A stretch of 64,000 nucleotides of DNA from an uncultured Thermoleophilia bacterium (lineage in GTDB: Bacteria; Actinomycetota; Thermoleophilia; Gaiellales; Gaiellaceae). The first letter of the stretch is position 1. Every line of letters begins with the position of its first letter. The notes beneath the pieces are model-generated. The model ran no database searches and was not told the origin of the DNA. It saw only the letters and a list, made by a program, of their open reading frames with translations. Of this stretch, positions 1 to 64,000 are shown piece by piece. The position numbers and the translations under genes are program-made. The stretch lies in assembly GCA_963774605.1 (NCBI GenBank), contig CAVZFN010000002.1, positions 300,398 through 364,397 on the forward strand. The letters are read 5' to 3'.

Positions 1-1383
1 CGCGTTGATGAAATCGGGGTTGGACGCGAGCGGCGGCTGTCCCTTCGGCCGGTAGTCGTCCACCTCGGGCAAGAGCACGGGCAGGTCGGACTCCGGCACG
101 GGCACCGCGCCGTGCACGTCGCAGTAGATGATCGGGATCGGGCAGCCCCAGTAGCGCTGCCGCGAGAAGCTCCAGTCGCGCAGGCGGTAGTTGATCGCCG
201 GCTTGCCCTTGCCGTGCTCGCTCAGCGACTCGATGATGGCGCGCTTCGCCTCGTCGGCCGGCCGGCCGTCGAACTCGCCGGAGTTGATCAGCGTCCCGTC
301 GTCGTCGATCACCTGCACGATCGGCAGGTCGAACTCCTCGGCGAACTCGCGGTCGCGCTCGTCATGCGCCGGCACCGCCATCAGCGCGCCGGTGCCGTAC
401 TCCATCAGCACGTAGTTCGAGACCCAGATCGGGATCTGGGCGCCGTTGACAGGGTTGGTGGCGTAGCGGCCGGTGAAGACGCCCGTCTTCTTCCGCTGCT
501 CGCGCTCCTCGGTCGGCCGCGCCGCGGCGACCCGCGCGTACGCCAGCACCGCTTCGTCGTCGCTCAGCTGCTGCACGAGCGGCGATTCGGGCGCGATCAC
601 GAAGAACGTTGCACCGAACAGCGTGTCCGGACGCGTCGTGAAGACCGGGATGTCGATATCCAGCTCCTCGACGCGAAAGAGGATCTCCGCGCCTTCCGAC
701 CGGCCGATCCAGCTCGTCTGGATCTTCTTCGTGCGCTCCGGCCAGTCGATCGTCGCGAGATCCTCGAGCAGCGCATCGGCGTACGCGGTGATCTTGAAGA
801 ACCATTGCGCCATGTTCCGAACCTCGACGACGAACCCACAGCGCCAGCAGCGACCGTCGACGACGTGCTCGTTCGCCAGCACGGTCTGGTCGTTCGGGCA
901 CCAGTTGACGGGCGCCTCCTTGCGATACGCCAGGCCGTGCTCGAAGAGCTTCAGGAAGATCCACTGCGTCCAGCGGTAGTACGTCGGCTCGTGCGCCGAC
1001 ACCTCGCGCTGCCAGTCGATCGCCCAGCCCATGATCCGCATCTGGTGGCGGATCGCCTCCATGTTGCGCTCGGTGATCTCGAGCGGATGGCCGCCGTCCT
1101 TGATCGCGGCGTTCTCGGCCGGGAGCCCGAACGAGTCGAAGCCCATCGGCCGGAGCACGGTGAACCCGTGGCGGCGGCGGAAGTGCGTGACGACGTCGCC
1201 CAACGTGTAGTTGAGGACGTGCCCCATGTGCAGGCTGCCGGACGGATACGGGAGCATCTCGAGCATGTAGAAGTGCTCGTCGGGGGCGTCGCCCGGCGAG
1301 GGGTTGTCGACATGGAAGGACTGCTCGGTCTCCCAGACCGCCTGCCACTTCCGCTCGATTGCCTTTGCGTCGTATGCGTCCAT
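1..1383 (-). CDS. leuS: Leucyl-tRNA synthetase, N-terminal ~460 aa; the 3' part runs off the window start
   Basis: My own minus-strand translation from the ATG at 1383 gives MDAYDAKAIERKWQAVWETEQSF..FYMLEMLPYPSGSLHMGHVLNYTLGDV, which contains the class I HIGH-type motif HMGH. It continues ..NWCPNDQTVLANEHVVDGRCWRCG.. and ..DWSFSRQRYWGCPIP. It is absent from the ORF track because no stop lies inside the window. AGGGAG sits just upstream of the ATG. Confidence 0.93.
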   Translation of the reverse strand, partial: MDAYDAKAIERKWQAVWETEQSFHVDNPSPGDAPDEHFYMLEMLPYPSGSLHMGHVLNYTLGDVVTHFRRRHGFTVLRPMGFDSFGLPAENAAIKDGGHPLEITERNMEAIRHQMRIMGWAIDWQREVSAHEPTYYRWTQWIFLKLFEHGLAYRKEAPVNWCPNDQTVLANEHVVDGRCWRCGFVVEVRNMAQWFFKITAYADALLEDLATIDWPERTKKIQTSWIGRSEGAEILFRVEELDIDIPVFTTRPDTLFGATFFVIAPESPLVQQLSDDEAVLAYARVAAARPTEEREQRKKTGVFTGRYATNPVNGAQIPIWVSNYVLMEYGTGALMAVPAHDERDREFAEEFDLPIVQVIDDDGTLINSGEFDGRPADEAKRAIIESLSEHGKGKPAINYRLRDWSFSRQRYWGCPIPIIYCDVHGAVPVPESDLPVLLPEVDDYRPKGQPPLASNPDFINA

Positions 1384-1398
1384 GAGCTCCCTAGATAT

Positions 1399-1424
1399 GA
1401 AAAAGCCTCTCGAACGAGAGGCCG
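1399..1424 (-). terminator. Intrinsic terminator: GC hairpin plus U-tract, read on the minus strand
   Basis: The minus strand reads GGCCTCTC-GTTC-GAGAGGC followed by TTTTTC (stem 1405-1411 / 1416-1422). It lies 70 nt downstream of the MMPL stop and about 16 nt upstream of the leuS start. Confidence 0.6.
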
Positions 1425-1494
1425 TGGGAAGCCGACGCGGCTCGCGCCGCGGTGCTTCCTACTTCACGTAAGCAGCAGTTCCATCGCGCCCATC

Positions 1495-3504
1495 TTAGCC
1501 ACGGCGACGGTCGGGCCACCAGTTCCAGTCCCCGAGCAGCGCCATCAGGCTCGGCACGAGCAGCGCCCGCACGAGGGTCGCGTCGATCGCGACCGCGAGC
1601 GCGATCCCGATGCCGACCTCCTTGACGATCACGATCGACGAGGTTGCGAACGCGCCGACCGCGACGCAGAAGAGAAGGGCCGCGGATGTGACGACCCGTC
1701 CGGTCCGTTCGAGCCCGAGCGCGACCGCCTCCCGGTTCTCGAGCCCCGCGTCGTGCGCCTCCTTGATCCGCGAGAGCAGGAAGACCTCATAGTCGGTGGC
1801 GAGCCCGAACGCGATCGCGAAGAGGAGCGCCGGCTGGGTCAGCTCGAGCGCCCCCTGGCTGCGGTAGTTCAGGAGACCCTCCAGCCGCCCGTCCTGGAAG
1901 ATCAGGACGAGGAGACCGAACGCCGCCGAGAGCCCGAGCACGTTCATCACGAGCGCCTTCAGCGGCAGCACCAGTGACCGTGTCACCGCGTAGAGCAGCC
2001 CGAAGGTGACGAGCGCGAGCAGGCCGATCGCAACGGGCAGGTGGCGCACGAGGCTCGACGCCGTATCCAGGTACCAGGCCGTCCGGCCCGCGACTGCGAC
2101 GCGCGGGACACGCCGAATCGAGCGGACGAGTGTCTTCGCGGACGCGCTCATCGCCGAGGCGCGCGGGATCACCTCGATCTCCCAGAGCCGAGCGCCGAGC
2201 CGCTTCGGCGGCGGGACCGTGGCGATCCCCGGCAGGCGCCGGATCGCCGCGAGCGTCGCGGTGGGGTCGGCGACGGTCGCGGCAACATGGATCGGCGAGT
2301 CCGCGCCCGGAGGGAAGTGCCGTCGCAATGCGGCCTCGGCGGCGCGGGCATGTGCGCTCGGCGGCAGCACGTTCGCATCCACGCCGATGAACCGCGCATG
2401 GAGGAACGGGAGGCCGAGCGCGATCAGCACCGTCGCGGACGCGACGGCGATCGGCGCCGGATACCGCATCACCCAGTGGGCGAACCGGTACCAGCCGCCG
2501 CGCTCGTCGGGCCGCGCGGCGCGCTCGGCCGCCCGCTGCCAACTGGCCGGCGCGAGTGCGTTCACCTTCGTGCCGAGCAGTGCGAAGAGCGCGGGCAGCA
2601 CCGTCAGCGCGACGAGGCCCGCGAGCGGCGCGACGATCAGCCCTCCGATCGCCATCGAGCGCAGGAACCCGAGCGGGAAGACGAGCAACGAGCCGAACGC
2701 GGCGGCGACGGTGACCGCACTGAACGCGACCGTGCGGCCCGCCGTCTGGACCGTCACCCGCAACGCCTGTGCGCCCGGCCCGTGACGCACGAGCTCCTCC
2801 CGATAGCGCGACACGAGCAGCAGGCTGTAGTCGATCGCGAGCCCGAGCCCCGCGCCGGTGACGAGGTTGAGCGCGAAGACGGAGATCGGCGTCACGCCGT
2901 TGACGACGCGGATCAACGCGAGCGTGAGCACGATCGAGAGCCCGCCCGCGAGCATCGGCAGCGCGGCAGCGACCACGCCGCGGAAGACCCAGAGCGCGAG
3001 CAGGAAGAGCAGCGGGAACGCGATCAGCTCGGCGCGAAAGAGATCGTGCTCCGACTGCGACCGCACCTCCTCGTTCGCAACGGCGGTCCCGCCAACCTCC
3101 CCCGGCAACGTGGCGGCCAGGCGCTTCGCGACGGCGGGATGCTCGCCGGTGCCTGCGTGGAACGACGCGGTGACGAGCACGTAGCGCCCGTCGGGCGAAA
3201 CGGCGGCGCGCGGCTGGACGACTGCGATCGTCGGCTCGCGCCGAAGCCGTGCCGCCGCCACTGCCGCCTGCACGGGACGCGCCACGACGAGCACCGAAGG
3301 GCCGGGCACGACCCCGGCGGAGTTGGAGAGCAGCTCGAGCGTCCGGAAGCTCTCCGACGAACGGTCCTGGAAATCGTCGTCGCTCGAGCTCAGGTGGCTC
3401 GCCGTCGACGCACCGACGAACGCTGCGACCACTCCCAGGACCAGGGCCACCGCCAGGATCGTGCGAGGTCGGCGCAGGGCGAGATCGGCGAGAGCCCGAA
3501 ACAT
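1495..3504 (-). CDS. MMPL/RND-superfamily membrane transporter (~669 aa)
   Basis: Part of track ORF 1495..3636. The plausible start is the internal ATG at 3504 (MFRALADLALRRPRTILAVALVLGVVAAF). There are two internal homologous halves, each with the MMPL signature: ..GLGLAIDYSLLLVSRYREEL.. and ..AFGLATDYEVFLLSRIKEAH... Many hydrophobic helices. Confidence 0.88.
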   Translation of the reverse strand: MFRALADLALRRPRTILAVALVLGVVAAFVGASTASHLSSSDDDFQDRSSESFRTLELLSNSAGVVPGPSVLVVARPVQAAVAAARLRREPTIAVVQPRAAVSPDGRYVLVTASFHAGTGEHPAVAKRLAATLPGEVGGTAVANEEVRSQSEHDLFRAELIAFPLLFLLALWVFRGVVAAALPMLAGGLSIVLTLALIRVVNGVTPISVFALNLVTGAGLGLAIDYSLLLVSRYREELVRHGPGAQALRVTVQTAGRTVAFSAVTVAAAFGSLLVFPLGFLRSMAIGGLIVAPLAGLVALTVLPALFALLGTKVNALAPASWQRAAERAARPDERGGWYRFAHWVMRYPAPIAVASATVLIALGLPFLHARFIGVDANVLPPSAHARAAEAALRRHFPPGADSPIHVAATVADPTATLAAIRRLPGIATVPPPKRLGARLWEIEVIPRASAMSASAKTLVRSIRRVPRVAVAGRTAWYLDTASSLVRHLPVAIGLLALVTFGLLYAVTRSLVLPLKALVMNVLGLSAAFGLLVLIFQDGRLEGLLNYRSQGALELTQPALLFAIAFGLATDYEVFLLSRIKEAHDAGLENREAVALGLERTGRVVTSAALLFCVAVGAFATSSIVIVKEVGIGIALAVAIDATLVRALLVPSLMALLGDWNWWPDRRRG

Positions 3505-3559
3505 CGCCCGGCAGCGTAGGCAGAGCGAGGCGGCCGCCGCATGCGCACAATGCGTGGCA

Positions 3560-4822
3560 ATGCAGCTGCTCGACCTCTTCCCCGACACGGCGTCCGTCGA
3601 GAACGGCGAGCTCGTTCTCGGCGGGATCCGCGCCACCGACCTGGCGCGCGAATTCGGGACGCCGGTCGTCGTCTACGACGAGCAGACGCTGCGCAACCAG
3701 GCCCGCGCGTATCTCGAGGCGGCTCCGGGCGCGCTCGTCGCCTACGGCACGAAGGCGTTCCCTTCGATCGCCGTGCTGCGGCTCTTCGTCGAGGCCGGCC
3801 TCGGAGCCGACGTCTCCACGGTCGGGGAGCTCGAGTTCGCGCTGCACGCCGGCATGCCCGGCGAGCGGCTCGTCATCCACGGCAACAACAAGGAGGACGA
3901 ACTGCTGCAGCGCTCGATCGAGGTCGGCGCGCTGATCGTCCTCGACTCGCTCGACGAGCTCGAGCGGGTGCACGCGGCCGGCGGGAGCAGGTTCCTCATC
4001 CGGGTCACGCCCGGGATCGAGGCTGACACGCACGAGGCGATCAAGACCGCACATCACGGCTCGAAGTTCGGGCTGCCGCCCGACGATGCGGTCGAGGCGA
4101 TCCGTCGCGCTCCCGAAGCCGAGGGCCTGCACGTCCACGTCGGGTCGCAGCTGATGCATTTCGGCGCGGCGCTGATGACGGTCGACTGGATCGCCCAGTT
4201 CGCTGCGCGGCTGCGAGCAGAGTTCGACTGGACGCCGCGCGTGATCGACCTCGGCGGCGGGCTCGGCACCCGGCATGTGCTCGAGGAGCCGTCGTTCACG
4301 ATCGGCGAGTTCGTCGGCGGCATGGTCGGCGAGCTGCAGCGGGCGTTCCACCTCCAGGGCCTGCCGCCGGCGCAGCTGATCCTCGAGCCGGGCCGCTCGC
4401 TCGTCTCGCGCGCCGGCGTCACGCTCTACACCGTCGGCGGTGTCAAGCGTGCGAGCGCCGCGACGACCTACGTCACGGTCGACGGCGGCATGTCCGACAA
4501 TCCGCGGCCCGCGATGTACAACGCGCGCTACACCGCGCTGCTCGCCGACCGCGCCGACGCCGCGCCCGAGGAAGCGTATTCCGTCGCGGGCAAGCACTGC
4601 GAGTCGGGCGACGTGCTGATCGAGCGGGTCGAACTGCCAACTCCGCATCGCGGCGACATCCTCGCGGTGCCGGTGACCGGCGCGTACACGCTTGCGATGT
4701 CGTCGACCTACAACGCGGTGCCGCGTCCGGCGGCGGTGCTCGTCTCCGACGGCGAGGCGCGCGTGATCCGCCGGCGCGAGACCGTGGCCGACCTGCTCGC
4801 GCTCGAAGTCCCATCCTCGTAG
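3560..4822 (+). CDS. lysA: Diaminopimelate decarboxylase
   Basis: Internal ATG at 3560 of track ORF 3323..4822 (MQLLDLFPDTASVENGELVLGG..). Motifs: AYGTKAFP (PLP lysine), HVHVGSQL, DLGGGLG, GKHCESGD. Confidence 0.92.
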   Translation: MQLLDLFPDTASVENGELVLGGIRATDLAREFGTPVVVYDEQTLRNQARAYLEAAPGALVAYGTKAFPSIAVLRLFVEAGLGADVSTVGELEFALHAGMPGERLVIHGNNKEDELLQRSIEVGALIVLDSLDELERVHAAGGSRFLIRVTPGIEADTHEAIKTAHHGSKFGLPPDDAVEAIRRAPEAEGLHVHVGSQLMHFGAALMTVDWIAQFAARLRAEFDWTPRVIDLGGGLGTRHVLEEPSFTIGEFVGGMVGELQRAFHLQGLPPAQLILEPGRSLVSRAGVTLYTVGGVKRASAATTYVTVDGGMSDNPRPAMYNARYTALLADRADAAPEEAYSVAGKHCESGDVLIERVELPTPHRGDILAVPVTGAYTLAMSSTYNAVPRPAAVLVSDGEARVIRRRETVADLLALEVPSS

Positions 4823-4834
4823 GACGGAGCGGCG

Positions 4835-7269
4835 ATGCGGGAGCTGCCGACGGGCACGGTGACGTTCCTCTTCACCGACATCGAGGGATCGACTCGGCTG
4901 CTCACCGAGCTGGGACCTTCCTACGTGGACGTGCTGGCCGAGCACCGGCGAATGCTCCGTGAGACGTTCGGGGAGCGCGCCGGCGTCGAGGTGGACACAC
5001 AGGGAGACGCGTTCTTCTTCGCCTTCGCGCGCGCCTCGGACGCCGTCGCGGCGGCCGCGGCGGCACAGGACGCGCTGGCCGAGCTGCCGTTGCGGGTTCG
5101 GATGGGAGTGCACACCGGCGAGCCGGTGGTGACCGAGGAGGGCTACGTGGGCCTGGACGTCCATCGGGCCGCGCGCATCGCAGCAGCGGGTCACGGCGGT
5201 CAGGTCCTCGTCTCGCAGGCGACTCACGACCTCGCGGGGCTCCCCCTGCGGGACCTCGGCGAACACCGGCTCAAGGATCTGTCGGCCGCCGAGCGGATCT
5301 TCCAGCTCGGCGACGACGAGTTTCCGCCGCTGAAGACGCTCTACGCCACCAACCTGCCCGTCCCGACCACGCCCTTCGTCGGCCGCGAGCGCGAGCTGAC
5401 GGAGGTGGCGGAGCTGCTCGGGCGCTCGCGACTCGTGACGATCACCGGCACTGGAGGTGGCGGCAAGACCCGGCTCGGCCTGCAGGCGGCCGCCGCCGCT
5501 GCGGACGCGTTTCCCGCGGGTGTCTGGTGGGCGGCGCTCGCAGCGGCCGCCGAGCCGTCGGAGGTTCTGCCGACGATCGGACGCGCGCTTGGCCTGGCAG
5601 GCCCGCCGGCCGACGGGATCGCCGACCGCGTCATGCTGGTGCTGCTCGACAACTTCGAGCACCTGATGGCAGCGGCGGCCGACGTCGAGCAGCTGCTCGG
5701 GGCCTGCCCGAACCTGACGCTGCTCGTGACGAGCCGCGAGCGGCTGCGAGTGGCTGCCGAACAGGTCTACCCGGCGCCCCTGCTCGAGCGGGGGACGCGG
5801 TGGCGCTCTTCACCGCGCGCGCCCGCGCTTCTGATCCGGCGTTCGAGCCCGACGAGCACGTCGATCAGATCTGTGCCCGGCTCGACGACCTGCCGCTGGC
5901 GCTCGAGCTCGCGGCGGCACGCACCGGGATGCTCACGCCGGAGCAGCTGCTCGCACGCCTGGGCGACCGCCTCGACCTTTTGCGCGGCGGCCGCGACTCG
6001 GATCTACGGCAGGCGACGCTCCGCGCGACGATCGCCTGGTCCTACGAGCTTCTGTCGGGCAGCGAACAGGAATTGTTCGCCGCGCTCTCGGTCTTTCGTG
6101 GCGGCTTCACGCTCGTCGCGGCGGAGGCGGTGTGCAGCGCCGACCTCGAGGTGCTCGAGTCGCTCGCGGACAAGAGCCTGATCCGACGGTGGGACAAAGG
6201 CCGCTTCGGCATGCTGGAGACGATTCGCGAGTTCGCCGGCGAGCGCGCTGCAGAGCTTGTCGACCGCGAAGCGCTCCTCGCGGCGCTGCTCGACTACCTC
6301 CTGGAGCTTGCGGGCGCGGCCAACCTGAGCGCGGAGAGCCTCGGTCGCCAGAGGTACGACCTCGTCGCGGCCGAGCACGAGAACGTGGTGACTGCGCTCG
6401 AGTTCGCGGCGACGCACGACCGGAGGGCCGACGCGCTGGACTTGCTCTCGCAGCTCGAGAACTACTGGGTGATCGGCGACCCGCTGGGGCTCCGACGCTG
6501 GCTCGACCGCCTCGACCTGGACGAGTCGAGCGATCCCGCGCTGCGAGGCCGCGTCTGGCGCCTGCGCGGCGGCACGCTCGACATGACGGAAGACCACGTC
6601 GGTGCCGAGCGCGCCTACGCACACTCGGTCGAGGCGTTTCGGTCGGCAGGCGACGAGGACGCAGCCATGCACGTGCTGCACCGGGTTGCGATGTCGTACC
6701 TTCAGATGGGTGACGTCGAGCGCGCGGCCGAGCTCGAGCCCCTCCTGCTCGAGTACGACCGGCGCACCAACCGGCGCCGCGACGAGGCTGTCGCCGTCGC
6801 GCTCTCGGCGTATCTCGCCTTCGACCAAGGCGACGTGCCCGGCGCGATCGAACGCTTTCGGTCGAGCGCCGAGATCGCAGGGGAGGCCGGGTTCGTCTGG
6901 TGGCGCGTGATCATGCTTGCCGAGCTTGCAGACCTTCTCTGCGACCCTGACCCCGGCTCGGCCGCCGTCGCGCTCCGCGAGGCAGCGATCGTCGTCCAGC
7001 AGATCGGCGATCGCGTCAACACGCCGGCTCTCTTCGGGCTCGGAGCGCGCATCGCCGCTGCCCAGGGCAACGCCCAGCGGGTCGGGCTCCTCCTCGGCGC
7101 ACTCGAAGCCGGCGAGCAGCGCGAGCTGATCCCGGCCTGGCGCGGCGCCAGAGAGGCCGCAGCGGCAGCAGCGGAGAAGTGCACCGGCCCCGAGCTCGAG
7201 GCGGGCAGGCGCAGCGGACGGAGCGCAGCGGTCGCGGACGTGCTCGACCTGCTCGCGCGCGAAGCCTGA
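4835..7269 (+). CDS. Class III adenylate/guanylate cyclase + P-loop NTPase + TPR regulator, with one apparent frameshift near 5790-5794
   Basis: ORF 4835..6181 has the N-terminus GTVTFLFTDIEGSTRL..DTQGDAFFFAF..GVHTGE (cyclase domain), followed by ITGTGGGGKTRL (P-loop). The protein continues in ORF 5527..7269: ..DAVALFTARARA..ICARLDDLPLALELAA..LRATIAWSYELL.. plus TPR-like helices. The frames meet at a run of five G (5790-5794). Confidence 0.82.
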
Positions 7270-7270
7270 G

Positions 7271-7687
7271 CTAGAACGTCCGGTAGGAAACGCGGGACAG
7301 GAAGAGACCGTGTCCCGAGCGGTTCGTGCACGTCAGCCCGGCCAGGCGCGACCTGCACGTGTAGGCGCCGTTGCGCCAGGTACGCCCGTAGCCGAGCGTG
7401 ACGTAGCGCACCGGCCCCATCACGAGGACGCCACCGCTGCAGGTGACCGCTCCTTTGCCCTTGGGCGTCAACTCGAAGCCGTGCCAGTCGAGCTGGGTCG
7501 GCGGAGCGAGGCAGCCCTTCTGGAGCCGCGAGCGGTACGAGGCCTGCGCGATGTCGCAATGGAGCGCTCCGGGAGTCAAGGCGCAGGTGATGTTGTGCGT
7601 CGGGGTCCGAACGCCCGGGAACGGCGCAGCGACCGCGAGCGGTGCGGCGACCGCGGCCGCGAAGAGCACGAGGGCGAGGATCTTCAC
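7271..7687 (-). CDS. Small secreted Cys-containing hypothetical protein (138 aa, GTG start)
   Basis: C-terminal part of track ORF 7271..8080. GTG at 7687 gives VKILALVLFAAAVAAPLAVAAPFPG, a signal-peptide-like N-terminus. The mature part contains 6 Cys. I recognise no family. Confidence 0.55.
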   Translation of the reverse strand: MKILALVLFAAAVAAPLAVAAPFPGVRTPTHNITCALTPGALHCDIAQASYRSRLQKGCLAPPTQLDWHGFELTPKGKGAVTCSGGVLVMGPVRYVTLGYGRTWRNGAYTCRSRLAGLTCTNRSGHGLFLSRVSYRTF

Positions 7688-7722
7688 GCGGCGCAGGGTA
7701 GCGCCGAGCTCGGCGTGCTCCG

Positions 7723-8784
7723 CTACATCCGCGCGCGCAGCGCGAGGACGTTCGCGACGAACGGCTTCGTCACCTTGTACAGCCCGTGCAGGCGCACCGC
7801 GCGTTCGCCCTGGTACCAGCCGGCAAGCGCAAGGCGCTCGTCCCCGTTGAAGACCTGGAGCAGATGACGCAGGTAGAGGATCCCGACCTCGATGTCGCCG
7901 TCGACCGTGTGCGGGACGCTCCGTCCGAGCAGCACGTCCTGGACGAACTGCCGCGTCACCGGAAGCGTCTGCAGGACACCCCGGGCGCCTGCGTTCGAGA
8001 CGATGCGCGTCTGGAACCCGGACTCCATCCACGCGAGCGCGCGAACGAGATGCGGGTCGACGCCGAGCCGGGCCGACCACGCGTCGAGCTTCGCGCGCAC
8101 ATCGGCGCGCGAGGGGACGAGTCCGGCCGTCGCAACCGGCACGCGCAGGCGCTGGCCGAGGAGGATCGGCTTCGACGGATCGATCTTGTTGGCGCGCGCG
8201 AGCGCGGCGATCGTCGTCCCGTGGCTCTTCGCGAGCGCCGTCAGCGTGTCGCCCACGCGCACGACGTGCACCGCGGCCGCGACGACGACGCGATGGACAC
8301 GCACCGGCACCCGGTCTCGCCGGACGATCGCCGACAGCGTGCGCGGACCGACGACCGCATCCACGTTCAGGTGCATCAACCCCTGGTAGCGACGCAGCGC
8401 CGCGGTGGTCTGCTTGCCCATGTAGCCGTCGAGCGCGCCCGAGTACACGCCACGCCGCGTGAGCAGGAACTGCAGCACCGCGACGTCCCAGCCGAAATCG
8501 CCGCGCTGCAGGATGCGCGAGCCGAACAGCGGCTGGCCCAGGGGCCCGAGCGCGAGCCGTGTGCGCGTGGTCGCCGGGCCGACCGGCAGCCGGTGTGCCC
8601 GCTGGAACCTGTGCACCGCCGCCGATGTTCGCGGGCCGGCGATCCCGTCGATCTGCGCCAGATAGAGGCCGTGCGCACGCAGGGCGACCTGCAACCCGGC
8701 GATCTGCGGGTTGACACCGGCGTGAACCGCCGGGACGGCCGCCAACGCTCCGATGGCGACGATGAGCGCGAGCAAGCGACGCAC
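7723..8784 (-). CDS. Secreted lytic transglycosylase (SLT domain) with 2 peptidoglycan-binding repeats and a LysM domain
   Basis: Part of track ORF 7723..9315. GTG at 8784 is preceded by GAAGGG and gives VRRLLALIVAIGALAAVPAVHA (signal peptide). PG_binding_1-like repeats: LYLAQIDGIAGPRTSAAVHRFQ and VYSGALDGYMGKQTTAALRRYQ. LysM: VVRVGDTLTALAKSHGTTIAALARANKI. SLT: ALAWMESGFQ..GVLQ..LAGWYQG. Confidence 0.85.
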   Translation of the reverse strand: MRRLLALIVAIGALAAVPAVHAGVNPQIAGLQVALRAHGLYLAQIDGIAGPRTSAAVHRFQRAHRLPVGPATTRTRLALGPLGQPLFGSRILQRGDFGWDVAVLQFLLTRRGVYSGALDGYMGKQTTAALRRYQGLMHLNVDAVVGPRTLSAIVRRDRVPVRVHRVVVAAAVHVVRVGDTLTALAKSHGTTIAALARANKIDPSKPILLGQRLRVPVATAGLVPSRADVRAKLDAWSARLGVDPHLVRALAWMESGFQTRIVSNAGARGVLQTLPVTRQFVQDVLLGRSVPHTVDGDIEVGILYLRHLLQVFNGDERLALAGWYQGERAVRLHGLYKVTKPFVANVLALRARM

Positions 8785-8828
8785 GAGACCGGACCCTTCG
8801 TCCCGCCGCGCGCGGATCCTGCCCGCCC

Positions 8829-9773
8829 CTAGGCTCGTTTTACGCGCCGCAGGAGCGGCACGGCGAGCATCAACACGACCAGCAACGCCCCGAAGAAGAA
8901 CGTCGCCGGGCCTGATTCCTGCGCCGTCACCCGCGGGAACACGCCGACGATGTCGGGCAGGAAGAGGATCAGGAGCGCTCCCGGCACCGCGCCCCAGATC
9001 GAGCCGAAGAGCCCGACGACGGCGGCGACGACGAGGAAGAGCGAGAGCTGCAGCGAGAATGTGCCCGGGCCGACGCGGCCGATGTTGATCGCGAGCAGCG
9101 CGCCCGCGACGCCGGCGAACGCGGTCGAGATGCCGAACGCGGCGACCTGGTAGGCGGAGCGGTTGACCCCGAAGGCGGTGGCCGCGAGCTCGCTGCCGCG
9201 GATCGCACGCAGCGAGTCGCCGAAGCGCGACCCGAGCAGCCACCACGCAAAGAGGAAACAGACGACTGCGACCGTCCACGTGATCAGGTAGAGCCACACC
9301 CCGTTCGTGAGCCACAGATATCCGTGGCCGTGCCCGGTCTGGGTGGGCCTGCCGGTCAGGCCGATGCCCGCCGAGCCACCGGTGAAGTGATCGAACTTCG
9401 TCGCGATCGACGGAAAGGCGACGGCGATGCCGAACGTCACGAGCGCGAGGTAGAGCCCCGGCAACCGCAGCGCCGGCACCCCGGTCACGATCCCGATCCC
9501 GCCGGCAACCGCGGCCGCGATCGGGATCGTCTTCACGTCCTGCACACCGTGATCCGCCATGAGGATCGCGGTCGTGTACGCGCCGATCGCGACGAACGCT
9601 CCCTGCCCGAGCGAGATCTGACCGCCGGCGGCGAGCACGTCGAGCCCGAGGATGGCGATGAAGTACGCACCGACGGTCGCGAGCTGCACCATGCGGAACT
9701 CCGAGAGCAGGAACGGCAGCACGACGAGCACCGCGAGGCCGAGCCAGAACGCCCAGAGCTTGAGCGCCGTCAT
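8829..9773 (-). CDS. livM: Branched-chain amino acid ABC transporter permease (LivM type)
   Basis: ATG at 9773 (MTALKLWAFWLGLAVLVVLP..). Typical LivM helices are present, e.g. GQISLGQGAFVAIGAYTTAIL and PALRLPGLYLALVTFG. Its start forms an ATGA overlap with the out-of-frame livH stop. Confidence 0.88.
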   Translation of the reverse strand: MTALKLWAFWLGLAVLVVLPFLLSEFRMVQLATVGAYFIAILGLDVLAAGGQISLGQGAFVAIGAYTTAILMADHGVQDVKTIPIAAAVAGGIGIVTGVPALRLPGLYLALVTFGIAVAFPSIATKFDHFTGGSAGIGLTGRPTQTGHGHGYLWLTNGVWLYLITWTVAVVCFLFAWWLLGSRFGDSLRAIRGSELAATAFGVNRSAYQVAAFGISTAFAGVAGALLAINIGRVGPGTFSLQLSLFLVVAAVVGLFGSIWGAVPGALLILFLPDIVGVFPRVTAQESGPATFFFGALLVVLMLAVPLLRRVKRA

Positions 9774-10652
9774 ACGCGCCTCACCGCGGGCTCGCCGAAG
9801 AGCCCGGCCGGCCGCACGAGCAGCCCGACGAGAATCACGGCGAGCGCGATCGCGAGCCGCAATTCGTCCGTCGATCCAGTGGATGTAGGCGCCGGCGAGC
9901 GCGAGCCCGACCCCGAGCACGAGCCCGCCCACCACCGCGCCGAGTGGTGAGCTCATCCCGCCGAGCACGGCGGCGGCGAACGAGTAGAGCAGAACGCTGA
10001 GCATCATGTTCGGCTCGAGCAAGAGCGACGGCGCTGCCAGCACGCCCGCGACGGCGCCGAGAGCGGCAGCGAGCCCCCACCCGACGGCGAGCATCGCGCC
10101 GACATGGATCCCGACGAGACGCGCCTCGCTCGGGTTGACGGCGGAGGCGCGCAGGCCGAGGCCGATCTTCGTGCGCGTGAACAACAGCCACACGAGGCCG
10201 AGCGAGACCGCCGAGACGGCAATCACGCCGAGCTCGAGCTTCGAGAACGACACACCTCCGAGGTGGACGGTGGCGGTCGAGAACGGGCCTGCGAACTGCT
10301 TCACCGCACCGCCCCAGATCCAGGTCGTGAGCCCGTTGATCGCGATCAACAGCCCGACGGTGAGGAGCACGACCGCGAGCAACGGGCTCCCCTGCAACGG
10401 TCGGATCAGCACCTGCTGGACCGCCACCCCGCCACCGAACGAGAGGATCAACGTCGCCACGAACGCCGGCCAGAACGACCAGCCGTGGTCGAGCAGCGAC
10501 CAGCAGACGAACGCGGACAGCGTCGCCATTTCGCCCTGCGCGAAGTTGAGCACGCCGGTGGCGCGGTGAACGATCACGATCGCGAGCGCCAGCAGGGCGT
10601 AGATCCCCCCACTCGCGAGCCCGCCGACGACGTGCTGCAGAAAGCTCGTCAC
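9770..10652 (-). CDS. livH: Branched-chain amino acid ABC transporter permease (LivH type), with an apparent frameshift near 9865-9871
   Basis: MTSFLQHVVGGLASGGIYALLALAIVIVHRATGVLNFAQGEM... After ..AGAYIHWIDG the listed frame becomes Arg-rich (RIAARDRARRDSRRAARAAG). The +1 frame gives a canonical LivH tail, ELRLAIALAVILVGLLVRPAGLFGEPAVRRV*, ending at 9770. Confidence 0.82.
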
Positions 10653-10663
10653 GCTTCACTCGT

Positions 10664-10732
10664 GAATCTGGTTCGCTGACGCGAATCAGGTTCACCCCTG
10701 CGAACCTGATTCGGCGCAGCCGAACCAGATTC
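10664..10732. repeat. Nested palindromic intergenic repeat, four GAAYCWGRTTC units (copy A)
   Basis: 10664-10675 GAATCTGGTTCG is the exact reverse complement of 10721-10732. 10682-10693 CGAATCAGGTTC is the exact reverse complement of 10703-10714. A 38-nt stretch (10703-10740) matches 43801-43838 with 2 mismatches. Confidence 0.85.
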
Positions 10733-10742
10733 GCGAGTTTCA

Positions 10743-11444
10743 TCAGTACCCAAGGTACGACCTCCGCACCGACTCGTTGGCGCGCAGCTCGGAGGCGTCG
10801 CCGCCGAGGACGATCCGCCCGGTTTCGAGCACGAACGCATGCTTCGCCGCGCCGAGCGCGAGGGCGGCGTTCTGCTCGACGACGACGATCGTCGTGCCGC
10901 TTTCGTTCATCTGCCGCAGCGTCTCGAAGATCTCGCGCACGATCAGCGGCGCGAGGCCGAGCGACGGCTCGTCGAGCAGCAACAGCCGCGGCTTCGCCAT
11001 CATCGCGCGGCCGAGCGCGAGCATCTGCTGCTGCCCGCCCGAGAGCGCGGCCGCCCGCTGATCGCGTCGTTCGTAGAGCAGCGGGAAGAACTCGAAGACG
11101 CGTGCGAGGTCCCGTTGCGACGTGCCGCGCTGTGTCCAGGCGCCGAGCCGCAGGTTGTCGAGCACCGACAGGGTGGCGAAGGTGCCGCGGCCCTCCGGTA
11201 CGTGAGCGACGCCGCGTCGCGCCATCGCCTCCGGCGTCGGATGAAAGATCCTGCTCCCTTCCAGGAACAGCTCGCCGGTCATCTTCACCGTGCCCGAGAT
11301 GGCGCGCAGGGTCGTCGTCTTGCCGGCGCCGTTCGCCCCGAGGATCGCGACGAAATCGCCGTCCTCGACGCTCAGCGTGACGCCGTGCAGCGCGCGGATC
11401 TCGCCGTAGCGCGCTTCGACGTCGCGGAGCTCAAGGAGCGGCAA
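10743..11444 (-). CDS. livF: Branched-chain amino acid ABC transporter ATP-binding protein (LivF type)
   Basis: Track ORF of 233 aa. Walker A GANGAGKTT, signature LSGGQQQML, Walker B LLLLDEPS. Confidence 0.9.
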   Translation of the reverse strand: MPLLELRDVEARYGEIRALHGVTLSVEDGDFVAILGANGAGKTTTLRAISGTVKMTGELFLEGSRIFHPTPEAMARRGVAHVPEGRGTFATLSVLDNLRLGAWTQRGTSQRDLARVFEFFPLLYERRDQRAAALSGGQQQMLALGRAMMAKPRLLLLDEPSLGLAPLIVREIFETLRQMNESGTTIVVVEQNAALALGAAKHAFVLETGRIVLGGDASELRANESVRRSYLGY

Positions 11445-11468
11445 GGCGCGCCTCCCCGAGAGCGCGCG

Positions 11469-12227
11469 TCACGCGGCGGTCGGTTCGGCACCGAGATACG
11501 CCTCGATCACCGCAGAGTTCCGCTGCACCTCGTCGGGTGTTCCCTCGGCGATCTTGCGGCCGAAGTCGAGCACGTGGATGCGCTCGGCAGTGCTCATCAC
11601 GAGGCCCATGTGGTGCTCGACGAGGAGCACCGTCAGGTCGAAGTCGTGGCGCAGCTTCTTGATGAACGTGCCGAGCGCCGAGACCTCCTCGTGGTTGAGC
11701 CCGCCGGCCGGCTCGTCGAGCAGCAGCAGCTGCGGCTGAGCGACGAGCGCTCGGGCCAGCTCGACGCGCTTGAGCGTGCCGAAGGGCAGGCCGGCGACGG
11801 GACGATTCGCGACGTCTGCGATCCCGACATACTCGAGCACCTCACGCGCCCGCGCGTTGACGTCGCTGGAGCGAAACGGCTTCGTGCGTGTGTGCGCACC
11901 GACGAGCACGTTGTCGAGCACCGTCATCGTGCGAAAGAGCTCGACGTTCTGGAACGTTCGCGCGATGCCGCGCCGGACGATCCGGTGCGGCGGTGTATGG
12001 AGCAGGCTCTTCCCCGCGAACTCGAGCTCGCCGGCGTCCGGCCGGTACAGCCGCGTGATCACGTTGAACAGGGTCGTCTTGCCCGCGCCGTTCGGGCCGA
12101 TCAGCCCGACGATCTGGCCCTGCTCGACGTCCAGTGACACCTCGTCGATTGCGACGATGCCGCCGAAGCGGCGGGTGACGTCGCGGACGGAAAGCAGCGC
12201 CATCGGCTGGACTCTAAACAGGGCCAC
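11469..12227 (-). CDS. livG: Branched-chain amino acid ABC transporter ATP-binding protein (LivG type)
   Basis: Track ORF of 252 aa. GPNGAGKTTLFN, LPFGTLKRVELARAL, LLLLDEPAGGL. The start may instead be the ATG at 12203 (MALLSVRDV). Confidence 0.9.
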   Translation of the reverse strand: MALFRVQPMALLSVRDVTRRFGGIVAIDEVSLDVEQGQIVGLIGPNGAGKTTLFNVITRLYRPDAGELEFAGKSLLHTPPHRIVRRGIARTFQNVELFRTMTVLDNVLVGAHTRTKPFRSSDVNARAREVLEYVGIADVANRPVAGLPFGTLKRVELARALVAQPQLLLLDEPAGGLNHEEVSALGTFIKKLRHDFDLTVLLVEHHMGLVMSTAERIHVLDFGRKIAEGTPDEVQRNSAVIEAYLGAEPTAA

Positions 12228-12784
12228 CGCACCGCGCAGGGCACCTCGGGCGTTCTACCCGGGAGAAGGCAGAAAGCAAGGAGGCGTACCGATGAACAGG
12301 ATCACCAGAACGCTCTCGACGCTCGCCGGAATCGCCGCGGCCGGCGTTCTCCTGTGGGCCGCCGCGCAGGTCGGACGGCACTCGAACGGCGGCTACTGGG
12401 CGGCGTACGCGATCGTCGCCGCCGCCGGGCTCGTGCTGGCGCTGTCTCAGCTACGCGGCCGCACGGGCCATCCGCCGACGATGATCGCACTGGTCTTCGT
12501 GCCGGTGCTCGTCGTGGCCGGCTGGGTGCTGATCGGAATGGAGCCGCACGACAACTGGTTCAGGGAGCACGTGCTCGTCTGGTCGGGCGACCTGGGCGTC
12601 CGCAGCGTCGTGGTCGACGTCGGCGCCTGGATCGGCGTGCTCGCATTCGCGATCGGCTACACGCTCGGCCTGGCGCTCGAGCCCGCACCGCGGCGCCGCG
12701 TCGTCCCGGCCTACGACACCGAGGCCGCGGACGAACCGGTCGCGGCGGAGCGGCGCGAGGTAACCACGACGACGACGGAGGCGC

Positions 12785-14677
<1,893 letters not shown>

Positions 14678-14712
14678 GCGCCAAGGGTAGGCGCGCGTGT
14701 AAGGATGCGGAC

Positions 14713-15813
14713 GTGAGACGCATCGCGAAGGGTCGGATTGCCGCGCCACGCGCGCTCTGGGTTCTCGTGCCGCTGGCGGTTTCCGCGGCGATCCTCCTGG
14801 CAGGCTGCGGCGGGAGCAAGTCGGCCTCGTCGACGACCACGACGTCGTCGACGACGTCCACCAGCTCGGGCAGCGCGTTCACCGCCGCGCTGATCAGCGA
14901 CATCGGCAAGTTCACCGACAAGGGCTTCAACCAGAACCAGCTCAAGGGCCTGATGACCGCGAAGTCGAAGCTGGGGATCAACACACTGGCCTTGCAGTCG
15001 AACTCGACGAGCGACTACGCCCCGAACTTCAACTCGGCGATCCGCAAGGGCGCGAAGCTCGTGATCGCAGCAGGCTTCCTGCTCGCGCCGACCGAGGCGA
15101 CGTTCGCGAAGAAGTTCCCGAACGTCGACTTCGCGATCACCGACTACACCGTGCACACCTCCCCGTTCGCGGACAAGCAGGGCAACGTGCTGCCGGCGTT
15201 CAAGAACGTCCAGGGGTTGACCTACAACGCGAACGAGTCGGGCTGCCTCGTCGGTGTGCTCGCGGCGAAGATGGCGCAGAAGATGCTCGGCAACACGATC
15301 GGTGCCGTCGGCGGTCTGAAGATCCCGCCGGTCGACATCTGGATCGCCGGCTACAGGTACTGCGCGCAGAAGGCCGTCCCCGGGACCAAGGTGCTCGTGC
15401 AGTACTCGAACGACTTCGTCGCGACGGACAAGTGCCAGACGGTCGCCCAGAACGAGATCGCACAGGGCGCCAAGGTGCTGTTCCAGGTCGCAGGCGGCTG
15501 CGGTCTCGGCACGCTGAAGGCGGCTGCCGACGCGAAGCTCTGGGGCATCGGCGTCGACGTCGACCAGTACAACGACTCGCCCCGCGTCCTCACGAGCGGT
15601 GTCAAACGGGTCGACACGGGTGTGTTCGCGGCCGTCGCACAGGCCAAAGCAGGCAAGTTCAAGGGCGGCTCCGATCTCGTCTTCGACCTGAAGAACGGCG
15701 GCATGAGCGTCGGCAAGATCAGTCCCGCCGTGCCGAGCGCGTTCATCGCGCTGATGAACTCGTACAAGGCGAAGATCATCAACGGCACGCTCAAGGTCCC
15801 GACCGGGCTCTAG
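14713..15813 (+). CDS. BMP-family (PnrA/Med-like) ABC substrate-binding lipoprotein
   Basis: GTG at 14713 after AAGGATG. Lipobox in [19 protein letters not shown], followed by a Ser/Thr linker. Then ..[24 protein letters not shown]... No cognate permease or ATPase lies adjacent. Confidence 0.85.
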
Positions 15814-15824
15814 CTCTCCTCGGC

Positions 15825-16620
15825 ATGGCCAGCGTCGCCGAGCTGTTCGGCCTGGAGGACCGGATCGCGGTCGTGACCGGTGCGTCGGGCGTGCTCGGCG
15901 GGGAGCTCGCGCGAGGCCTTGCAACCGCCGGTGCGAAGGTCGGTCTCCTCGCACGACGGCGCGACCCGCTCGAGGCAGCTCGCGCGTGACCTCGGCGATA
16001 CCGCGGTCGTCCTCGAGGCCGACGTGCTGGACGCCGCTCAGCTCGAGCGCGCCCGGGAGACGATGCTCGAACGTTGGGGGCGCATCGACATCCTCATCAA
16101 CGCCGCCGGCGGCAACGTCGCCGCCGCGACGGTCGGCGAGCGGTCGTTCTTCGAGCTCGACGCCGGTGCGCTCGACGAGGTCGTCCGGCTCAACTTCCAC
16201 GGCACGCTGCTGCCGTGCCAGATCTTCGGCGCCGGGATGACGGACGGATCGATCGTGAACGTCTCGTCGCTGGCGGCGCACCGCGCGTTCACCCGGGTCG
16301 TCGGCTACGGAGCCGCGAAGGCAGCCGTCGAGAACCTGACCCGCTGGCTCGCGGTCGAGCTCGCGCCGCGCGGCGTGCGTGTGAACGCGATCGCCCCCGG
16401 CTTCTTCGTCGGTGAGCAGAACCGTGCGCTGCTGCTGGACGAGTCCGGAGCGTTGACCGAACGCGGCGAGCGAATCGTCGCGGCGACGCCGGCGGGGCGC
16501 TTCGGCGAGCCGCAAGAGCTCGCAGGCACGGTGATCTGGCTGTGCAGCGCTGCCGCGTCGTTCGTGACCGGCACGGTGATCCCGGTCGACGGCGGCTTCG
16601 ACGCCTTCGGCGGCGTCTAG
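15825..16620 (+). CDS. Short-chain dehydrogenase/reductase, with an apparent frameshift near 15975-15985
   Basis: The N-terminus MASVAELFGLEDRIAVVTGASGVLGGELARGL (TGxxxGxG) lies in the frame of ORF 15432..15989. The rest lies in ORF 15880..16620: ..DILINAAGG.., YGAAKAAV (YxxxK), ..IPVDGGF. Confidence 0.82.
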
Positions 16621-18020
16621 GCGAGCCGGTACGCGCGGCGGACGAGGCCGTAGGCGAGCTCCCACGCGAGACGACGAGCCTCGTCCTCGTCCAGGAACCC
16701 GCCCTCGACCTTGCGGGCGAGCCAGCCGCAGGTGCGGCGGCGCCACAGGTCGTGACGCGCCGGGAGCGCGGTCAGGGCGCGCGCGTCGTCGACGAAGCCG
16801 GCGAGGTTGTACAGCCCCGCCGTCTCGGTGACCCGGTCGAGGAAGCGGTCGATGCCCGCGGGGCTGTCGTGGAACCACCAGGGGCAGCCGAGCAAGACCG
16901 CGGGATAGTGACCTGCGAGCGGCGCCAGCTCGCGGCTGTAGGTGCTCTCGTCGAGTGTGAAGAGGATGACGGCGAAGCCGGGCTCGTTGCCGTACGCCTC
17001 GAGCAGGGGCCGCAGGCCGCGCGTCCAGTCGGTCGCGACCGGGATGTCGGCGCCGATGTCGTGGCCGAACCGTTCGGCGAGCGGACCGTTGTGGTCGCGC
17101 AGGCTGCCGACGTGGAGCTGCATGACGAGCCCGTCGTCGCAGCTCATGCGGGCGAACTCGTTCAGCATGTGCGCCTCGAAACGCCGCGCGTCTGCGTGCG
17201 AGACGCTGCCGGAGAGCGCCGCCGCGAACAGCGCGGACGCTTCGCTGTCGGCGAGCCGCGTGGTGTCGGCGCTCGTCGCAGCGTGGTCGGTCGCGGTGGC
17301 GCCGAGCGCCTTGAACGCGGCGCGTCGCTCGGCCAGCACGTCGAGGAACGTCGCGTAGTCGCCGACCTCGCGGCCCGCGGCAGCCTCGAGCTCGGACAGC
17401 GCGTTGCGCCAGCCGGCAGCATCGAGTGCGACGACCGCGTCGGGGCGAAAGGTCGGCCTGATGCGGGGCCCCGGCTGCGAGTCGGCGAGCGCCCGGTGCT
17501 CTGCGAGCGATGACCCGGCGGCGTCGGTCGTCGACAGGCACTCGACCCGAAAGCGGTCGAGCAGAGCCTGCGGAGCGAACGCCGCAGTCGAGAGCTGCTC
17601 CTCGACTCGCGCATAGATCGTCTCCGCCGATGCCGAGTCGAGCCGTTCCTCGATCCCGAACACGGTCGCGAGTGTCTCGCGCAGCCAGAGGCCGGTCGGC
17701 GTCAGCGCGAACAGGCGCACGTGGTCGGCGAGCAGCCGCCAGACGGCGCGGTCGTCGACCTCGGCCTCGCCGCCGTCGCGCGGCCGGAGCCCGGCGCGCT
17801 CGAGCGGCACGCCCTGCGAGTAGAGCATGCGAACGACGTAGTGGTCGGTGGTGACGAAGAGCCGGCCGGGCGGGTCGAGCCGAGCCGCGGGATCGGCGAG
17901 GAGTCGCACGTCGATGTGCCCGTGCGGGCTGACGATCGGCAGGTGGGCGACCTCGCCGTACAGGTCGAGGCCGAGCCCCGACGCCGCTTCGATGTAACGG
18001 TCGGCCCTCAGATCCGCCAC
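16617..18020 (-). CDS. uxaC: Glucuronate isomerase
   Basis: GTG at 18020 overlaps the upstream stop (GTGGCGGATCTGA). VADLRADRYIEAASGLGLDLYGEVAHLPIVSPHGHID.. is followed by a ~467-aa continuous frame ending ..LAWELAYGLVRRAYRLA. Confidence 0.87.
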   Translation of the reverse strand: MADLRADRYIEAASGLGLDLYGEVAHLPIVSPHGHIDVRLLADPAARLDPPGRLFVTTDHYVVRMLYSQGVPLERAGLRPRDGGEAEVDDRAVWRLLADHVRLFALTPTGLWLRETLATVFGIEERLDSASAETIYARVEEQLSTAAFAPQALLDRFRVECLSTTDAAGSSLAEHRALADSQPGPRIRPTFRPDAVVALDAAGWRNALSELEAAAGREVGDYATFLDVLAERRAAFKALGATATDHAATSADTTRLADSEASALFAAALSGSVSHADARRFEAHMLNEFARMSCDDGLVMQLHVGSLRDHNGPLAERFGHDIGADIPVATDWTRGLRPLLEAYGNEPGFAVILFTLDESTYSRELAPLAGHYPAVLLGCPWWFHDSPAGIDRFLDRVTETAGLYNLAGFVDDARALTALPARHDLWRRRTCGWLARKVEGGFLDEDEARRLAWELAYGLVRRAYRLA

Positions 18021-19276
18021 AGCCCGAGGCCGGGGTTCGGGATGTCGACCGTGTCGAGCGGGAATCGCTCGAGCGCCTCGTCCAGGGCCAGGTAGCGGAA
18101 CCCGGCGCCCTCGACGTCGGCGCGCGAGAGCTCGGGACCCGGTGCGTAGGTGACGGTGAAGCGCCCTTCGGTCGAGCCGTGAATCAGGTGCGCGACCGCA
18201 GCGAGGTTCGCGGCGAGCTCGGGGTCGTCCGCCATCGCCTGCAGCGCCGCCTCCCGCCCGTGGTAGCCGTGCCGCCGGATCAGGGCGTCGACGACGGGGT
18301 CCTCGCCGAAGCGCGTCACGCCCGGCGCGATGATGAAGAGCTCGCCGCCGTCGGCCATCGCGAGCCGCGTGCGGTAGATCGCCTTGTTGCCGAGCCACGT
18401 CGAGCGGTACTCCAGCGGATCGAGGTAGGCGACGCAGCGGCGAAACGGCGTCGCGAGCGTCTCGATGTTGACCTCGGCCGAGAGCGCGGCCGCCGCGCGA
18501 AACGCCGCGCCGCCCTGGGAGCGTGTGCCGCCTTCGCCGACGAAGATGCCGCGCAGGATCGGCCGGTCGTGGCGCGCTTCGACGACGGTGAGCACGAACA
18601 GCACCCGGCAACGCGGCTCGAGGAAGCGATCGAAGCCCCGGTCGAGCAGCCGGCGAACGGGTGCGTCGACGCGTCCGAGCGTCTCCTCGATCCCGTAGAC
18701 GGCGCTGAAGAAGTGGCTGCGCTGAATCGTCTCGCCGCCGCCGAGCCCGATCGAGACGTGCTTCGTGTAGCCGCCGAAGCCCGCCACCTCGTGCGGCACC
18801 ACCTGCCCGACGGACACGACGAGGTCGTAGGAACCGTCGACCAGTGCGCGGTTGACGGTGAACTGCAGGCCGAGGCCCAGACCGCGCCCGACGACCTCGT
18901 CGACCTCCTCCGCGGGAAGCTCACCGATCGTCGTCACGTCGTCGCGCCAGTGGTGCTGGAGCAGCGACGCGGGATCGATCGCGTCGCCGAACATCAGCCG
19001 TGACTCGGCAGGGCCGAGCGGCTGGTGGGTGCCGAGCGCCGGCATGACGTCGAGACGGTCGACCCGGCCGGCGAGCAGCCCGTAGAGCTCTGCGACGATC
19101 TCCCCCGCTCGCGAGTGGAAGCGCGTCTGGTCGGGCGGGACGAGCAGCACCCGGCGCGCCCCCGTCGCGGCCACCTGGTCCGCGAGGTCGCGCACAAACG
19201 CGCCCAGCTCGTCCGGCGTCAGGTCGGCGGTCGAGCCGCCGACCGAGAGCAGCGGCCGTCCAGTGGTCGTCGGCAC
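18008..19276 (-). CDS. LarA-like (DUF2088) nickel-pincer-cofactor-dependent 2-hydroxyacid racemase/epimerase family protein
   Basis: Track ORF of 422 aa. The segment ..VVPHEVAGFGGYTKHVSIGLGGGETI.. matches my recollection of the LarA PHxxAGFSGGxK..G..ETI region, which includes the cofactor-binding Lys. Continuous frame, translationally coupled to uxaC. Confidence 0.7.
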   Translation of the reverse strand: MPTTTGRPLLSVGGSTADLTPDELGAFVRDLADQVAATGARRVLLVPPDQTRFHSRAGEIVAELYGLLAGRVDRLDVMPALGTHQPLGPAESRLMFGDAIDPASLLQHHWRDDVTTIGELPAEEVDEVVGRGLGLGLQFTVNRALVDGSYDLVVSVGQVVPHEVAGFGGYTKHVSIGLGGGETIQRSHFFSAVYGIEETLGRVDAPVRRLLDRGFDRFLEPRCRVLFVLTVVEARHDRPILRGIFVGEGGTRSQGGAAFRAAAALSAEVNIETLATPFRRCVAYLDPLEYRSTWLGNKAIYRTRLAMADGGELFIIAPGVTRFGEDPVVDALIRRHGYHGREAALQAMADDPELAANLAAVAHLIHGSTEGRFTVTYAPGPELSRADVEGAGFRYLALDEALERFPLDTVDIPNPGLGLWRI

Positions 19277-19427
19277 GCCAGCAGGATAGGCACGCCTGCG
19301 AGCGCCAGGCTTCAGCTATTCGGGCGGAGTGTCGAGACGGAACGAGCGCGCCGAGCCGGTTCAGGGTGGCGTGATCGAGCCCGAGCCTCAGGCGGGCGCT
19401 TCGCACGCCGCCTGACGCGTCGTTGAT

Positions 19428-20099
19428 CTACCCGCCGTTCACCTCGACGAGGACGACGACGTCCGGTCCTGCGCTGTACAGCGCGTCGTCGAGCTCGAGC
19501 ATCAACCTGTGGAAACCGGGCGCGCCTCCGTTCTCCCAGCCGGCGACCGCGAATCGTGCTGTCAAAGGTCGATTTGGCGACGAACCGGCGACGAGCTCGG
19601 ACGTAACGCTCCGGATCTCGGATCGTGCTTGCTCGGCAAGCGCAAGAGCACTCGTAGCGTCGCGTCCGGGCAGGCAGATCAGGAACTCATCCCCGCCCAA
19701 GCGGAAGACCCCCTGCTCGTCGTCCGGGCCGGCCCGACCAGTCAGGGTCGACGCAAGGATCTTCGCGACGGCCTGCAAAGCCTGATCAGCGATCCCGTAG
19801 CCGAAGGACTGGTTGAACCCACCGAGGTCATCGATGTCGCAGACGACCGCGGCGCCGGCGCCTAGCTCGAGATTGCCCTTCAGGGCCGAAGTCCCCTGCT
19901 GACGTGTCGCAAGGCCAGTCAATTGATCCACGACAGGCAGCATCGATTCGTGGACCGACGCTACCGCCGCCGCACAACGGCGGCCGCGACTGCAGCGCCC
20001 GGTGATCAGCGCGAGCGCGCCGAGGAACAAGGCGACGCCTTGACTCGACCCGCCGCTGAACGCTGCCGAAAGGACGCTGGGATCCGGCGCGGCTAACAC
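19428..20099 (-). CDS. GGDEF-domain diguanylate cyclase; start uncertain
   Basis: DQLTGLATRQ..VVCDIDDLGGFNQSFGYGIADQAL..FRLGGDEFLICLP (GGDEF motif). The only possible extra element is one N-terminal hydrophobic segment (GVALFLGALALITG). The start could instead be the internal MLPVVDQLTGL. Confidence 0.8.
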   Translation of the reverse strand: MLAAPDPSVLSAAFSGGSSQGVALFLGALALITGRCSRGRRCAAAVASVHESMLPVVDQLTGLATRQQGTSALKGNLELGAGAAVVCDIDDLGGFNQSFGYGIADQALQAVAKILASTLTGRAGPDDEQGVFRLGGDEFLICLPGRDATSALALAEQARSEIRSVTSELVAGSSPNRPLTARFAVAGWENGGAPGFHRLMLELDDALYSAGPDVVVLVEVNGG

Positions 20100-20455
20100 G
20101 GCCTGCGAGGCCGACTGCGGACTCGCGGGGCGAAGGGTGCGTGGGTGCGCCGTAGTCGGGACTCGACACGATGCGCGTCAGCGCCTTTGCATCGGAACCG
20201 GGCCTGCCGCTTGATCGTGCGCGCGACTTGAGGCGACGGCGGCTGCGCTGCCTGGTGCAGCCGTGGGACCACTCCCGCCACGCGACTGCCCGAACTCGTC
20301 GGCACCGCCTCGATGTACTGCGCAATAGCGGAAGGAGGAGGCCCTCCTGCCGCGCGCGCAACGCTCGCACCAGCTACTCCTGGAGCCGCAGCGGCGCAAA
20401 CGAGAACGACGATCGACATGCGTACAGGGCGCATGGACGGGCGGTACCCTAGCAA
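20093..20455 (-). CDS. Hypothetical secreted protein, possibly frame-disrupted
   Basis: Signal-like N-terminus MRPVRMSIVVLVCAAAAPGVAGA, then ..AIAQYIEAVPTSSGS... The second half is Arg-rich and looks out of frame. The boundary with the GGDEF gene is unclear. Confidence 0.3.
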   Translation of the reverse strand: MLGYRPSMRPVRMSIVVLVCAAAAPGVAGASVARAAGGPPPSAIAQYIEAVPTSSGSRVAGVVPRLHQAAQPPSPQVARTIKRQARFRCKGADAHRVESRLRRTHAPFAPRVRSRPRRPC

Positions 20456-20457
20456 CC

Positions 20458-22382
20458 TTGGCGCTCGCGGCTGAGGAACGGGAGTACCGGCTCGCCTCCG
20501 CGCCCGTCGCCCTCGGCGTTTCCGCCGCGGTCGCTGCCGGGACGTTTCTGCTTGCCCGCCAGAACGGCGGCTACGACCTCACCACGTGGTCGACCGCGGC
20601 AGTGCTGACCTGGTGGACAGTTGCGCTCGTGGCAGCGCTCGATCTCGCGCCCAACCTGTCTCAGGCGCGCGCCGCGATCTTGCCCGGTGCAGCGCTTGGC
20701 CTCTTCGCAGCCTGGACCGGGCTCTCTGCCGTGTGGCGGCGAGCTGCCGAACAGGCGTATGTGGAGTTCGCCCGTGCCGGCCTCTATCTCGGCCTGTTCG
20801 TGCTGGGAGCGATCCTGCCGAGGCCGGGATCGCTCAGACGTTGGCGCGACGGACTTGCCTGTGGAATCGTAGGCGTCGGCGTCCTAGCGCTCGTCAGCAG
20901 GCTCGTCCCCGGCTCTTTCGGCTCCAGCACCGGCGCTGCGATCCTTCCAACGCTGACGAACCGGTTGAGTTACCCCATGGGCTACTGGAACGGGCTCGGG
21001 ATCCTGCTCGCGCTCGGCGTTCCGCTCCTGCTCGCCGCAGCCGTCGACGCGCGCCAGGCAGCGATGCGGGCGCTGCGATCGGCGCATTACCGCCGCTCGC
21101 TGCCGCGATCTACCTGACCTCATCCCGCGGGGCGGTCGCGACCGCTGCGGTCGGTGTGCTCGTGCTGCTCGCCGCGGCGCCACGTCGCTGGGCAGTGGCC
21201 GCAGCCGCGGCGGTTTCAGCACTTGGTGTCACGGCGGCCGTGGCCGTCGTTGCATCTCGACACGCGCTCACCGCGGGCACTCGCGGTAGCGACGCCGTCT
21301 CCCAGGGTCGTGCAGCGGCGGCCGCACTGATCGTTATCGCGGTCGTGGTCGGCGCCGGCTGGTTGATGCTTGAGCGTCTCGGACGACGCTTGCCGACTCC
21401 CTCTGCCAACATTGGACGAGCGGCGGTCGCGGTCGGCGTCGTTGCGGCTGGGATCGCGGTCATCCTCTCCCATCCGATCGCCCACTTCGACTCGTTTCGT
21501 CAGCCGCCGGTCGGTGTTTCGCAAGCAGCCGGCGACCCGATCGCGTCTCATCTCCTCAGCGCCAACGGCAGCGGGCGTTGGCAGTTCTGGGACGCTGCCG
21601 TTTCGGAGTTCCGCTCAAGCCCGTTCCACGGTCGCGGAGCGGGTTCGTTCGAGTCCTGGTGGGCGGCGCACGGCTCACTCCCGACTTTCGTCCGCAATGC
21701 GCACTCCCTCTACCTCGAGGTGCTGGGCGAGCTCGGTCTCGTCGGCTTGCTCCTACTCGCGGCGTTTGTCGTCACTGCGCTGGCCGTCGGCGTGCGACGC
21801 GTACGCCACAGCGACGATGCGGCAGCAGCCGCGCTGCTCGCTGCGGCCGTTGGTTTCTTGCTCGCAGCGAGCATCGACTGGATGTGGCAGCTGACCGCAG
21901 TCGGCGCTGTCGGCGTGCTCTGCCTAGGCCTACTGACAGGCTCCGGAGGTGCCCGCGCTTACCGGCCTGCCGCCTCGTCCCCGATCGCGCGCGTCGCGAT
22001 CGCCGCACTCGGCGTCGCGGCGATCGCCGCCCAAGCACCACCCCTGCTCTCGCAACTGCACCTCGACGACAGCCAGGCGGCAGCCGCCGCCGGCCGACTG
22101 AACGTTGCTGCCGCTGATGCGCGCCGGGCGCACGTCCTGCAGCCCTGGGCAGCCTCACCGCTGCTCCAGCTCGCGCTCGTCGAGGAACAGTTGGGCGACC
22201 TCGGGCAGGCCGAGGCGTCGGTACGCCGAGCGCTCGCGCGTGACAGATCCGACTGGCGGATCTGGCTGGTAGCGGCACGCATCGAGACAAAAGCCGGGCG
22301 CGTCGCGCGTGCGCGGCGCAGCCTCGCCGAGGCGCGCCGACTCAATCCCCGTTCGCCAATCTTCCAAGGAGGGCTGGGGTAA
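20458..22382 (+). CDS. O-antigen ligase/polymerase-like (Wzy_C) membrane protein with C-terminal TPR, apparent frameshift near 21050-21075
   Basis: ORF 20458..21117 holds the N-terminal helices. ORF 20586..22382 continues with ..AIYLTSSRGAVATAAVGVLVLL.. and ..FVRNAHSLYLEVLGELGLVGLLLL.. (O-antigen ligase motif). TPR-like tail: ..LVEEQLGDLGQAEASVRRALARD... Confidence 0.8.
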
Positions 22383-22465
22383 GCTCCTGTGCCTGGCGCG
22401 AACTGAAGTTATATGGTTCCGGTCCGTCGCAAACGGGAACGAGCCTTCCCACAAATCCGACGGAG

Positions 22466-23903
22466 GTGGCGCGGCAGGTGAGTCATCAAGACGCGTATGG
22501 CCGTGCACGTGCGACTTCCGCCGTGCTCGAACAGGCCGAGACGCCGATGGCGCGCACCCGCTGCTCAGACTCGCCGGCTGCACCGGCCGATTCTGGCGGG
22601 ATGCGCTGCTGCGTCGCCTGCTCGTGGTTGCGGACGTCGCGGCGCTGATGGTCGTGGTGGGGCGCTGGCCGCGTGGGGCGCGACCCGCGATGCCAAGACG
22701 CTGTTGTTCTTCATTCCGGTATGGCTCGTGCTCGCGAAGCTGTTCGGGTTGTACGACCGCGATCACCGATCGCTCCGCCACCTCACGGTTGACGATCTGC
22801 CGACGCTCGCGCTTTGGTCGTTGGCCGGCAGCGCTGCCATGACGTTGGTCTTCATCACTCTGAACAAGCCGGAGTTCATCGCCGACGATCTGGCGATCCT
22901 ATGGATCTTCACGACTACGGTGGCGCTGGTCTTTCGAGGCGCCGCTCGGTCAGTATTCAGGCGGATCACCCCTCGCGAGCGCACGCTGATCGTCGGCGAC
23001 GGGCCGCTGGCGGACGCCGCGCGGCGCAAGCTCCACCTGTTCCCGGAAATCCACGTCGAACTCGTGGGCCGACCGGAGACGTGGACAACTTCCCGAACTC
23101 ATTGCCTCGCGCCACGTCGACCGCGTCTCTTCGGCGACTGAGACGCTACGCGAGGAGACGATCGCGGAACTCCTCTCGGCGTGCCGTGCCAGCGAGACGA
23201 AGCTGAGCGTGGTTCCGCCGGCACGAGGGGTGTTCGGCACTGCGACGCACCTCGAACACATCGGCGAGATGCCGATGCTCGATTACAACACGTGGGACGT
23301 CTCTCGTTCGACGCTGCTCATGAAGCGCGCTCTCGACGTCGCCGTCGCGCTGCCGGCGTTGTCTTGCTCAGCCGGTCTTCGCGTTGATCGCGATCGCGAT
23401 CAAGCTCGACAGCCGAGGCCCGGTTTTCTTCGTTCAGATGCGTGCCGGCCTAGACGGGGCGCCGTTCAGAATGTTCAAGTTCCGAACGATGATCGCCGAC
23501 GCCGAGGGCACGCTACCGACCTCGTCCACCTCGACGAGCTGCGCGAGCCGATGTTCAAGCTCGCAACGACCCGCGCGTCACCCGCGTCGGCCGCTTCCTC
23601 CGCCAATCGAGCCTCGACGAGCTTCCGCAGCTGTTCAACGTCCTCGACGGGCGACATGAGCCTCGTAGGCCCGCGGCCGGAGCAGGTGGAGTTGGTCGAG
23701 CGCTACGAGGAGGAGCACCGGTTCCGCTGTCGGTCAAGCCCGGGCTGACCGGACCGATGCAGGTCTACGGGCGCGGCGAGTTGTCCTTCAATGAACGTCT
23801 CGCTGTTGAGCGCGACTACATCGAGAACCTGAGCCTCGGCCGCGACTTGCGCATCCTCGGCATGACGGTCGCCGTCGTCTTCATGGGCCGCGGCGCCTTC
23901 TGA
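22466..23903 (+). pseudogene. Polyprenyl glycosylphosphotransferase (WbaP/bacterial sugar transferase family), at least 7 frameshifts
   Basis: Family motifs are scattered over all three + frames: LLRRLLVVADVAALMVVV | LFFIPVWLVLAKLFGLYDRD..TLIVGDGPLA | ELIASRHVDRV..KLSVVPP..MKRALDVAVALPAL | IAIAIKLDSRGPVFFVQMRAGLDGAPFRMFKFRTM | [15 protein letters not shown] | [29 protein letters not shown] | [10 protein letters not shown] | [27 protein letters not shown]. The 5' boundary is approximate. Confidence 0.8.
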
Positions 23904-23981
23904 GACGATGAAACGTCGCGAGGCGAACGGACAGTCGGATGAGCAGTCGTACTAATTCGACGCCGGTTACCTGCGCATCGC

Positions 23982-24901
23982 CTAAACGAATGCGCCTCCA
24001 ACATTGAGAGATCGCGTTAGCCCGTCCGGCGCAAACGCGCGACGGGGCAACCCGCGGGCGGCGCGCCATCCGTCGCCGCGACCGCGGATGCCCGTCGCAT
24101 TACGATCGACGACGACTTGGCCGAGCGCGATCACAACCTCGACAAAGAGAGCACGGCTCGCCAACCGCGGGTGCCGCAGAATCCCATACCGACGCAGCAT
24201 GTAGCCTCGACTCCAGCCCATCAGAAGGTTTTTCGCGCTCGAACCCGAGCCGAGGGTGGATGAGTGATGATGGATTGCGCGCGCGTCCGGGGCAAGTCGA
24301 CAGGGAACACCCGCGAGGCGAAGCCGAAGGGCGAGGTCGACATCCTCCAAGTAGGCAAAGATCCGCTCATCGAAGCCTTCGGCGGCCTCGAAGACACTCC
24401 GGTCGAACAATGCCGCCCCGCCGGTCGGCCCAAGCGGCGGCGGTGCGCCGAAGAGCACAATCGACACACTCTCCATGGAGGTAGTCCCAAGCGAGCAGCG
24501 TCCTGGTCCGCAGCAACGCCGGCCGAGTCGATCAACTCAGGAGCGCCGGGCTGAAGAAGAACGCCGGCGACCATCGCGGGCTCGGATCCTGTTGCTTCGA
24601 GCATGGCCTCGAGGAAGCGGGGCTCGCAGACGACATCGTTGTTCACGAACACCAGGCGCTCCGCGGGGTGCGCTCGCACGCCGACACTGAGCGCCGCGCC
24701 GAAACCCCGATTTAGTTCGAGCCGGACCACGACCACGTCGGGATGGCGCGCCTTCGCAGCCTGCTCCGAGCCGTCCGTCGAGGCGTTATCAACGACGACC
24801 ACTTGTGCCGGTGTAGTTTGAGCCGCCAACGAGTCGAGGACGTCAAGCAGTCGTTCGCCCCCGTTCCAATTGGGGATGTAGACGGCCAACGGATTGATCA
24901 T
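23982..24901 (-). pseudogene. Family 2 glycosyltransferase, 2 closely spaced frameshifts near 24480-24500
   Basis: ORF 24221..24901: MINPLAVYIPNWNGGERLLDVLDSLAAQTTPAQVVVVDNASTDGS..NRGFG..FVNNDV.. A third frame reads TLLAWDYLHGE. ORF 23982..24476 then gives SVSIVLFGAPPPLGPTGGAALFDRSVFEAAEGFDERIFAYLEDVDLALRLRLAG. Confidence 0.82.
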
Positions 24902-25055
24902 TGGTGTGTTCGGAGGCGAGGCGAGCGAACCATGCCACAGGATAGATTCAGTTGTCCGATCTGACCCGAACGCATGTGGGTTTGGCGCGCGGCTGACTTG
25001 CCTCGGCGCGCTGGCTACGGAGTGTCGATCGCGGCGAAACTGACGTGGCTGTAGG

Positions 25056-25412
25056 ATGGGGCCGGTGAAACCGACTCCCGCCGTCGCGAGCCGGACGGTT
25101 TCCTGTTGGGCCTGCGGGGCTGCATCTTCGCTGTCGCCTGATCTGGCCGAGTCGTCGACTTACGAATGCGGTTCTTGCAGATTTGGGTTCCGACCAGACC
25201 GAGCCGACGGCGTCGAGCTCTTCGGGAGTGACTACCTCAACGCCTGTTACCAACTACCCCGGGTGGTAACAGTCCCTTGGGCTCAGTATCTGCCATGGTC
25301 GATCGCAATCAGCCACTGCCGCAAGCAGATGTTGTTCGTCGGTCACTCGGCATTTCGACCTCACCCGTGGAAGCATGAGTTTTTACGTGTCGCCGCGCGG
25401 CCGCGCGCCTGA
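25056..25412 (+). CDS. Hypothetical ORF with a CxxC..CxxC zinc-ribbon-like motif; doubtful
   Basis: Track ORF of 118 aa: ..VSCWACGAASSLSPDLAESSTYECGSCRFGF... It lies in the lower-G+C stretch. No RBS or family recognised. Confidence 0.25.
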   Translation: MGPVKPTPAVASRTVSCWACGAASSLSPDLAESSTYECGSCRFGFRPDRADGVELFGSDYLNACYQLPRVVTVPWAQYLPWSIAISHCRKQMLFVGHSAFRPHPWKHEFLRVAARPRA

Positions 25413-25421
25413 CCAAGGGGG

Positions 25422-26691
25422 ATGTCGGAGCGTATCGGAGCCGAGTTTGTTGAGGTAGTCGCGCCACGCCGCCCAAGTTCTACTCGGCGACTGGTCGCAG
25501 TCCTTGGGACAGCCACCATGCTCGCTCAGCTGGGGCAGTTACTCTGGCTTGTAACCGGCAGCCGGTCGTTGCCCCGCACGACGTTCGGTGCAGTTCTCGC
25601 TGCACAAGCGTTATACGGCGTGCTTCAAATCGTCGTCGACAATGGCGCCGCGTTTCATGGAGCGCGTCTTGCGGCCGCGAGCACACTCGACGCGTCGAGT
25701 CGCGCGTCGCTAGTCCGGGTTCGGCTTCAACTGGCGGCGGCCGCAGCCGTGGTCACATTCGCCGTCGGCGCGGCTGGCGGCTGGACCTCAGTACAGGCCA
25801 ATGCACCGTTCGCGGCTGCCCTTGTGCTCTGGGCGCTTTTCAACTACTGGGAACCATACGGGCGCGGCGATGCACGGCCGATGTCCGTCTATCTTGTTCT
25901 TCGCGGGGTGGCGCCGGCGGTGTTCGCCGGTGTGTTTCTGGGACTTGGCACTACGCTGCCCGCTTGCGCCGTCGGGATCGCGGAATGTCTGTCGCTCATC
26001 GGGGTGGAAGCGTATTTCCACCTACATCCGCTTAGGGCCTTTCGGACAGCTCTAAAAGCTGGCCGCGGTCCGTGCGGCGGGTCGCAGCCGTCGGAATTCA
26101 GGCCATCGCTTGGCAGATCGGCATAGCCTCGGGGACGATTCTTCTCGCGGCAAGCGGTGCGCCTGCGGCTGCAGCGGCTCTCGGCGTAGCGGTGAGACTT
26201 CTCACCGGCGTGAACCAACTTTCTGGCGTCCTCGTTACGTCTCTCTATCCGACTCTGGCGCGAGCCAGCGGCTCACATTCTCGGCCCCTTGGAACAGGGA
26301 GGTCAGGATGATAGATCTGGCGGGGCGAGTCGTCGTGTTGCTGGCGTCGTTGGCGCTCGGGATCTTCCTCTTGCGAGAGTCGTTCTTCATTGGATTGTTC
26401 CTTACGAACGGGGGCACCGAGGCGGCACGAACTGCGGCCTTGACGCTGGGCATCGCGGGAATCGCCGGGGTGTCGCTGCTCACGACTTTCGTTCTGGTGG
26501 CGCGCCACCGTGAAGGGATAGCGGCGGTCGCGTTCTCTGCGGGTACCCTCGTCTCAATCGTCTCCGGACTGACGGTCGCCACTGCACATCCTCCGGATGA
26601 GGCGCTTTGGATGGCTGGCGCTCTCGCCGCCGGGCAAATCGTCAGTGTGCTTGCGGTGGTGCTCCGGACGATCGGGTCATGCCCGAACTAA
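25422..26691 (+). pseudogene. Wzx-type oligosaccharide flippase (polysaccharide biosynthesis protein), at least 2 frameshifts (~26060, ~26270)
   Basis: Three consecutive + frame pieces (25422..26126, 26072..26311, 26110..26691) are all strongly hydrophobic. Together they make ~420 aa with about 12 helices. Example: ..AVGIQAIAWQIGIASGTILLAASG..VTSLYPTLARAS... Confidence 0.72.
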
Positions 26692-26941
26692 GGCGTTCTC
26701 TCTTGAACGCCGGCGGATTCGCGCTGGTGCTGCTCGGCGGAGCCTCGATTGCCGCCTTCGACCAATCCACGAACCTTGGCGTTTCTATCTTCAGTTTCGT
26801 CGTTGGGTCGACGGTCTTTCTGAGAGCGCCGCTCGGGACCACCGAGCGATGAAGACTCGCAGATGGTCAAGAGTCCGCTGGGGAGTGTTCGATGACCGAT
26901 CGTGCTCCTCCAAGTCGGTCCAGCGAGTTTCATGCCCAGGA

Positions 26942-27911
26942 ATGTGCTTTGATCCGCCCTTGGCGCCAACCGTCGACGCCGTTATTCCAACGAGAAACAC
27001 CCGTGCGATGACGCTTCGCTGTGTCGAAGCACTTCGACATTCAGGCCCGACTGTCAACGTTCATTGCATCGTCGTAGACAACGCCTCGACCGACGGGACG
27101 GCTGATGAACTGAAACATGGTTCCCCGACATCACCCTTCGCCGCGAGGTCGAGAACAGGGGCTATGGCAGGGCATGCAACATCGGCGCGCGATTCGGCGA
27201 CGCCGAATTAATCCTTATCTTGAACAGTGACGCGATCGCCCGTCCCGGGCTTTGAGCGTCTGGCAGGATTCCTCAGTCTTCATAGGGACTACGTTCTGGC
27301 CGCCGGGCAACTCGTCGATCCGGGAACGGATCATCCGCAGGTGGGATTCTCTATCCGAGGGTTTCCGACGCTTGCCAATCAACTTGCCCTGCTGATTGGA
27401 CTTGAACGATGTTGGCCGACGAATCCAGTCTCCCTTAAGCATCTGATGTTGGGATTCGACTACGAGAGCACTCAAGAGCTAACTGCGCAGCCGGCGGGCG
27501 CTTGTCTGCTGATCCGCCGGATTGACTTCGAGGCAGTTGGCGGGTTCGACGAGGGGTTCTTCTACTGGTTCGAAGACTCGACGTCATCCGTCGACTCCAA
27601 GGACGCGGAAAGATCGGCTACGTGCATGACGCGGTATTTGACCATGTCGGGGCGCAAGTTTCAGTCAGTGGTCTAGGCCGGAGTTGATCGTGGCGCGCTA
27701 TACCAGTCTGCTTCGCTATTTCGCTAAGCATCGCCCCTGCAGCGACGTCATCGTATTGCGGGCCGCGGTGGCCCTCCTCGCCGCTGTTCGGGCACTAGGT
27801 TTCATCCCGATTGATCCACCGCAGGCTCGGGCGTACTTCACCGTGCTCACCCGCACCGTCCCATGTGTAGCTTCTCGAGAAGCGACGAAGTCCCCCGGGC
27901 GCGACGCATAG
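26942..27911 (+). pseudogene. Family 2 glycosyltransferase, at least 4 frameshifts
   Basis: PTVDAVIPTRNTRAMTLRCVEALRHS..VHCIVVDNASTDGTADELKH | FPDITLRREVENRGYGRACNIGARFGDAELILILNSDAIARPG | FERLAGFLSLHRDYVLAAGQL..AGACLLIRRIDFEAVGGFDEGFFYWFED | DVIRRLQGRGKIGYVHDAVFDHVG | FSQWSRPELIVARYTSLLRYFAKHRP. The pieces lie in alternating frames. Confidence 0.8.
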
Positions 27912-28502
27912 TTCCATCGTGAAACGCGATGGGTCCATCGTGAACACGATCATTCGAGCCTTGCGTTGCGACTGTCGTCGGCCTAGTTTTGCGACCCCGC
28001 CCGATATGCAGGCCGCACAAACCTCCTTCGCCTTTTGCTCGACGTATCCGTCGTCGGCTAACCCCCAGGAGCGGTTCGAACGTGCGAAGGTGAACGCCTG
28101 GGGGAAGCTTGTCGTATACGTCCGGCTCGCTCCAATGACCTGGCGTACCATGATTCGGTTACACGTCGCCTGATTGCCCTTGATTTCGGCGGTGACGATC
28201 GCCGGTTTAGCCGGTATGAACGCGCCATGAGCCAACTGAAGTTCAATGGCAGCCCGTCCATTCCGTGTTCGCTCGTGACGGAGCACGGGAGTGAGTGACT
28301 GGAGGTAACCGGTGAGGTCGTCGTACTGTGCCGCGCGCCATACCGTCATGAGGGCCTGCTGTGGCGAGTCGGGCGGCAGTGCCGAGATGTCATGTCGGGT
28401 GACCAAGTTTTCATTTGGAGGAATCGACTGGGGCGCGACCGCACCGCCACCGCACCCAACAAGAAGAAAGACCACTGCGATCGAAAACAGCGCTAGCCTC
28501 AC
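27795..28502 (-). CDS. Hypothetical lipoprotein
   Basis: Track ORF of 235 aa. Lipobox in MRLALFSIAVVFLLVGCGGG. Lower-G+C codon usage. The C-terminal third overlaps the neighbouring GT2 and may be out of frame. Confidence 0.5.
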   Translation of the reverse strand: MRLALFSIAVVFLLVGCGGGAVAPQSIPPNENLVTRHDISALPPDSPQQALMTVWRAAQYDDLTGYLQSLTPVLRHERTRNGRAAIELQLAHGAFIPAKPAIVTAEIKGNQATCNRIMVRQVIGASRTYTTSFPQAFTFARSNRSWGLADDGYVEQKAKEVCAACISGGVAKLGRRQSQRKARMIVFTMDPSRFTMELCVAPGGLRRFSRSYTWDGAGEHGEVRPSLRWINRDET

Positions 28503-28532
28503 TCCCTTGCCAAGGAGCCGGTGACGCGCCCG

Positions 28533-29996
28533 TCAGTTTGCTCGGCGATTTTCAGGCCACGCTTGGAGGCGGCGACGCGTCTGAGCCTGCGACGACGAAG
28601 CGAGTCCAGGCCGGGAAGCTGGCATGCTCTGGAGGACGTATGCAAATGCGACGCCCGCCAGAGCGATTACTGTGTTAGCGGTCATCGTGCCAAGGGCACG
28701 GGTAATGAGCGCGAACGTGCTGGGAAACAAGACCGCATAAAGGAGTAATGCGAGTCTACCTTCGGCAAAGAACAGGTACATCGAGGCGCCGAGTAACCAC
28801 GAGAACTAAGCAGCCGATCGCAACACCGGCCAGACCGAAGTTCCAGAAAACTCGCCCTGCATCGCAATGGGACTCCCGGCAGTCGCCCCGGGATAGAGAT
28901 AACTCGTCACCTGAACATCGAGAGGCTGTGGCTTCCTAGGCCATACTGACCGGGGCACTAGTGCGGCTGGTATCTCCGCCAAGCTCCGTCCGTTGAGCCA
29001 GCCAATCGAATGCGGAATCAAGCTTTGCATCGCAACGAGGTCGTCGAAGGTGCTGAGATCCGCTAACTGCTGCGCCGCAGGAGGCGTATGAAGCGCGCGA
29101 GCAGTGGCCGCCTTCAGGTTGGTGCCTTGCGCATACGTCCGGACGACCGCCGAGAACTCAAGCGTGATCGCGAGGAGAATGGCGATGCCCGCGATCGTGA
29201 TCGTGGTCCGTGGCGTTGGCGTTCGAAAGCGCAAATAGATCAACAGCGCGCCCAGCAGTCCGAGCACGGCTAGGCCGCGTGACGCGAGTGCCAACGGTGA
29301 TAGCAGCGCGAATGGTGCACTGATGAACAGCACGGGCGGCGTGCGGCCTTTCCGCCTCCCTGCAGTGTCCCGGCGAGGGATAGAGGGCCGTTCCCTGCAA
29401 GACCCAGATTCCGAACTGTCCATAAAACGCTGAGCCCTTATTGAGGTGCAGCGATCCTGGGGCGTCGATTAGGGCGCGCGGGCCGCCTTGTCGGATGAAC
29501 AGCGCGCCGGCGAGTGAAACGCCTACGAAGATGGCGAACGCCGACGATCTTTGAGAAACCGGGAAACTCATGTTCGGCAGCCGGTCTGCTGCCCGTCTCC
29601 GTACGAACGCGGACCGCTCAGGTATCCCAGCGACCACGTAGAACACCCGAGAGCGAGGATCGCACTTGTACGAGTCAAATCCCGGACGGAGAAGCCTAGG
29701 AAGAGCAACGGCGCGATTGTGTCTCGGGGGCTGAGATAAAGCTGGATCGGCCGCAGCACGAATGTTGTGGCCCAGACCAGCGCTGCCACCGCGAGTGGAG
29801 ACACAACGATCCAACGCCAAGAGCCAAGCAAGCGAGCCGACTCCCACGCGGTGAGGACTATTACTCCGCTCGTGATGGCAAGGAGCGCAAATAGCATGAT
29901 CGGTGATCGCTGCGGCAATATGCCGGCGGCGCACAGCCAGGCCGTGCCTGCAGCGGCCATGATCCGCAGCGATTCGGCCCAGTCGAGCGGACGCAT
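28533..29996 (-). pseudogene. Wzy-like oligosaccharide repeat-unit polymerase (multi-pass membrane protein), at least 3 frameshifts
   Basis: Four hydrophobic minus-strand pieces: 29568..29996, the middle of 29158..30024 (SSAFAIFVGVSLAGALFI), 28806..29423 (VLFISAPFALLSPLALASRGLAVLGLLGALLIYL..IAGIAILLAITLEF) and 28533..28781 (LLLYAVLFPSTFALI..VIALAGVAFAYVL). The function is inferred from context and topology only. Confidence 0.55.
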
Positions 29997-30011
29997 CCTC
30001 CGTCGTTGGCC

Positions 30012-30900
30012 TCACAGCATGCAAGTGAGTCCACCAGAGAGTAAGCGACGCACAGTAGTGCGGGCGACCGAGAACGCGAACTTCGCACCGATACCGGCGT
30101 AAACGATCAAGTTAGTGGCAAGACTCCTCCGGGGAGCCTCGAACTTGCGATAGAACCTAAACATGCCGTAGTGGAAGGCGTAGTTGAGCTTCAGTCCTCG
30201 CAGCTTCCCGCTCGTCAGCCTTGATGTGGGTGATGGTGACCTGCGGCTCATACCAAGTGACCCATCCCCCGCGTTTGGCCCGGTAACACAGGTCGAGATC
30301 CTCCATGTACATCCAGTAACCCTCATCAAAGGTTCCGACGTGGTTCAGTGCTTCGCGTCGCATAAGCATGAACGCCCATTCACGGCATCCACAGCCCCGA
30401 CTTCAACGTCCGGTGCGCCATAACTCGCAAACCGTAGATTCGTACCGAACCGTCGGCCGACTCCGGTGAAATGTGCGAGTGCGCTAAGCGGCGTGGGAAA
30501 CGAACGCTTGGCCGCGTGGTCGAACGACCCGTCCTCCAGTTCGAGCCGGACAACCCGCAATGCCAACCTCGGGATGCTGCTCCATAAGGTCGAGCATTCG
30601 CTGAAGAGCGCTCTTTGTCACGCGAGTGTCCGGGTTCAGAGCGAGGACATACGTACCCTCGCCGGCGCGGATCGCCTGATTGTAACAACCGAAAACCCGG
30701 CGTTGGTCCGGTTGGCGAACACCGTTTGCGCATGGCTGAAGGCCTGCTCCAGGAAGTAAGAGTGCCGTCCTGAGAATCGTTATCTACGACGAACACGGTC
30801 ATTGGAACGTCCGGGGGAAACTCCTGCAGCGACAGCAGGCAGTCGCGCACCATTTCCCGTGAGCGGTACGCAACAATTACGACATCGAGCGAAACTCCTG
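30012..30900 (-). pseudogene. Family 2 glycosyltransferase, at least 4 frameshifts; 5' boundary approximate
   Basis: Minus-strand pieces: VSLDVVIVAYRSREMVRDCLLSLQEFPPDVPMTVFVVDNDSQDGT (30380..30853), RVVRLELEDGSFDHAAKRSFPTPLSALAHFTG (30345..30566), MLMRREALNHVGTFDEGYWMYMEDLDLCYRAKRGGW (30157..30369) and ..LKLNYAFHYGMFRFYRKFEA.. (30012..30329). Confidence 0.78.
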
Positions 30901-31044
30901 CACCGTGCGATCCTACTCGGGACGATTCGAGGCCAACGCCGCCAACCTAAGGGCAGTTGCAGTCAGGCGATGAAGCGCGAATGGCGTGATCGCGATTGAA
31001 AACGCGGAACCAACTGAACCATGATTCCGCAGATCGCGTCATCC

Positions 31045-32474
31045 CTAGTGGCAGGGAATTGGCCCACCGCAACCGAAGGGTGTTGCCTGCCGGGCTGGTG
31101 GGACAGTCAGCGAAAACGGAATTGAGGTTTCCGAACTAGAGACAAGACGTGCCCGAAGGGCAGATGCAGACGGACTCGAGGCAGGCAGGCGACGTGAGAA
31201 GATCCCGTATCGATCCGTTTGCAAGCGGGCGACCGAAACCCAGTGTTGACCGACTCGTCGCTCGACGATCACCGCGCCGCTCTCGCCGAGCGGCGTCCGT
31301 CCCCATATCGCGACGCCTCGTGGGTCACGGAAGGCAACAAACGGAAACCGAAAAGCCTCGAGCGAGAATTTGGCCTTCCCGTTTACGGTGAAGAAGCCCG
31401 ACTGGTAAGGGGTCTGCCGCAGCGGGTCGTCTTGCAGCCGAAACCAGACGACTGCATCCACGCCTGCGGTCCACATCCGGAAGAGTGCCTCGGAGACCCA
31501 GCGCGCGTGGAGAGCCGAAGGGACTCCCCTGGGATCGGGCGGGTTCGAGTCCCAACTGAACTCTGTAACCCAGAACTCTGGCGATCGGGCCGACAAGATC
31601 GTTCCCCTCGCTTTGGCAGCCATAAGCAGCGCGCGCATCTCGGGAAGGTCACCGATCGAGACGTCCGCAGGACTATGGGCGTGGAAGTTGGCCCACCATT
31701 TGTGTATGGATTGTGCGCCCATATGTCGAAACGGGTGTGCTGGGAGCAAGTTTTTCGGTGAGGCGCCTGCATCGAGACGCACAGGAGGTCACTCATGAAT
31801 TTCATAGGAGCCACCACTTGGATGTCGCTCGAGTCGTGCCCAAATGGCCCGAGTGTCCCTGCGACCACACGATTGCCGGGATTGATGCCAACCACCGCAT
31901 CCGCGAAGGCGTTGACCATAAGTCGGTAGTGCGCGGGAGATACGGGCTGCCGTTCAGTCGCTGCGGCGAGAGTTCGCTCCCTGCGTTCGGTTCGTTCCAG
32001 ACCTCCCAATACTGAACACGTGGAAGCGGAACACTGCCGCCTGCTGGGACGAAGGAGCCGCTGTAACGCTTCGCAGCCGCCCGGGCAAACTGCGCGAGCT
32101 TCGCGGGAGAGGGCCAAGTTCCGGGTAATCCCACAGGCTTGCCACGCACCAGCTGCTGAGCCAGCGATGTACACCAGCGGTGCGAGGCCGCCCTGAACAG
32201 TGTCTACGACCTGTCGGTCGATCGCCTGCCAGTGGTAGGCAGGATCGTTCGGATCCTCTGGGTCAGCGGGCGAGAAGGGTGCAGCTTGGCCCCAAACAAG
32301 GAAGAGGCGAGCGATGCTGGCGCCTGCGGTATGTGCCCGGAGGACGGACGCGTCGGCCCCGTATCCACTAAACGCACCAGGATCGAGAAAACCCGTTTGG
32401 AGCGGATGACCTGCCGAAGCGTTCCCCGCCATGACCAGCGTGACGCCCAGAACCACTATCGCTACCCAACGCAT
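31045..32474 (-). pseudogene. Secreted clan GH-A glycoside hydrolase (PslG/GH39- or GH5-like), at least 3 frameshifts
   Basis: ATG at 32474 gives MRWVAIVVLGVTLVMAGNASA (signal peptide). ORF 31802..32149 carries ..RVQYWEVWNEPN (acid/base NEP motif). ORF 31045..31782 carries ..EFWVTEFSWDS (nucleophile Glu) and the C-terminal beta domain. Confidence 0.72.
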
Positions 32475-32794
32475 CGGGGCAGTGTAGGTCGGTTGACAGG
32501 CTAGACCGAGGTTCCGTGGTGTGCCATAAACTCGGCGTCTTGCGGTTCTAACGAGGAGGGGTAGGTCAGCCGTGCCGCTCGCCAGTGTGCGCCGAGGAAC
32601 GCTGAGCATCCTGACTGTGCCTCACGTCTGCATCGAGCACGAGAATGTCGTACCGCTGTACTTCGCGTTCACAGACCAAGTGGCCGGCGATGTCAGAGTC
32701 GACCGAGTGGCCCGAGCGTGTCCCCTAATCCCCGGCGTGGCACGACAACTCGACGAACGCAGTCGGGCAAGTCGCTCGGCGGGGCCTAGCGCCT

Positions 32795-33860
32795 TTGGGG
32801 ATCCAAGCAGCGCGCGAACGGGGCACGGCGTTCTTCGATGAGCTGCGAGACACGTGGCAGCGAGCGGCCGATGCTGCAGGAAGCATCGAGGTGCGCCGCT
32901 ATCGCGTCGCAGGAACGGCGCTCGAGCTGCGCTTCGCCGGCTCCGCCTTGGTGGATCCTTTGACGCGCGCGCTCGCACACCTCGCACCTCCGAGTCAAGG
33001 GGACGACTCGCTCGTCGTCTGGAGCTGGGAAAGCACGACCACCGGCACCGACATGCCACCCACACCCTGGAACGCCGACGACTACCGGGAGTACGGCACG
33101 ATCCGCGGGTTCTTCGACGAGCGCTTCCAGAGCGTCTTCCAATGGGGCTCCCACTCGCTCGTGGTCCTCGACGTCGAACGGAACGAGGCGGTCTACTGGG
33201 TCGAGACGGCCGCCCAGATCCCCTATTTCGAGATGGCCGCGCCGCTTCGGCTGGTGCTCCACGGCTGGCTGAGGACGAAGGGGATCGAGGTCGTTCACGC
33301 GGCGGCGGTCGGCTCCGACGACGGCTGCGTTCTCCTCGTCGGCAAGGCCGGCTCGGGCAAGTCGTGGACGGCTCTCGCGGCGGCGAGAAGCGACCTGCGG
33401 ATCCTGGCCGACGACTACTGCCTCGTTTCGCCCGGCACGCCGACCCGTGTCTCGAGCGTCTATAACGCCGCGAAGACCCACGCGCGACGCGCTCGACCGC
33501 CTGCCGTTCCTCGACCAGATGGTCAGCAATCCGAGCAGGCCCGACGACGACAAGGCCGTGTACTTCCTGCAGGAGCACATGCCCGATCGCTTGCTGCTGG
33601 AGGCCGACCTGCGGGCGATCGTCATTCCCCGCCGGACGACCGCACAGACCGCCGTCCTCAGCCCCGCGCCGCGCGGAGCTGCGCTCGCGGCCCTCGCACC
33701 GAGCACCATCCTCCAGCTCCCTGCCGCCGGCGCGGAGACACTCGAACGGCTGACGGAGCTCGTCCGAAACGTGCCGACCTACTTCCTCGACGTGGGCACC
33801 GAGCTCAGCGCGATCGGGCCTGCGATCAAGCCGCTTCTCGACGCGCCGCCGATCGGCTGA
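32795..33860 (+). CDS. HprK-related serine kinase (HPr kinase C-terminal-domain-like P-loop protein), apparent frameshift near 33480
   Basis: TTG at 32795. ..GIEVVHAAAVGSDDGCVLLVGKAGSGKSWTALAAARSDLRILADDYCLV contains G-x-SG-x-GKS plus the ADD motif, as in HPr kinase and lasso-peptide kinases. The C-terminus continues in ORF 33447..33860: ..RDALDRLPFLDQMVSNP..LRAIVIPRR..PTYFLDVG..*. Confidence 0.75.
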
Positions 33861-33862
33861 CG

Positions 33863-34639
33863 ATGAGCAAGCCGACCAACTCGAAGGCGATCGTGACGCT
33901 CGCAATCGGATCCGCGTTCGCGAAGCGCTGGCATTCGATCTGCGAGCCACACTGGCGCCGCTACTGCCAGCGGCACGGCTACGACCTGATCTGCTTCGAG
34001 GAACCGCTCGACACCTCCGAGCGCGCACGTCGCCGCTCGCCGGCCTGGCAGAAGTGCCTGATCCTGGGGCAGCCGCTCGTCCAGCAATACGAGCAGGTCG
34101 TCTGGCTCGACTCCGACATCCTCCCCAACCCGGAGGCGCCGTCGGTCGCAGACTTCGTCCCGGTCGAATGCGTCGGCGCCGTGGACGAGTACTCGATGCC
34201 CACGCGCGAGATCCACAGCCGCGTCCTCGCCAAGCTGTACCGGCGCTGGGACGCGGACGGAATCGACTACGTCCACAACCTGACCGTCCCGGAGTACTAC
34301 CTCAAGTTCGACCTGCCCCCGACGTTCGACGCGGTCGTGCAGACCGGCATGCTGGTGCTCTCACCGTCGCACCACCGCGAGCTCCTCGAGGACGTGTACG
34401 CGCGGTACGAAGACAGAGGCCCCGGATTCAACTACGAGATGCGCCCGCTCTCGTACGAACTGCTCCGGGCCGGCGTGGTGAGCTGGCTCGACCCCCGCTT
34501 CAACTACATCTGGGGCCACTACAAGGCGCTGCACTTTCCGTTCCTCATCACCCATCCTCGCCACCCGCGCGCCATCGAGTGCGCGGCCCGTGCCCTCTCC
34601 GAAGTCCACTTCCTGCACTTCACCGGCAGCCTCGACGAG
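33863..34639 (+). CDS. GT-A-fold DxD glycosyltransferase domain (GT8/GT34-like); no stop codon before the next GT domain
   Basis: ATG at 33863, 2 nt after the kinase stop. MSKPTNSKAIVTLAIGSAFAKRWHSICEPHWRRYCQRHGYDLICF..SPAWQKCLILGQ..VVWLDSDILPNP (DxD).. This is the same frame as the giant track ORF 32795..36985. Confidence 0.65.
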
Positions 34640-35621
34640 ATGGCCCCTACCGCCGCAGCGCCCCTCCCTTCGCCCGAGCGCCGCCTCCCCGCGGCGCCGA
34701 CGCAGTTCGGGCTTCGCACGCCCGTCGCGCTGTTCGTCCACTCGCGACCCGAGCTGACCCGCCGGCTCGTCGAGATCGTCCGCGCTGCCCGCCCGAGCAA
34801 GGTCCTCGTGGTCGCCGACGGTCCAAACGGCCCCGAAGAGGCTGCGCTGTGCAAACAGACCCGCGAGGTTGTGGCGGCTGCCGGGTTCGAGTGCGAGGTG
34901 GTGATGAACTACTCCGACCGGCGTCTCGGCCTGAAACGCCGCGTCGAGTCCGGGCTCGACTGGGTCTTCGGCCTCGTCGATGAGGCGATCGTGCTCGAGG
35001 ACGACTGCCACCCCCACCCCACCTTCTTCGGGTTCTGTGAGGAACTGCTCACCCGCTACCGCAACGATCCACGCGTGACGACGATCTCGGGAAGCAACTT
35101 CGGACAGGGCGCGGACATCGCCGACGCGAGCTACTTCTTCTCGCGCTATCCGCTGATCTGGGGCTGGGCGACGTGGGCGCGCGCCTGGCAGCACTACTCG
35201 CCCGACCTGGCCGCCTGGCCGGAGTTCGACGAGCGCGGCTGGCTCATCGAGTTGTTCGACGACCCGCAAGCGGTGCAGTACTGGACGTACATCTTCAGCC
35301 GGCGCCGCGAGCTGGAGGACACCTGGGATGCGGGCTGGGTCTTCGGCTCATGGCTCGCAGGGGGCCTCACCGCCGTCCCGTGCCGGAACCTGGTGACGAA
35401 TCGGGGGTTCGGTGAGCATTCGACGAACACGAAGACCGAGTACCGCGGGCTCTTCTCCGATGTCCCTGCCGTCGCAGATCGAGGCACCACTCCGTCATCC
35501 GCTCCGGGTGGAGCGGAACATCGAGGCGGACGAGTTCCTCGAGGACGTCATGTTCAGCGGGAACCTCGGACGGTTGCTTCAGAGGATCAGGACGTTCCGT
35601 CCGGAGCCGGCGTCGCGGTGA
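34640..35621 (+). CDS. Second GT-A-fold glycosyltransferase domain (HlpA-like/GT2-related), frameshift near 35460; either fused to the preceding domain or a separate gene starting at ATG 34640
   Basis: ..PVALFVHSRPELTRRLVEIVRAARPSKVLVVADGPNGPEE..EAIVLEDDCHPHPTFF..ISGSNF..YPLIWGWATWARAW... The tail LPSQIEAPLRHPLRVERNIEADEFLEDVMFSG..* lies in ORF 35412..35621. Confidence 0.62.
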
Positions 35622-36985
35622 CGGTTCGCGTCACGCATGTGATCCAGGCTTTCTCGCGTGGCGGGGCGGGCCGCGCCCTGCTCTCGCTTGCCGACAGCAC
35701 CAGCACCATCGTCTCGCTCACCCGGGCGGACCCGCTGATGCGAGCCCGCGCCGAGGCAGCCGGAGCCACCGTCCTCGAAGGTGCCGCTCACCTGTCGGCG
35801 CTCGACGCCGCCGACGTCGTGCTCGTCCACTTCTGGAACACACCCGAGCTGTACGAGTTCCTGCGCGGCGGGTTGCCGCCGGTCCGTCTCGCCGTCTGGG
35901 TGCACGTCGCGGGAAGCTCGCCGCCTCAGGTGGTCACGCGCGAACTCGTCGAGCTCGGCGATGCGTTCGCGGTGACCGCTCCGGGCACCGCCAAGCTTCC
36001 CGTCTTCGCCGATCCTCCGCCGGTGATCCGCGCCGCGCCTGACCCGGCGCGGCTCGCAGGTGCGAGAGGACGCCCGCACACGGGCTTCAACGTGGGGTAC
36101 GTCGGCACACTCGACTTCGCGAAGCTGCACCCACGCTTCGCCGAGCTCTGCGCCGCGGTGGACGTCGCCGACGCCCGGTTCATCGTCTGCGGGGTCGGGG
36201 AAGCTGCGGCGACGATCGCAGCGCAGGACGACGGCCGGTTCGAGCTCCGCGGCTACGTCGAGGACATCGGGCCGGTCCTCGCCGAGCTCGACGTGTTCGG
36301 CTATCCCCTCGCACCGGGCAACTACGCCACCTCGGATCTCGCACTGCAGGAAGCGATGGCTGCCGGGGTTCCGCCCGTCGTCCTGGATCAGGGCGAGCCC
36401 CGCAGGCTCGTCGAACACGGAGTAACCGGGCTGGTCGCGCGCGACGAAGCCGACTATCCGCGGGCGATCGAGTACCTCTGCGCCAATCCGGCCGAGCGCC
36501 TCCGGCTCGGAGAGAACGCGCGAGCGCGCGCGCAACTCCGGCAGCCGGCCGACGTGGCGGAGGAGTGGACGTCGCTCTTCGCCGAGTTGCTCGAGCAGCC
36601 GAAGGTGTCGCGCGACGCCCGCCCGCTCTCGGGAGCGCAGGCGTTCGTCGCGTCGCTCGGCGACACCGCGCCGGAGTTCGCAGCAGGCCTCACCGCCGTA
36701 ACCGAGGAAGAGGCGCTCGAAGCTGAAGCTCGGATCGCCGGCGCACCGCCTGCGCTGGTGAGCGCGTCCGGCGGGGGGATCCTCCACTACCGCCGTCATT
36801 ACCCGAACGACGCGCACCTACGGCTCTGGTCCGCGCTGGTCCTGGAGGCCGCGGGGAAGCACGTCTTCGCCGCGGGCGAGCTCGCGGCCGCGCGACAGCT
36901 GGGTTGCGACGCCCCGCGGGTGAGTCGCTATCTGGCGCGCGCGGAGAAGGCGCTCCGCGTGAGGGAAACGGCTCGCGCAGGATGA
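35618..36985 (+). CDS. GT-B-fold (family 4-like) glycosyltransferase with a ~110-aa C-terminal extension
   Basis: GTG at 35618 forms a GTGA overlap with the upstream stop. VTVRVTHVIQAFSRGGAGRAL.. then ..YPLAPGNYATSDLALQEAMAAGVPPVVLDQGEPRRLVEHGVTGLVA (E-x7-E-like GT4 region). Confidence 0.78.
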   Translation: MTVRVTHVIQAFSRGGAGRALLSLADSTSTIVSLTRADPLMRARAEAAGATVLEGAAHLSALDAADVVLVHFWNTPELYEFLRGGLPPVRLAVWVHVAGSSPPQVVTRELVELGDAFAVTAPGTAKLPVFADPPPVIRAAPDPARLAGARGRPHTGFNVGYVGTLDFAKLHPRFAELCAAVDVADARFIVCGVGEAAATIAAQDDGRFELRGYVEDIGPVLAELDVFGYPLAPGNYATSDLALQEAMAAGVPPVVLDQGEPRRLVEHGVTGLVARDEADYPRAIEYLCANPAERLRLGENARARAQLRQPADVAEEWTSLFAELLEQPKVSRDARPLSGAQAFVASLGDTAPEFAAGLTAVTEEEALEAEARIAGAPPALVSASGGGILHYRRHYPNDAHLRLWSALVLEAAGKHVFAAGELAAARQLGCDAPRVSRYLARAEKALRVRETARAG

Positions 36986-38055
36986 CCGAGTTGCTCGCGA
37001 GCTCGTACGTCAAGCGCCGCGGCGGCCTCGGCGACCTTCCCAATCGCCTGCGCGCCGAGGACTGCACGATCGCGTACATGGGCGCGAGCGTGACGGCGCA
37101 GAGGGACGGCTTTCGGCCACGCCTCCACGAGCTGGTGTGTCGGGACACCCGGCGCAATCACCGCGCCGTAGCGGCAGCGCTGGGTGCGACGGGCGCGATC
37201 ACCGGCGTGTGCCTGATGGACGACCTCGTCCTGTCGCATCACCCCGACCTCGCGTTCGTCGAGTACGCAACCTCCGACGTGGCGGGGACGACGCCGCTTC
37301 GCGAGCTCGCGCCCGTGCTCGAGGGGATCGTCGGGAAGCTGCGCGACGCGGGTTGCGAGCCGTGCTTCCTCTACCTGCACCGCAGTGACGTCGACCTCGG
37401 CGCGAGCGAGGTCGTATCCGTCTACGAGGACGTCGCCGAATATCACGCGGTTGCGTCGATCAACGTCGCCGACTGGATGCGAGCGGAGATCGAGCAGGGC
37501 CACCTGAGCGGCCCGACGATCCTCCGTGACGTCGTCCACACCACGCCCACCGGGTCGACGTTGACTGCCGAGACGATCCTGAAGGCGCTCGCGCAGATTC
37601 CGGCGGCGCCGCGTACTGCGGCCGTGCAACTCCGCGACGACACATATCGCCGTGCACGGATCGAGCCGGCGGAGCCCGCACTCGCCGGTGGAGGTCCTTA
37701 CGCGGGGGGCCGGTTCCGTCTCGTCACTCCGTACCTCGAGATCGACCGTCAGGGCGAGCTTCGGTTCACGCCCGAAGGTGACCTGGTCGGTCTTCTCGTC
37801 GTGCTCGGGCCGCACTCCGGCTACATCGAAGTCAATTCGACAGGCGAGTCCGTCGAGTACCTGCTCTGGGACGACGAGTGCTCATACGAGCGACTCGGGT
37901 CGGTTGTGCTCGAGCGGTTCGTGCCCGCCGGATCCGAGGTGACGATCCGCGTGATCGACCGTCTGGTCGACCACAGCGCGGCGAAACGCCCGATCGACGC
38001 GAGCGAAGCGGCGCGGCCTCGGCTCAAGCTCGCCGGGCTGATGGTGCGGTCGTGA
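36982..38055 (+). CDS. SGNH/GDSL-like hydrolase-family protein (possible polysaccharide esterase or acetyltransferase)
   Basis: ATGA overlap at 36982. MTELLASSY..CTIAYMGASVTAQRDGF (block I Ser).. ..RDVVHTTPTG (DxxH block V). 357 aa, frame intact. Confidence 0.6.
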   Translation: MTELLASSYVKRRGGLGDLPNRLRAEDCTIAYMGASVTAQRDGFRPRLHELVCRDTRRNHRAVAAALGATGAITGVCLMDDLVLSHHPDLAFVEYATSDVAGTTPLRELAPVLEGIVGKLRDAGCEPCFLYLHRSDVDLGASEVVSVYEDVAEYHAVASINVADWMRAEIEQGHLSGPTILRDVVHTTPTGSTLTAETILKALAQIPAAPRTAAVQLRDDTYRRARIEPAEPALAGGGPYAGGRFRLVTPYLEIDRQGELRFTPEGDLVGLLVVLGPHSGYIEVNSTGESVEYLLWDDECSYERLGSVVLERFVPAGSEVTIRVIDRLVDHSAAKRPIDASEAARPRLKLAGLMVRS

Positions 38056-38739
38056 GCGGCCCCTTGGTCAGCGTCGTCGTCCCGACCCTGAACGCCGCGC
38101 GCTACCTCGAGGCCGCGCTCGACAGCGTGGAGGCCCAGAGTCACGAGCACCTGGAGGTGGTGCTCGTGGACGGGGGCTCGACCGACGGCACCCTCGAGAT
38201 CGCGAGCCGCTACGAGCGCGTGCGCACGATCCGCCAGACCGGTACGGGCCTCCCCGATGCCTGGAACTGCGGGATCGCGGCCGCGTCCGGCGAGTTGATC
38301 GCCTTCCTCGACGGCGACGACCTGTGGTCGCCGGAGAAACTCGAGCGGCAGGTTCACATCCTCGAAACCGATGCCAGCCGTCGAATGCGTGATCACAAGG
38401 ATGCGATTCGTGCTCGAGCCGGGCTTCCCCATCCCTCCGGGCTTCAGAGCCCGGTTGCTCGACTCGGACCAGCTCGCGCAGATGCCGAGCTCGGTGCTCG
38501 CGCGCCGCACCGTCTTCGACCGAATCGGGACCTTCGACACGCGCTGGCCGATCGCAAGCGACATCGACTGGTTCGCCCGGGTGAAGGACTCTGGGCTCCG
38601 CGTCGCGGTCGTGCCTGACGTGCTGGTCGAGAAACGTGTCCACGATGCGAATCTCTCGACGCTCGCCGGCGCGCAGCTCAACGGCGAGCTCGTGGAGCTC
38701 CTACGCGAGTCGGTCGTGCGCCGGCGGCAAGCACCATGA
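38052..38739 (+). CDS. Short family 2 glycosyltransferase, paralogue of 41402..42049, apparent frameshift near 38370
   Basis: GTGA overlap at 38052. VSVVVPTLNAARYLEAALDSVEAQSHEHLEVVLVDGGSTDGT..AFLDGDDLWSPEKLERQVHIL. It then continues in ORF 38371..38739: ..SSVLARRTVFDRIGTFD..VLVEKRVHDANLS... It aligns by eye with the 41402 protein. Confidence 0.78.
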
Positions 38740-39651
38740 GCGCAACGCCCGCCACCGCGGGCGAGCCGCTGCGGATCGAGCGGGCGCAATTTCTCGAGGA
38801 GCTCAAGAACGCTCTCGAGAACGGCCGCGGCTACGCCGCCGGGAAGATCGGCAACACGGAGCGTGCCGTCCTGCTGTATCCGTTCGTCCGCGAGCGGTTT
38901 CAGGCTCCGCTGCAGATCCGGGCTTACGAGCTCACGCTCGCCAATCACGTCTTGCGCCACAGCGGCGTCTTCCCGACTGACGATGAGTTCCTCGGGCGCT
39001 TCAGCCGAGACTATGCGCAGGCGGTGACCCATCTCGACTGCGTCGGGCTGTGGCCGGACCGGCTCGCGGAGGACATCGAACTGGTCGCTCGCCACGGCTT
39101 TCGTGGTCACGCGATCCCGTTCACCGACCAGGAGCCCGACCGTTCGTTCCCGTCGGACGACAGCCGCTGCTACCTGCCGTTCCTCCGTGGGCGTCACGTG
39201 CTGATCGTGTGCCCCTTCGCCGGTCTTCTGCGCGAACGGGCGACGCGGGAGACGTTCGAGGCCGTCTGGAGCAAGACCGGGAAGCCCTGGTTCGAGCCGG
39301 CGAGCGTGCAGGCGCTCGAGCTCCCGTACGGCTACTCCCCGTCCACCTGGGATCGCTATCCGACCGCGCTCGACCTCTTCGCCGAGGTCCGAGGACAGAT
39401 GGACGCGCTGGACTACGACGCCGCCCTGATCGGGGCAGGGCTCCTCGGGCAGCATGCTCGCGGTGGCGGCCAAGGAACGTGGCAGAGTCGCGATCTCGCT
39501 CGGCGGGCACCTGCAGATCCTCTTCGGGGTGAACGGCCCGCGCTGGCGCGACCGGGTCAACTGGCGCCGGAAGTACTTCAACGAGGCGTGGATCGAACTA
39601 CCGGAGAGCTCCAAACCGGGAGCCGGCGAGAGCGACGAGAACTACTGGTAG
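38736..39651 (+). CDS. Hypothetical protein, possibly a GT-D/DUF1792-like transferase; apparent frameshift near 39450
   Basis: ATGA overlap at 38736. ..GYAAGKIGNTERAVLLYPF.. ..VLIVCPFAGLL.. ..YDAALIGAGLLG. It then continues in ORF 39454..39651: MLAVAAKERGRVAISLGGHLQILFGV..NYW*. The family assignment is weak. Confidence 0.5.
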
Positions 39652-40860
39652 CCGGTCGCGCACGACTCGCAGAGCACCGGCCGGCCCGAGTGCAGGCTGA
39701 CCACGAGCCGACCGCACTCGGTCGCACGCAACGACCCGGTTCGGCGCGATCCGCTTCGCGCTCTGCGCGAGCGCCACCTGCGCGGTCTTGCGGGCGAGGC
39801 GCACTGCGAGCTGTCCTCGCGTTCGCACCCCGAAGTGCTCCTGCAGAAACTCGGTCGGGCGAACCGAGCGGTCGATGCGCGACCGTCGGACGTAGTCGTC
39901 GAGGATCACCGGCAGCCAGTTCCCGCCGCCCATCGGCTGCAGCGCGGCTCTGGAGGCCCATCGCTCGAGCAGGCCCTTCGGTGCGGCCGCCAGCCGCTCG
40001 AGGACACCGTCCGGCAGCGGAAACTCGACTGCGCCGACGAGGCATTCGAGCGCAGCCGCGAGCGTGGCTGTCACGCCCCGGCGCGTCGCCTCGGCGACGA
40101 GGCGATCCCAGTCGAGATCGGTCCCTGCCGACCGCTCGATGACAACCGCGTCGGCCAGCCAACGCACGGGTGGCACGGGGTTCCAGCGCGCGCCGTGCAC
40201 CGCGACGTGGAGCAGCTGGTCGGCGGGGCAAAGGACGCGCGTCGGCACGTTCAAGAGCTCGATCTCGACGGCGGCCGACCAGAACTCGTCATCGGACGCA
40301 GCCTGGGCGAGCGCGTAGCGGTGCAAGTCGAGAGAGACGCCGCCCTCGCGGTGCTGGAGATGCTCCGCGTGCACCGCCCTGAGCCCACCGGTCGGGATGT
40401 AATCGCGCCCGGCAGCCCAACCCGCACCCCTCAGCACCGTGATCGCACGCTCGAAGTCGCGCCGGGGCACCAGCACGTCGATGTCCTCCATCGGCCGCAC
40501 ACCGTCGTCGCGGTAGTGCGCGATGCTGAGGGCAATTCCCTTGAGCACCAACGTCGGGACTCCCGCGTCGCCGAGCGCACCGAGCGCCTCGGCGGCCCGC
40601 TTGAAGAGCAGCTGGTTGTGGACCCACGCACCTCGGTAAGCGCCCTTGAGCTTGGCGAGATCCAACTCGTCCAACCCCGCCGAACGCAGGTTGCTGTAGA
40701 CGAGTGGGAACAGGCGGAGCGATGCCGAGTCCGCGGTCTCCAGAGCATTGCCGGCCCGCCAACGCTCCCAGGCTGTGCGCGCGGTATCCGCGTCGAGCAG
40801 CGCCGCGCGCAGCAGCAGAATCTGGTCCTCGGTGGGCCAGCAGCCGCCAGGCACCAACAT
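39598..40860 (-). CDS. NTP_transf_5-type (PF14907-like) nucleotidyltransferase-family protein
   Basis: ATG at 40860 (MLVPGGCWPTEDQILLLRAALLD..). Hallmark segment VPTLVLKGIALSIAHYRDDGVRPMEDIDVLVPRRDFERAITVLRGAGW. The 5' 560 nt of the longer track ORF is antisense to the PqqD gene and is discarded. Confidence 0.78.
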   Translation of the reverse strand: MLVPGGCWPTEDQILLLRAALLDADTARTAWERWRAGNALETADSASLRLFPLVYSNLRSAGLDELDLAKLKGAYRGAWVHNQLLFKRAAEALGALGDAGVPTLVLKGIALSIAHYRDDGVRPMEDIDVLVPRRDFERAITVLRGAGWAAGRDYIPTGGLRAVHAEHLQHREGGVSLDLHRYALAQAASDDEFWSAAVEIELLNVPTRVLCPADQLLHVAVHGARWNPVPPVRWLADAVVIERSAGTDLDWDRLVAEATRRGVTATLAAALECLVGAVEFPLPDGVLERLAAAPKGLLERWASRAALQPMGGGNWLPVILDDYVRRSRIDRSVRPTEFLQEHFGVRTRGQLAVRLARKTAQVALAQSAKRIAPNRVVACDRVRSARGQPALGPAGALRVVRDRLPVVLVALAGSRFGALR

Positions 40861-40938
40861 GCGGGCGACCCTACCGTCGCGAGCCACAACGTTGCGGTAT
40901 AAGTTTTCGGCCCGCCCCAGGTCGAGGAGGAGCGCATT

Positions 40939-41394
40939 TTGACGGACGCCCGGTTCAAGGTGAACAGCCCACCGGTGATTCATCAGACACTCGACGGCGA
41001 GGTGATCGTCGTCAATCTCGACACAGGGACCTACTACAGCTTCGACGGGGTGGCCGCCGAGATCTGGGCCGCAGCCGAGCGAGGTCTGACGGTCGCGGAG
41101 GTGGTGTCGGAGGCCGCCGAGCTGCACGGCGCATCCAGCACTGCCGCATCGCCCGCCGTCACCCGCTTCCTCGCAGAACTCGCGCGTGAAGAGCTGATCG
41201 TCAGCGTCAACGGCTCCGAGCCGTTCACCGCCCCTGACACCGTCGACGGCGCGTCCCACGAGAGCTTCCCCGAGCCGCTGCTCAACAAGTACACGGACAT
41301 GCAGGAGCTGCTGCTGCTCGATCCGATTCACGACGTCGACGAGCGCGGCTGGCCCAACGCCGCCGCGGCCGGCCAAGACACGACCGGCTCCTAA
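40939..41394 (+). CDS. PqqD-family (RiPP recognition element-like) protein with a ~60-aa acidic C-terminal extension
   Basis: TTG at 40939, with GAGGAGGAG 10-18 nt upstream. ..VIHQTLDGEVIVVNLDTGTYYSFDGVAAEIWAAAERGLTVAEVVSEAAELHG..VTRFLAELAREELI is the PqqD fold pattern. The extension is ..FPEPLLNKYTDMQELLLLDPIHDVDERGWP... Confidence 0.78.
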   Translation: MTDARFKVNSPPVIHQTLDGEVIVVNLDTGTYYSFDGVAAEIWAAAERGLTVAEVVSEAAELHGASSTAASPAVTRFLAELAREELIVSVNGSEPFTAPDTVDGASHESFPEPLLNKYTDMQELLLLDPIHDVDERGWPNAAAAGQDTTGS

Positions 41395-41401
41395 CCTCGG
41401 C

Positions 41402-42049
41402 ATGGACGTCAGCGTCGTCATTCCGGTCCGGAACGGCGAGCATTTCCTGGCGGAGGCGATCGAGAGCGTGCTCGGGCAATCGAGCCCGCCCCTCGAGGTG
41501 ATCGTGGTGGACGACGGCTCGTCCGACTCGACGTCCGAGGTCGCGCAGGCATTCGGTGCGCGCGTGCGTTATGTCTCGCAGCCGCCGCTCGGCGTAGCAG
41601 CCGCCCTCAACTGCGGGATCGGCCTCGCGCGCGGAGAACTGCTCGCGTTCCTCGACGCGGACGACGTCTGGCGGCACGACAAGCTCGAGCTGCAGCTCGC
41701 GGCGTTTCGCGCCGACCCCGGGCTGGACGCCGTGTTCGGCCACCTCACGAACGTCGGCGAAGCAGGGGATTCTCGCGAGACCTTCGCGGGCTGGAGCAGT
41801 GGCACGATGCTGATCCGCGCGGAAGCGTTTGCGCGCGTCGGGCCATTCAGGAATTGGCGTCTCGGCGAGTTCATCGAGTGGTACGCACGCCTCGTCGACC
41901 TCGGCCTCCTGCTCCTCATGCTGCCGGAGGTCGTGCTCCTTCGACGCGTGCACGACGCGAACATGGGCGTCCAGCGCCGTCACGAGCGGAGCGAGTACGC
42001 CCGGGTCCTCAAGGCCGTCCTCGACCGGCGCCGAGCGGAACACCTGTGA
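41402..42049 (+). CDS. Short family 2 glycosyltransferase (intact)
   Basis: Track ORF of 215 aa: MDVSVVIPVRNGEHFLAEAIESVLGQSSPPLEVIVVDDGSSDST..LAFLDADDVWRHDKLE.. Confidence 0.85.
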   Translation: MDVSVVIPVRNGEHFLAEAIESVLGQSSPPLEVIVVDDGSSDSTSEVAQAFGARVRYVSQPPLGVAAALNCGIGLARGELLAFLDADDVWRHDKLELQLAAFRADPGLDAVFGHLTNVGEAGDSRETFAGWSSGTMLIRAEAFARVGPFRNWRLGEFIEWYARLVDLGLLLLMLPEVVLLRRVHDANMGVQRRHERSEYARVLKAVLDRRRAEHL

Positions 42050-43747
42050 TGCGTTCGCTCCGCCCCTTCTTGCCCTTCCTTCGTGGCTCACAGCGGCGGT
42101 TGCTTCTGAGCCTCGTGGCCGCGCTCGTACAAGCCGGCCTGCTCGTCGTGATCGGCCTCCTCGTCCGCCGTGCCTTCGACCAGAACATTCCCGACAACGA
42201 CGTCGGAGCTCTCGCTCTCACGGGTGCCGCGATCCTCGGTGTGGCGCTCGCCGCCGCCGGTCTCACCGTCTGGATGCGCTATCTCGTCCTGGGCGCCGTC
42301 AAGGATGCGATCAGCCGCCTGCGGGTCGCGCTCCTCGAGAAGCTGAATGCGCTCCCGACAGCGTGGTTCGATCGCGCCGACGGCGGCAGCCTCCACGCAA
42401 CGATCGTGCAGGACAGCGAGCGTCTCGATGTCGTCGCCAACAGCGTCGCCGCCCAGGCTGCGCCGGCCCTGGTGATCGGCTTCGGGCTCAGCCTCGCCCT
42501 GCTCGTCATCAATCCGCTGCTGTTCGGGATCCTCGCGCTTTCCCTGCCGGTGCTCGCTGTTCTGACGCGGCGATTCGACGGTGTCGTCAGGCGGCGCACG
42601 CGTACCTGGCAGCTCAGCTTCGACCGCTTCTCGACCCGCGTCCTCTTTGCCATTCTCGCGCGTCCGCTGATCGTGACCCAGGCCGCCGAGGAGATCGAAC
42701 TGGAGGAAGGTCGTACAGAGGCGGTCGCACTCAGCGACGCGGGCCGTTCGATGGCGTGGCTGCACAGCGTGTATGCGCAGCTCCACGGCGCGGTCGCGAC
42801 TTTCGCCGGCGTGATCGTGCTGGTCGTCGGCGGCGCTTCAGTCGCTCGAGGGACGATGTCGATCGGCTCGCTGGTCGCCTTCTACACGCTCCTCGCGCTG
42901 TTGCGGGCGCAGGGCAACGCCGTTCTGACGACGATCCCGCAGGTCATCTCCGGCCGAGAATCGCTGGCGCGGCTCGCGGCGATCCTCGATGCGCCCGACC
43001 GGCACCCCTACCACGGGAGCCGAACACCGTCGCTGCATCACTCACTCGCCTTGCGGAACGTGGACTTCGGGTACACCGACGGCACGCCTGTTCTGCAGCG
43101 GCCTGAGCTTCGAACTCGAGCGCGGTGAGTGGCTCACTCTCGTCGGCCCGAACGGATCCGGCAAAACGACGGTCGCGGCGCTCCTGCTCGGCCTGTACCG
43201 GCCCTGGCGAGGAAGCGTCGCCGCCGACGGCGTCCCGTATGACGAACTGGACCTGCAGGCCTTGCGACGCCGGATCGGCTTCGTGCCGCAGCGGCCGATC
43301 CTCTTCCCGGCCAGCATCGCCGAGAACATCGCCTACGGAACAGGCACGGTCGACGCCGCCCGGGTGCATGAGGCCGCCGAACTCGCGACGGTCGACGAGT
43401 TCGTCGACGGCCTGGACCACGGCTATCGGACTCCTGTCGGCGACGGGGGCGACCTCCTGTCCGGCGGTGAGCGGCAGCGCATCGCGATCGCGCGCGCACT
43501 CCTCCGAGAGCCCGCCGTCCTCGTTCTGGACGAGCCGACGAGCAGCCTCGACCGGCACGCGATGGCACAGGTGCTCTCGAACCTACGCGCGCTCGCTCAC
43601 GAGCCCGCCGTGCTCGTCATCACCCACGACCAGGCGTTGATCGACAGTGCCGAGCGCGTCGTCGAGCTCGGCGGCGACGCGAGCGGCTGGCGCTCCGAAG
43701 GGGCCGGTGCCTTCCGCCCCGTCGGAGGCGCCGAACCTACGGCGTAA
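42049..43747 (+). CDS. Fused TMD-NBD ABC exporter (MsbA/McjD-like), apparent frameshift near 43095
   Basis: ATG at 42049 forms a TGATG overlap. The six-helix TMD lies in ORF 41854..43128. The NBD lies in ORF 42989..43747: [38 protein letters not shown]. Confidence 0.85.
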
Positions 43748-43800
43748 GGAGCCGCGGCCCTCCCAATCCACGACGCGTAAGGACGCTCGCCAGTGCCACT

Positions 43801-43900
43801 GAATCTGATTCGGCGCAGCCGAACCAGATTCACGAGTTCGAGTTGCCAACTGCCTCCCGAGAAACTCGCGAATCAGATTCAGAGAACGAATCTGATTCGG
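43801..43900. repeat. Nested palindromic intergenic repeat, four GAAYCWGRTTC units (copy B)
   Basis: GAATCTGATTCGG (43801-13), CCGAACCAGATTC (43819-31), CGAATCAGATTC (43869-80), GAATCTGATTCGG (43888-900). The first and fourth units are exact reverse complements of the third. Same family as 10664-10732. Confidence 0.85.
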
Positions 43901-44014
43901 TCTCGGTTCGAGGGTCATTCCCGAACGCCGGCGCGCAGGTGAGCCCCCTTCCCGTGACCCAAGCCCAAGCCACGGGCGGCATTCCTGGCCCGAGCGAAGA
44001 CCCTTGCTAGCAAG

Positions 44015-44527
44015 CTACTCGGGGAAGTTCTCTGGGTGGAAGGCATACGCCCACATCGATGTCGGCTCGATCCTCATGAAGACGACGCCGTCGCCCCAGT
44101 CGAACGGGCTCGAGCCGTAGATGTCCCTCCACACCGGCTCAATGTCGGCGACGCCTTCGTCCTCGTGACCGATGATCGTTGCATGCCCGTGAACGACGAT
44201 GCCGACGGTGTCGCCGTCCACATGGGCGGCGCTGCACGCGGGCTTCGCACGTAGATGACGGAGGCGTGCGGCGCGCCCGCCGGTCGAGACCGTGAACCTG
44301 CCATGGATGAAGACTCCGTCGAGCGGCGCCACGCGCGGCTCGCCGCGCTCGTTTACGGTCGCGAACGCAACGTGCTTCGTGCCCTGCAGGTACCGCGAGA
44401 CCTGCCTCGCATTCAGGCGTCGCTCTTCCTTGACGATCGTCAGGAGATGGGGGTTCGCGCGGGCGTAGGTTCGCGCAAAGAGGTCGTCCAGCTCTCGGAG
44501 CTCATCGTCGGATTCGAACATCGCCAT
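44015..44527 (-). CDS. Pyridoxamine 5'-phosphate oxidase-fold (PPOX / F420-dependent-like) family protein
   Basis: Track ORF of 170 aa: ..KHVAFATVNERGEPRVAPLDGVFIHGRFTVSTG.. is the typical split-barrel pattern. Confidence 0.7.
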   Translation of the reverse strand: MAMFESDDELRELDDLFARTYARANPHLLTIVKEERRLNARQVSRYLQGTKHVAFATVNERGEPRVAPLDGVFIHGRFTVSTGGRAARLRHLRAKPACSAAHVDGDTVGIVVHGHATIIGHEDEGVADIEPVWRDIYGSSPFDWGDGVVFMRIEPTSMWAYAFHPENFPE

Positions 44528-44670
44528 CTCCTTGTCTGGTCGCGAGGTCTCCGGCTGCCAAGCGGTATCAGATCAAGAGGAGTCGAGCCTTCGTCCCACA
44601 CCTCCTCCGCTCGGTTTTGGAGGACTCCGCGAGGCTCAAGGATGGCGCCGCTGAGGCCGATTAAGGGTGC

Positions 44671-46739
44671 ATGCGGGCCGCCGATCTGCGCGCGAGCTCC
44701 GTAGCAAGAGCGAGCGGCCCCACCTCGCCGAGCCCTCACGCGGCTGGGCGCCCCAGGCGGGGCGACATCCAGGGTCTGCGTGCAGTCGCGATTCTCGCCG
44801 TCGTCGCCTTCCATGGCCGGCTCGGCGCGAGCGGCGGCTTCACCGGCGTGGACGTCTTCTTTGCGATCTCCGGGTTCGTCATCACCTCGACGCTGGTGCG
44901 CGAGCTCGAGGCAACCGACCGGATCGCCCTGCCGGCCTTCTACGGCCGACGGGTCAAGCGGCTGTTGCCGGCGCTCGCCGTGGTGATCCTCTTCGTGGCG
45001 GTGGCCGGATCGCTGGCGACCCCGGTGGCGGCGACGCATGTCGCCGGGATGACCGGCTTCTTCGCCTCGTTCTTCGCCGCGAATGCCTATCTCTACTGGC
45101 TTCCGTCCGGCTACTTCAGCCTGACCACCCAGCTCGATCCGCTGTTGCACACGTGGACGCTGGCCGTGGAGGAGCAGTTCTATCTCGTCTTCCCGGCCCT
45201 GCTCTTCGGCGCCTGGTGGTTCGGGATGCGCCGTGGCGGACGGGGCCGTCTGTCGGCAGGCATCGTGATCGCCGCCGTCTGCGTCGAATCCCTGTGGCTC
45301 GCGGACCGCTCCTCACTCATTCCAGGCTTCGGCTTTGCCTACTACGCCTCGCCGGCGCGCGCCTGGGAGTTCGCCGCCGGGTCGCTGATCGCGCTGACCG
45401 CCCCGGTCTGGCACCGACTGCCGCGGTCGGCCGCGCTCGTGTTGGCAGCACTGGGCCTCTCCGGCATCGCCTTCGTCGCCTTCGGCGGCTCGGCGACCTC
45501 CGGCCTGCTCGTGATCGGGATCATCCCGGTCGCCTCGGCCTGCGCCCTGCTCGCGGCCGGCTCAGCGCCGAACCTCGTCTCGAGCGTGCTCGGGCTACGA
45601 CCGCTTGCCTGGATCGGTGACCTCTCCTACAGCTGGTATCTGTGGCACTGGCCGCTGATCGTCTTCGCCGTCGCGCTTGCGCCGGGCCATGGTTCAGCAG
45701 CGCAGATCGCAGCCATCGCCTCGATCGTCCCCGCCTGGCTGTCCTACAGGTTCGTCGAGAACCCGATTCGCTTCAGCCCACGGATCCACGGCCGGCGCCT
45801 GGTTCAGTTGGCCGCTGCCTGCATCGCGATTCCAGCGCTCGTCTCCATCACGGCCGCGCAGCTGCCACTGACCCGGGTCCCGGCCTACGAGGCCGCCCAA
45901 CACGCGGATCTGCTCCGCGGCTGCGACACCGACGCCCTCTACTCCGCACCGTCCCGCGCCCCCTGCACCTGGCCGGTGCGAAATCCTCGCGGCGACGTGG
46001 TGCTGATCGGCGACTCGAACGCCGGCCACTTCACCGAGCCCTTCGTGAAAGCGGCGAACGAGGCAGGCTTCTCAGCGACAGTCGCGGCCCCGTCCGGCTG
46101 CCCCTTCACCCAGCTCGACATCTCAAAAGCGACGTACGACTACGCGCCGTGCGTTCGCTTCAACCACGACGCGCTCCGCGAGCTCGAACGGCTCCGACCG
46201 AGCTTGCTGGTGATTTCGAGTCGCACCGATCTCTATCTCCGCGACGGGGCGTTCGGCTTCGGTCGGACCGACCGCACACTGAGCACCGACACGGGCGTGA
46301 AGCAGCGGCTCTGGGCGGCCGATCTCGCCGCTGAGATCACCGCCGTGAACGGCGCGGGGGTGCCGGTCGTGCTCCTGCACCCAGTGCCCTATCTGCCAAC
46401 CTCCGGCGGAGGGTGTGCCGTCGTCCGTGTCCTCGCCGATCGATGCGGCGGCGGCATCTCACGCCGGGAGGTCGACCAACAGCTGGCCGGCGCGACCGCA
46501 GTCGAACGAGAGGCAGTCCGCGGAACGCAGGCGTGGATCGTAAACTTCGAGGAGCAGCTCTGCCCGAATGGCCGCTGCTCGGGCAGCCACCAGTATCTCT
46601 ATCGGAACAGGATCACCTCAGCGTGGCCGGCGCGCTGACCCTTACCGGCCGGTTCGCCTCGGCTGTGATCTCCCATGCGCGCCAACCGGCGCCTGCGCAC
46701 CTCCCAGCGACTAGTTCACTCGTCACAGCGCTGCATTAG
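44671..46739 (+). CDS. OafA/YrhL-type acyltransferase (Acyl_transf_3 membrane domain + SGNH domain), frameshift near 46603
   Basis: ..IQGLRAVAILAVVAFH..GVDVFFAISGFVIT..YGRRVKRLLPAL..HTWTLAVEEQFYLVFP... The SGNH part is ..VVLIGDSNAGH... The last ~45 aa continue in ORF 46413..46739: EQDHLSVAGALTLTGRF.. Confidence 0.85.
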
Positions 46740-46806
46740 TCCAACCAGGCCCTTGGCCCGGGCGTGGCGTCGACCTTCGCCACGCCCGGGCCTCCGGGCA
46801 ACGTCC

Positions 46807-48157
46807 CTAGATCAGATGGGTCACCGTCCCGGCGATCGTGACGATCACGTCGCAGGGCTTAGGCTCGCACGGCTTCGGCGGGCACGGTGGCTTCTGCTCG
46901 TTGCACGGCTTCGGCTCGGGCTTCGGGCACGGCGCCGGCTCGGGCTTGGGGCACGGCTTCGGCTCGGGCTTCGGGCACGGCTTCGGCTCGGGCTTCGGGC
47001 ACGGCTTCGGCTCGGGCTTCGGGCACGGCTTCGGCTCGGGCTTGACGCACGGCTTCGGCTTCGAGCCCTTCGGCTCCCACTTCGAGCCCCGCTCGTCCTG
47101 GCCGGAGCTCTGCTGGTTGACCTGCGTCAGGTTCGTGTTCGCCGACGAGTTCTGGTCGCCGGTATTGACGAGCGCGACGCTGTTCCCCGACGCAACCGGG
47201 ATGTTCGACAGAACGGCCGTGTTCGACTGGCCGCCATCGTCCGATTTCCGGCCTTTCTTCCAGTCCCCGCCCTGCTTGTCCTGGCCGGAGCTCTGGTTGA
47301 CCTGCGTCAGGTTCGTGTTCGCCGACGAGTTCTGGTCGCCCGTGTTGATCACGGCGACGCTGTTCCCCGAGGCAACCGGGATGTTCGACAGGACGGCCGT
47401 ATTCGACTGGCCGCCACCGTCCGACTTCCCGTCCTTCTTCCCGCCCTGACACCGGCAGTCTTTGCCGTCCCAGCCAGGCTGGCCGTTGCCGGAGCTCTGG
47501 TTGGTCTGTGACAGGTTCGTGTCGGCAGACGAGGTCTGGTCGCCGGTATTGACGACCGCCACGCTGTTCCCCGACGCGATCGGGATATTCGACAGAACGG
47601 CCGTGTTCGACTGGCCGCCGTCGCTCGAGCCACCGTTGCCGGAGCTCTGGTTGGTCTGCGACAGGTTCGTGTCGGCCGACGAGGTCTGACCCCCGCCATC
47701 CTTCGCGTCGCAGCCGCAGCCCTTCTGGCCGCCGTTGATCACGGCGACGCTGTTCCCGGACGCAACCGGGATGTTCGACAGGACGGCCGTGTTCGACTGA
47801 CTCGAATCCGAGCCGTCTCCGCCACTCGGGCCGTTCGGTGCCGAGTCGGTCGTCGGCTGCTGCGTCGGCTGACCATCGCCGTACGAGCCGCCTTCCTTCC
47901 CGACCGGCTGGCGCCTGGTTGACCTGCGACAGGTTGGTGTTCGCGGACGAGTTCTGGTCGCCCGTATTGATCACCGCGACGCTGTTCCCCGACGCAACCG
48001 GGATGTTCGACAGGATCGCCGTGTTCGATTGGCCCTGGTCGCCCCCGGTGGGCTGGATCGGGTTCGGTGGCTGCGGCGTTCCTGCGAACGCCGGGCCGGC
48101 GGCGAGCGCCAACATCAGCGCGCAGACGCTTGCCGCGAGTACGAAGTACCGCTTCAT
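46807..48157 (-). CDS. Secreted repeat protein: 5 chaplin/curlin-like ~42-aa repeats plus a (KPEPKPCP)n Cys/Pro/Lys-rich tail; one frameshift near 47910
   Basis: ATG at 48157 gives MKRYFVLAASVCALMLALAAGPAFA (signal peptide). Five copies of GQSNTAVLSNIPVASGNSVAVINTGDQNSSANTNLTQVNQSSG follow. Linkers carry CGC and CRC. The tail is KPCVKPEPKPCPKPEPKPCP...PPCPPKPCEPKPCDVIV. The N-terminus is in ORF 46859..48157 and the rest in ORF 46807..47742. Confidence 0.8.
46904..47068. repeat. 24-bp tandem repeat, ~6.5 copies (unit cacggcttcggctcgggcttcggg), coding for the PKPEPKPC repeats
   Basis: Copies occupy 46904-27, 46928-51, 46952-75, 46976-99, 47000-23 and 47024-47, plus a partial copy. Three copies are identical. 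Confidence 0.9.
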
Positions 48158-48228
48158 GATTCCTTCCTTTCATCGCTTGAGCATTCGCACCAGGCAAGTC
48201 GCCCGGTGCAACGGGACGCAGGACGCGT

Positions 48229-49481
48229 CTAGCCGGGGTGCTCGAGCGGTGAAACGGCCGGCGGCATCACGAGGAGGTCGATCACAGGCCGTAGACGACG
48301 GCCCACCCTCGGATGTCCCAGCAGAAGGAAAGAGAGGAGCGCGGCGATCACCGCTGCGCCAAGAACTGCGGAGGCGGCCGGCGCACCCGCTGCCAGGCCG
48401 TACGGCGCCTGTGGCGTACTGGGCAGGCCCGGCAGGTGCGGCACGGACAGTTCCGGCCGACGCGGACGTGTGCGCTGCCCGCGCGGGCTGCGCTGTCGTC
48501 GAAATCGAGGAGGCGGCCAGCGGCTGAGCGTTCGGTGCCGGCTGCGCAGCCGAGGTTGTCGTCGCAGCGCCTGCGTACCAGCCGGTGCTGCGCGGCCGGC
48601 TGCTCGAGCCCGGCGTAGTCGACCGAGACCGGCGCGGCCGTCACGTTCCGAGGCGCAGTCGGGGTCGTCTGCAGATCGTCGGCGGTGGTCGATGCCGGCG
48701 ACACCGTCGACTGCTCGGGCGCCGACACACCGGCGTCCTGCTGGGGCGAGGCGACCACGGTTCCGACCGGCGCGTGGGAGCTCGACGAACCTGAGGGAGA
48801 GCTCGGGCCGGAGGGTGTCTTGGCGACGACGGTCGGTGTCGCTACAACCTGAGTCACCGGCGCCGCGGCCGTCGTTACGAGATTCGAAGCGGCGGTGGTC
48901 GCGGTGGCCGCGACTTCCGGCACCACGGCGGCAACGGTTGCCACGGTCGTATTCACCGCGGTGGTGACCGAGCCGGCCACCGGGGTCACGACACCTGCCA
49001 CGGTCGTGTTCACCACGGGGGCCACCGAGGCGACCACCGGGGCTGCGACGCCGGCCACGGTCGTCGCTGCGGCGGCGACCGAGGCGGTCGTGGGGGCTAC
49101 CGCACCGGTCACCGTCGACAAGGTCGTTCCCGCAGCGGTGGCCGTCGCGGCCACAGTTGTCACCGGCGCCGCGACATCCGCGACGACCGGAGGCGCGACC
49201 GCGGACACCACACCGGTGACCGAAGCGGCCCCGGCTGTGGGGGCCGGCGTCGTCGGAGTTGTCGAGGCGGCGACGACGCCAGTCACGCTGGTCGTCGTTG
49301 CCGTGACTCCAGCCGCGGCGCTCGTCACGGTCGTCGTTGCGGCTGTCACACCGCCCAGGAGATCGCCGGCGAACGCGGTCCCAGGCGAACCCAGGAATGC
49401 CGAGGCAATGACCGCCAACGCGATGGCTCCCCGCCGAGCAATGTGCGATGTGCCGCAGAGCACGAAGTCCGAGTACCCCAT
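48229..49481 (-). CDS. Secreted Thr/Ala/Val-rich low-complexity protein; the 3' end is probably frame-shifted into a C-terminal membrane-anchor/sorting-like segment
   Basis: ORF 48348..49481: signal-like RRGAIALAVIASAFLGSPGTAFA, then ~230 aa of TAV-rich sequence (VTSAAAGVTATTTSVTGVVAAS..VAPVVNTTVAGVVTPVAGSV..). After ..VSVDYAGLEQ the frame turns Arg/Cys-rich. ORF 48229..48444 encodes LPSTPQAPYGLAAGAPAASAVLGAAVIAALLSFLLLGHPRVGRRLR. Confidence 0.6.
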
Positions 49482-49528
49482 TCGAGGGATTCCAATCCTG
49501 CCGGCGAGCGGCCCGCGATCAGCCCGGG

Positions 49529-50041
49529 TCAGCCGCCGTTTTGAAGCGCTTTGGCGAGCGCAGCCAGGGTGAGCGGGCCGGCGACTCCGTCGGCGGCGAG
49601 CTTCGACGCGGTCTGGAAGTGCATGACGGCCGCTTCGGTGAGCGGCCCGAAGTCACCGTCGACCGCTCCCGGCGGGTAGCCGAGGTGTGCGAGCGCGCGC
49701 TGGAGCTGCTTCACCTGCGTGCCCTGGCTCCCTGCCTTCAGCTTCGCCGTCGGAACGGGCAGCGTCGACGGCTTGGCAGCCGGCTTTGACGGAGTCGTCG
49801 TCGTCACCCGGCTCGGGGCCGTCGTCGTTGTCGGCGTGGACGCCGTTGTGGGCGGGCTGGTCGGGTGGTCCTTGCCGCCCGAGAAGACTCCGCCCGCAAC
49901 GAGCCCGGCCACGATCAGCAGCAAGACGACGGCGGCCCCGGCGATGATCACCGTGCGCGAACCGATGGCTCGGCCCGCGAAGAAGCCGTCGCTGCCGGCA
50001 GCCTCACCTCGGTCGGCGTCGCCCTCCTTACTCGTTTCCAC
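49529..50041 (-). CDS. Single-pass membrane protein with a Ser/Thr/Pro linker and a C-terminal peptidoglycan-binding (PG_binding_1) domain
   Basis: Track ORF of 170 aa. TM segment TVIIAGAAVVLLLIVAGLVAGGVF. Linker TSPPTTASTPTTTTAPSRVTTTTPSKP. PG-binding domain GSQGTQVKQLQRALAHLGYPPGAVDGDFGPLTEAAVMHFQ. Confidence 0.75.
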   Translation of the reverse strand: METSKEGDADRGEAAGSDGFFAGRAIGSRTVIIAGAAVVLLLIVAGLVAGGVFSGGKDHPTSPPTTASTPTTTTAPSRVTTTTPSKPAAKPSTLPVPTAKLKAGSQGTQVKQLQRALAHLGYPPGAVDGDFGPLTEAAVMHFQTASKLAADGVAGPLTLAALAKALQNGG

Positions 50042-50222
50042 GGGAGGGTCGGCGTAGCGCAGGCCGTGCGCGCCGACCCGCCCTGCCCGGCTCGCCGGCT
50101 CCGCGACGTCGAGATCGGCGAACCAGTCGTCGGGATCCGGAGGCTGCGGAAGGTCGCGATCAGGGATCGGTCAAACGTACAGCGAACGGCGGGCGCAGCC
50201 TAGAACCGCTCCGTTTGGCGGT

Positions 50223-50228
50223 TAGGCT
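50223..50228 (+). promoter_or_regulatory. Candidate -10 hexamer TAGGCT placed 6 nt before the GTG start, suggesting a leaderless mRNA
   Basis: ttaggctctcgctGTG. The same hexamer, spacing and start codon recur at 60356-60370. Matches the actinobacterial TANNNT -10 pattern. Confidence 0.35.
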
Positions 50229-50234
50229 CTCGCT

Positions 50235-53200
50235 GTGAGCCTCTGCTCGAGTTGCGGCACCGAGAACGAGCCGAACCGCAAGTTCTGCGGCGAATGCGGC
50301 ACGCCGCTCACGCACGTCTGTGCCAGCTGCGGTGCGACGAACGCGCCGACGGCGAAGTTCTGCGGCGAGTGCGGCTCCGCGCTCGTGGCGGGTCTGGCGC
50401 CGGGCACCGACAGCCCGGTGGTGCAAGCCCCGGCCTCCGAGCGCCGCCTCGTCTCCGTCCTGTTCGCCGATCTCGTCGGCTTCACGGCGCTTTCGGCGAC
50501 GCGCGACTCCGAGGAGGTGCGGGAGCTCCTGACCCGCTACTTCGAGACGTGCAGCCGGTTGATCGAGCTCTACGGCGGGACGGTCGAGAAGTTCATCGGC
50601 GACGCGGTGATGGCCGTCTGGGGCACGCCGACCGCCACCGAGGACGACGCGGAGCGCGCGGTGCGCGCCGCGCTCGACCTCGTCGCGGCCGTCTCGGCGC
50701 TGGGCGACGAGGTCGGCGCACCCGAGCTGCGCGCGCGTGCCGGCGTCCTCACCGGCGAGGCGGCGGTGACGCTTGGGCGCAGAGCGCCAGGGGATGGTCG
50801 CCGGCGATCTCGTCAACACGGCGTCGCGGGTGCAGTCGGTCGCGGATCCGGGCGCGGTGTTCGTGGGCGCGTCGACGCGCCGGGCAACCGAGCAGACGGT
50901 CGTCTACGAGGAGGCGGGGGCGTTCGAGCTGAAGGGCAAGGACGGGCTGCTGCCGCTCTGGCGGGCGCTGCGGGTCGTCTCGGGCGCGCGCGGCTCGCTC
51001 AAGTCGACCGGCCTGGAGGCGCCCTTCGTCGGCCGCGACCGGGAACTGCGCCAGATCAAGGACCTCTTCCACACCTGTGCCGAGGAGCGCAAGGCGCATC
51101 TGATCTCGGTGACCGGGATCGCCGGCATCGGCAAGTCGCGGCTCGGCTGGGAGTTCTACAAGTACTTCGACGGCCTGCCGCAGCTCACGTACTGGCACCG
51201 CGGGCGCTGTCTCGCCTACGGCGACGGCGTGACCTACTGGGCGCTCGCAGACATGGTGCGGATGCGGTGCCGGATCGTCGAAGACGAGGAGCCGGCCACT
51301 GCGCTCGAGAAGCTGCGGGCGACACTCGAGGAGCACATCCCCGATCCCGAGGAGCGGCGGTTCGTCGAGCCGCGGGTCGCGCAGCTGCTCGGGCTGGTCG
51401 AGCAGGAGGCGCGCGACAAGCAGGAGCTGTTCGCTGCCTGGCGGCTCTTCTTCGAGCGGCTCGCAGACGTCTACCCCACCGTGCTCGCGTTCGAGGACAT
51501 GCAGTGGGCGGACGCGAGCCTGCTCGACTTCGTCGAGTACCTGCTCGAATGGTCGCGCAACTCGCCGCTGTACGTGATCACGCTGGCCCGCCCGGAGCTG
51601 CTCGAGCGCCGGACGAACTGGGGTGCCGGCCAGCGCAACTTCAGCTCGCTCTACCTCGAGCCGCTCTCGGCCGCGCGCGATGGAGGAGCTCCTGGTCGGG
51701 CTCGTGCCCGGTCTGCCGGCCGCGCTGCGCGAGCAGATCCTCGCGCGCGCCGAAGGGGTGCCGCTGTACGCGGTCGAGACGGTGCGGATGCTGCTCGACC
51801 GCGGTCTCCTCGTGCAGGAGGGCGCGGTCTACCAGCCGGTCGGCGAGATCGGCTCGCTCGAGGTGCCCGAGACCCTGCACGCGCTGATCGCCGCCCGGCT
51901 CGACGGCCTGTCGGCCGAGGAACGGCGGCTGCTGCAGGACGCGGCCGTGCTCGGCAAGACGTTCACCCGAGACGCACTGGCTGCGCTCGCCGGCGCCGAG
52001 AGCCGAGGTCGAGCCCCTGCTCGCGTTCCTCGTGCGCAAGGAGGTGCTCGGCGTGCAGGCCGATCCGCGCTCGCCGGAGCGCGGCCAGTACGGCTTCCTG
52101 CAGGATCTCGTCAGGCACGTCGCCTACGAGACGCTTGCCAAGCGCGAGCGCCGGGCGAAGCATCTGGCTGCGGCCGAGTACCTGAGCACGGCGTTCGCCG
52201 CCGAGGAGGACGAGGTCGTCGAGGTGATCGCGTCGCACTACCTGGCCGCCCACGAGGCTGCCCCGGACGCGGACGATGCCGCCGGAGATCAAGGAGAAAG
52301 CTCGTGCGACGCTGGCGCGCGCCGGGCAGCGTGCCGCGTCACTGGCCGCGGCCGCCGAGGCGAGGCGCTACTTCACGCAGGCCGCGGAGCTGGCTGCCGA
52401 CCCATCGGAACGAGCGGCGCTGCTCGGACAGGCGGGCGAGATGGCGCGCAGAGCCGCCGATCCCGACGCGGCGCGCGCGTTGCTCGCGGAGTCGATCGAG
52501 CTCTACGAGCAGCAGGGCGACACGCACGCGGCCGCCCGAGGGCTCGCCCGGCTCGGAGATCTCGACGCGTTCACCGGGCCAGCGCGACAAGGCGCTGGTC
52601 AGGATGGAGCGGGCTTTCTGCCGTCATCTCGGGAGACGAGCCCGACGAGGATCTCGCGCTGCTCGCGGCGCGGCTGTCTCGCGCGTACTGGTTCAGCGGA
52701 GATCTCGAGCGTGCGGCCGAGCGGGCCGAGTTCGCTCTCGACATCGCCGAGTCCCATGCCTACCCCCTCGCCCTCACCATGGCGCTGCGCAGCAAGGCGG
52801 CGGTCGTCTTCAGCCGGGGCCACCCCGCAGGAGGCGAACGCGCTCCTCAGGCAAGCTCTGCAGATCGCGGTCGACAACGATCTCGCTGAGGACGCGGCCG
52901 TCGTGTTACTTCCTGCTCTCCGACGGACGCTTCCGGTCGGACGAGTACGCGGAGGCGCTCGGCTACCTCGACGAGGTGCTCGCCCTCTCCCGCAAGCTGG
53001 GTGACCGGCCGACGGAGTGGGCGGCGTTGTCCGAACGCGCCTACGCGCTCTTCATGCTCGGCCGCTGGGACGAGGCGCGAGCAAGCAGCGAGGAGTTCAC
53101 ACCCGAACAGATCGTCGCCGGCGGTGTGATGTTGAGCCTGCTCCAGGTGGGCGTCGAGATCCACGTGCAGCGGGGCGAGCTCGACGACGCGCGCCGGGTC

Positions 53201-53732
53201 TTCGCGATGTACCAGCACCTCGAGGAGTCATCCGACGTGCAGGATCGGGCGGCGTACCTGGGATCGCGGGCCTGCCTGCGCCGGGCGGAGGGCGGGCTGC
53301 GGGAGGCGCTCGCCGACGGCGAGGCGACCATCGAGACCAGCCCGACTCTCGGCGTCTCGTTCCAGGGGGTGAAGCAGGGCATCGTCGAAGCGCTCGAAGC
53401 GGCCTTCGCGTTGGGCGAGACGGCGAAGATGGAGGAGCTGCTGGCCTTCATCGAGTCGATTCCGCCGGGCTCGCGGGCGCCCTTCCTCGACGCCCAGGCG
53501 CGGCGTTTCCGCGCCCGCCTCGCTGGTGGAGACCGGTCAGGCTACGAGGCCGCCGTTCGGCGGTTCCGCGAGGCTCGGGCTGCCGTTCTGGGTCGCGGTC
53601 ACGCTGCTCGAGCACGGCGAAGCCGCAGGCCTCGCCGAGGCGCGCGAGATCTTCGAGCGGCTCGAGGCTGCACCCTGGCTGGAGCGAGTCGCGGCGGCCG
53701 AGGCCGAGCAGCACGCACAAGTTCCCGCCTGA
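50235..53732 (+). pseudogene. Double zinc-ribbon + class III cyclase + AAA/P-loop ATPase + TPR regulator, about 9 frameshifts
   Basis: Pieces in three + frames: MSLCSSCGTENEPNRKFCGECGTPL..CASCGATNAPTAKFCGECG..VSVLFADLVGFTAL..FIGDAVMAVWG | GMVAGDLVNTASR..FVGRDRELRQI..VTGIAGIGKSRL..AFEDMQWAD | MEELLVGLVPGLP..EGVPLYAVE | EVEPLLAFLVRKEVL..GQYGFLQDLVRHVAYE | EIKEKARATLA.. and so on, ending ..GLPFWVAVTLLEHGEAAGLAEAREIFERLEAAPWLERV..*. Shifts lie near 50778, 51670, 52000, 52280, 52580, 52615, 52825, 52895 and 53575. Confidence 0.85.
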
Positions 53733-53735
53733 CCT

Positions 53736-54002
53736 CTACAACGCTCGTCGTCCGGTGACGAACATGACCGCGAGCTCGGTACGCGAGCGGACGTTCAGCT
53801 TGCGGTAGATCCTCGTCAGATTCCATTCGACCGTCTTCGGCCGCATGCGGAGCCGCTCGGCGATCTCCTGATTCGTGCGGCCCTCGGCGACCTCCGCCAC
53901 AATCAGGCGTTCGGTCTGCGTCAGCTCGCTCACGCCGCCGCACACTACGGCGTTGTGTCCGGGGGTACCCCCGGGTTTCACGCGTGCCCTCAGCCCGGAC
54001 AA
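53736..54002 (-). CDS. Stand-alone LuxR/GerE-type HTH protein (65-88 aa; start uncertain)
   Basis: LTQTERLIVAEVAEGRTNQEIAERLRMRPKTVEWNLTRIYRKLNVRSRTELAV. Possible starts are the ATG at 54002 or the GTG at 53933. Confidence 0.65.
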   Translation of the reverse strand: MSGLRARVKPGGTPGHNAVVCGGVSELTQTERLIVAEVAEGRTNQEIAERLRMRPKTVEWNLTRIYRKLNVRSRTELAVMFVTGRRAL

Positions 54003-54054
54003 GAGGCCGAGTCGGCCCCTATCCCCCAGGCGCTGGTTGTGTCACGGTCTGGGG

Positions 54055-56760
54055 ATGACCGAGATCCTCGGCCGGCAGGCCGAGCTTGCCGCGATCGGTG
54101 CATTCCTCACTGACCGAGCGGGCGAGGCTCGCGCCCTGGTCCTGGAGGGCGAGCCCGGGATCGGCAAGACGACGCTTTGGCGCTGGGCGGTTGCGAACGC
54201 GGAGAGCGAGGGCGTCAGCGTGCTGCGCGCACAGCCCGCAGAACTGGAGCAGGACCTCGCATTCGCGACGCTCGGCGACCTCTTGGCACAGGCCCTCGAT
54301 GAAATCGAGGCCCTCCCCGAACCTCAGCGGCGTGCTCTGCGGATCGCCTTGCTGCTCGAGGAGTCGGACGGCCGGTTGCTCGACGAGCGCGCGGTGGGAA
54401 CCGCGTTGGCCTCCCTCCTGCGCGAGCTGGCGGGGGACGGCCTTGCCCTGCTGGCAGTCGACGATGTTCAGTGGGCTGACCCCTCCTCCTGGGCCTGCGT
54501 CCGTTTCGCGCTGCGGAGGCTCGATGTCCGGGTCAAGGCTCTCCTGACCTGCCGCGTGGGATTCGCACTCGATCCGCAGGCGGCGAAACTCTCGGTGCAA
54601 CCGCTCACCGACGAGGCTGTACGGGAGCTCGTGGCGCAGACGGCAGACGGGGTCTTCAGCGGTGACGAGGTCGGGCGAATCGCCGACCTCGCCGCCGGGC
54701 ATCCGCTCTATGCGCTCGAGATCGTGCGTGAGTCCGCGGCACGCCGGCGCGAGGATGGAACAGTCACAGACGCGGTGAGCGTCCCACCGGCTCTGACCGA
54801 CGCCGTCCTCTCACGCGTCCACGGCTTGCCTCAAAAGACGAGGCGAGAGCTCGTGCGCCTGGCGGCCGGAGGCGACGGAGCCGATCTCTCCGAGAGATCT
54901 CTTGCCCTCGCGGTCGAGCGCGGGCTCGTCGAGAGAACCGGCGATGCCGTCCGGTACAAGCATCCGGTGTTCTCATCCGCGGTCTACGCCGCGGCGACAC
55001 CGCGTGAGCGCCGTGCAGCCCATGCCGCGCTGGCCGAAGCAACGCGCGACGTCGAGGACCAGGCGCGGCATCTCGCTGCTGCGGCAACAGGCCCCGATGA
55101 ACGCGTCGCCTGCGCACTCGACGACGCAGTCGCGCTGGCGCGCGAGCGCGGCGCGACCGGTGTGGCCGCCGAGCTCTCGCTGGCGGCCCTCCGGGCCGGC
55201 CCACCCGAGAGCCCGAAGCACTGGTCGCGCGTGCTCGAGGCGGCAACACGGCAGACCAACGCCGGAAACCTGCGAGCTGCGCGGGGCCTGCTCGAGACGG
55301 CGCTCACCGAAGAGCCGCAGGGACGACGTCGCGCGCAGGCTCTCTTGCTGCTCGGAGGTGTTCTCAAGGACTCGGTCCATTCCGATCGAGCCGCCGCTTG
55401 TTTCCGCGAGGCGCTCGACCACGCCGAGGGCGATACCGCTCTTCGCGCAGCGCTACACGCGAACATCGCCTATGTCCTGCAATTCGGGGCCGGCCCCGCC
55501 GCAGCCGAACCTGACGCTCGCCGCGCGCTCGAGCTTGCCGAGAGCTCCGGTGACGACGCACTCCTCGCGCAGTGCCTGGCCGCGCTCGCCCGGATCGAGT
55601 TCTGGCTTGGTCGAGGCGTCCAACGCAAGACGATCGAACGCGCCGTCGAGCTCGAGCGCGCCGGAGTCGATCTCCGCATCGATCCCAGCCCGAGTCTGTT
55701 GCTGGCAGGACAGCTCGCGACGGCCGGTGATCTGACTGAGGCGCGCGAGCACCTGTCACGGGTGTTGACTGCCCTGCACGAATCGGGCCAGCCGGCCCAC
55801 GCTGTGCTGCATCGGTTGTCGCTGCTCGAGCACCGCGCCGGAAACTGGGCAGCCGCCGAGCGGCTCGCGCGGGAGGCGTTGGACGAAGCGCGCTATGCAG
55901 GCGAACCGGCCTGGGAGCGTTTTGGGCTGCACGCGCTGGCCACCGTTCAGGCGTATCGAGGCGAAGTCGCAGCGGCGAACGCGTCGATCGAGCGCTGCTG
56001 GCAGCTCGCGGAGGAGGTCGGGCAGCCGACCTTCGTCGTCGGCGGGAGGGAGCTCCTCGGCTTCCTTGCCCTGTCCCTGGGCGAGCCACTCGAGGCCGAG
56101 CGCCAGCTCGCTCCGGCACACAGCACCCTGCAGGGCATGGGCATCAACGAGCCCGGTCGTTTCTTGTTCCTCCCCGACGAGATCGAGGCGCTCATCCAAC
56201 TCGACCGACTCGACGAGGCACGGCGCTGGACCGACTGGCTCGCCGCACGCGGGACGGCACTCGACCGCGCCTGGGCGAGCGCGACCGCTGCGCGTTGTCG
56301 CGGCCTGCTCCTGGAGGCTTCCGGCCGGGACGCCGAGCCGCAGTTCGACCTTGCGCTTCGTGAGCACGATCGACAGCCCATTCCCTTCGATCGTGCGCGC
56401 ACCTTGTACTCCTACGGCGCGTATCTGCGACGGCGGAGGCGCAAGGCGGCAGCGCACGAGACACTCGACGAGGCGGCAGAGGTTTTCCGGGGACTCGGCG
56501 CGCAGCTCTGGACTGCGCGGGCGCGCCAGGAGCTTGCACAGATCGGAGGTCGTGCCACGGCTGCAAAAACGCTCACCCCGACCGAGCGCCAGATCGCAGA
56601 CCGGGTCGCCTCCGGCCGTTCGAACACCGAGGTCGCCCGCGAGCTCTTCCTCAGTCCGAAGACGATCGAGTGGAACCTGTCGAAGATCTATCGCAAGCTC
56701 GACGTTCGCTCGCGGGCCGAACTGGCCGCCAAGCTGGCGAGCCCAAAGATCGTCAACTAG
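54055..56760 (+). CDS. Large ATP-binding LuxR-family (LAL/MalT-like STAND) transcriptional regulator, 901 aa, intact
   Basis: ATG at 54055 (MTEILGRQAEL..VLEGEPGIGKTTLW, Walker A). Also ..LLAVDDVQWAD.. and long TPR-like helices. The C-terminal HTH is LTPTERQIADRVASGRSNTEVARELFLSPKTIEWNLSKIYRKLDVRSRAELA. Confidence 0.9.
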   Translation: MTEILGRQAELAAIGAFLTDRAGEARALVLEGEPGIGKTTLWRWAVANAESEGVSVLRAQPAELEQDLAFATLGDLLAQALDEIEALPEPQRRALRIALLLEESDGRLLDERAVGTALASLLRELAGDGLALLAVDDVQWADPSSWACVRFALRRLDVRVKALLTCRVGFALDPQAAKLSVQPLTDEAVRELVAQTADGVFSGDEVGRIADLAAGHPLYALEIVRESAARRREDGTVTDAVSVPPALTDAVLSRVHGLPQKTRRELVRLAAGGDGADLSERSLALAVERGLVERTGDAVRYKHPVFSSAVYAAATPRERRAAHAALAEATRDVEDQARHLAAAATGPDERVACALDDAVALARERGATGVAAELSLAALRAGPPESPKHWSRVLEAATRQTNAGNLRAARGLLETALTEEPQGRRRAQALLLLGGVLKDSVHSDRAAACFREALDHAEGDTALRAALHANIAYVLQFGAGPAAAEPDARRALELAESSGDDALLAQCLAALARIEFWLGRGVQRKTIERAVELERAGVDLRIDPSPSLLLAGQLATAGDLTEAREHLSRVLTALHESGQPAHAVLHRLSLLEHRAGNWAAAERLAREALDEARYAGEPAWERFGLHALATVQAYRGEVAAANASIERCWQLAEEVGQPTFVVGGRELLGFLALSLGEPLEAERQLAPAHSTLQGMGINEPGRFLFLPDEIEALIQLDRLDEARRWTDWLAARGTALDRAWASATAARCRGLLLEASGRDAEPQFDLALREHDRQPIPFDRARTLYSYGAYLRRRRRKAAAHETLDEAAEVFRGLGAQLWTARARQELAQIGGRATAAKTLTPTERQIADRVASGRSNTEVARELFLSPKTIEWNLSKIYRKLDVRSRAELAAKLASPKIVN

Positions 56761-56920
56761 CGCATCAATCCCGGGGGTTCCCCCGGGTCCATCGTGGCCA
56801 CCATCGCGACATGCGCATGAAGCTCATCGAGTCCGAGTCGGCTCGAGAGCCGCGCTGCGCGCCGGGCAGGTCCGCTCACGACCCCGCGCGGGACAACAGT
56901 CGAACGGATGAGGAGGAGAG

Positions 56921-58222
56921 ATGAAGCGGAAGACCACAATCCGGCTGAGCTGCCTCGCAGCGATCATCGCGGTGGGGGCGACGGTGTGGTTGTCGGTGGC
57001 CTCGGCGACTACTCACAGGCCGATCCCGGTGTCGCCGGCAGCAGTGTTGACCTGGAACACGTACACGGTGAAGGCGGTTCGTGCCTCGTTGCCGACCAAG
57101 GTCCAGACGGACGGCATGGTCTACATGTCGTACGCGCAGGCGGCGGTGTACGACGCCGTCACGAAGCTGATGGGGGGCTACCAGCCCTACCACGACTTCG
57201 CATTCAACGTCGCCCCCGGCGCCTCGGTGCAGGCGGCGGTGGCGGCGGCCACGCAGACGATCCTCGATCACTACCTTCCCGACCAGCAGGCGACGGTCGA
57301 CGCCGAGTACAACACCTACCTGGGCACGCTGTCGGGCAACGTCTCCGGCGGCGTTGCACTCGGCCAGGCGGCGGCGAACGACATCATCGCCCTGCGCACC
57401 GGCGACGGGCTCAACAACACGAACGTTCCGAGCTACGGAGGGAACGGACCGATCCTGCCCGGGCAGTGGCAGCTGCAGCCGGGGCAGAAGGTGCAGACGC
57501 CGTACATCGCGACGATGCGTCCGTTCCTGCTCGAGAGCCCCGCGCAGTTCAGGGCACCACCGCCGCCGGCGCTCACCAGTCACGAGTACGCCCGCGACCT
57601 GAACGAGACCGAGGCCTACGGCGCGCTGAACAGCACCGTTCGCACCCCGACCGAGACGGCGATCGCCTACTTCTGGGTCGGCTTCAACGTCAACCAGTAC
57701 AACCAGACGTTCCAGACCGTGATCAACGATCGCCACTTCGACCTCGTCGACGCAGCACATCTGCTCGCGATGGGGAACATCGTCACGACCGACGCCGGCA
57801 TCGCCTGCTACGACTCGAAGTTCTTCTATCAGGCCTGGCGGCCGATCACGGCGATCCAGAACGCCGACAAGGACAACAATCCCGAGACGACCGCGGACCC
57901 GAGTTGGCAGTCGGTCCTACCGGTGCCCGGTCACCCCGAATATCCGTCGCAGCACGGCTGCTTCACCTCCGCGTTCACGGACACGCTCGCGGCGGCGATC
58001 CACAGCCAGCACATCGACGTCGATATCCCGGGAGGCCAGGGCGGCAGCAGCAACCTCTCCACCACGCAGCACTTCAACACCGTCCAGGACGTCCAGAACC
58101 AGGTGGTGGATGCACGCGTCTGGCTCGGCTTCCACTTCCGCAACTCGGTCGAGCAGGGTGAAGGCGTCGGCAACAACGTCGCCAACTGGGAGCTCGCCAA
58201 CAACTTCGGGCGCACCCGCTAA
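56921..58222 (+). CDS. Secreted PAP2-superfamily / vanadium-dependent haloperoxidase-like protein
   Basis: ATG after GGAGGAGAG. Signal MKRKTTIRLSCLAAIIAVGATVWLSVASA. Motifs: KFFYQAWRP (Kx6RP), HPEYPSQHG (the PSGH position reads PSQH), ARVWLGFHFRNS (Rx5H). Confidence 0.75.
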   Translation: MKRKTTIRLSCLAAIIAVGATVWLSVASATTHRPIPVSPAAVLTWNTYTVKAVRASLPTKVQTDGMVYMSYAQAAVYDAVTKLMGGYQPYHDFAFNVAPGASVQAAVAAATQTILDHYLPDQQATVDAEYNTYLGTLSGNVSGGVALGQAAANDIIALRTGDGLNNTNVPSYGGNGPILPGQWQLQPGQKVQTPYIATMRPFLLESPAQFRAPPPPALTSHEYARDLNETEAYGALNSTVRTPTETAIAYFWVGFNVNQYNQTFQTVINDRHFDLVDAAHLLAMGNIVTTDAGIACYDSKFFYQAWRPITAIQNADKDNNPETTADPSWQSVLPVPGHPEYPSQHGCFTSAFTDTLAAAIHSQHIDVDIPGGQGGSSNLSTTQHFNTVQDVQNQVVDARVWLGFHFRNSVEQGEGVGNNVANWELANNFGRTR

Positions 58223-58288
58223 CCCGATCTAGACCGCGGTGAGTGGCCTGTCTGCGCGCGGGCCACTCACCGTCACACCGGGTGTGCG

Positions 58289-59122
58289 CTAAGAGGTGGG
58301 GGCGGTCTCGAGCACCCAGATTGCTGCGTCGGCACAGTCGACGCGGGTGCCGCCTTCGGCGTCGTCGAGCCGCGTTCGACGAACGTAGACAGTCTCGCCG
58401 TCGACCTCGGCCAGCGGCCCGCGGACACCGTCGCGTGCCGCGGCGACCCACCAGGCACGAACCTGCCGGTGCACCTCCTCGGCCGAACGCGACCAGTCGA
58501 CCTCGGCGAACTCCGGTTCGAAGAAGCCTGCGTAGCTCGCCCCGTCCTCACTCTGCGGGTCACCGGCATCGCCGGCTTCCACGCGCTCGAGCGCCCGCGG
58601 CAGGAGCGACGTCCAGAGGCTGAACAGCGCCCCGAGCACGTCCTCGGCGCGCTCTGCACCGCCAAGCGGCACCGAGCCCTGGGCGAGGATCGGCCCCGTG
58701 TCGAAGTCGGCATCCATGCGATGGAAGCTGAAGCCGAGCTGTGGATCGCCGTTGCGCAGCGCCCAGCCGATCGGGTTCGGGCCTCGGTAGCGCGGGAGCA
58801 GCGCCGGATGGCCGTTGACGACGCCGAGTCGCGGCACCGTGAGAGCGTCCGCCGGTATCCGCACCGGGAAGCCGCCGCACAGCGCCAGATCCGCGTCGAG
58901 CGACGCCAACAGCTTCGCGAACCGCGCCGGGCCGCTCGCGACCAGGACGTCCATGCTCTGCGGCCGAACGTCGATCAGAGTAGAGAGCGGCACGTCCCCG
59001 TAGCGGCCCGGAGGGCCCTCGGTCGTCACGAGCCCAACGCACTCATGGCCGAGCGTTTGCAGCAACGTCTCGAGGCGGACGACCAATGCGGGAATCCGCG
59101 AGAAGAGAGCCACCCGCATCAC
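58289..59122 (-). CDS. Formyltransferase-family protein (methionyl-tRNA formyltransferase-like)
   Basis: Track ORF of 277 aa. ..DLALCGGFPVRIP..LGVVNGHPALLPRYRGPNPIGWAL (HxSLLPxxRG-type motif)..GFSFHRMDADFDTGPIL.. Confidence 0.78.
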   Translation of the reverse strand: MMRVALFSRIPALVVRLETLLQTLGHECVGLVTTEGPPGRYGDVPLSTLIDVRPQSMDVLVASGPARFAKLLASLDADLALCGGFPVRIPADALTVPRLGVVNGHPALLPRYRGPNPIGWALRNGDPQLGFSFHRMDADFDTGPILAQGSVPLGGAERAEDVLGALFSLWTSLLPRALERVEAGDAGDPQSEDGASYAGFFEPEFAEVDWSRSAEEVHRQVRAWWVAAARDGVRGPLAEVDGETVYVRRTRLDDAEGGTRVDCADAAIWVLETAPTS

Positions 59123-59326
59123 GAGAGTTCTAGTCGATCTGCCGTCATGAGACTTGCTGCCGTTGGACGGGAGCGGCGGGTGACCGGGGGCAGCATGCGC
59201 GCTCGGGGCCGCCCGAAGAGCACTGAGGTCTTCGGGCTCGATGCCAGGAGGCCGGCTGCTTTGGGGATGTGCACCAGGAGGCCAGGCTACTTCGGGGACA
59301 TGCCCAGGCCGCGTTGCCGCTGGCCG

Positions 59327-60085
59327 TCAGAGTTGGCTCTCGGCCATCCACCTTTCGAGTGTCTTCCAGAAGTCCCAGCCTTCCTGGGTGGCTCTGGGGT
59401 GCATCGAATAGTGGCCGTGGAGCTCCTGGAAGCGGGTGCCGTGGAAGCCCAGCTTGGAGGAACCGGCCCAGCCCAGCTCGATTCCAGGTGCCTGGTTGGT
59501 TCCGGTCGCTTTGGCGAGCAGGTCGCCTTGCCGGAGCCGGGTTCCGACTTTGTGTGTCGCCGGGATCTCGATGTCTTCGGCGGTGTAGATCGGGAAGCGC
59601 GCCATTGGCCCCTTGTCGCATTGAACGACGATCAGTCCGCCGATCCCCGGCCAGCCTGATTTCGTGGGCACGACCCGTACAACCTCACCGTCGGCGAACA
59701 TCGGGATCGGCCCGGCCCCAGCGAAATCGACGCCCATGTCGATCCCATTCCAGGCCGAGTGGCGGCCAAGGATCCCCCAGTCGCCGATCTGCTTCGCAGC
59801 GAAATCACGCAGCTTCTTCGAGTCGAACGCGTCCGCGAACGGCAGCAACGTCTTGAAGAGCATGTAGTCGACCTTGCCGTCCTCTGTCAGGCCGCGCTTC
59901 TTCTGCAGACGCTTGATCGCAGCGTCCAGACCGTCACCAAACAAGTCGTCGAACCTGCCCTGATGCTTCACTTGCCGGGGAAAGCCGACCCCGGCACGCG
60001 AGGTCATCCGCTTGACTGCGACGACATCACCGCCGCGGTCGCCCAACTGCAGGACCCGGACCAGCTTCAGATCTGCCTTCGCCAT
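59327..60085 (-). CDS. Hypothetical protein with an N-terminal PG_binding_1-like repeat and a C-terminal domain of unknown family; no signal peptide
   Basis: Track ORF of 252 aa. ..LQLGDRGGDVVAVKRMTSRAG..FGDGLDAAIKRLQKKRGLTEDGKVD... Lys-rich and visibly lower in G+C than its neighbours. Confidence 0.6.
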   Translation of the reverse strand: MAKADLKLVRVLQLGDRGGDVVAVKRMTSRAGVGFPRQVKHQGRFDDLFGDGLDAAIKRLQKKRGLTEDGKVDYMLFKTLLPFADAFDSKKLRDFAAKQIGDWGILGRHSAWNGIDMGVDFAGAGPIPMFADGEVVRVVPTKSGWPGIGGLIVVQCDKGPMARFPIYTAEDIEIPATHKVGTRLRQGDLLAKATGTNQAPGIELGWAGSSKLGFHGTRFQELHGHYSMHPRATQEGWDFWKTLERWMAESQL

Positions 60086-60355
60086 CGCTGCTCCCTTCCG
60101 CTTGCCTTGGGTTAGGTCGAGCGGGCTCGAGTGTCCTCCTCATCGATCCTTGTGTCAACCAGCACGAATCGAATCCCGTCGGTGAGCTCGCCCTGACCTG
60201 CCGGGCCGCCATTCACGCGCACCGGGCGCCATCGTGACTAGCAGGTCTGGCGGGGGCTGATGTCAGGAGGCTGCGCGACGGCGTCCACCCTGCTGCCGCC
60301 CTTGTGGGCGGCCGCCCCTTGTCATAACCCAGGAGGCCGGCGGCGGGTGACCGTT

Positions 60356-60361
60356 TAGGCT
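60356..60361 (+). promoter_or_regulatory. Candidate -10 hexamer TAGGCT, 6 nt before the GTG at 60368; a copy of the 50223 arrangement
   Basis: tttaggctcttacgGTG. See the finding on the duplicated 5' end. Confidence 0.3.
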
Positions 60362-60367
60362 CTTACG

Positions 60368-60406
60368 GTGAACGTTTGCTCGAGTTGCGGCACCGATGCT
60401 CGGTGA
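60368..60406 (+). other. 12-codon remnant ORF (VNVCSSCGTDAR*), a 5' fragment of a zinc-ribbon cyclase paralogue, with a GTGA overlap onto the MOSC gene start
   Basis: The exact 20-mer tgctcgagttgcggcaccga (60377-60396) equals 50244-50263. The peptide parallels MSLCSSCGTEN of the 50235 gene. The stop at 60404-60406 overlaps the in-frame GTG at 60403 of the downstream ORF. Confidence 0.6.
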
Positions 60407-62190
60407 ATACCGAGACGACGACCCAGCCCGAAGCGCAACCCGTCGGAGCCTTGCTGTCCGTCAACAGCGGCAAGCCGAAGGAGGTGCCCTGGCAAGGGAG
60501 GACAGTCTTCACCGGCGTCTTCAAGCACCCTGTTGCCGGCCCTCGCCGGGTGCGCAAGCTCAACGTCGATGGCGACGGGCAAGGTGACCTTGCCGGCCAC
60601 GGAGGCGAGCAGCGCGCCGTCTTCGTCTACCAGCTCGACTCGTATCACTACTGGGAGCGCGAGCTCGGGCGAGACGACTTCGTCTACGGACAGTTCGGTG
60701 AGAACTTCACGGTCGACGGACTGAACGACAACGAGGTCTGCATCGGCGACCGCTACCGCATCGGCAGCGCGCTCTTCGAGGTCACACAGCCTCGCGTCAC
60801 CTGCTACCGCGTCGGGATCCGCATGAACGACCCGCGCGTCCCCGCGCTGCTCGTCTCACACCACCGCCCCGGCTTCTACTTCCGCGTCCTCGAGGAAGGC
60901 GACGTCGAGGCAGGAGACGAGATCCTCAAGATCGCGTCCGGCCCGGAGAGGTTGACGGTCGCCGAGACCGACGCCCTCCTCTACCTTCCCGGCCATCCAC
61001 GCCAGGAGCTGCTGCGCGCCCTGCGCGTCCCCGCTCTCAGTCCGGGCTGGCAGGCCTCGTTCCGCGCTCTGCTCGACGGTGAACCAGGTGGCGGCAACGC
61101 AGGTCTGACCACTGCCAGCCCACCGCCCGCCTGGCCCGGCTTCCGCCGGTTGACCGTGACCGCGATCGAGCGCGAGAGCGACGCTGTGATCTCCATCCAG
61201 CTCGACGATCCCGACGGTGCGCCGCTACCAGCGGCACGCCCCGGCCAATACCTCACCCTGCGCATCCAGTCCGGCGACGAGGAACACTCGGTGCTCCGCA
61301 ACTACTCCCTCTCCGGGCCGCCCGGCGCCGACTACTACCGCGTCACCGTGAAGCACGAACTGGACGGCGCCGCCAGCAGCTACCTGCACGACCGGCTCGC
61401 GGTCGGAGACCGGCTCGACGTCGCTGCACCGCGCGGCACCTTCATCCTCGACCAGACGCAAGCGCCCGTTCTGCTGATCAGTGCCGGCATCGGCGCCACT
61501 CCGGTGCTGGCCATGCTCCACGCGCTCGCAACGGAGCACTCCGACAGGGAGATCTGGTGGCTCCAGGGCGCCCGCAACGGCCACGAGCATCCCTTTGCCG
61601 CCGAGGCTCGCGCGCTCCTCGGCTTGCTCACGAACGGTCACGGCCACATCTGCTACAGCCGTCCCGACCCGGACGACCTCCAAGGCCGCGACTTCGACGA
61701 CGCCGGCCGCCTGACCGGGTCGCTGCTCGCCCAACTCAAGCTGCCTCTCGACGCCACGGCATATCTGTGTGGACCCGCACCGTTCATGGAGGAGGTCAGC
61801 GCCGGTCTGGCCGCGATCGGCCTCAACGCTGTCGACATCCACACCGAGCCGTTCGGGCCCGCACCGGGCCTCACCCCCGGCATCGCATCAGCGCCAAACA
61901 GAGCGCCACATCCACCGCACGGACAACCTGGAACCGGCCCCACGATCGAGTTCGCCCGCAGCAACCTCGCCGTCCCCTGGAGCAGCGGATACGCCAGCCT
62001 GCTCGAGTTCGCCGAAGCCTGCGACGTTCCCGTCCGCTGGTCCTGCCGCACGGGCGTCTGCCACAACTGCGAGACCGCCCTCATCGCCGGCACGGTCGAC
62101 TACAACCCCGATCCAGTCGAACCACCCACCGACGGCAGCGCACTCATCTGCTGCTCACGGCCGCACGGAACCATCGTCCTGGATCTCTGA
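60403..62190 (+). CDS. MOSC domain + FNR-like FAD/NAD(P)-binding + 2Fe-2S ferredoxin oxidoreductase
   Basis: Track ORF 60376..62190; I prefer the GTG at 60403 as start. MOSC: ..VNSGKPKEV..GDGQGDLAGHGGEQRAV..GENFTVDGL..FEVTQPRVTCYRVG... FNR: RNYSLSG..LLISAGIGATPVLAML... Ferredoxin: CRTGVCHNCETAL..LICCS. Confidence 0.85.
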   Translation: MNTETTTQPEAQPVGALLSVNSGKPKEVPWQGRTVFTGVFKHPVAGPRRVRKLNVDGDGQGDLAGHGGEQRAVFVYQLDSYHYWERELGRDDFVYGQFGENFTVDGLNDNEVCIGDRYRIGSALFEVTQPRVTCYRVGIRMNDPRVPALLVSHHRPGFYFRVLEEGDVEAGDEILKIASGPERLTVAETDALLYLPGHPRQELLRALRVPALSPGWQASFRALLDGEPGGGNAGLTTASPPPAWPGFRRLTVTAIERESDAVISIQLDDPDGAPLPAARPGQYLTLRIQSGDEEHSVLRNYSLSGPPGADYYRVTVKHELDGAASSYLHDRLAVGDRLDVAAPRGTFILDQTQAPVLLISAGIGATPVLAMLHALATEHSDREIWWLQGARNGHEHPFAAEARALLGLLTNGHGHICYSRPDPDDLQGRDFDDAGRLTGSLLAQLKLPLDATAYLCGPAPFMEEVSAGLAAIGLNAVDIHTEPFGPAPGLTPGIASAPNRAPHPPHGQPGTGPTIEFARSNLAVPWSSGYASLLEFAEACDVPVRWSCRTGVCHNCETALIAGTVDYNPDPVEPPTDGSALICCSRPHGTIVLDL

Positions 62191-62406
62191 GAAGAGAGAG
62201 GTCTGGCCAGAGGCTTCGCCGAGTGGTTGCTTTGCGTCGACCGGCGCGAACCGGGCCGTGAATCAGAAGGATGCCCAAGAAACCCTGGCATCGCACCAGG
62301 AGGCCGTCACGTGTCAGACCAAGGGGCCGGCGGCTCCGAGCCGTAGCCCAGGAGGCCGCCGCTCCGTTCTGTCCACCAGGACGCATGCCGTCTATGGCGT
62401 GAACCC

Positions 62407-64000
62407 TCAGGCCGTGTCCGACTCGGCGAGCGCGAGCGTAACCGCGGCATCGAAGCCGATCCGTCTGCCTTCGGTCCAGCATGATTCGGCTTCAACGCCG
62501 AGCGCCTCGCGGGCACGTCCAATGTGCTTTCTCAGCAGATCGTCCCAGAACGGAACCGAGATCGTGATGCCGCGTTCCTCCCAGAGCGCTTCGACCGCTG
62601 CGGCAAGCGTCAGCGCGCGTACCTCATCTCCACGACCCGCCGCCGACATCGCCAGACCTTGAATCTCGAAGCTTGTCTCCAGCACGTCGCCGAGGCGCAG
62701 GACAGATACGAGGCTCTCGCGATACCGATCCTGCGCGCGATCGTAGTCTCCTCGGATAAGGGAGCAGTCCGCCAGGTAGTGAAGGGCGAAATGCTCGGAG
62801 CGTGGGTCGGCATCGCCCCGCGCGAGTTCGAGGAGCTCGCTCGAAAGCTTCTCGGTGCGAACGACTTCGCCCTGGGCGACGAGCACCTGACACACGCCGG
62901 TGAGGGCGCGCGTCTGCCCTCCGCGATCGCCCGACGCCCGTCGGCGCTCGAGGCTCTCCTCGAACGCCCGCAACGCCTCCGGGTTGCGATCGGTGAAGAA
63001 GAGCATCCAGCCAAGGTCGTCCAGCGCTGCCGCCAGCTCCGCCTCTTCGCCGACCTTGCGCCACATCGCGATGCCGGCTTGCAACTGCCGCCGTGCCTCG
63101 TCCCCCTCGGCTTGCCTCCCAGCCAGGCCGCCCGCGGCGACGAAGGCGCGTGCAACGGCGCGACTCTCCGCCGGTGCTGCGGCGAGCGCGGCTGCGAGCC
63201 GGCGGCGGCCCTCCACAAGATGCGAGTGCGAGATCCAAAACCAGCCGAGCGCCCCCGCCAGTTCGAGCGCGCCGACGGGATCGTTCTCCGCGCACCAGTC
63301 AAGCGCGGCCCGATGGTTGTCGTGGTCGTTCTCGAGCACCGTCGCCCACTCCGTCTCGGCTTCGAAGCGATGTCGGTATGCCTCTTCGGCGATGGCTGCG
63401 AAGTAGTCCGCGTGCCGTCGGGCGACCGCCTCACCGTCTTCCTGCACGAACAGGCGCTCGCGGGCGAACTCCCGGATCGTGTCCAACAGCAGCAGCCGCT
63501 CGTCACCGACCGCCTTGACGAGACTCGCGTCGACAAGCAGCTCGAGGTCGTCGAGCGACGTGTCGCAGACGTGCTCGGCCGCGTCGAGCGAGAAGGACCC
63601 CGCGAAGGCGCCGCAGCGGGCAAATACCTCCTGCGTGCGCAGATCGAGGAGATCGTGGCTCCATTCGATCGTCGCCCGGAGAGTGCGCTGTCTCTCTGGC
63701 GCATCGCGTGCGCCGGTGGTCAGGAGCGGGAGTGTGCGATCGAGCCGCTGCAACAAGCTCTTACCACTCAGCAGACTTGTGCGGGCAGCTGCCAATTCGA
63801 TCGCGAGCGGCAGGCGGTCGAGCCGGGCGCAGATGGCGTCGATGGTCTCGGGCTCGGCGTCAGCTCCGCCTGCCGCCGCGGTCCGGGCGCCGAAGAGCGC
63901 GGCGGCGTCGGCCGCCTCGAGCGGCTCGAGCCGGTACTGGTGCTCGCCGGAAAGGCGCAGTGGCGCACGGCTCGTGATCAAGAGGCGCAGACGATCCGAG
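62407..64000 (-). CDS. NB-ARC/P-loop-associated + TPR regulator, C-terminal ~530 aa; the 5' part lies beyond the window end
   Basis: The frame is open to position 64000 (..SDRLRLLITSRAPLRLSGEHQYRLEPL..ICARLDRLPLAIELAAAR..LRATIEWSHDLL..). It then runs ~350 aa of TPR-like helices. Paralogous to the central parts of the 4835 and 50235 genes. Confidence 0.82.
   Translation of the reverse strand, partial: SDRLRLLITSRAPLRLSGEHQYRLEPLEAADAAALFGARTAAAGGADAEPETIDAICARLDRLPLAIELAAARTSLLSGKSLLQRLDRTLPLLTTGARDAPERQRTLRATIEWSHDLLDLRTQEVFARCGAFAGSFSLDAAEHVCDTSLDDLELLVDASLVKAVGDERLLLLDTIREFARERLFVQEDGEAVARRHADYFAAIAEEAYRHRFEAETEWATVLENDHDNHRAALDWCAENDPVGALELAGALGWFWISHSHLVEGRRRLAAALAAAPAESRAVARAFVAAGGLAGRQAEGDEARRQLQAGIAMWRKVGEEAELAAALDDLGWMLFFTDRNPEALRAFEESLERRRASGDRGGQTRALTGVCQVLVAQGEVVRTEKLSSELLELARGDADPRSEHFALHYLADCSLIRGDYDRAQDRYRESLVSVLRLGDVLETSFEIQGLAMSAAGRGDEVRALTLAAAVEALWEERGITISVPFWDDLLRKHIGRAREALGVEAESCWTEGRRIGFDAAVTLALAESDTA

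Follow-up and report, generated by a model that had tools for sequence, protein, structure and literature searches.

The locus at 32795–43747 of the analysed DNA, a 64-kb window from an uncultured Thermoleophilia bacterium, raises the question of which substrate is served by a kinase, a PqqD-family protein, a nucleotidyltransferase (NTase) and an ABC exporter that lie among glycosyltransferase (GT) genes. Every gene of the original prediction was found at its expected position (Table 1), and the translational coupling proposed there is borne out, since the junctions consist of overlaps or of gaps of 2–7 nt: TGA-2 nt-ATG, GTGA, ATGA, GTGA and ATGA, in this order, in the first operon, and TAA-7 nt-ATG followed by TGATG in the second. 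The PqqD and NTase genes are divergent and separated by a 78-nt spacer. An open reading frame of 1396 aa (32795–36985) was rejected as a single protein, being a read-through artefact that spans three genes.

Table 1. Features of the cassette and its upstream context (window coordinates).
Feature	Position	Strand	Remarks
Wzy_C-type polymerase/ligase and fragmented Bac_transf initiating sugar transferase	20586..23896	+	upstream context
HprK/lasso-kinase-like P-loop kinase	32795..33860	+	354 aa repaired
Dual GT-A bifunctional glycosyltransferase	33863..35621	+	586 aa repaired
GT4 glycosyltransferase	35618..36985	+	455 aa; start overlaps preceding stop (GTGA)
Probable SGNH/GDSL hydrolase or esterase	36982..38055	+	357 aa; ATGA overlap
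Short soluble GT2	38052..38739	+	about 228 aa repaired
GT-D-fold-like protein	38736..39651	+	304 aa repaired
NTP_transf_5 (PF14907) nucleotidyltransferase	39598..40860	-	catalytic DID at nt 40477-40485
PqqD-family lasso-B1-type RRE protein with conserved C-terminal tail	40939..41394	+	151 aa
PqqD tail motif, residues 110-139, FPEPLLNKYTDMQELLLLDPIHDVDERGWP	41266..41355	+	
Second short GT2	41402..42049	+	215 aa; type found in every related cassette
ABC half-transporter (TMD-NBD exporter)	42049..43747	+	about 565 aa repaired

The cassette is a genuine, widespread and uncharacterised gene set. Its conserved form, composed of the PqqD protein with its tail, the kinase, two or three short GT2 enzymes and the NTase, is present in at least 575 species genomes from many phyla. 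Among 36 well-flanked loci, GT2 genes occur in all 36, the kinase in 34, the NTase in 29 and the ABC transporter in 14. The kinase, PqqD and NTase genes form a set, as had been claimed: in dozens of phylogenetically distant loci they occur together, and glycosyltransferase genes accompany them. The six-domain glycosylation operon, however, is not the general partner it was taken for: only the short GT2s always accompany the cassette, and the dual GT-A, GT4, SGNH and GT-D genes, found in 3–4 of the 36 loci, are a lineage-specific expansion. Compact stand-alone cassettes exist, many outside any polysaccharide locus; that of Crinalium epipsammum PCC 9333 resides on plasmid pCRI9333.04.

The PqqD protein matches PF05402 with 44.1 bits (GA 23.4). 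Its profile is closest to TbiB1 (E 2.4e-17) and aligns with BsfB1 at a probability of 97%, while its fold superimposes on 5v1v with a TM-score of 0.88 and an r.m.s.d. of 1.1 Å (Foldseek); the best NCBIfam match, lasso_PqqD_Bac, stays under the cut-off (38.5 of 80). Judged by profile and fold, it is an RRE, a leader-binding domain, of the lasso B1 type. The family comprises 707 homologues, mostly of about 130–170 aa among the matches listed, and carries a C-terminal tail with a motif of 30 residues, which begins with a lasso-leader-like FxxPxL and continues into an invariant segment (K-Y-[T/S]-D-M-Q...DPIH.VDE.GWP).

This tail exceeds the RRE itself in conservation and holds 14 of the 22 invariant columns of the family. 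Among 168 unique sequences, F is retained in 166, P in all 168, and L as well as [T/S] in 163 each, with D.Q..LDPIH.V invariant. No hydroxyl residue of the tail is strictly invariant in this set: Tyr is replaced by F or H in 20 sequences, and Thr/Ser (Thr119 in the window, nt 41293–41295) by N, V, A or D in five. The C-terminal residue of the protein is not conserved. Four residues separate FxxPxL from the candidate Thr, compared with about 15 in BsfA and longer distances in systems with a C-terminal Ser. In the AF2 model, tail residues 111–120 reach a pLDDT of 85 with a strand at 115–117, and residues 121–140 a pLDDT of 55–59. Used alone as query, the motif retrieved 1,909 cluster representatives; a second copy was absent from the related loci examined.

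The kinase gene, with its P-loop GKAGSGKS at nt 33341–33364, is split over two frames at about 33483, where the GC3 frame switch and comparison with the related loci L001–L003 locate a surplus base; its 346 homologues measure about 350 aa. Aligned with the lasso kinase BsfK by hhalign, the kinase profile gave a probability of 92% over 275 columns, the greater part of the protein (E 5e-7). The signature residues are His168, Gly183, Gly186, Gly188, Lys189, Ser190, Asp206 and Asp207, and the catalytic spacing H-15-GxxGxGKS-15-DD is identical in both enzymes. The kinase from a lasso cluster annotated in Azospirillum, where an NTase and GTs are also present, aligned at a probability of 97%. BsfK is a validated kinase of lasso precursors and is strongly stimulated by the RRE BsfB1 (PMC10368454).

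The NTase matches PF14907 with 146 bits (GA 31.2). An extra base at about 39723 alters its C-terminus; an intact orthologue has 405 aa, ends at the equivalent of a position near 39642 and carries a CxxC..CxxC tail. The KG..DxD motif was found in 41 of 50 family members, and distant homologues sit within annotated lasso clusters beside glycosyltransferases. Together with the TbiB1 and BsfK matches, this places the kinase, PqqD protein and NTase in a RiPP toolkit, as originally proposed, and specifically in one of lasso type. For the kinase/NTase pair, the statement that neither chemistry had been described does not hold: in pseudomycoidin, PsmK carries out the phosphorylation, and the phospho-Ser receives one or two hexoses in a step that requires PsmN, so that phospho-hexosylation by such a pair is already known (PMC6993621). 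The existence of annotated lasso clusters that combine a kinase with B1, NTase and GTs likewise speaks against that statement. A phosphoglycosyl-peptide product, the original inference for the cassette, is plausible.

Since the RRE matches TbiB1 and BsfB1, and the kinase matches both BsfK and the Azospirillum lasso kinase, the cassette would descend from, or have an ancestor in common with, the genes (B1, K, N and D) that tailor and export phosphorylated lasso peptides. We tentatively favour a lasso-derived cassette in which the tail of the PqqD protein is itself the substrate that is phosphorylated and on which a glycan is built, a reading to which we give clearly less than an even chance. 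The protein would bind its own FxxPxL in the RRE groove, in the manner of a lasso leader, thereby offering the adjacent invariant peptide to the kinase for phosphorylation of the conserved Thr/Ser. The PF14907 enzyme may then place the first sugar on the phosphate, comparable to the PsmN-dependent hexosylation, and the GT2s may lengthen the glycan. Its further extension and modification could, in the Thermoleophilia lineage, fall to the polymerase-like dual GT-A enzyme and to the GT4, GT-D and SGNH proteins, and the ABC transporter, where present, would export or flip the product.

The near-invariant, leader-like tail, together with the absence of both a separate precursor and a second motif copy, argues for this own-tail reading, as do the precedents of BsfB1 stimulating BsfK and of PsmK/PsmN hexosylating phospho-Ser. 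Against it stand the lack of a strictly invariant hydroxyl residue, the unconserved C-terminal residue, unlike the Ser phosphorylated by classical lasso kinases, and the short distance between FxxPxL and Thr. Moreover, a half-size ABC exporter would not be expected to carry a 15-kDa glycoprotein, no protease is conserved, and the carbohydrate-related accessory genes as well as the Wzy/Bac_transf neighbours are just as compatible with a substrate that is a glycan or is linked to a lipid.

The dual GT protein yielded no match in Pfam, NCBIfam or PDB sequence searches. Its N-terminal domain is GT8/GT34-like (WLDSD), its C-terminal domain GnT-I-like (LEDD), and one of its 258 homologues has a PF01501 match. 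Because the AF2 model of an 86% identical orthologue (P0241, pLDDT 89.5) matches GnT-I, LARGE1, PBCV-1 A64R and the bifunctional polymerases K4CP, HS2 and WbbM in Foldseek, the protein is predicted to contain two GT-A domains. The GT4 scores above GA for Glyco_trans_1_4 (60.4 bits) and Glycos_transf_1 (42.5 bits), as do the two short GT2s for Glycos_transf_2 (109 bits for the N-terminal half of the first, whose C-terminal half lies in another frame, and 112 bits for the second). The SGNH protein matches Lipase_GDSL_2 under GA (26.6 versus 32.9 bits); its 357-aa orthologues share the match, which is not flagged as sub-GA in that of locus L004. The GT-D-like protein, intact at 304 aa in its orthologues, passes PF22882 only once its frameshift is repaired (39.7 bits, GA 27). 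The ABC gene is above GA for ABC_membrane (86.7 bits) and ABC_tran (114.9 bits), with no C39 peptidase domain among its Pfam matches; its best NCBIfam matches (MsbA-related, HepA-family and CydDC) are all under cut-off. In the variable upstream region of lower GC (57–69%), a profile scan detected Wzy_C (58.6 bits) and a Bac_transf fragment, and nt 23159–23896 align with the Bac_transf genes of L001–L003 at about 70% (blastn).

The kinase and NTase might instead phosphorylate, or decorate with phospho-sugar, a surface polysaccharide or polyprenyl-linked oligosaccharide made by the GTs. The PqqD-tail protein would then be a scaffold or regulator, and the ABC or an ABC-2 transporter would flip or export the glycan. 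Both parts of this alternative are possible but doubtful. In the window and in close relatives, the cassette adjoins genes for Wzy_C, Bac_transf, GT4s, an epimerase and an AT3-SGNH acyltransferase, and the recurrent accessory genes are all carbohydrate-related (GT4s, NAD-epimerase, GlcNAc 2-epimerase and an ABC-2, Wzm-like permease). The likeness of the dual GT-A to polymerising enzymes, the best ABC matches, among them exporters of lipids or glycans of the MsbA, PglK and HepA types, and a tail without an invariant hydroxyl residue fit this reading too. However, the RRE and kinase relate specifically to peptide-acting lasso proteins, many compact cassettes lie outside polysaccharide loci, and the ultra-conserved leader-like tail argues for a peptide that is read by the system. 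Moreover, we know of no sugar or lipid kinase with the HprK fold and of no sugar-1-phosphate nucleotidyltransferase within PF14907.

The same lasso B1, K, N and D homologies would also be expected of a RiPP-like pathway with its precursor encoded elsewhere, in which the RRE would bind the YxxPxL-type leader of a free peptide and this peptide would then receive phosphate and sugars before export. The tail would in that case not be the substrate but would dock or autoinhibit the partner enzymes. The low pLDDT of residues 121–140 would be expected of a segment folding on a partner, and many loci contain an ABC exporter from the broad class that carries small peptides. Nevertheless, this arrangement, including the docking role of the tail, appears unlikely. 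No credible small precursor ORF was detected in the 64-kb window, including the intergenic regions 32475–32794, 40861–40938 and 43748–44014, and none is conserved in or beside about 80 loci of many phyla. RiPP precursors nearly always cluster with their RRE, and the FxxPxL in cis would compete with a leader in trans.

The sequence as it stands puts six of ten genes out of frame, which is what a dead, decayed lasso or polysaccharide cluster would look like. A single-base insertion breaks the kinase at about 33483, the dual GT at about 35478, the first GT2 at about 38375, the GT-D at about 39446, the NTase C-terminus at about 39723 and the ABC half-transporter at about 43099. All six are +1 insertions, with no deletion or nonsense change, and GC3 remains at 0.85–0.95 on either side of every lesion. 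None occurs in L001, L002 or L003; in L001 (98.7% identical) all genes are called intact except the kinase, which is cut by a different lesion, a 2-base gap. L003, which comes from a long-read assembly of the same type, carries dozens of insertions of its own, and every cassette gene has intact orthologues. The insertions are therefore most likely long-read assembly errors in an intact cassette, and decay, at odds also with the strong conservation of the family in at least 575 genomes, is highly improbable. An ordinary lasso cluster with cyclase, B2 protease and precursor just beyond the locus is scarcely credible: although phosphorylated lasso clusters typically carry accessory genes of the B1, K, N and D kinds (PMC6993621, PMC10368454, PMC7533575), neither an Asn-synthetase-like cyclase nor a transglutaminase-like protease was found in the scanned ORFs of the window or in the 10-kb flanks of L001–L009, and no such family is conserved among 85 loci, in line with the absence of cyclase, protease and separate precursor noted originally.

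Comparison with known systems places the proposed tail-presenting cassette closest to the lasso clusters. Mycofactocin (MftB RRE, MftF GT2), an RRE-dependent peptide product glycosylated by a GT2, shares its logic only: the short GT2s score far under the cut-offs of MftF-type models (TIGR03965, 70.7 bits; TIGR04283, 69.2 bits), and the cassette has neither a radical-SAM enzyme nor an MftA-like precursor. The eukaryotic matriglycan pathway of alpha-dystroglycan, a protein-linked glycan requiring a kinase (POMK), a nucleotidyltransferase step (ISPD) and a polymerase with two GT-A domains (LARGE1, matched by the dual GT in fold), is a functional analogy only, since kinase and NTase are not homologous and the acceptor chemistry differs. 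The HPr-rel-A cassette unites the HprK-related kinase A of TIGR04352 with a PqqD-family chaperone and an NTase, and to our knowledge no function has been assigned to it. It has three protein types in common with the present cassette, compared through the TIGR04352 and TIGR04353 models only. TIGR04352 is the best NCBIfam match of the repaired kinase (profile positions 98–267 of 280) but falls below the cut-off (29.8 versus 200 bits), and TIGR04353 does not match the PqqD protein at E≤0.01. By these scores the cassette is a sister system and not the member it had been suggested to be.

Annotated but uncharacterised lasso clusters on Azospirillum oryzae plasmid NZ_CP054615.1 and Antarctobacter heliothermus pSMS3-2 have the same four enzyme types adjacent (kinase probability 97%, PqqD 97.6%, PF14907-like NTase with 28–30% identity, and GT2/GT4 genes), with or without an ABC transporter. 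In contrast to the cassette, they retain an Asn-synthetase-like cyclase and a B2 protease; their PqqD proteins, of about 90–100 aa, lack the tail, and the Azospirillum locus contains a small precursor-like ORF with WxxPxL and a C-terminal Ser. With the clusters of paeninodin (pade), pseudomycoidin (psm) and Bradymonas sediminis (bsf), the cassette shares the B1 RRE, the HprK-like kinase with its H..GxxGxGKS..DD signature, the NTase (the N gene, an 'uncharacterised nucleotidyltransferase') and the ABC exporter (the D gene). It differs from them in the only remote sequence similarity of its kinase, in the two or three obligatory short GT2s and in the absence of the macrolactam synthetase (C), the B2 protease and a separate precursor A. 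The leader motif, YxxPxL in pade-, psm- and bsf-type leaders, is FxxPxL in the cassette, where it is attached to the C-terminal end of the RRE and runs into a stretch that hardly varies from phylum to phylum. It is this 30-residue C-terminal tail on a PqqD protein, starting with FxxPxL and more conserved than the RRE that carries it, which is new here.

The locus at 32795–43747 proved to be organised as originally predicted: its ten genes include two units whose members are tightly coupled. The junctions of the first unit read TGA-2 nt-ATG, GTGA, ATGA, GTGA and ATGA, those of the second unit TAA-7 nt-ATG and TGATG. Since the GC content of the window is about 70%, the frames that are actually read stand out in a GC3 plot. 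A 1396-aa open reading frame (ORF, 32795–36985) was accordingly rejected as a single protein, as the coding frame departs from it and re-enters it twice.

Features of the cassette locus and of its polysaccharide-related surroundings in the window
Feature	Position (nt)	Strand	Remarks
Wzy_C polymerase/ligase gene	20586–22379		58.6 bits
Initiating Bac_transf gene	~23.2–23.9 kb		fragment
Unit 1: kinase-like gene, 586-aa protein, GT4, SGNH-like, GT2, GT-D-like		plus	
586-aa protein gene	33863–35621	plus	unit 1
PF14907 nucleotidyltransferase gene		minus	after unit 1
Unit 2: PqqD, short GT2, ABC TMD-NBD exporter		plus	divergent from the nucleotidyltransferase gene, 78-nt spacer
Tail motif of the PqqD gene	41266–41355	plus	unit 2
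AT3 acyltransferase-SGNH fusion gene	44671–46638		Acyl_transf_3 91 bits, SGNH 83 bits

The GC3 plot displays jumps of the coding frame within the genes of the kinase, the 586-aa protein, a GT2, the GT-D-like protein and the ABC exporter; a sixth, close to the C-terminus of the nucleotidyltransferase (NTase), became visible only on comparison with related loci. Three such metagenomic loci were located through homologues of the repaired kinase: L001, with 98.7% identity to window positions 32764–43865, L002 (87.7%) and L003 (86.9%). Relative to all three, the window contains extra single bases at about 33483, 35478, 38375, 39446, 39723 and 43099; the coding sequences of L001 and L002 are unbroken at all six sites. 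The kinase of L001 is truncated by a separate 2-base gap near window position 33058, and L003, from a long-read MAG of an uncultured Thermoleophilia bacterium, has dozens of similar insertions of its own over 11 kb. Because each of the six lesions is a +1 insertion with full codon bias on either side, they were read as assembly errors and the genes were treated as functional; real decay of the locus, for which six frameshifts might be taken, is most improbable, since the insertions are absent from L001–L003. Single-base insertions outside homopolymers are private to each long-read assembly, both in the window and throughout L003 and L010. Further window genes, e.g. at about 50.2–53.6 kb, change frame without stop codons, so that errors of this type are probably spread over the entire window.

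The repaired kinase scores 29.8 bits against TIGR04352 (19.9 before repair; equivalog cut-off 200). Against Hpr_kinase_C (PF07475) it reaches 16.7 bits, below the gathering score (GA) of 33.3 and with the P-loop region alone covered; the match to HprK in the PDB (1jb1) has an E-value of 4.6e-4 across 54 residues. For profile alignment, the lasso-peptide proteins BsfK and BsfB1 were translated from the sequences printed in PMC10368454. The alignment of the kinase family with BsfK (hhalign) has a probability of 92.3% and an E-value of 5.4e-7 over 275 columns. Moreover, the lasso-kinase signature H-(15)-G-xx-G-x-G-K-S-(15)-D-D is present in the window kinase as H168, G183, G186, G188, K189, S190, D206 and D207. 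These residues are conserved in the family alignment, and their spacing is identical to that of the catalytic residues H148, G163, G166, G168, K169, S170, D186 and D187 of BsfK (PMC10368454). Judged by sequence, the enzyme is thus homologous to a biochemically validated lasso-precursor kinase and may phosphorylate a Ser/Thr of a leader-bearing peptide.

The assignment of the PqqD protein was substantiated by PF05402 (44.1 bits, GA 23.4). Its best NCBIfam match is lasso_PqqD_Bac (38.5 bits, cut-off 80), and the NCBIfam search gave no match to TIGR04353 at E ≤ 0.01. The family profile matches the lasso B1 protein TbiB1 with an E-value of 2.4e-17, and also TfuB1 and two PDB chains named as PqqD-family, one of them explicitly a lasso chaperone; profile alignment with BsfB1 gives a probability of 97%. 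An AF2 model of the window protein can be superimposed on the TbiB1-leader complex (5v1v) with a TM-score of 0.88 and an r.m.s.d. of 1.1 Å (Foldseek).

Among the matches listed, the relatives of the PqqD protein are mostly about 130–170 aa long instead of about 90 aa. The C-terminal extension contains the best-conserved segment of the protein, to which 14 of its 22 invariant columns belong. Across 168 unique sequences this segment follows the pattern F(166)-x-x-P(168)-x-L(163)-x-[KR]-[Y148/F16/H4]-[T118/S45/other 5]-D-M-Q-[ED]-L-L-[LM]-L-D-P-I-H-[ED]-V-D-E-x-G-W-P, after which 4–16 variable residues remain. Its first six residues fit the YxxPxL motif found in the leaders of lasso precursors (PMC10368454): FPEPLL-NKY in the window tail resembles YKKPQL in BsfA and WHKPAL-RRF in a small ORF of Azospirillum. 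In the AF2 model, residues 111–120 have a pLDDT of 85 and form a short strand, and residues 121–140 have a pLDDT of 55–59, in line with a segment that takes up its fold on binding a partner.

A 45-aa tail used as query against the whole library matched 1,909 cluster representatives; among the 150 of 1,909 matches listed, most are 140–160 aa long with the motif at the C-terminus. Free-standing tail copies were considered as precursors and rejected, as the short hits checked are PqqD fragments, contig-edge ORFs and one split call on a contig of 2.4x coverage; no credible fission of the motif into a separate gene was found among them. The C-terminal Ser of the window protein was likewise rejected as a paeninodin-like kinase target, as family members end in K, A, G, E, R, S, T and others. 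The tail had escaped the original prediction. Literature searches on the families of the cassette retrieved no paper describing it, and the cassette, especially the RiPP recognition element (RRE) with its fused, leader-like invariant tail, appears to be undescribed in the literature searched.

Both the score and the metal site of the NTase agree with the predicted family: it matches PF14907 with 146 bits (GA 31.2) and holds a Pol-beta-type DxD (DID, residues 126–128), KG..DxD being kept in 41 of 50 relatives. A sequence search against the PDB gave no match. Intact orthologues end in a Cys-rich CxxC...CxxC segment (ACTECGRLVVSLHSGRPVLCESCATGYQ; L001 16478–16600), possibly a zinc ribbon, which in the window (minus strand, 39598–39723) is lost through the frameshift at about 39723. 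The intact NTase and GT-D genes overlap convergently by about 10 nt.

The GT4, both GT2s and the ABC domains score above GA, the GT-D-like protein only after frameshift repair (39.7 versus 27), and the SGNH-like protein is sub-threshold in Pfam. No Pfam, NCBIfam or PDB sequence match was obtained for the 586-aa protein. However, the AF2 model of an 86%-identical orthologue (pLDDT 89.5, pTM 0.86) matches the folds of GnT-I, LARGE1, LH3, PBCV-1 A64R, POMGnT1, K4CP, heparosan synthase 2 and WbbM, which indicates that the protein is, by its modelled fold, a bifunctional enzyme with two GT-A domains and broadly bears out the earlier call of a GT8/34-like domain plus a GT-A. Its WxDxD and LEDD motifs are invariant. 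Its 258 homologues (45–86% identical, about 560–600 aa) are essentially unannotated, one having a precomputed Pfam match (PF01501), and the predicted fold resembles that of the polymerising bifunctional enzymes LARGE1, K4CP and heparosan synthase.

Distant kinase homologues (40–62% identity) sit in compact cassettes, in the order PqqD, kinase, GT2, GT2(, GT2), ABC, NTase, or as NTase (minus strand) followed by PqqD, kinase, dual GT, GT4, SGNH, GT2, GT2. With the PqqD alignment as query, a scan in which each species was represented by one genome recovered relatives in at least 575 species of Thermoleophilia/Gaiellales (Actinomycetota), Chloroflexota, Nitrospirota, Acidobacteriota, Verrucomicrobiota, Cyanobacteria, Desulfobacterota, Ignavibacteria, Gemmatimonadota, Abditibacteriota and others. 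Neighbouring genes within 10 kb were counted in the 36 loci flanked by at least 6 kb upstream and at least 8 kb downstream. The partnership of the cassette with GT2s is obligate, as a short GT2 is present in all 36 loci. The kinase is found in 34 and the NTase in 29 of them, which upholds the expected co-occurrence of kinase, PqqD and NTase, and an ABC exporter in 14. The window-type dual GT, GT4, SGNH and GT-D genes occur in only 3–4 of the 36 loci; the six-domain GT block of the original description is a lineage-specific add-on.

All ORFs of 85 loci were additionally clustered into families. Apart from the cassette genes, the families checked comprise two GT4 types, an NAD-epimerase, a GlcNAc 2-epimerase, an ABC-2 permease, a short-chain dehydrogenase, and a TPR protein and a sensor kinase restricted to cyanobacterial loci. 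Named strains that are apparently cultured also carry the cassette: Oscillatoria sp. PCC 10802, Anabaena and Dolichospermum UHCC strains, Chamaesiphon polymorphus CCALA 037 and Crinalium epipsammum PCC 9333, in the last of these on plasmid pCRI9333.04 (locus L090, 5896–17248), where RefSeq merely names 'PqqD family protein', 'nucleotidyltransferase family protein' and 'HPr kinase'. The genes of this plasmid locus are CRI9333_RS23855–RS23905; among complete genomes, the Abditibacteriaceae chromosome OZ255721.1 also harbours the cassette. The plasmid cassette differs in gene order (PqqD, NTase, kinase), adjoins a group II intron and carries in addition an FkbM methyltransferase, an SMP-30/gluconolactonase-family gene, a TPR protein, a second PF14907-type NTase and an ABC exporter.

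With its PqqD-like B1 RRE the cassette resembles a lasso cluster, but the lasso core genes are missing. Neither an Asn-synthetase-like macrolactam synthetase (C) nor a transglutaminase-like leader protease (B2) was found in the scanned window ORFs or the gene tables of the related loci L001–L009, and no cyclase or protease is conserved across the 85 loci, in keeping with the original prediction. Pfam scans of the window ORFs outside 32795–43747 detected no Asn_synthase or transglutaminase-type domain either. Distant NTase homologues, identified by tblastn of plasmids, lie inside annotated lasso clusters that also hold glycosyltransferases, a location that indirectly suggests that the NTase may be related to PsmN and BsfN. 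The cluster of Azospirillum oryzae contains a precursor-like small ORF, an AsnB-like protein, B2, a 301-aa protein (97% probability of homology to the cassette kinase family), PqqD, a methyltransferase, the NTase, a GT and two GT4s; that of Antarctobacter heliothermus contains a GT, a GT2, the NTase, ABC, an Asn-synthase-related gene, an HprK-like protein, PqqD and B2. Compared with these gene sets, the window cassette represents a subset of kinase (K), B1, NTase (N) and GT, with or without the exporter (D), and devoid of C, B2 and the precursor (A). A plasmid of Deinococcus psychrotolerans (L091, 6734–8074) encodes a 446-aa 'lasso peptide biosynthesis B2 protein' with an NTase-like region (33% identity over about 125 residues), suggesting an NTase-B2 fusion in some lasso clusters.

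The original interpretation thus stands as far as a lasso-type RiPP toolkit, without a lasso, is tied to glycosylation, as the B1 and kinase homologies attest. Its attribution to HPr-rel-A, the TIGRFAM cassette of TIGR04352 kinase, TIGR04353 chaperone and NTase, does not: although the PF14907 NTase gene adjoins the PqqD gene (divergent, 78 nt) as in that cassette, the kinase reaches 29.8 of 200 bits and the PqqD protein has no TIGR04353 match, which places the locus outside these equivalogs. Phospho-glycosylation by such a kinase/NTase pair is already known. PsmK phosphorylates the C-terminal Ser of pseudomycoidin, and PsmN, an 'uncharacterised nucleotidyltransferase', is required for the addition of 1–2 hexoses to its phosphate (PMC6993621), so the earlier statement that neither chemistry had been described is wrong for this pair. 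In the related Bsf system, the RRE BsfB1 greatly stimulates the kinase BsfK (PMC10368454).

From these data a mechanism can tentatively be inferred, which as a whole is possible rather than probable. The RRE would bind its own FxxPxL and offer the neighbouring invariant peptide to the kinase, by which the conserved tail Thr/Ser would be phosphorylated. By analogy with PsmN-dependent hexosylation, the PF14907 enzyme may put the first sugar on the phosphate, and the GT2s would lengthen the glycan; in the Thermoleophilia lineage, the polymerase-like dual GT-A, GT4, GT-D and SGNH proteins could elaborate it further, and the ABC transporter would export or flip the product. That the PqqD-tail protein is a self-presenting substrate, combining RRE, own leader and core, which after phosphorylation serves as primer for a phosphodiester-linked glycan, is in itself unlikely. 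The tail has no strictly invariant hydroxyl residue, its Thr lies just four residues past the leader-like motif, docking of the tail on the RRE is hypothetical, and a cargo of 15 kDa is unusual for a half-size ABC exporter. Because of these points, together with the carbohydrate genes in the neighbourhood, two other substrates were kept under consideration.

The first, a glycan or lipid, is somewhat unlikely. It accords with accessory genes that are all carbohydrate genes and with the position of the cassette next to a variable Wzy/Bac_transf region of lower GC and to an AT3-SGNH acyltransferase gene; against it stand the kinase's homology to a lasso-precursor kinase and the leader-like tail in cis. 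Wzy_C and Bac_transf genes, which define a Wzy-dependent locus, share the locus with the cassette, and the same genes are present in L001–L003. Window positions 19300–32760 are compositionally distinct (GC 57–69% versus about 70% elsewhere, weak codon periodicity) and contain the Wzy_C gene, the fragmented Bac_transf gene, a GT2 fragment and many broken ORFs. As the homology to L001 begins abruptly at 32764, the region 5' of the kinase differs between close relatives, and the segment has the look of a surface-polysaccharide island that varies between genomes. The AT3-SGNH fusion, whose architecture is the OafA type of glycan O-acetyltransferases, is situated about 0.9 kb downstream of the ABC gene, beyond a small minus-strand gene.

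The second, a free peptide encoded in trans, is distinctly unlikely. It would relieve the tail of its role as acceptor, but no separate precursor with YxxPxL leader and Asp/Glu-acceptor core is evident: the clustering of 85 loci yielded no conserved small ORF, FxxPxL occurs only in cis on the PqqD protein, and the related loci contain at most one tail motif each. As originally noted for the window, no precursor is recognisable, and nothing convincing was found in the intergenic regions 32475–32794, 40861–40938 and 43748–44014. Whether upstream of PqqD or at other places in the loci, a single small ORF was seen to recur, which encodes 20 aa (MNGETPSTTMSDEKFL(P/T)(A/T)QI); it is located just 5' of PqqD in three closely related, Dolichospermum-type loci (L062, L066 and L070), a distribution too narrow to judge.

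The occurrence of the cassette in named, apparently cultured strains makes the self-presentation hypothesis directly testable. For annotation, its genes carry generic names only, and RiPP miners may flag such loci yet find no product. An RRE with a leader-like motif in cis and a near-invariant peptide is an unusual architecture, which bears on how RREs hand substrates over to enzymes. The cassette would also make the phospho-glycosylation of peptides or proteins in bacteria accessible to genetics, a modification of which pseudomycoidin is, to our knowledge, the only published case. The RRE, kinase and NTase module of lasso tailoring would have an independent and far wider life beyond lasso biosynthesis, always linked to GTs. 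If the PqqD-tail protein indeed presents itself as substrate, the cassette would constitute a widespread bacterial system for protein phosphoglycosylation or protein-primed glycan synthesis that evolved from lasso-peptide tailoring enzymes.

Follow-up and report, generated by a model that had tools for sequence, protein, structure and literature searches.

Whether three neighbouring genes of a soil actinobacterium (class Thermoleophilia) together encode a surface fibre, and which of them actually belong together, is the question raised by the locus considered here, which lies in a window (the whole stretch of DNA that was analysed) of 64,000 nucleotides. The Thermoleophilia are abundant in soil and almost entirely uncultured, and to our knowledge their cell surfaces are essentially unknown. 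The sequence-only reading of this DNA had proposed a three-gene operon with a curlin/chaplin-like repeat protein (gene 3), a Thr/Ala/Val-rich protein (gene 2), and a PG-binding anchor (gene 1). In this study, gene 3 and gene 2 were found to be a conserved pair, and it is this cassette of two genes, in the order gene 2, gene 3, that is conserved in soil Thermoleophilia. Its anatomy, conservation, synteny, and rarity are established here. We consider that this cassette may build a structural assembly at the cell surface, the reading that we favour, with a probability of roughly 0.4.

The three genes all lie on the minus strand, and the gaps of 47 and 71 nt given for them hold when ATG 49481 is taken as the start of gene 2; a conserved GTG at 49463 is the other candidate. 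Gene 1 is, as first described, a membrane protein with a PG_binding_1 domain. The domain (PF01471) stands behind a hydrophobic helix, spans residues 106-162, covers the full 57-position profile, and reaches 73.1 bits (E = 2e-20), where the gathering score of Pfam is 23. However, the operon that gene 1 was supposed to anchor does not extend beyond the nearest relative. A tblastn search did not find gene 1 within 8 kb at L001-L007, the genes called in the surroundings of gene 3 at L011-L014 include none listed with a PG_binding domain, and gene 1 adjoins the cassette only in the closest relative (L010, 94% identical). Gene 1 is a lineage-specific neighbour that stands outside the conserved module. 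The synteny predicted for the trio is thus borne out for genes 2 and 3, which occur together in every locus examined, and not for gene 1. The transmembrane helix and cytoplasmic tail of gene 2 stand directly upstream of gene 3 at all 12 loci (L001-L007 and L010-L014) and were found nowhere else in them, and the flanking genes other than gene 2 differ from locus to locus. The partner that is truly conserved beside gene 3 is therefore gene 2 and not gene 1. Among the neighbour genes of the loci examined, no assembly, secretion, or sortase gene is kept near the cassette.

The translated sequence of gene 2 contains the Thr/Ala/Val-rich region behind a signal peptide that had been reported, and intact orthologues are present in L002 (6672-7928), L010 (642-1826), L011, L012, and L014. 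The 27 residues that follow the transmembrane helix are conserved and end in PLE[HR]PG. This helix and tail, as well as the role of gene 2 as the conserved partner, had been overlooked by the earlier reader. The 14-mer GTGCTCTGCGGCAC at the gene start, which is also a GTGC-N6-GCAC inverted repeat, has one exact copy in the whole window and is nearly identical in 8 of 8 aligned loci, where its flanks diverge (L003 has ATG and ..CAT). A sortase substrate of the LPXTG/LAXTG type was considered for genes 2 and 3 and rejected: the gene 2 motif is PQ(A/S)PxG, although a helix and a basic cluster are present; the LPSTP of the window is not kept, its relatives having LPRAP, LPSAP, or LAPSAP; and 18 conserved residues come after the basic cluster. 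The NCBIfam sorting-domain models gave no match at E <= 1. We suggest that gene 2 encodes a membrane protein of type I. Its extended Ala/Thr/Val/Pro ectodomain would reach across the wall to present or tether the gene 3 product, and its cytoplasmic tail would couple to a partner; it is the adjacency of the two genes that points to tethering.

Table 1. Positions in the window of the cassette, its parts, and the adjoining gene 1.
Feature	Position	Strand	Description
Gene 1	49529..50041	-	N-in single-pass membrane protein, Thr/Pro linker, PG_binding_1 domain
Gene 2	48229..49481	-	Signal peptide, ~330-residue Ala/Thr/Val/Pro-rich low complexity, transmembrane helix, conserved cytoplasmic tail
Invariant 14-mer at gene 2 start	49450..49463	-	GTGCTCTGCGGCAC; codons V/M-L-C-G-T
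Gene 2 C-terminal module	48229..48369	-	..PQAPYGLAAG.. motif, transmembrane helix AVLGAAVIAALLSFLLL, then GHPRVGRRLRPVIDLLVMPPAVSPLEHPG and stop codon
Gene 3 Shine-Dalgarno	48161-48170	-	AAAGGAAGGA, strong; just upstream of gene 3
Gene 3	46807..48157	-	Secreted (predicted) Asn/Gln/Ser/Gly-rich five-repeat protein; 448 aa after frameshift repair
Gene 3 ORF pieces	46859-48157; 46807-47970	-	N-terminal part, then out of frame; second ORF/frame (frame analysis)
Gene 3 signal peptide	48080..48157	-	Sec-type (predicted), MKRYFVLAASVCALMLALAAGPAFA/G; sequence reading
Gene 3 repeat block	47107..48034	-	Five imperfect cores with Gly/Ser/Asp/Lys linkers between them
Repeat 1	48034-47912	-
Gene 3 insertion	47912..47914	-	Single base, between repeat 1 and first linker (VNQ/GQPVGKEGG)
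Repeat 2	47799-47638	-	G-C-G-C insertion in turn
Repeat 3	47616-47488	-
Repeat 4	47412-47284	-	CRC in linker between repeats 3 and 4
Repeat 5	47232-47107	-
Gene 3 C-terminal array	46852..47067	-	Pro/Lys/Glu/Cys; KPEPKPCP and related units; 10 Cys
Gene 3 C-terminal peptide	46807..46851	-	Hydrophobic, DVIVTIAGTVTHLI and stop codon; conserved

Genes 2 and 3 had been presented as intact reading frames, which they are not in the window. Their spans of 1253 nt (48229-49481) and 1351 nt (46807-48157) are not divisible by 3. Three single-base insertions disrupt the frames, one in gene 3 at about 47913 and two in gene 2, at about 48571 and about 48448. The genes first reported were conceptual joins across these frameshifts. 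At the break in gene 3, the window reads CAGGCGCCAGCC, compared with CAGG-GCCAGCC in L001, L002, and L010. The cassette might be a decaying pseudogene pair in the host genome, with the frameshifts as real mutations and no current function, given three independent single-base insertions within 2.6 kb, none of which falls in a long homopolymer, where Nanopore errors classically occur. However, the neighbouring cyclase/ATPase gene is broken up by at least 5 frame switches into at least 6 segments, and a GT2 gene in the window is also split, which indicates that the indels are window-wide and not specific to this locus. Furthermore, outside the indels the cassette matches an intact copy at 94% identity and has no stop codons or deletions, and frame errors also occur in other long-read MAG copies (P0004, P0015, and gene 2 of L013). 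Decay is therefore very improbable. Because L010, an Illumina contig of 94% identity, carries unbroken copies of genes 1-3 and the neighbouring gene is so fragmented, assembly indels are most likely the source of the window frameshifts. A Nanopore survey (PMC12313526) is the source of the related MAGs. The cassette copies of the window most likely look broken only as a consequence of single-base indels, and in long-read MAGs gene 2 is missed or mis-framed by gene callers.

Intact homologues of gene 3 exist (P0001, 90% identity at 100% coverage; P0002; P0003), and its N-terminus is kept in the alignment of all full-length homologues. The anatomy first read from the letters was recovered: the five units were located individually, Tandem Repeats Finder reported a period of 180 (score 581) in the repeat DNA, and the CGC and CRC motifs and the Pro/Lys/Glu tail with about ten cysteines were all found. 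The 10 tail cysteines fall within an 87-residue Pro/Lys/Glu stretch, and the DNA of the tail is a 24-nt repeat of 6.6 copies with 93% matches. The linkers between the repeats are long and variable (repeat spacing 46-98 residues), which distinguishes gene 3 from compact β-solenoids. Endings akin to DVIVTIAGTVTHLI, such as ..G.VT.TV.HLI and ..GGLLGGLI, occur in most full-length members.

The gene 3 family is very rare. When 1.84 billion representatives were searched exhaustively by HMMER with the repeat profile, only 38 clusters matched, and the stronger matches all share the gene 3 repeat architecture; a word-indexed search yielded approximately 25 homologues, and all seven genome matches are uncultured Thermoleophilia MAGs. 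A signal peptide and imperfect repeats of ~42 residues are common to the family, with 2-7 repeats in each full-length protein. The survey for repeat-number variation that had been recommended gave 4, 5, and 6 repeats among close relatives at 80-96% identity. Within the repeat, N11, G23, N24, G34, Q46, and N48 are 100% conserved across the family, and Q9, A13, S22, and A40 are conserved at 93% or more. The conserved columns occupy alternate positions within three segments, and this arrangement is a signature of β-strands. In addition, AlphaFold2 runs of the full-length protein (22 sequences, mean pLDDT 43.6) and of three repeats (29 rows, mean pLDDT 38.8), both of low confidence, predicted strands exactly at SVAVxNT and in the segment that follows SSA. 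The repeats are real and conserved, and the alternate-position conservation and the predicted strands indicate that they are β-strand-like.

According to the surface-assembly reading, the gene 3 product would be exported by the Sec pathway, and each ~42-residue repeat would form two or three β-strands. On the conserved strand face, small or hydrophobic residues would be flanked on both sides by Asn/Gln, in the pattern Q-x-N-x-A-x-L-x-N-x-P ... SGN-x-VA ... N-x-G-x-Q-x-SSA-x-T-x-x-x-Q-x-N. The repeats might then pack as β-arcades, either within a chain or from chain to chain, probably at the cell surface. A different view is that gene 3 encodes a non-polymeric adhesin or spacer, with independent β-hairpin modules on a proline-rich stalk, and that gene 2 is an unrelated, co-transcribed membrane protein. 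The flexible, long linkers and the varying repeat number would suit such a protein, as would the isolated hairpins of the AlphaFold models, which have no confident inter-repeat packing, and the TonB-like Pro/Lys/Glu spacer of the tail (weak NCBIfam TonB matches). However, the strict conservation of one strand face suggests a buried packing interface and not exposed hairpins, and the absolute linkage of gene 2 and gene 3 (12/12 loci) argues for a functional partnership. We regard the adhesin or spacer as rather doubtful.

The cysteines of gene 3 allow more than one interpretation. Two is the usual number of CxC motifs among the full-length members examined, with one or three in a few, and most full-length homologues have 5-13 cysteines in the tail; the frameshifted P0004 and P0015 lack the Cys tail, and that of P0021 is atypical. 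In a surface assembly, the two CxC motifs, one in a repeat turn and one in a linker, could hold the fold together through disulfides or coordinate a metal, and the Pro/Lys/Glu tail, with a cysteine every 5-8 residues, could form a stiff polyproline-type stalk, perhaps covalently laddered to neighbouring chains in the manner of an antibody hinge. The gene 2 ectodomain contains no cysteine, so any tail disulfides would be between gene 3 chains. The total cysteine count is odd in some family members, and a fully paired disulfide scheme is therefore not universal. These odd counts, the conserved CxC motifs, and the tail cysteines would also agree with an extracellular metal-binding or redox-buffering function, in which the CxC motifs, the Cys-Pro array, and, in some variants, His-rich blocks would act at the cell surface as chelators of Cu, Zn, Ni, or Cd or as scavengers of oxidants, with the repeats as a scaffold. 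Two divergent variants, P0066 (blocks HEHAHTHGHGH and HEPCPPRHEPKPCPP) and P0073 (CHSGPPPCHSGCNPPPP), carry His-rich inserts and CCH motifs, which point towards metal binding instead of a structural assembly. However, conservation in the family is highest in the repeat core, which is free of Cys, and not in the Cys regions, only a few divergent members have the His-rich inserts, and no metal transporter or regulator is kept beside the cassette. Such a function appears improbable for the family.

To judge from sequence comparison, the gene 3 family lies outside known families and has an undescribed architecture, as the sequence-only reading had suspected: searches of Pfam, NCBIfam, PDB sequences, and the literature gave no credible match. 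The single Pfam match, to the small flagellar export protein FliO of the inner membrane (PF04347, 29.8 bits), is a sum of weak repeat matches in which no single stretch is significant, and TIGR03500 stays at 24.5, below its cut-off of 55.25; a spurious FliO label stands on the family in precomputed annotations. The TonB matches of the tail (E = 0.09-0.13) are low-complexity noise.

An amyloid or solenoid fibre formed by gene 3 is possible; for the low-confidence gene 3 model, the best Foldseek E-value against the PDB was 7.2. In the strict form of this idea, gene 3 polymerises into extracellular cross-β fibres like CsgA, FapC, and the chaplins, with gene 2 as anchor or nucleator. The mature repeat region has the composition of an amyloid subunit (S 15.6%, G 15.3%, N 12%, Q 9.9%), its layout of imperfect repeats, Asn/Gln strand ends, variable linkers, and a conserved Cys motif resembles that of FapC, and low monomer pLDDT is probably not unusual in fibre-forming subunits. 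However, the curlin/chaplin resemblance first proposed fails every formal test and is reduced to a 9-residue chaplin motif. Neither Curlin_rpt (PF07012) nor Chaplin (PF03777) matched whole proteins or single repeats at E <= 10, and with the gene 3 repeat profile, A3, the hhalign probability was 0.2% for CsgA, 0.9% for the CsgA repeat alignment, 0.1% for FapC, 0.4% for the FapC repeat alignment, and 8.8%, over 9 columns only, for an alignment of 18 ChpH sequences; no homology was found. Moreover, gene 2 has no repeats in common with gene 3, in contrast to the nucleators CsgB and FapB, and chaperone or secretion partners are not kept nearby. A strict functional amyloid is unlikely. We are similarly hesitant about a fifth independent bacterial functional-fibre system, which would comprise two genes, be confined to soil Thermoleophilia, and consist of a cross-β/β-arcade fibre of Asn/Gln-ladder repeats, stapled by disulfides of the CxC motifs, bundled covalently by hinge-like Cys-Pro-Lys stalks, and held by gene 2 as its dedicated membrane protein, whose conserved cytoplasmic tail would link the assembly to the cell interior. 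If an amyloid-type fibre were true, it would represent another independent origin of functional amyloid. A conserved and, by prediction, strongly translated gene 2-gene 3 module without detectable relatives would open a new route into envelope building or particle attachment in the Thermoleophilia.

Compared with known systems, gene 3 shares with curli CsgA/CsgB the Asn/Gln at strand ends, the GN-S-(A/V) turn, the small residues on the conserved face, and the strand-turn-strand logic. However, curlin repeats, which in the Curlin_rpt profile follow S-x5-Q-x-G-x-G-N-x-A-x3-Q, comprise 19-23 residues and two strands, whereas the gene 3 unit has ~42 residues and three conserved segments and is set apart by long linkers; csgG, csgE, csgF, and csgB were absent near gene 3 (Pfam lists of L009-L014 and ORFs around L001-L007). 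The Streptomyces chaplins are likewise secreted proteins of Actinomycetota, their long forms are cell-tethered and their short forms make the fibre, and ChpH shares with gene 3 the motif V-(A/L)-S-G-N-(S/V)-V-(A/Q)-V (VxSGNxVxV), which speaks for an amyloid. They differ in that gene 3 lacks the two conserved Cys of the ~40-residue chaplin domain and its LLNPAFGN motif, and the gene 3 system has no LAXTG sortase signal; no chaplin was among the 38 matches of the exhaustive profile search. The tail recalls the IgG3 hinge (CPRCPEPKSCDTPPP repeats) and the small proline-rich proteins of the cornified envelope (PKVPEPC octapeptides), in which short Pro/Lys/Glu repeats with regularly spaced cysteines form rigid polyproline-type rods with covalent cross-links from chain to chain, and, in the same group, the Pro/Lys/Glu spacers of TonB; each of these is an analogy of composition only. 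FapC, the functional amyloid subunit of Pseudomonas, was compared by a sequence verified against PDB 9u4u and 9nqd; the A3 search of the PDB sequence set did not retrieve it, although both entries are present there. The host of gene 3 is an actinobacterium, and there is no fapA-F operon or outer-membrane FapF channel; its partner is a low-complexity membrane protein, and where FapC has a single C-terminal CxxC, gene 3 has two CxC motifs together with a long Cys/Pro tail. Both proteins are secreted (gene 3 by prediction), are rich in Asn/Gln/Gly/Ser/Ala, and contain a few imperfect repeats of ~40 residues with an SGN-x7-G-x2-N-like pattern, variable-length linkers, and a conserved Cys motif. 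The layout of gene 3 is that of known fibre subunits, together with an unusual cysteine-proline stalk.

The conserved partner of gene 3, which encodes the five-repeat protein, is gene 2, which encodes the Thr/Ala/Val-rich protein, and not gene 1, which encodes the PG_binding_1 membrane protein. When the window proteins were used as tblastn queries, the C-terminus of gene 2 was found just upstream of gene 3 in 7/7 genome loci, and no homologue of gene 1 was detected within 8 kb at these seven loci. Four more divergent gene 2 loci were reached via the gene 3 homologues P0013, P0019, P0021 and P0024. A sensitive tblastn search identified one gene 2 C-terminal module per locus, always directly before gene 3, in 12/12 loci, and no second module elsewhere in the 12 loci or the window; the other flanking genes vary from locus to locus. 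Only the window and L010, a 94%-identical Illumina contig, have gene 1 beside the pair. Because it has no homologue within 8 kb at the seven genome loci, gene 1 was rejected as a conserved wall anchor. The sequence-only reading had proposed a three-gene operon with a PG-binding anchor; the adjacency of genes 2 and 3 survives this comparison, but gene 1 does not belong to the conserved unit. The intergenic distances had been read correctly: the ATG of gene 2 at 49481 is 47 nt from the stop at 49529, and that of gene 3 at 48157 is 71 nt from the stop at 48229, all on the minus strand. Rfam, promoter and terminator scans over 46.0-51.0 kb found nothing.

The product of gene 2 is a type I membrane protein whose cytoplasmic tail is conserved, and its architecture is common to the loci (see table). 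We regard the gene as coding because the signal peptide, the transmembrane helix, the tail and the stop position are conserved in 12 loci. A GC3 analysis cannot separate the sense frame from the antisense frame that shares its third codon positions, and counting stop codons per frame is circular for the sense frame. In such high-GC, Ala/Thr/Val-rich DNA, both strands yield long TAV-like ORFs, such as 48895-49572 (+) in the window. The C-terminus of gene 2 had no matches in the protein database, which may be because the gene is missed or mis-framed in several assemblies: in one long-read MAG (L009, 2647-4001) it was overlooked by the gene caller and a 114-aa antisense ORF was annotated instead, and in another (L013, 2657-3949) it was called in an Arg-rich wrong frame. 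L010-L012 and L014, however, do have gene 2 among their called genes. The ectodomain contains no cysteines and therefore forms no disulfide bond with the tail of gene 3. In divergent species, the ectodomain consists of regular tandem repeats of ~11 residues (APVTQAVANTV, TQPVxQ, ATAPVAQT; L011 2787-3914, L012 2925-3914, L014 1128-2336), of which the window's ectodomain is a degenerate version. The N-terminal VLCG was considered as a lipobox and rejected, since the residue at -1 is wrong and the preceding hydrophobic region is absent. At the start of gene 2, the 14-mer GTGCTCTGCGGCAC (49450-49463, minus strand) is nearly base-identical, including synonymous positions, in 8/8 loci aligned, and its flanks diverge. 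The 14-mer is also a GTGC-N6-GCAC inverted repeat, and a loosely conserved GGxTTxxAA element lies ~35 nt upstream of it. It could mark the actual start of the gene, at a GTG codon followed by a constrained N-terminus, or serve as a regulatory site.

Gene 1 is the only clean ORF among the three genes in the window. The spans of gene 3 (1351 nt) and gene 2 (1253 nt) are not divisible by three. Three-frame translation showed that gene 3 begins in one frame (MKRYF...NLSQVNQ) and past ~47913 continues in a second (..QPVGKEGGSYG...), with four further repeats and the stop at 46807, and that gene 2 runs through all three frames. Three single-base insertions, which DNA alignment with relatives placed at ~47913, ~48571 and ~48448 of the window, account for these breaks. 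The proteins first reported for genes 2 and 3 are thus correct as conceptual translations, but they join frames silently, and the genes are not intact ORFs. In the closest relative found, the 3.6-kb Illumina/SPAdes contig L010 (94% DNA identity), genes 1, 2 and 3 are all intact and in the same order. Single-base indels are abundant across the entire window: the plus-strand neighbour at 50235-53758, a gene with guanylate cyclase, AAA_16 and TPR domains, falls into six or more frame segments when compared with the orthologue at locus L001, which is intact, and a family-2 glycosyltransferase gene at 23982-24901 (minus strand) is split into two overlapping frames. Comparable frame errors occur in other long-read copies of the family (the tail of P0004, P0015 and gene 2 of L013). 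Microflora Danica, a Nanopore survey (PMC12313526), is the source of the related genomes, which are MAGs. Given the indels across the window, the intact L010 and the errors in other long-read copies, assembly indels are the most economical account of the breaks. A true pseudogene, in this copy only, is an alternative that we consider improbable. Programmed frameshifting is unlikely, since slippery sites are absent, the relatives (L010 being the closest) are intact and the indels are window-wide.

Once its frame is repaired, gene 3 has the anatomy given in the table, and much of what had been described for it was confirmed: five repeat cores, though imperfect ones, the CGC and CRC motifs, and the ten cysteines of the Pro/Lys tail. 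A strong Shine-Dalgarno sequence, AAAGGAAGGA, lies upstream of its ATG. Two long antisense ORFs, 46838-47449 (+) and 46675-47511 (+), overlie the gene (e.g., GFGSGFGHGFGSGFGHG..., RLGLRARLRLGL...). They are not genes and represent by-products of the tail and of the repeat periodicity.

Features of the gene 2/gene 3 pair, gene 1 and the neighbouring region (window positions)
Feature	Position	Strand	Remarks
Gene 1	49529-50041	-	170 aa, clean ORF
Gene 2 N-terminus			(M/V)-(L/A)-C-G; common across loci
Gene 2 signal peptide			ends A-x-A↓G; common across loci
Gene 2 low-complexity region			250-350 residues, Ala/Thr/Val/Pro(/Gln); common across loci
Gene 2 motif PQ(A/S)PxG..AAG	precedes transmembrane helix		common across loci
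Gene 2 transmembrane helix			followed by basic cluster; common across loci
Gene 2 conserved end			..RRLRLAIDLLVxPPxxxPLE(H/R)PG, then stop; common across loci
Gene 3	46807-48157	-	448 aa after frame repair
Gene 3 Sec signal peptide	N-terminus	-	..AGPAFA↓G; repaired protein
Gene 3 repeat cores (5)	48034-47912, 47799-47638, 47616-47488, 47412-47284, 47232-47107	-
Gene 3 linkers	between repeat cores	-	Gly/Ser/Asp/Lys
G-C-G-C insertion	turn of repeat 2	-
C-R-C	linker joining repeats 3 and 4	-
Gene 3 tail		-	87 residues, 10 Cys; Pro 37%, Lys+Glu 29%
Gene 3 hydrophobic end	C-terminus	-	DVIVTIAGTVTHLI
NTP_transf_5 gene	39601-41568
ABC transporter ATPase	42929-43744
AT3-SGNH acyltransferase gene	44671-46638	+
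GT2 genes (at least three)	within ~23000-46700

Gene 3 belongs to a small family. A word-indexed search yielded ~25 true homologues, all unnamed. When a profile built from 56 repeat sequences was run exhaustively with HMMER against 1.84 billion cluster representatives, no more than 38 proteins reached E <= 0.001. All of the stronger hits share the gene 3-type repeat architecture, and a few at the weak end match only a short motif and are unrelated; the 38 include no curlin, chaplin or member of any other named family. The genome-collection matches (7/7) are uncultured Thermoleophilia. Genes 2 and 3 constitute a rare module of two co-oriented genes that is confined to Thermoleophilia. Within each gene 3 repeat, N11, G23, N24, G34, Q46 and N48 are invariant, Q9, A13, S22 and A40 are conserved at >=93%, and the conserved columns of segments 9-19 and 34-48 are all of one parity. 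The product is secreted, and its repeats show strand-like, periodic conservation; this periodicity is a signature of β-strands with one face buried and with Asn/Gln bracketing.

Family-wide tallies refer to most full-length members examined. Full-length members carry 2 to 7 repeats, and the number varies among close relatives, with 4, 5 and 6 repeats at 80-96% identity; neighbouring repeats are spaced 46-98 residues apart. Such a variable array could also make up an adhesin or spacer that does not polymerise, an alternative we regard as unlikely. The CxC motifs and the Cys/Pro/Lys/Glu tail are conserved in most full-length members, with two CxC motifs as a rule, located in a repeat turn and a linker respectively, and 5-13 tail cysteines. 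The divergent members P0066, P0073 and P0057 have a mid-protein His-rich and Cys/Pro-rich block, or CCH linker motifs, or no Cys tail, which suggests that the Cys/Pro module is mobile inside the family. Variants P0066 and P0073, with their CCH motifs and His-rich stretches, hint at a metal-binding or redox protein, a role that we consider quite unlikely for the family.

A kinship with curlins or chaplins had been suspected from the repeats. Pfam scans of the whole gene 3 protein, single repeats and four divergent homologues gave no match to Curlin_rpt or Chaplin even at E <= 10, NCBIfam offered nothing credible, and the PDB sequence set contained no match for the repeats. In hhalign comparisons, the repeat profile scored a probability of 0.2-0.9% against CsgA of E. 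coli K-12, 0.1-0.4% against FapC (a sequence identical to PDB 9u4u and 9nqd), and 8.8% against ChpH over nine columns only (VASGNSVAV vs VLSGNVVQV); the 120 ChpH chaplins collected all carry PF03777, and the query used to gather them matches a database entry at 99% identity. Homology to curlin, chaplin and FapC was rejected on these results, and the low probabilities and the nine-column match therefore point to a resemblance of composition, layout and one short motif rather than to family membership. Pfam FliO (PF04347) scored 29.8 bits on gene 3 (gathering score 22), yet no single stretch is significant; this is an artefact of weak matches added over five repeats. The FliO label already stands in the precomputed annotations of P0001, P0002 and P0004, with a risk of misannotation. 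Nothing relevant to the family emerged from literature searches by taxon or peptide string. The statement that this architecture fits no described family was upheld, and we consider the family to be genuine, undescribed and unusual in architecture, with a newly recognised obligate partner gene.

AlphaFold2 gave a mean pLDDT of 43.6 for full-length P0001 with 22 homologues, and of 38.8 for repeats 3-5 of the window, modelled from an alignment with 29 three-repeat rows. Strands fall on SVAVxNT and on the post-SSA segment of each repeat in both low-confidence models, so the repeats are not predicted to be disordered. Neither model has a confident tertiary arrangement, and the β-helix that had been envisaged was not obtained. 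A Foldseek search of the PDB with the P0001 model returned nothing with E below 7 and is uninformative because of the low AlphaFold2 confidence. A strict functional-amyloid fibre is an alternative reading that we consider unlikely.

In the window, the pair adjoins an envelope-polysaccharide region (~23000-46700). GC is 0.60-0.64 at 24-32 kb vs ~0.70 elsewhere in the window, and the envelope-glycan run may be an acquired polysaccharide island. These surroundings are not conserved at the other loci. About 2 kb (44697-46727) with the AT3 and SGNH acyltransferase gene are missing from L010, in which a PNPOx-like gene (window 44015-44527) directly follows gene 3; either the window lineage gained this segment by insertion or L010 lost it by deletion.

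Overall, the anatomy given by the sequence-only reading was largely right, but its operon composition, gene intactness and curlin/chaplin kinship were not. The function of the pair is inferential. Because of the rarity of the module, the periodic repeats, the conserved CxC motifs and tail, and the type I membrane partner, we infer a cell-surface structural assembly, with a probability of roughly 0.4. In such an assembly, the gene 3 repeats would pack as β-arcades, the CxC pairs would staple them, and the gene 2 product would present or tether the gene 3 protein. The tail may form a stiff, cross-linkable stalk, which by composition would be comparable to the IgG3 hinge, the small proline-rich proteins and TonB spacers.
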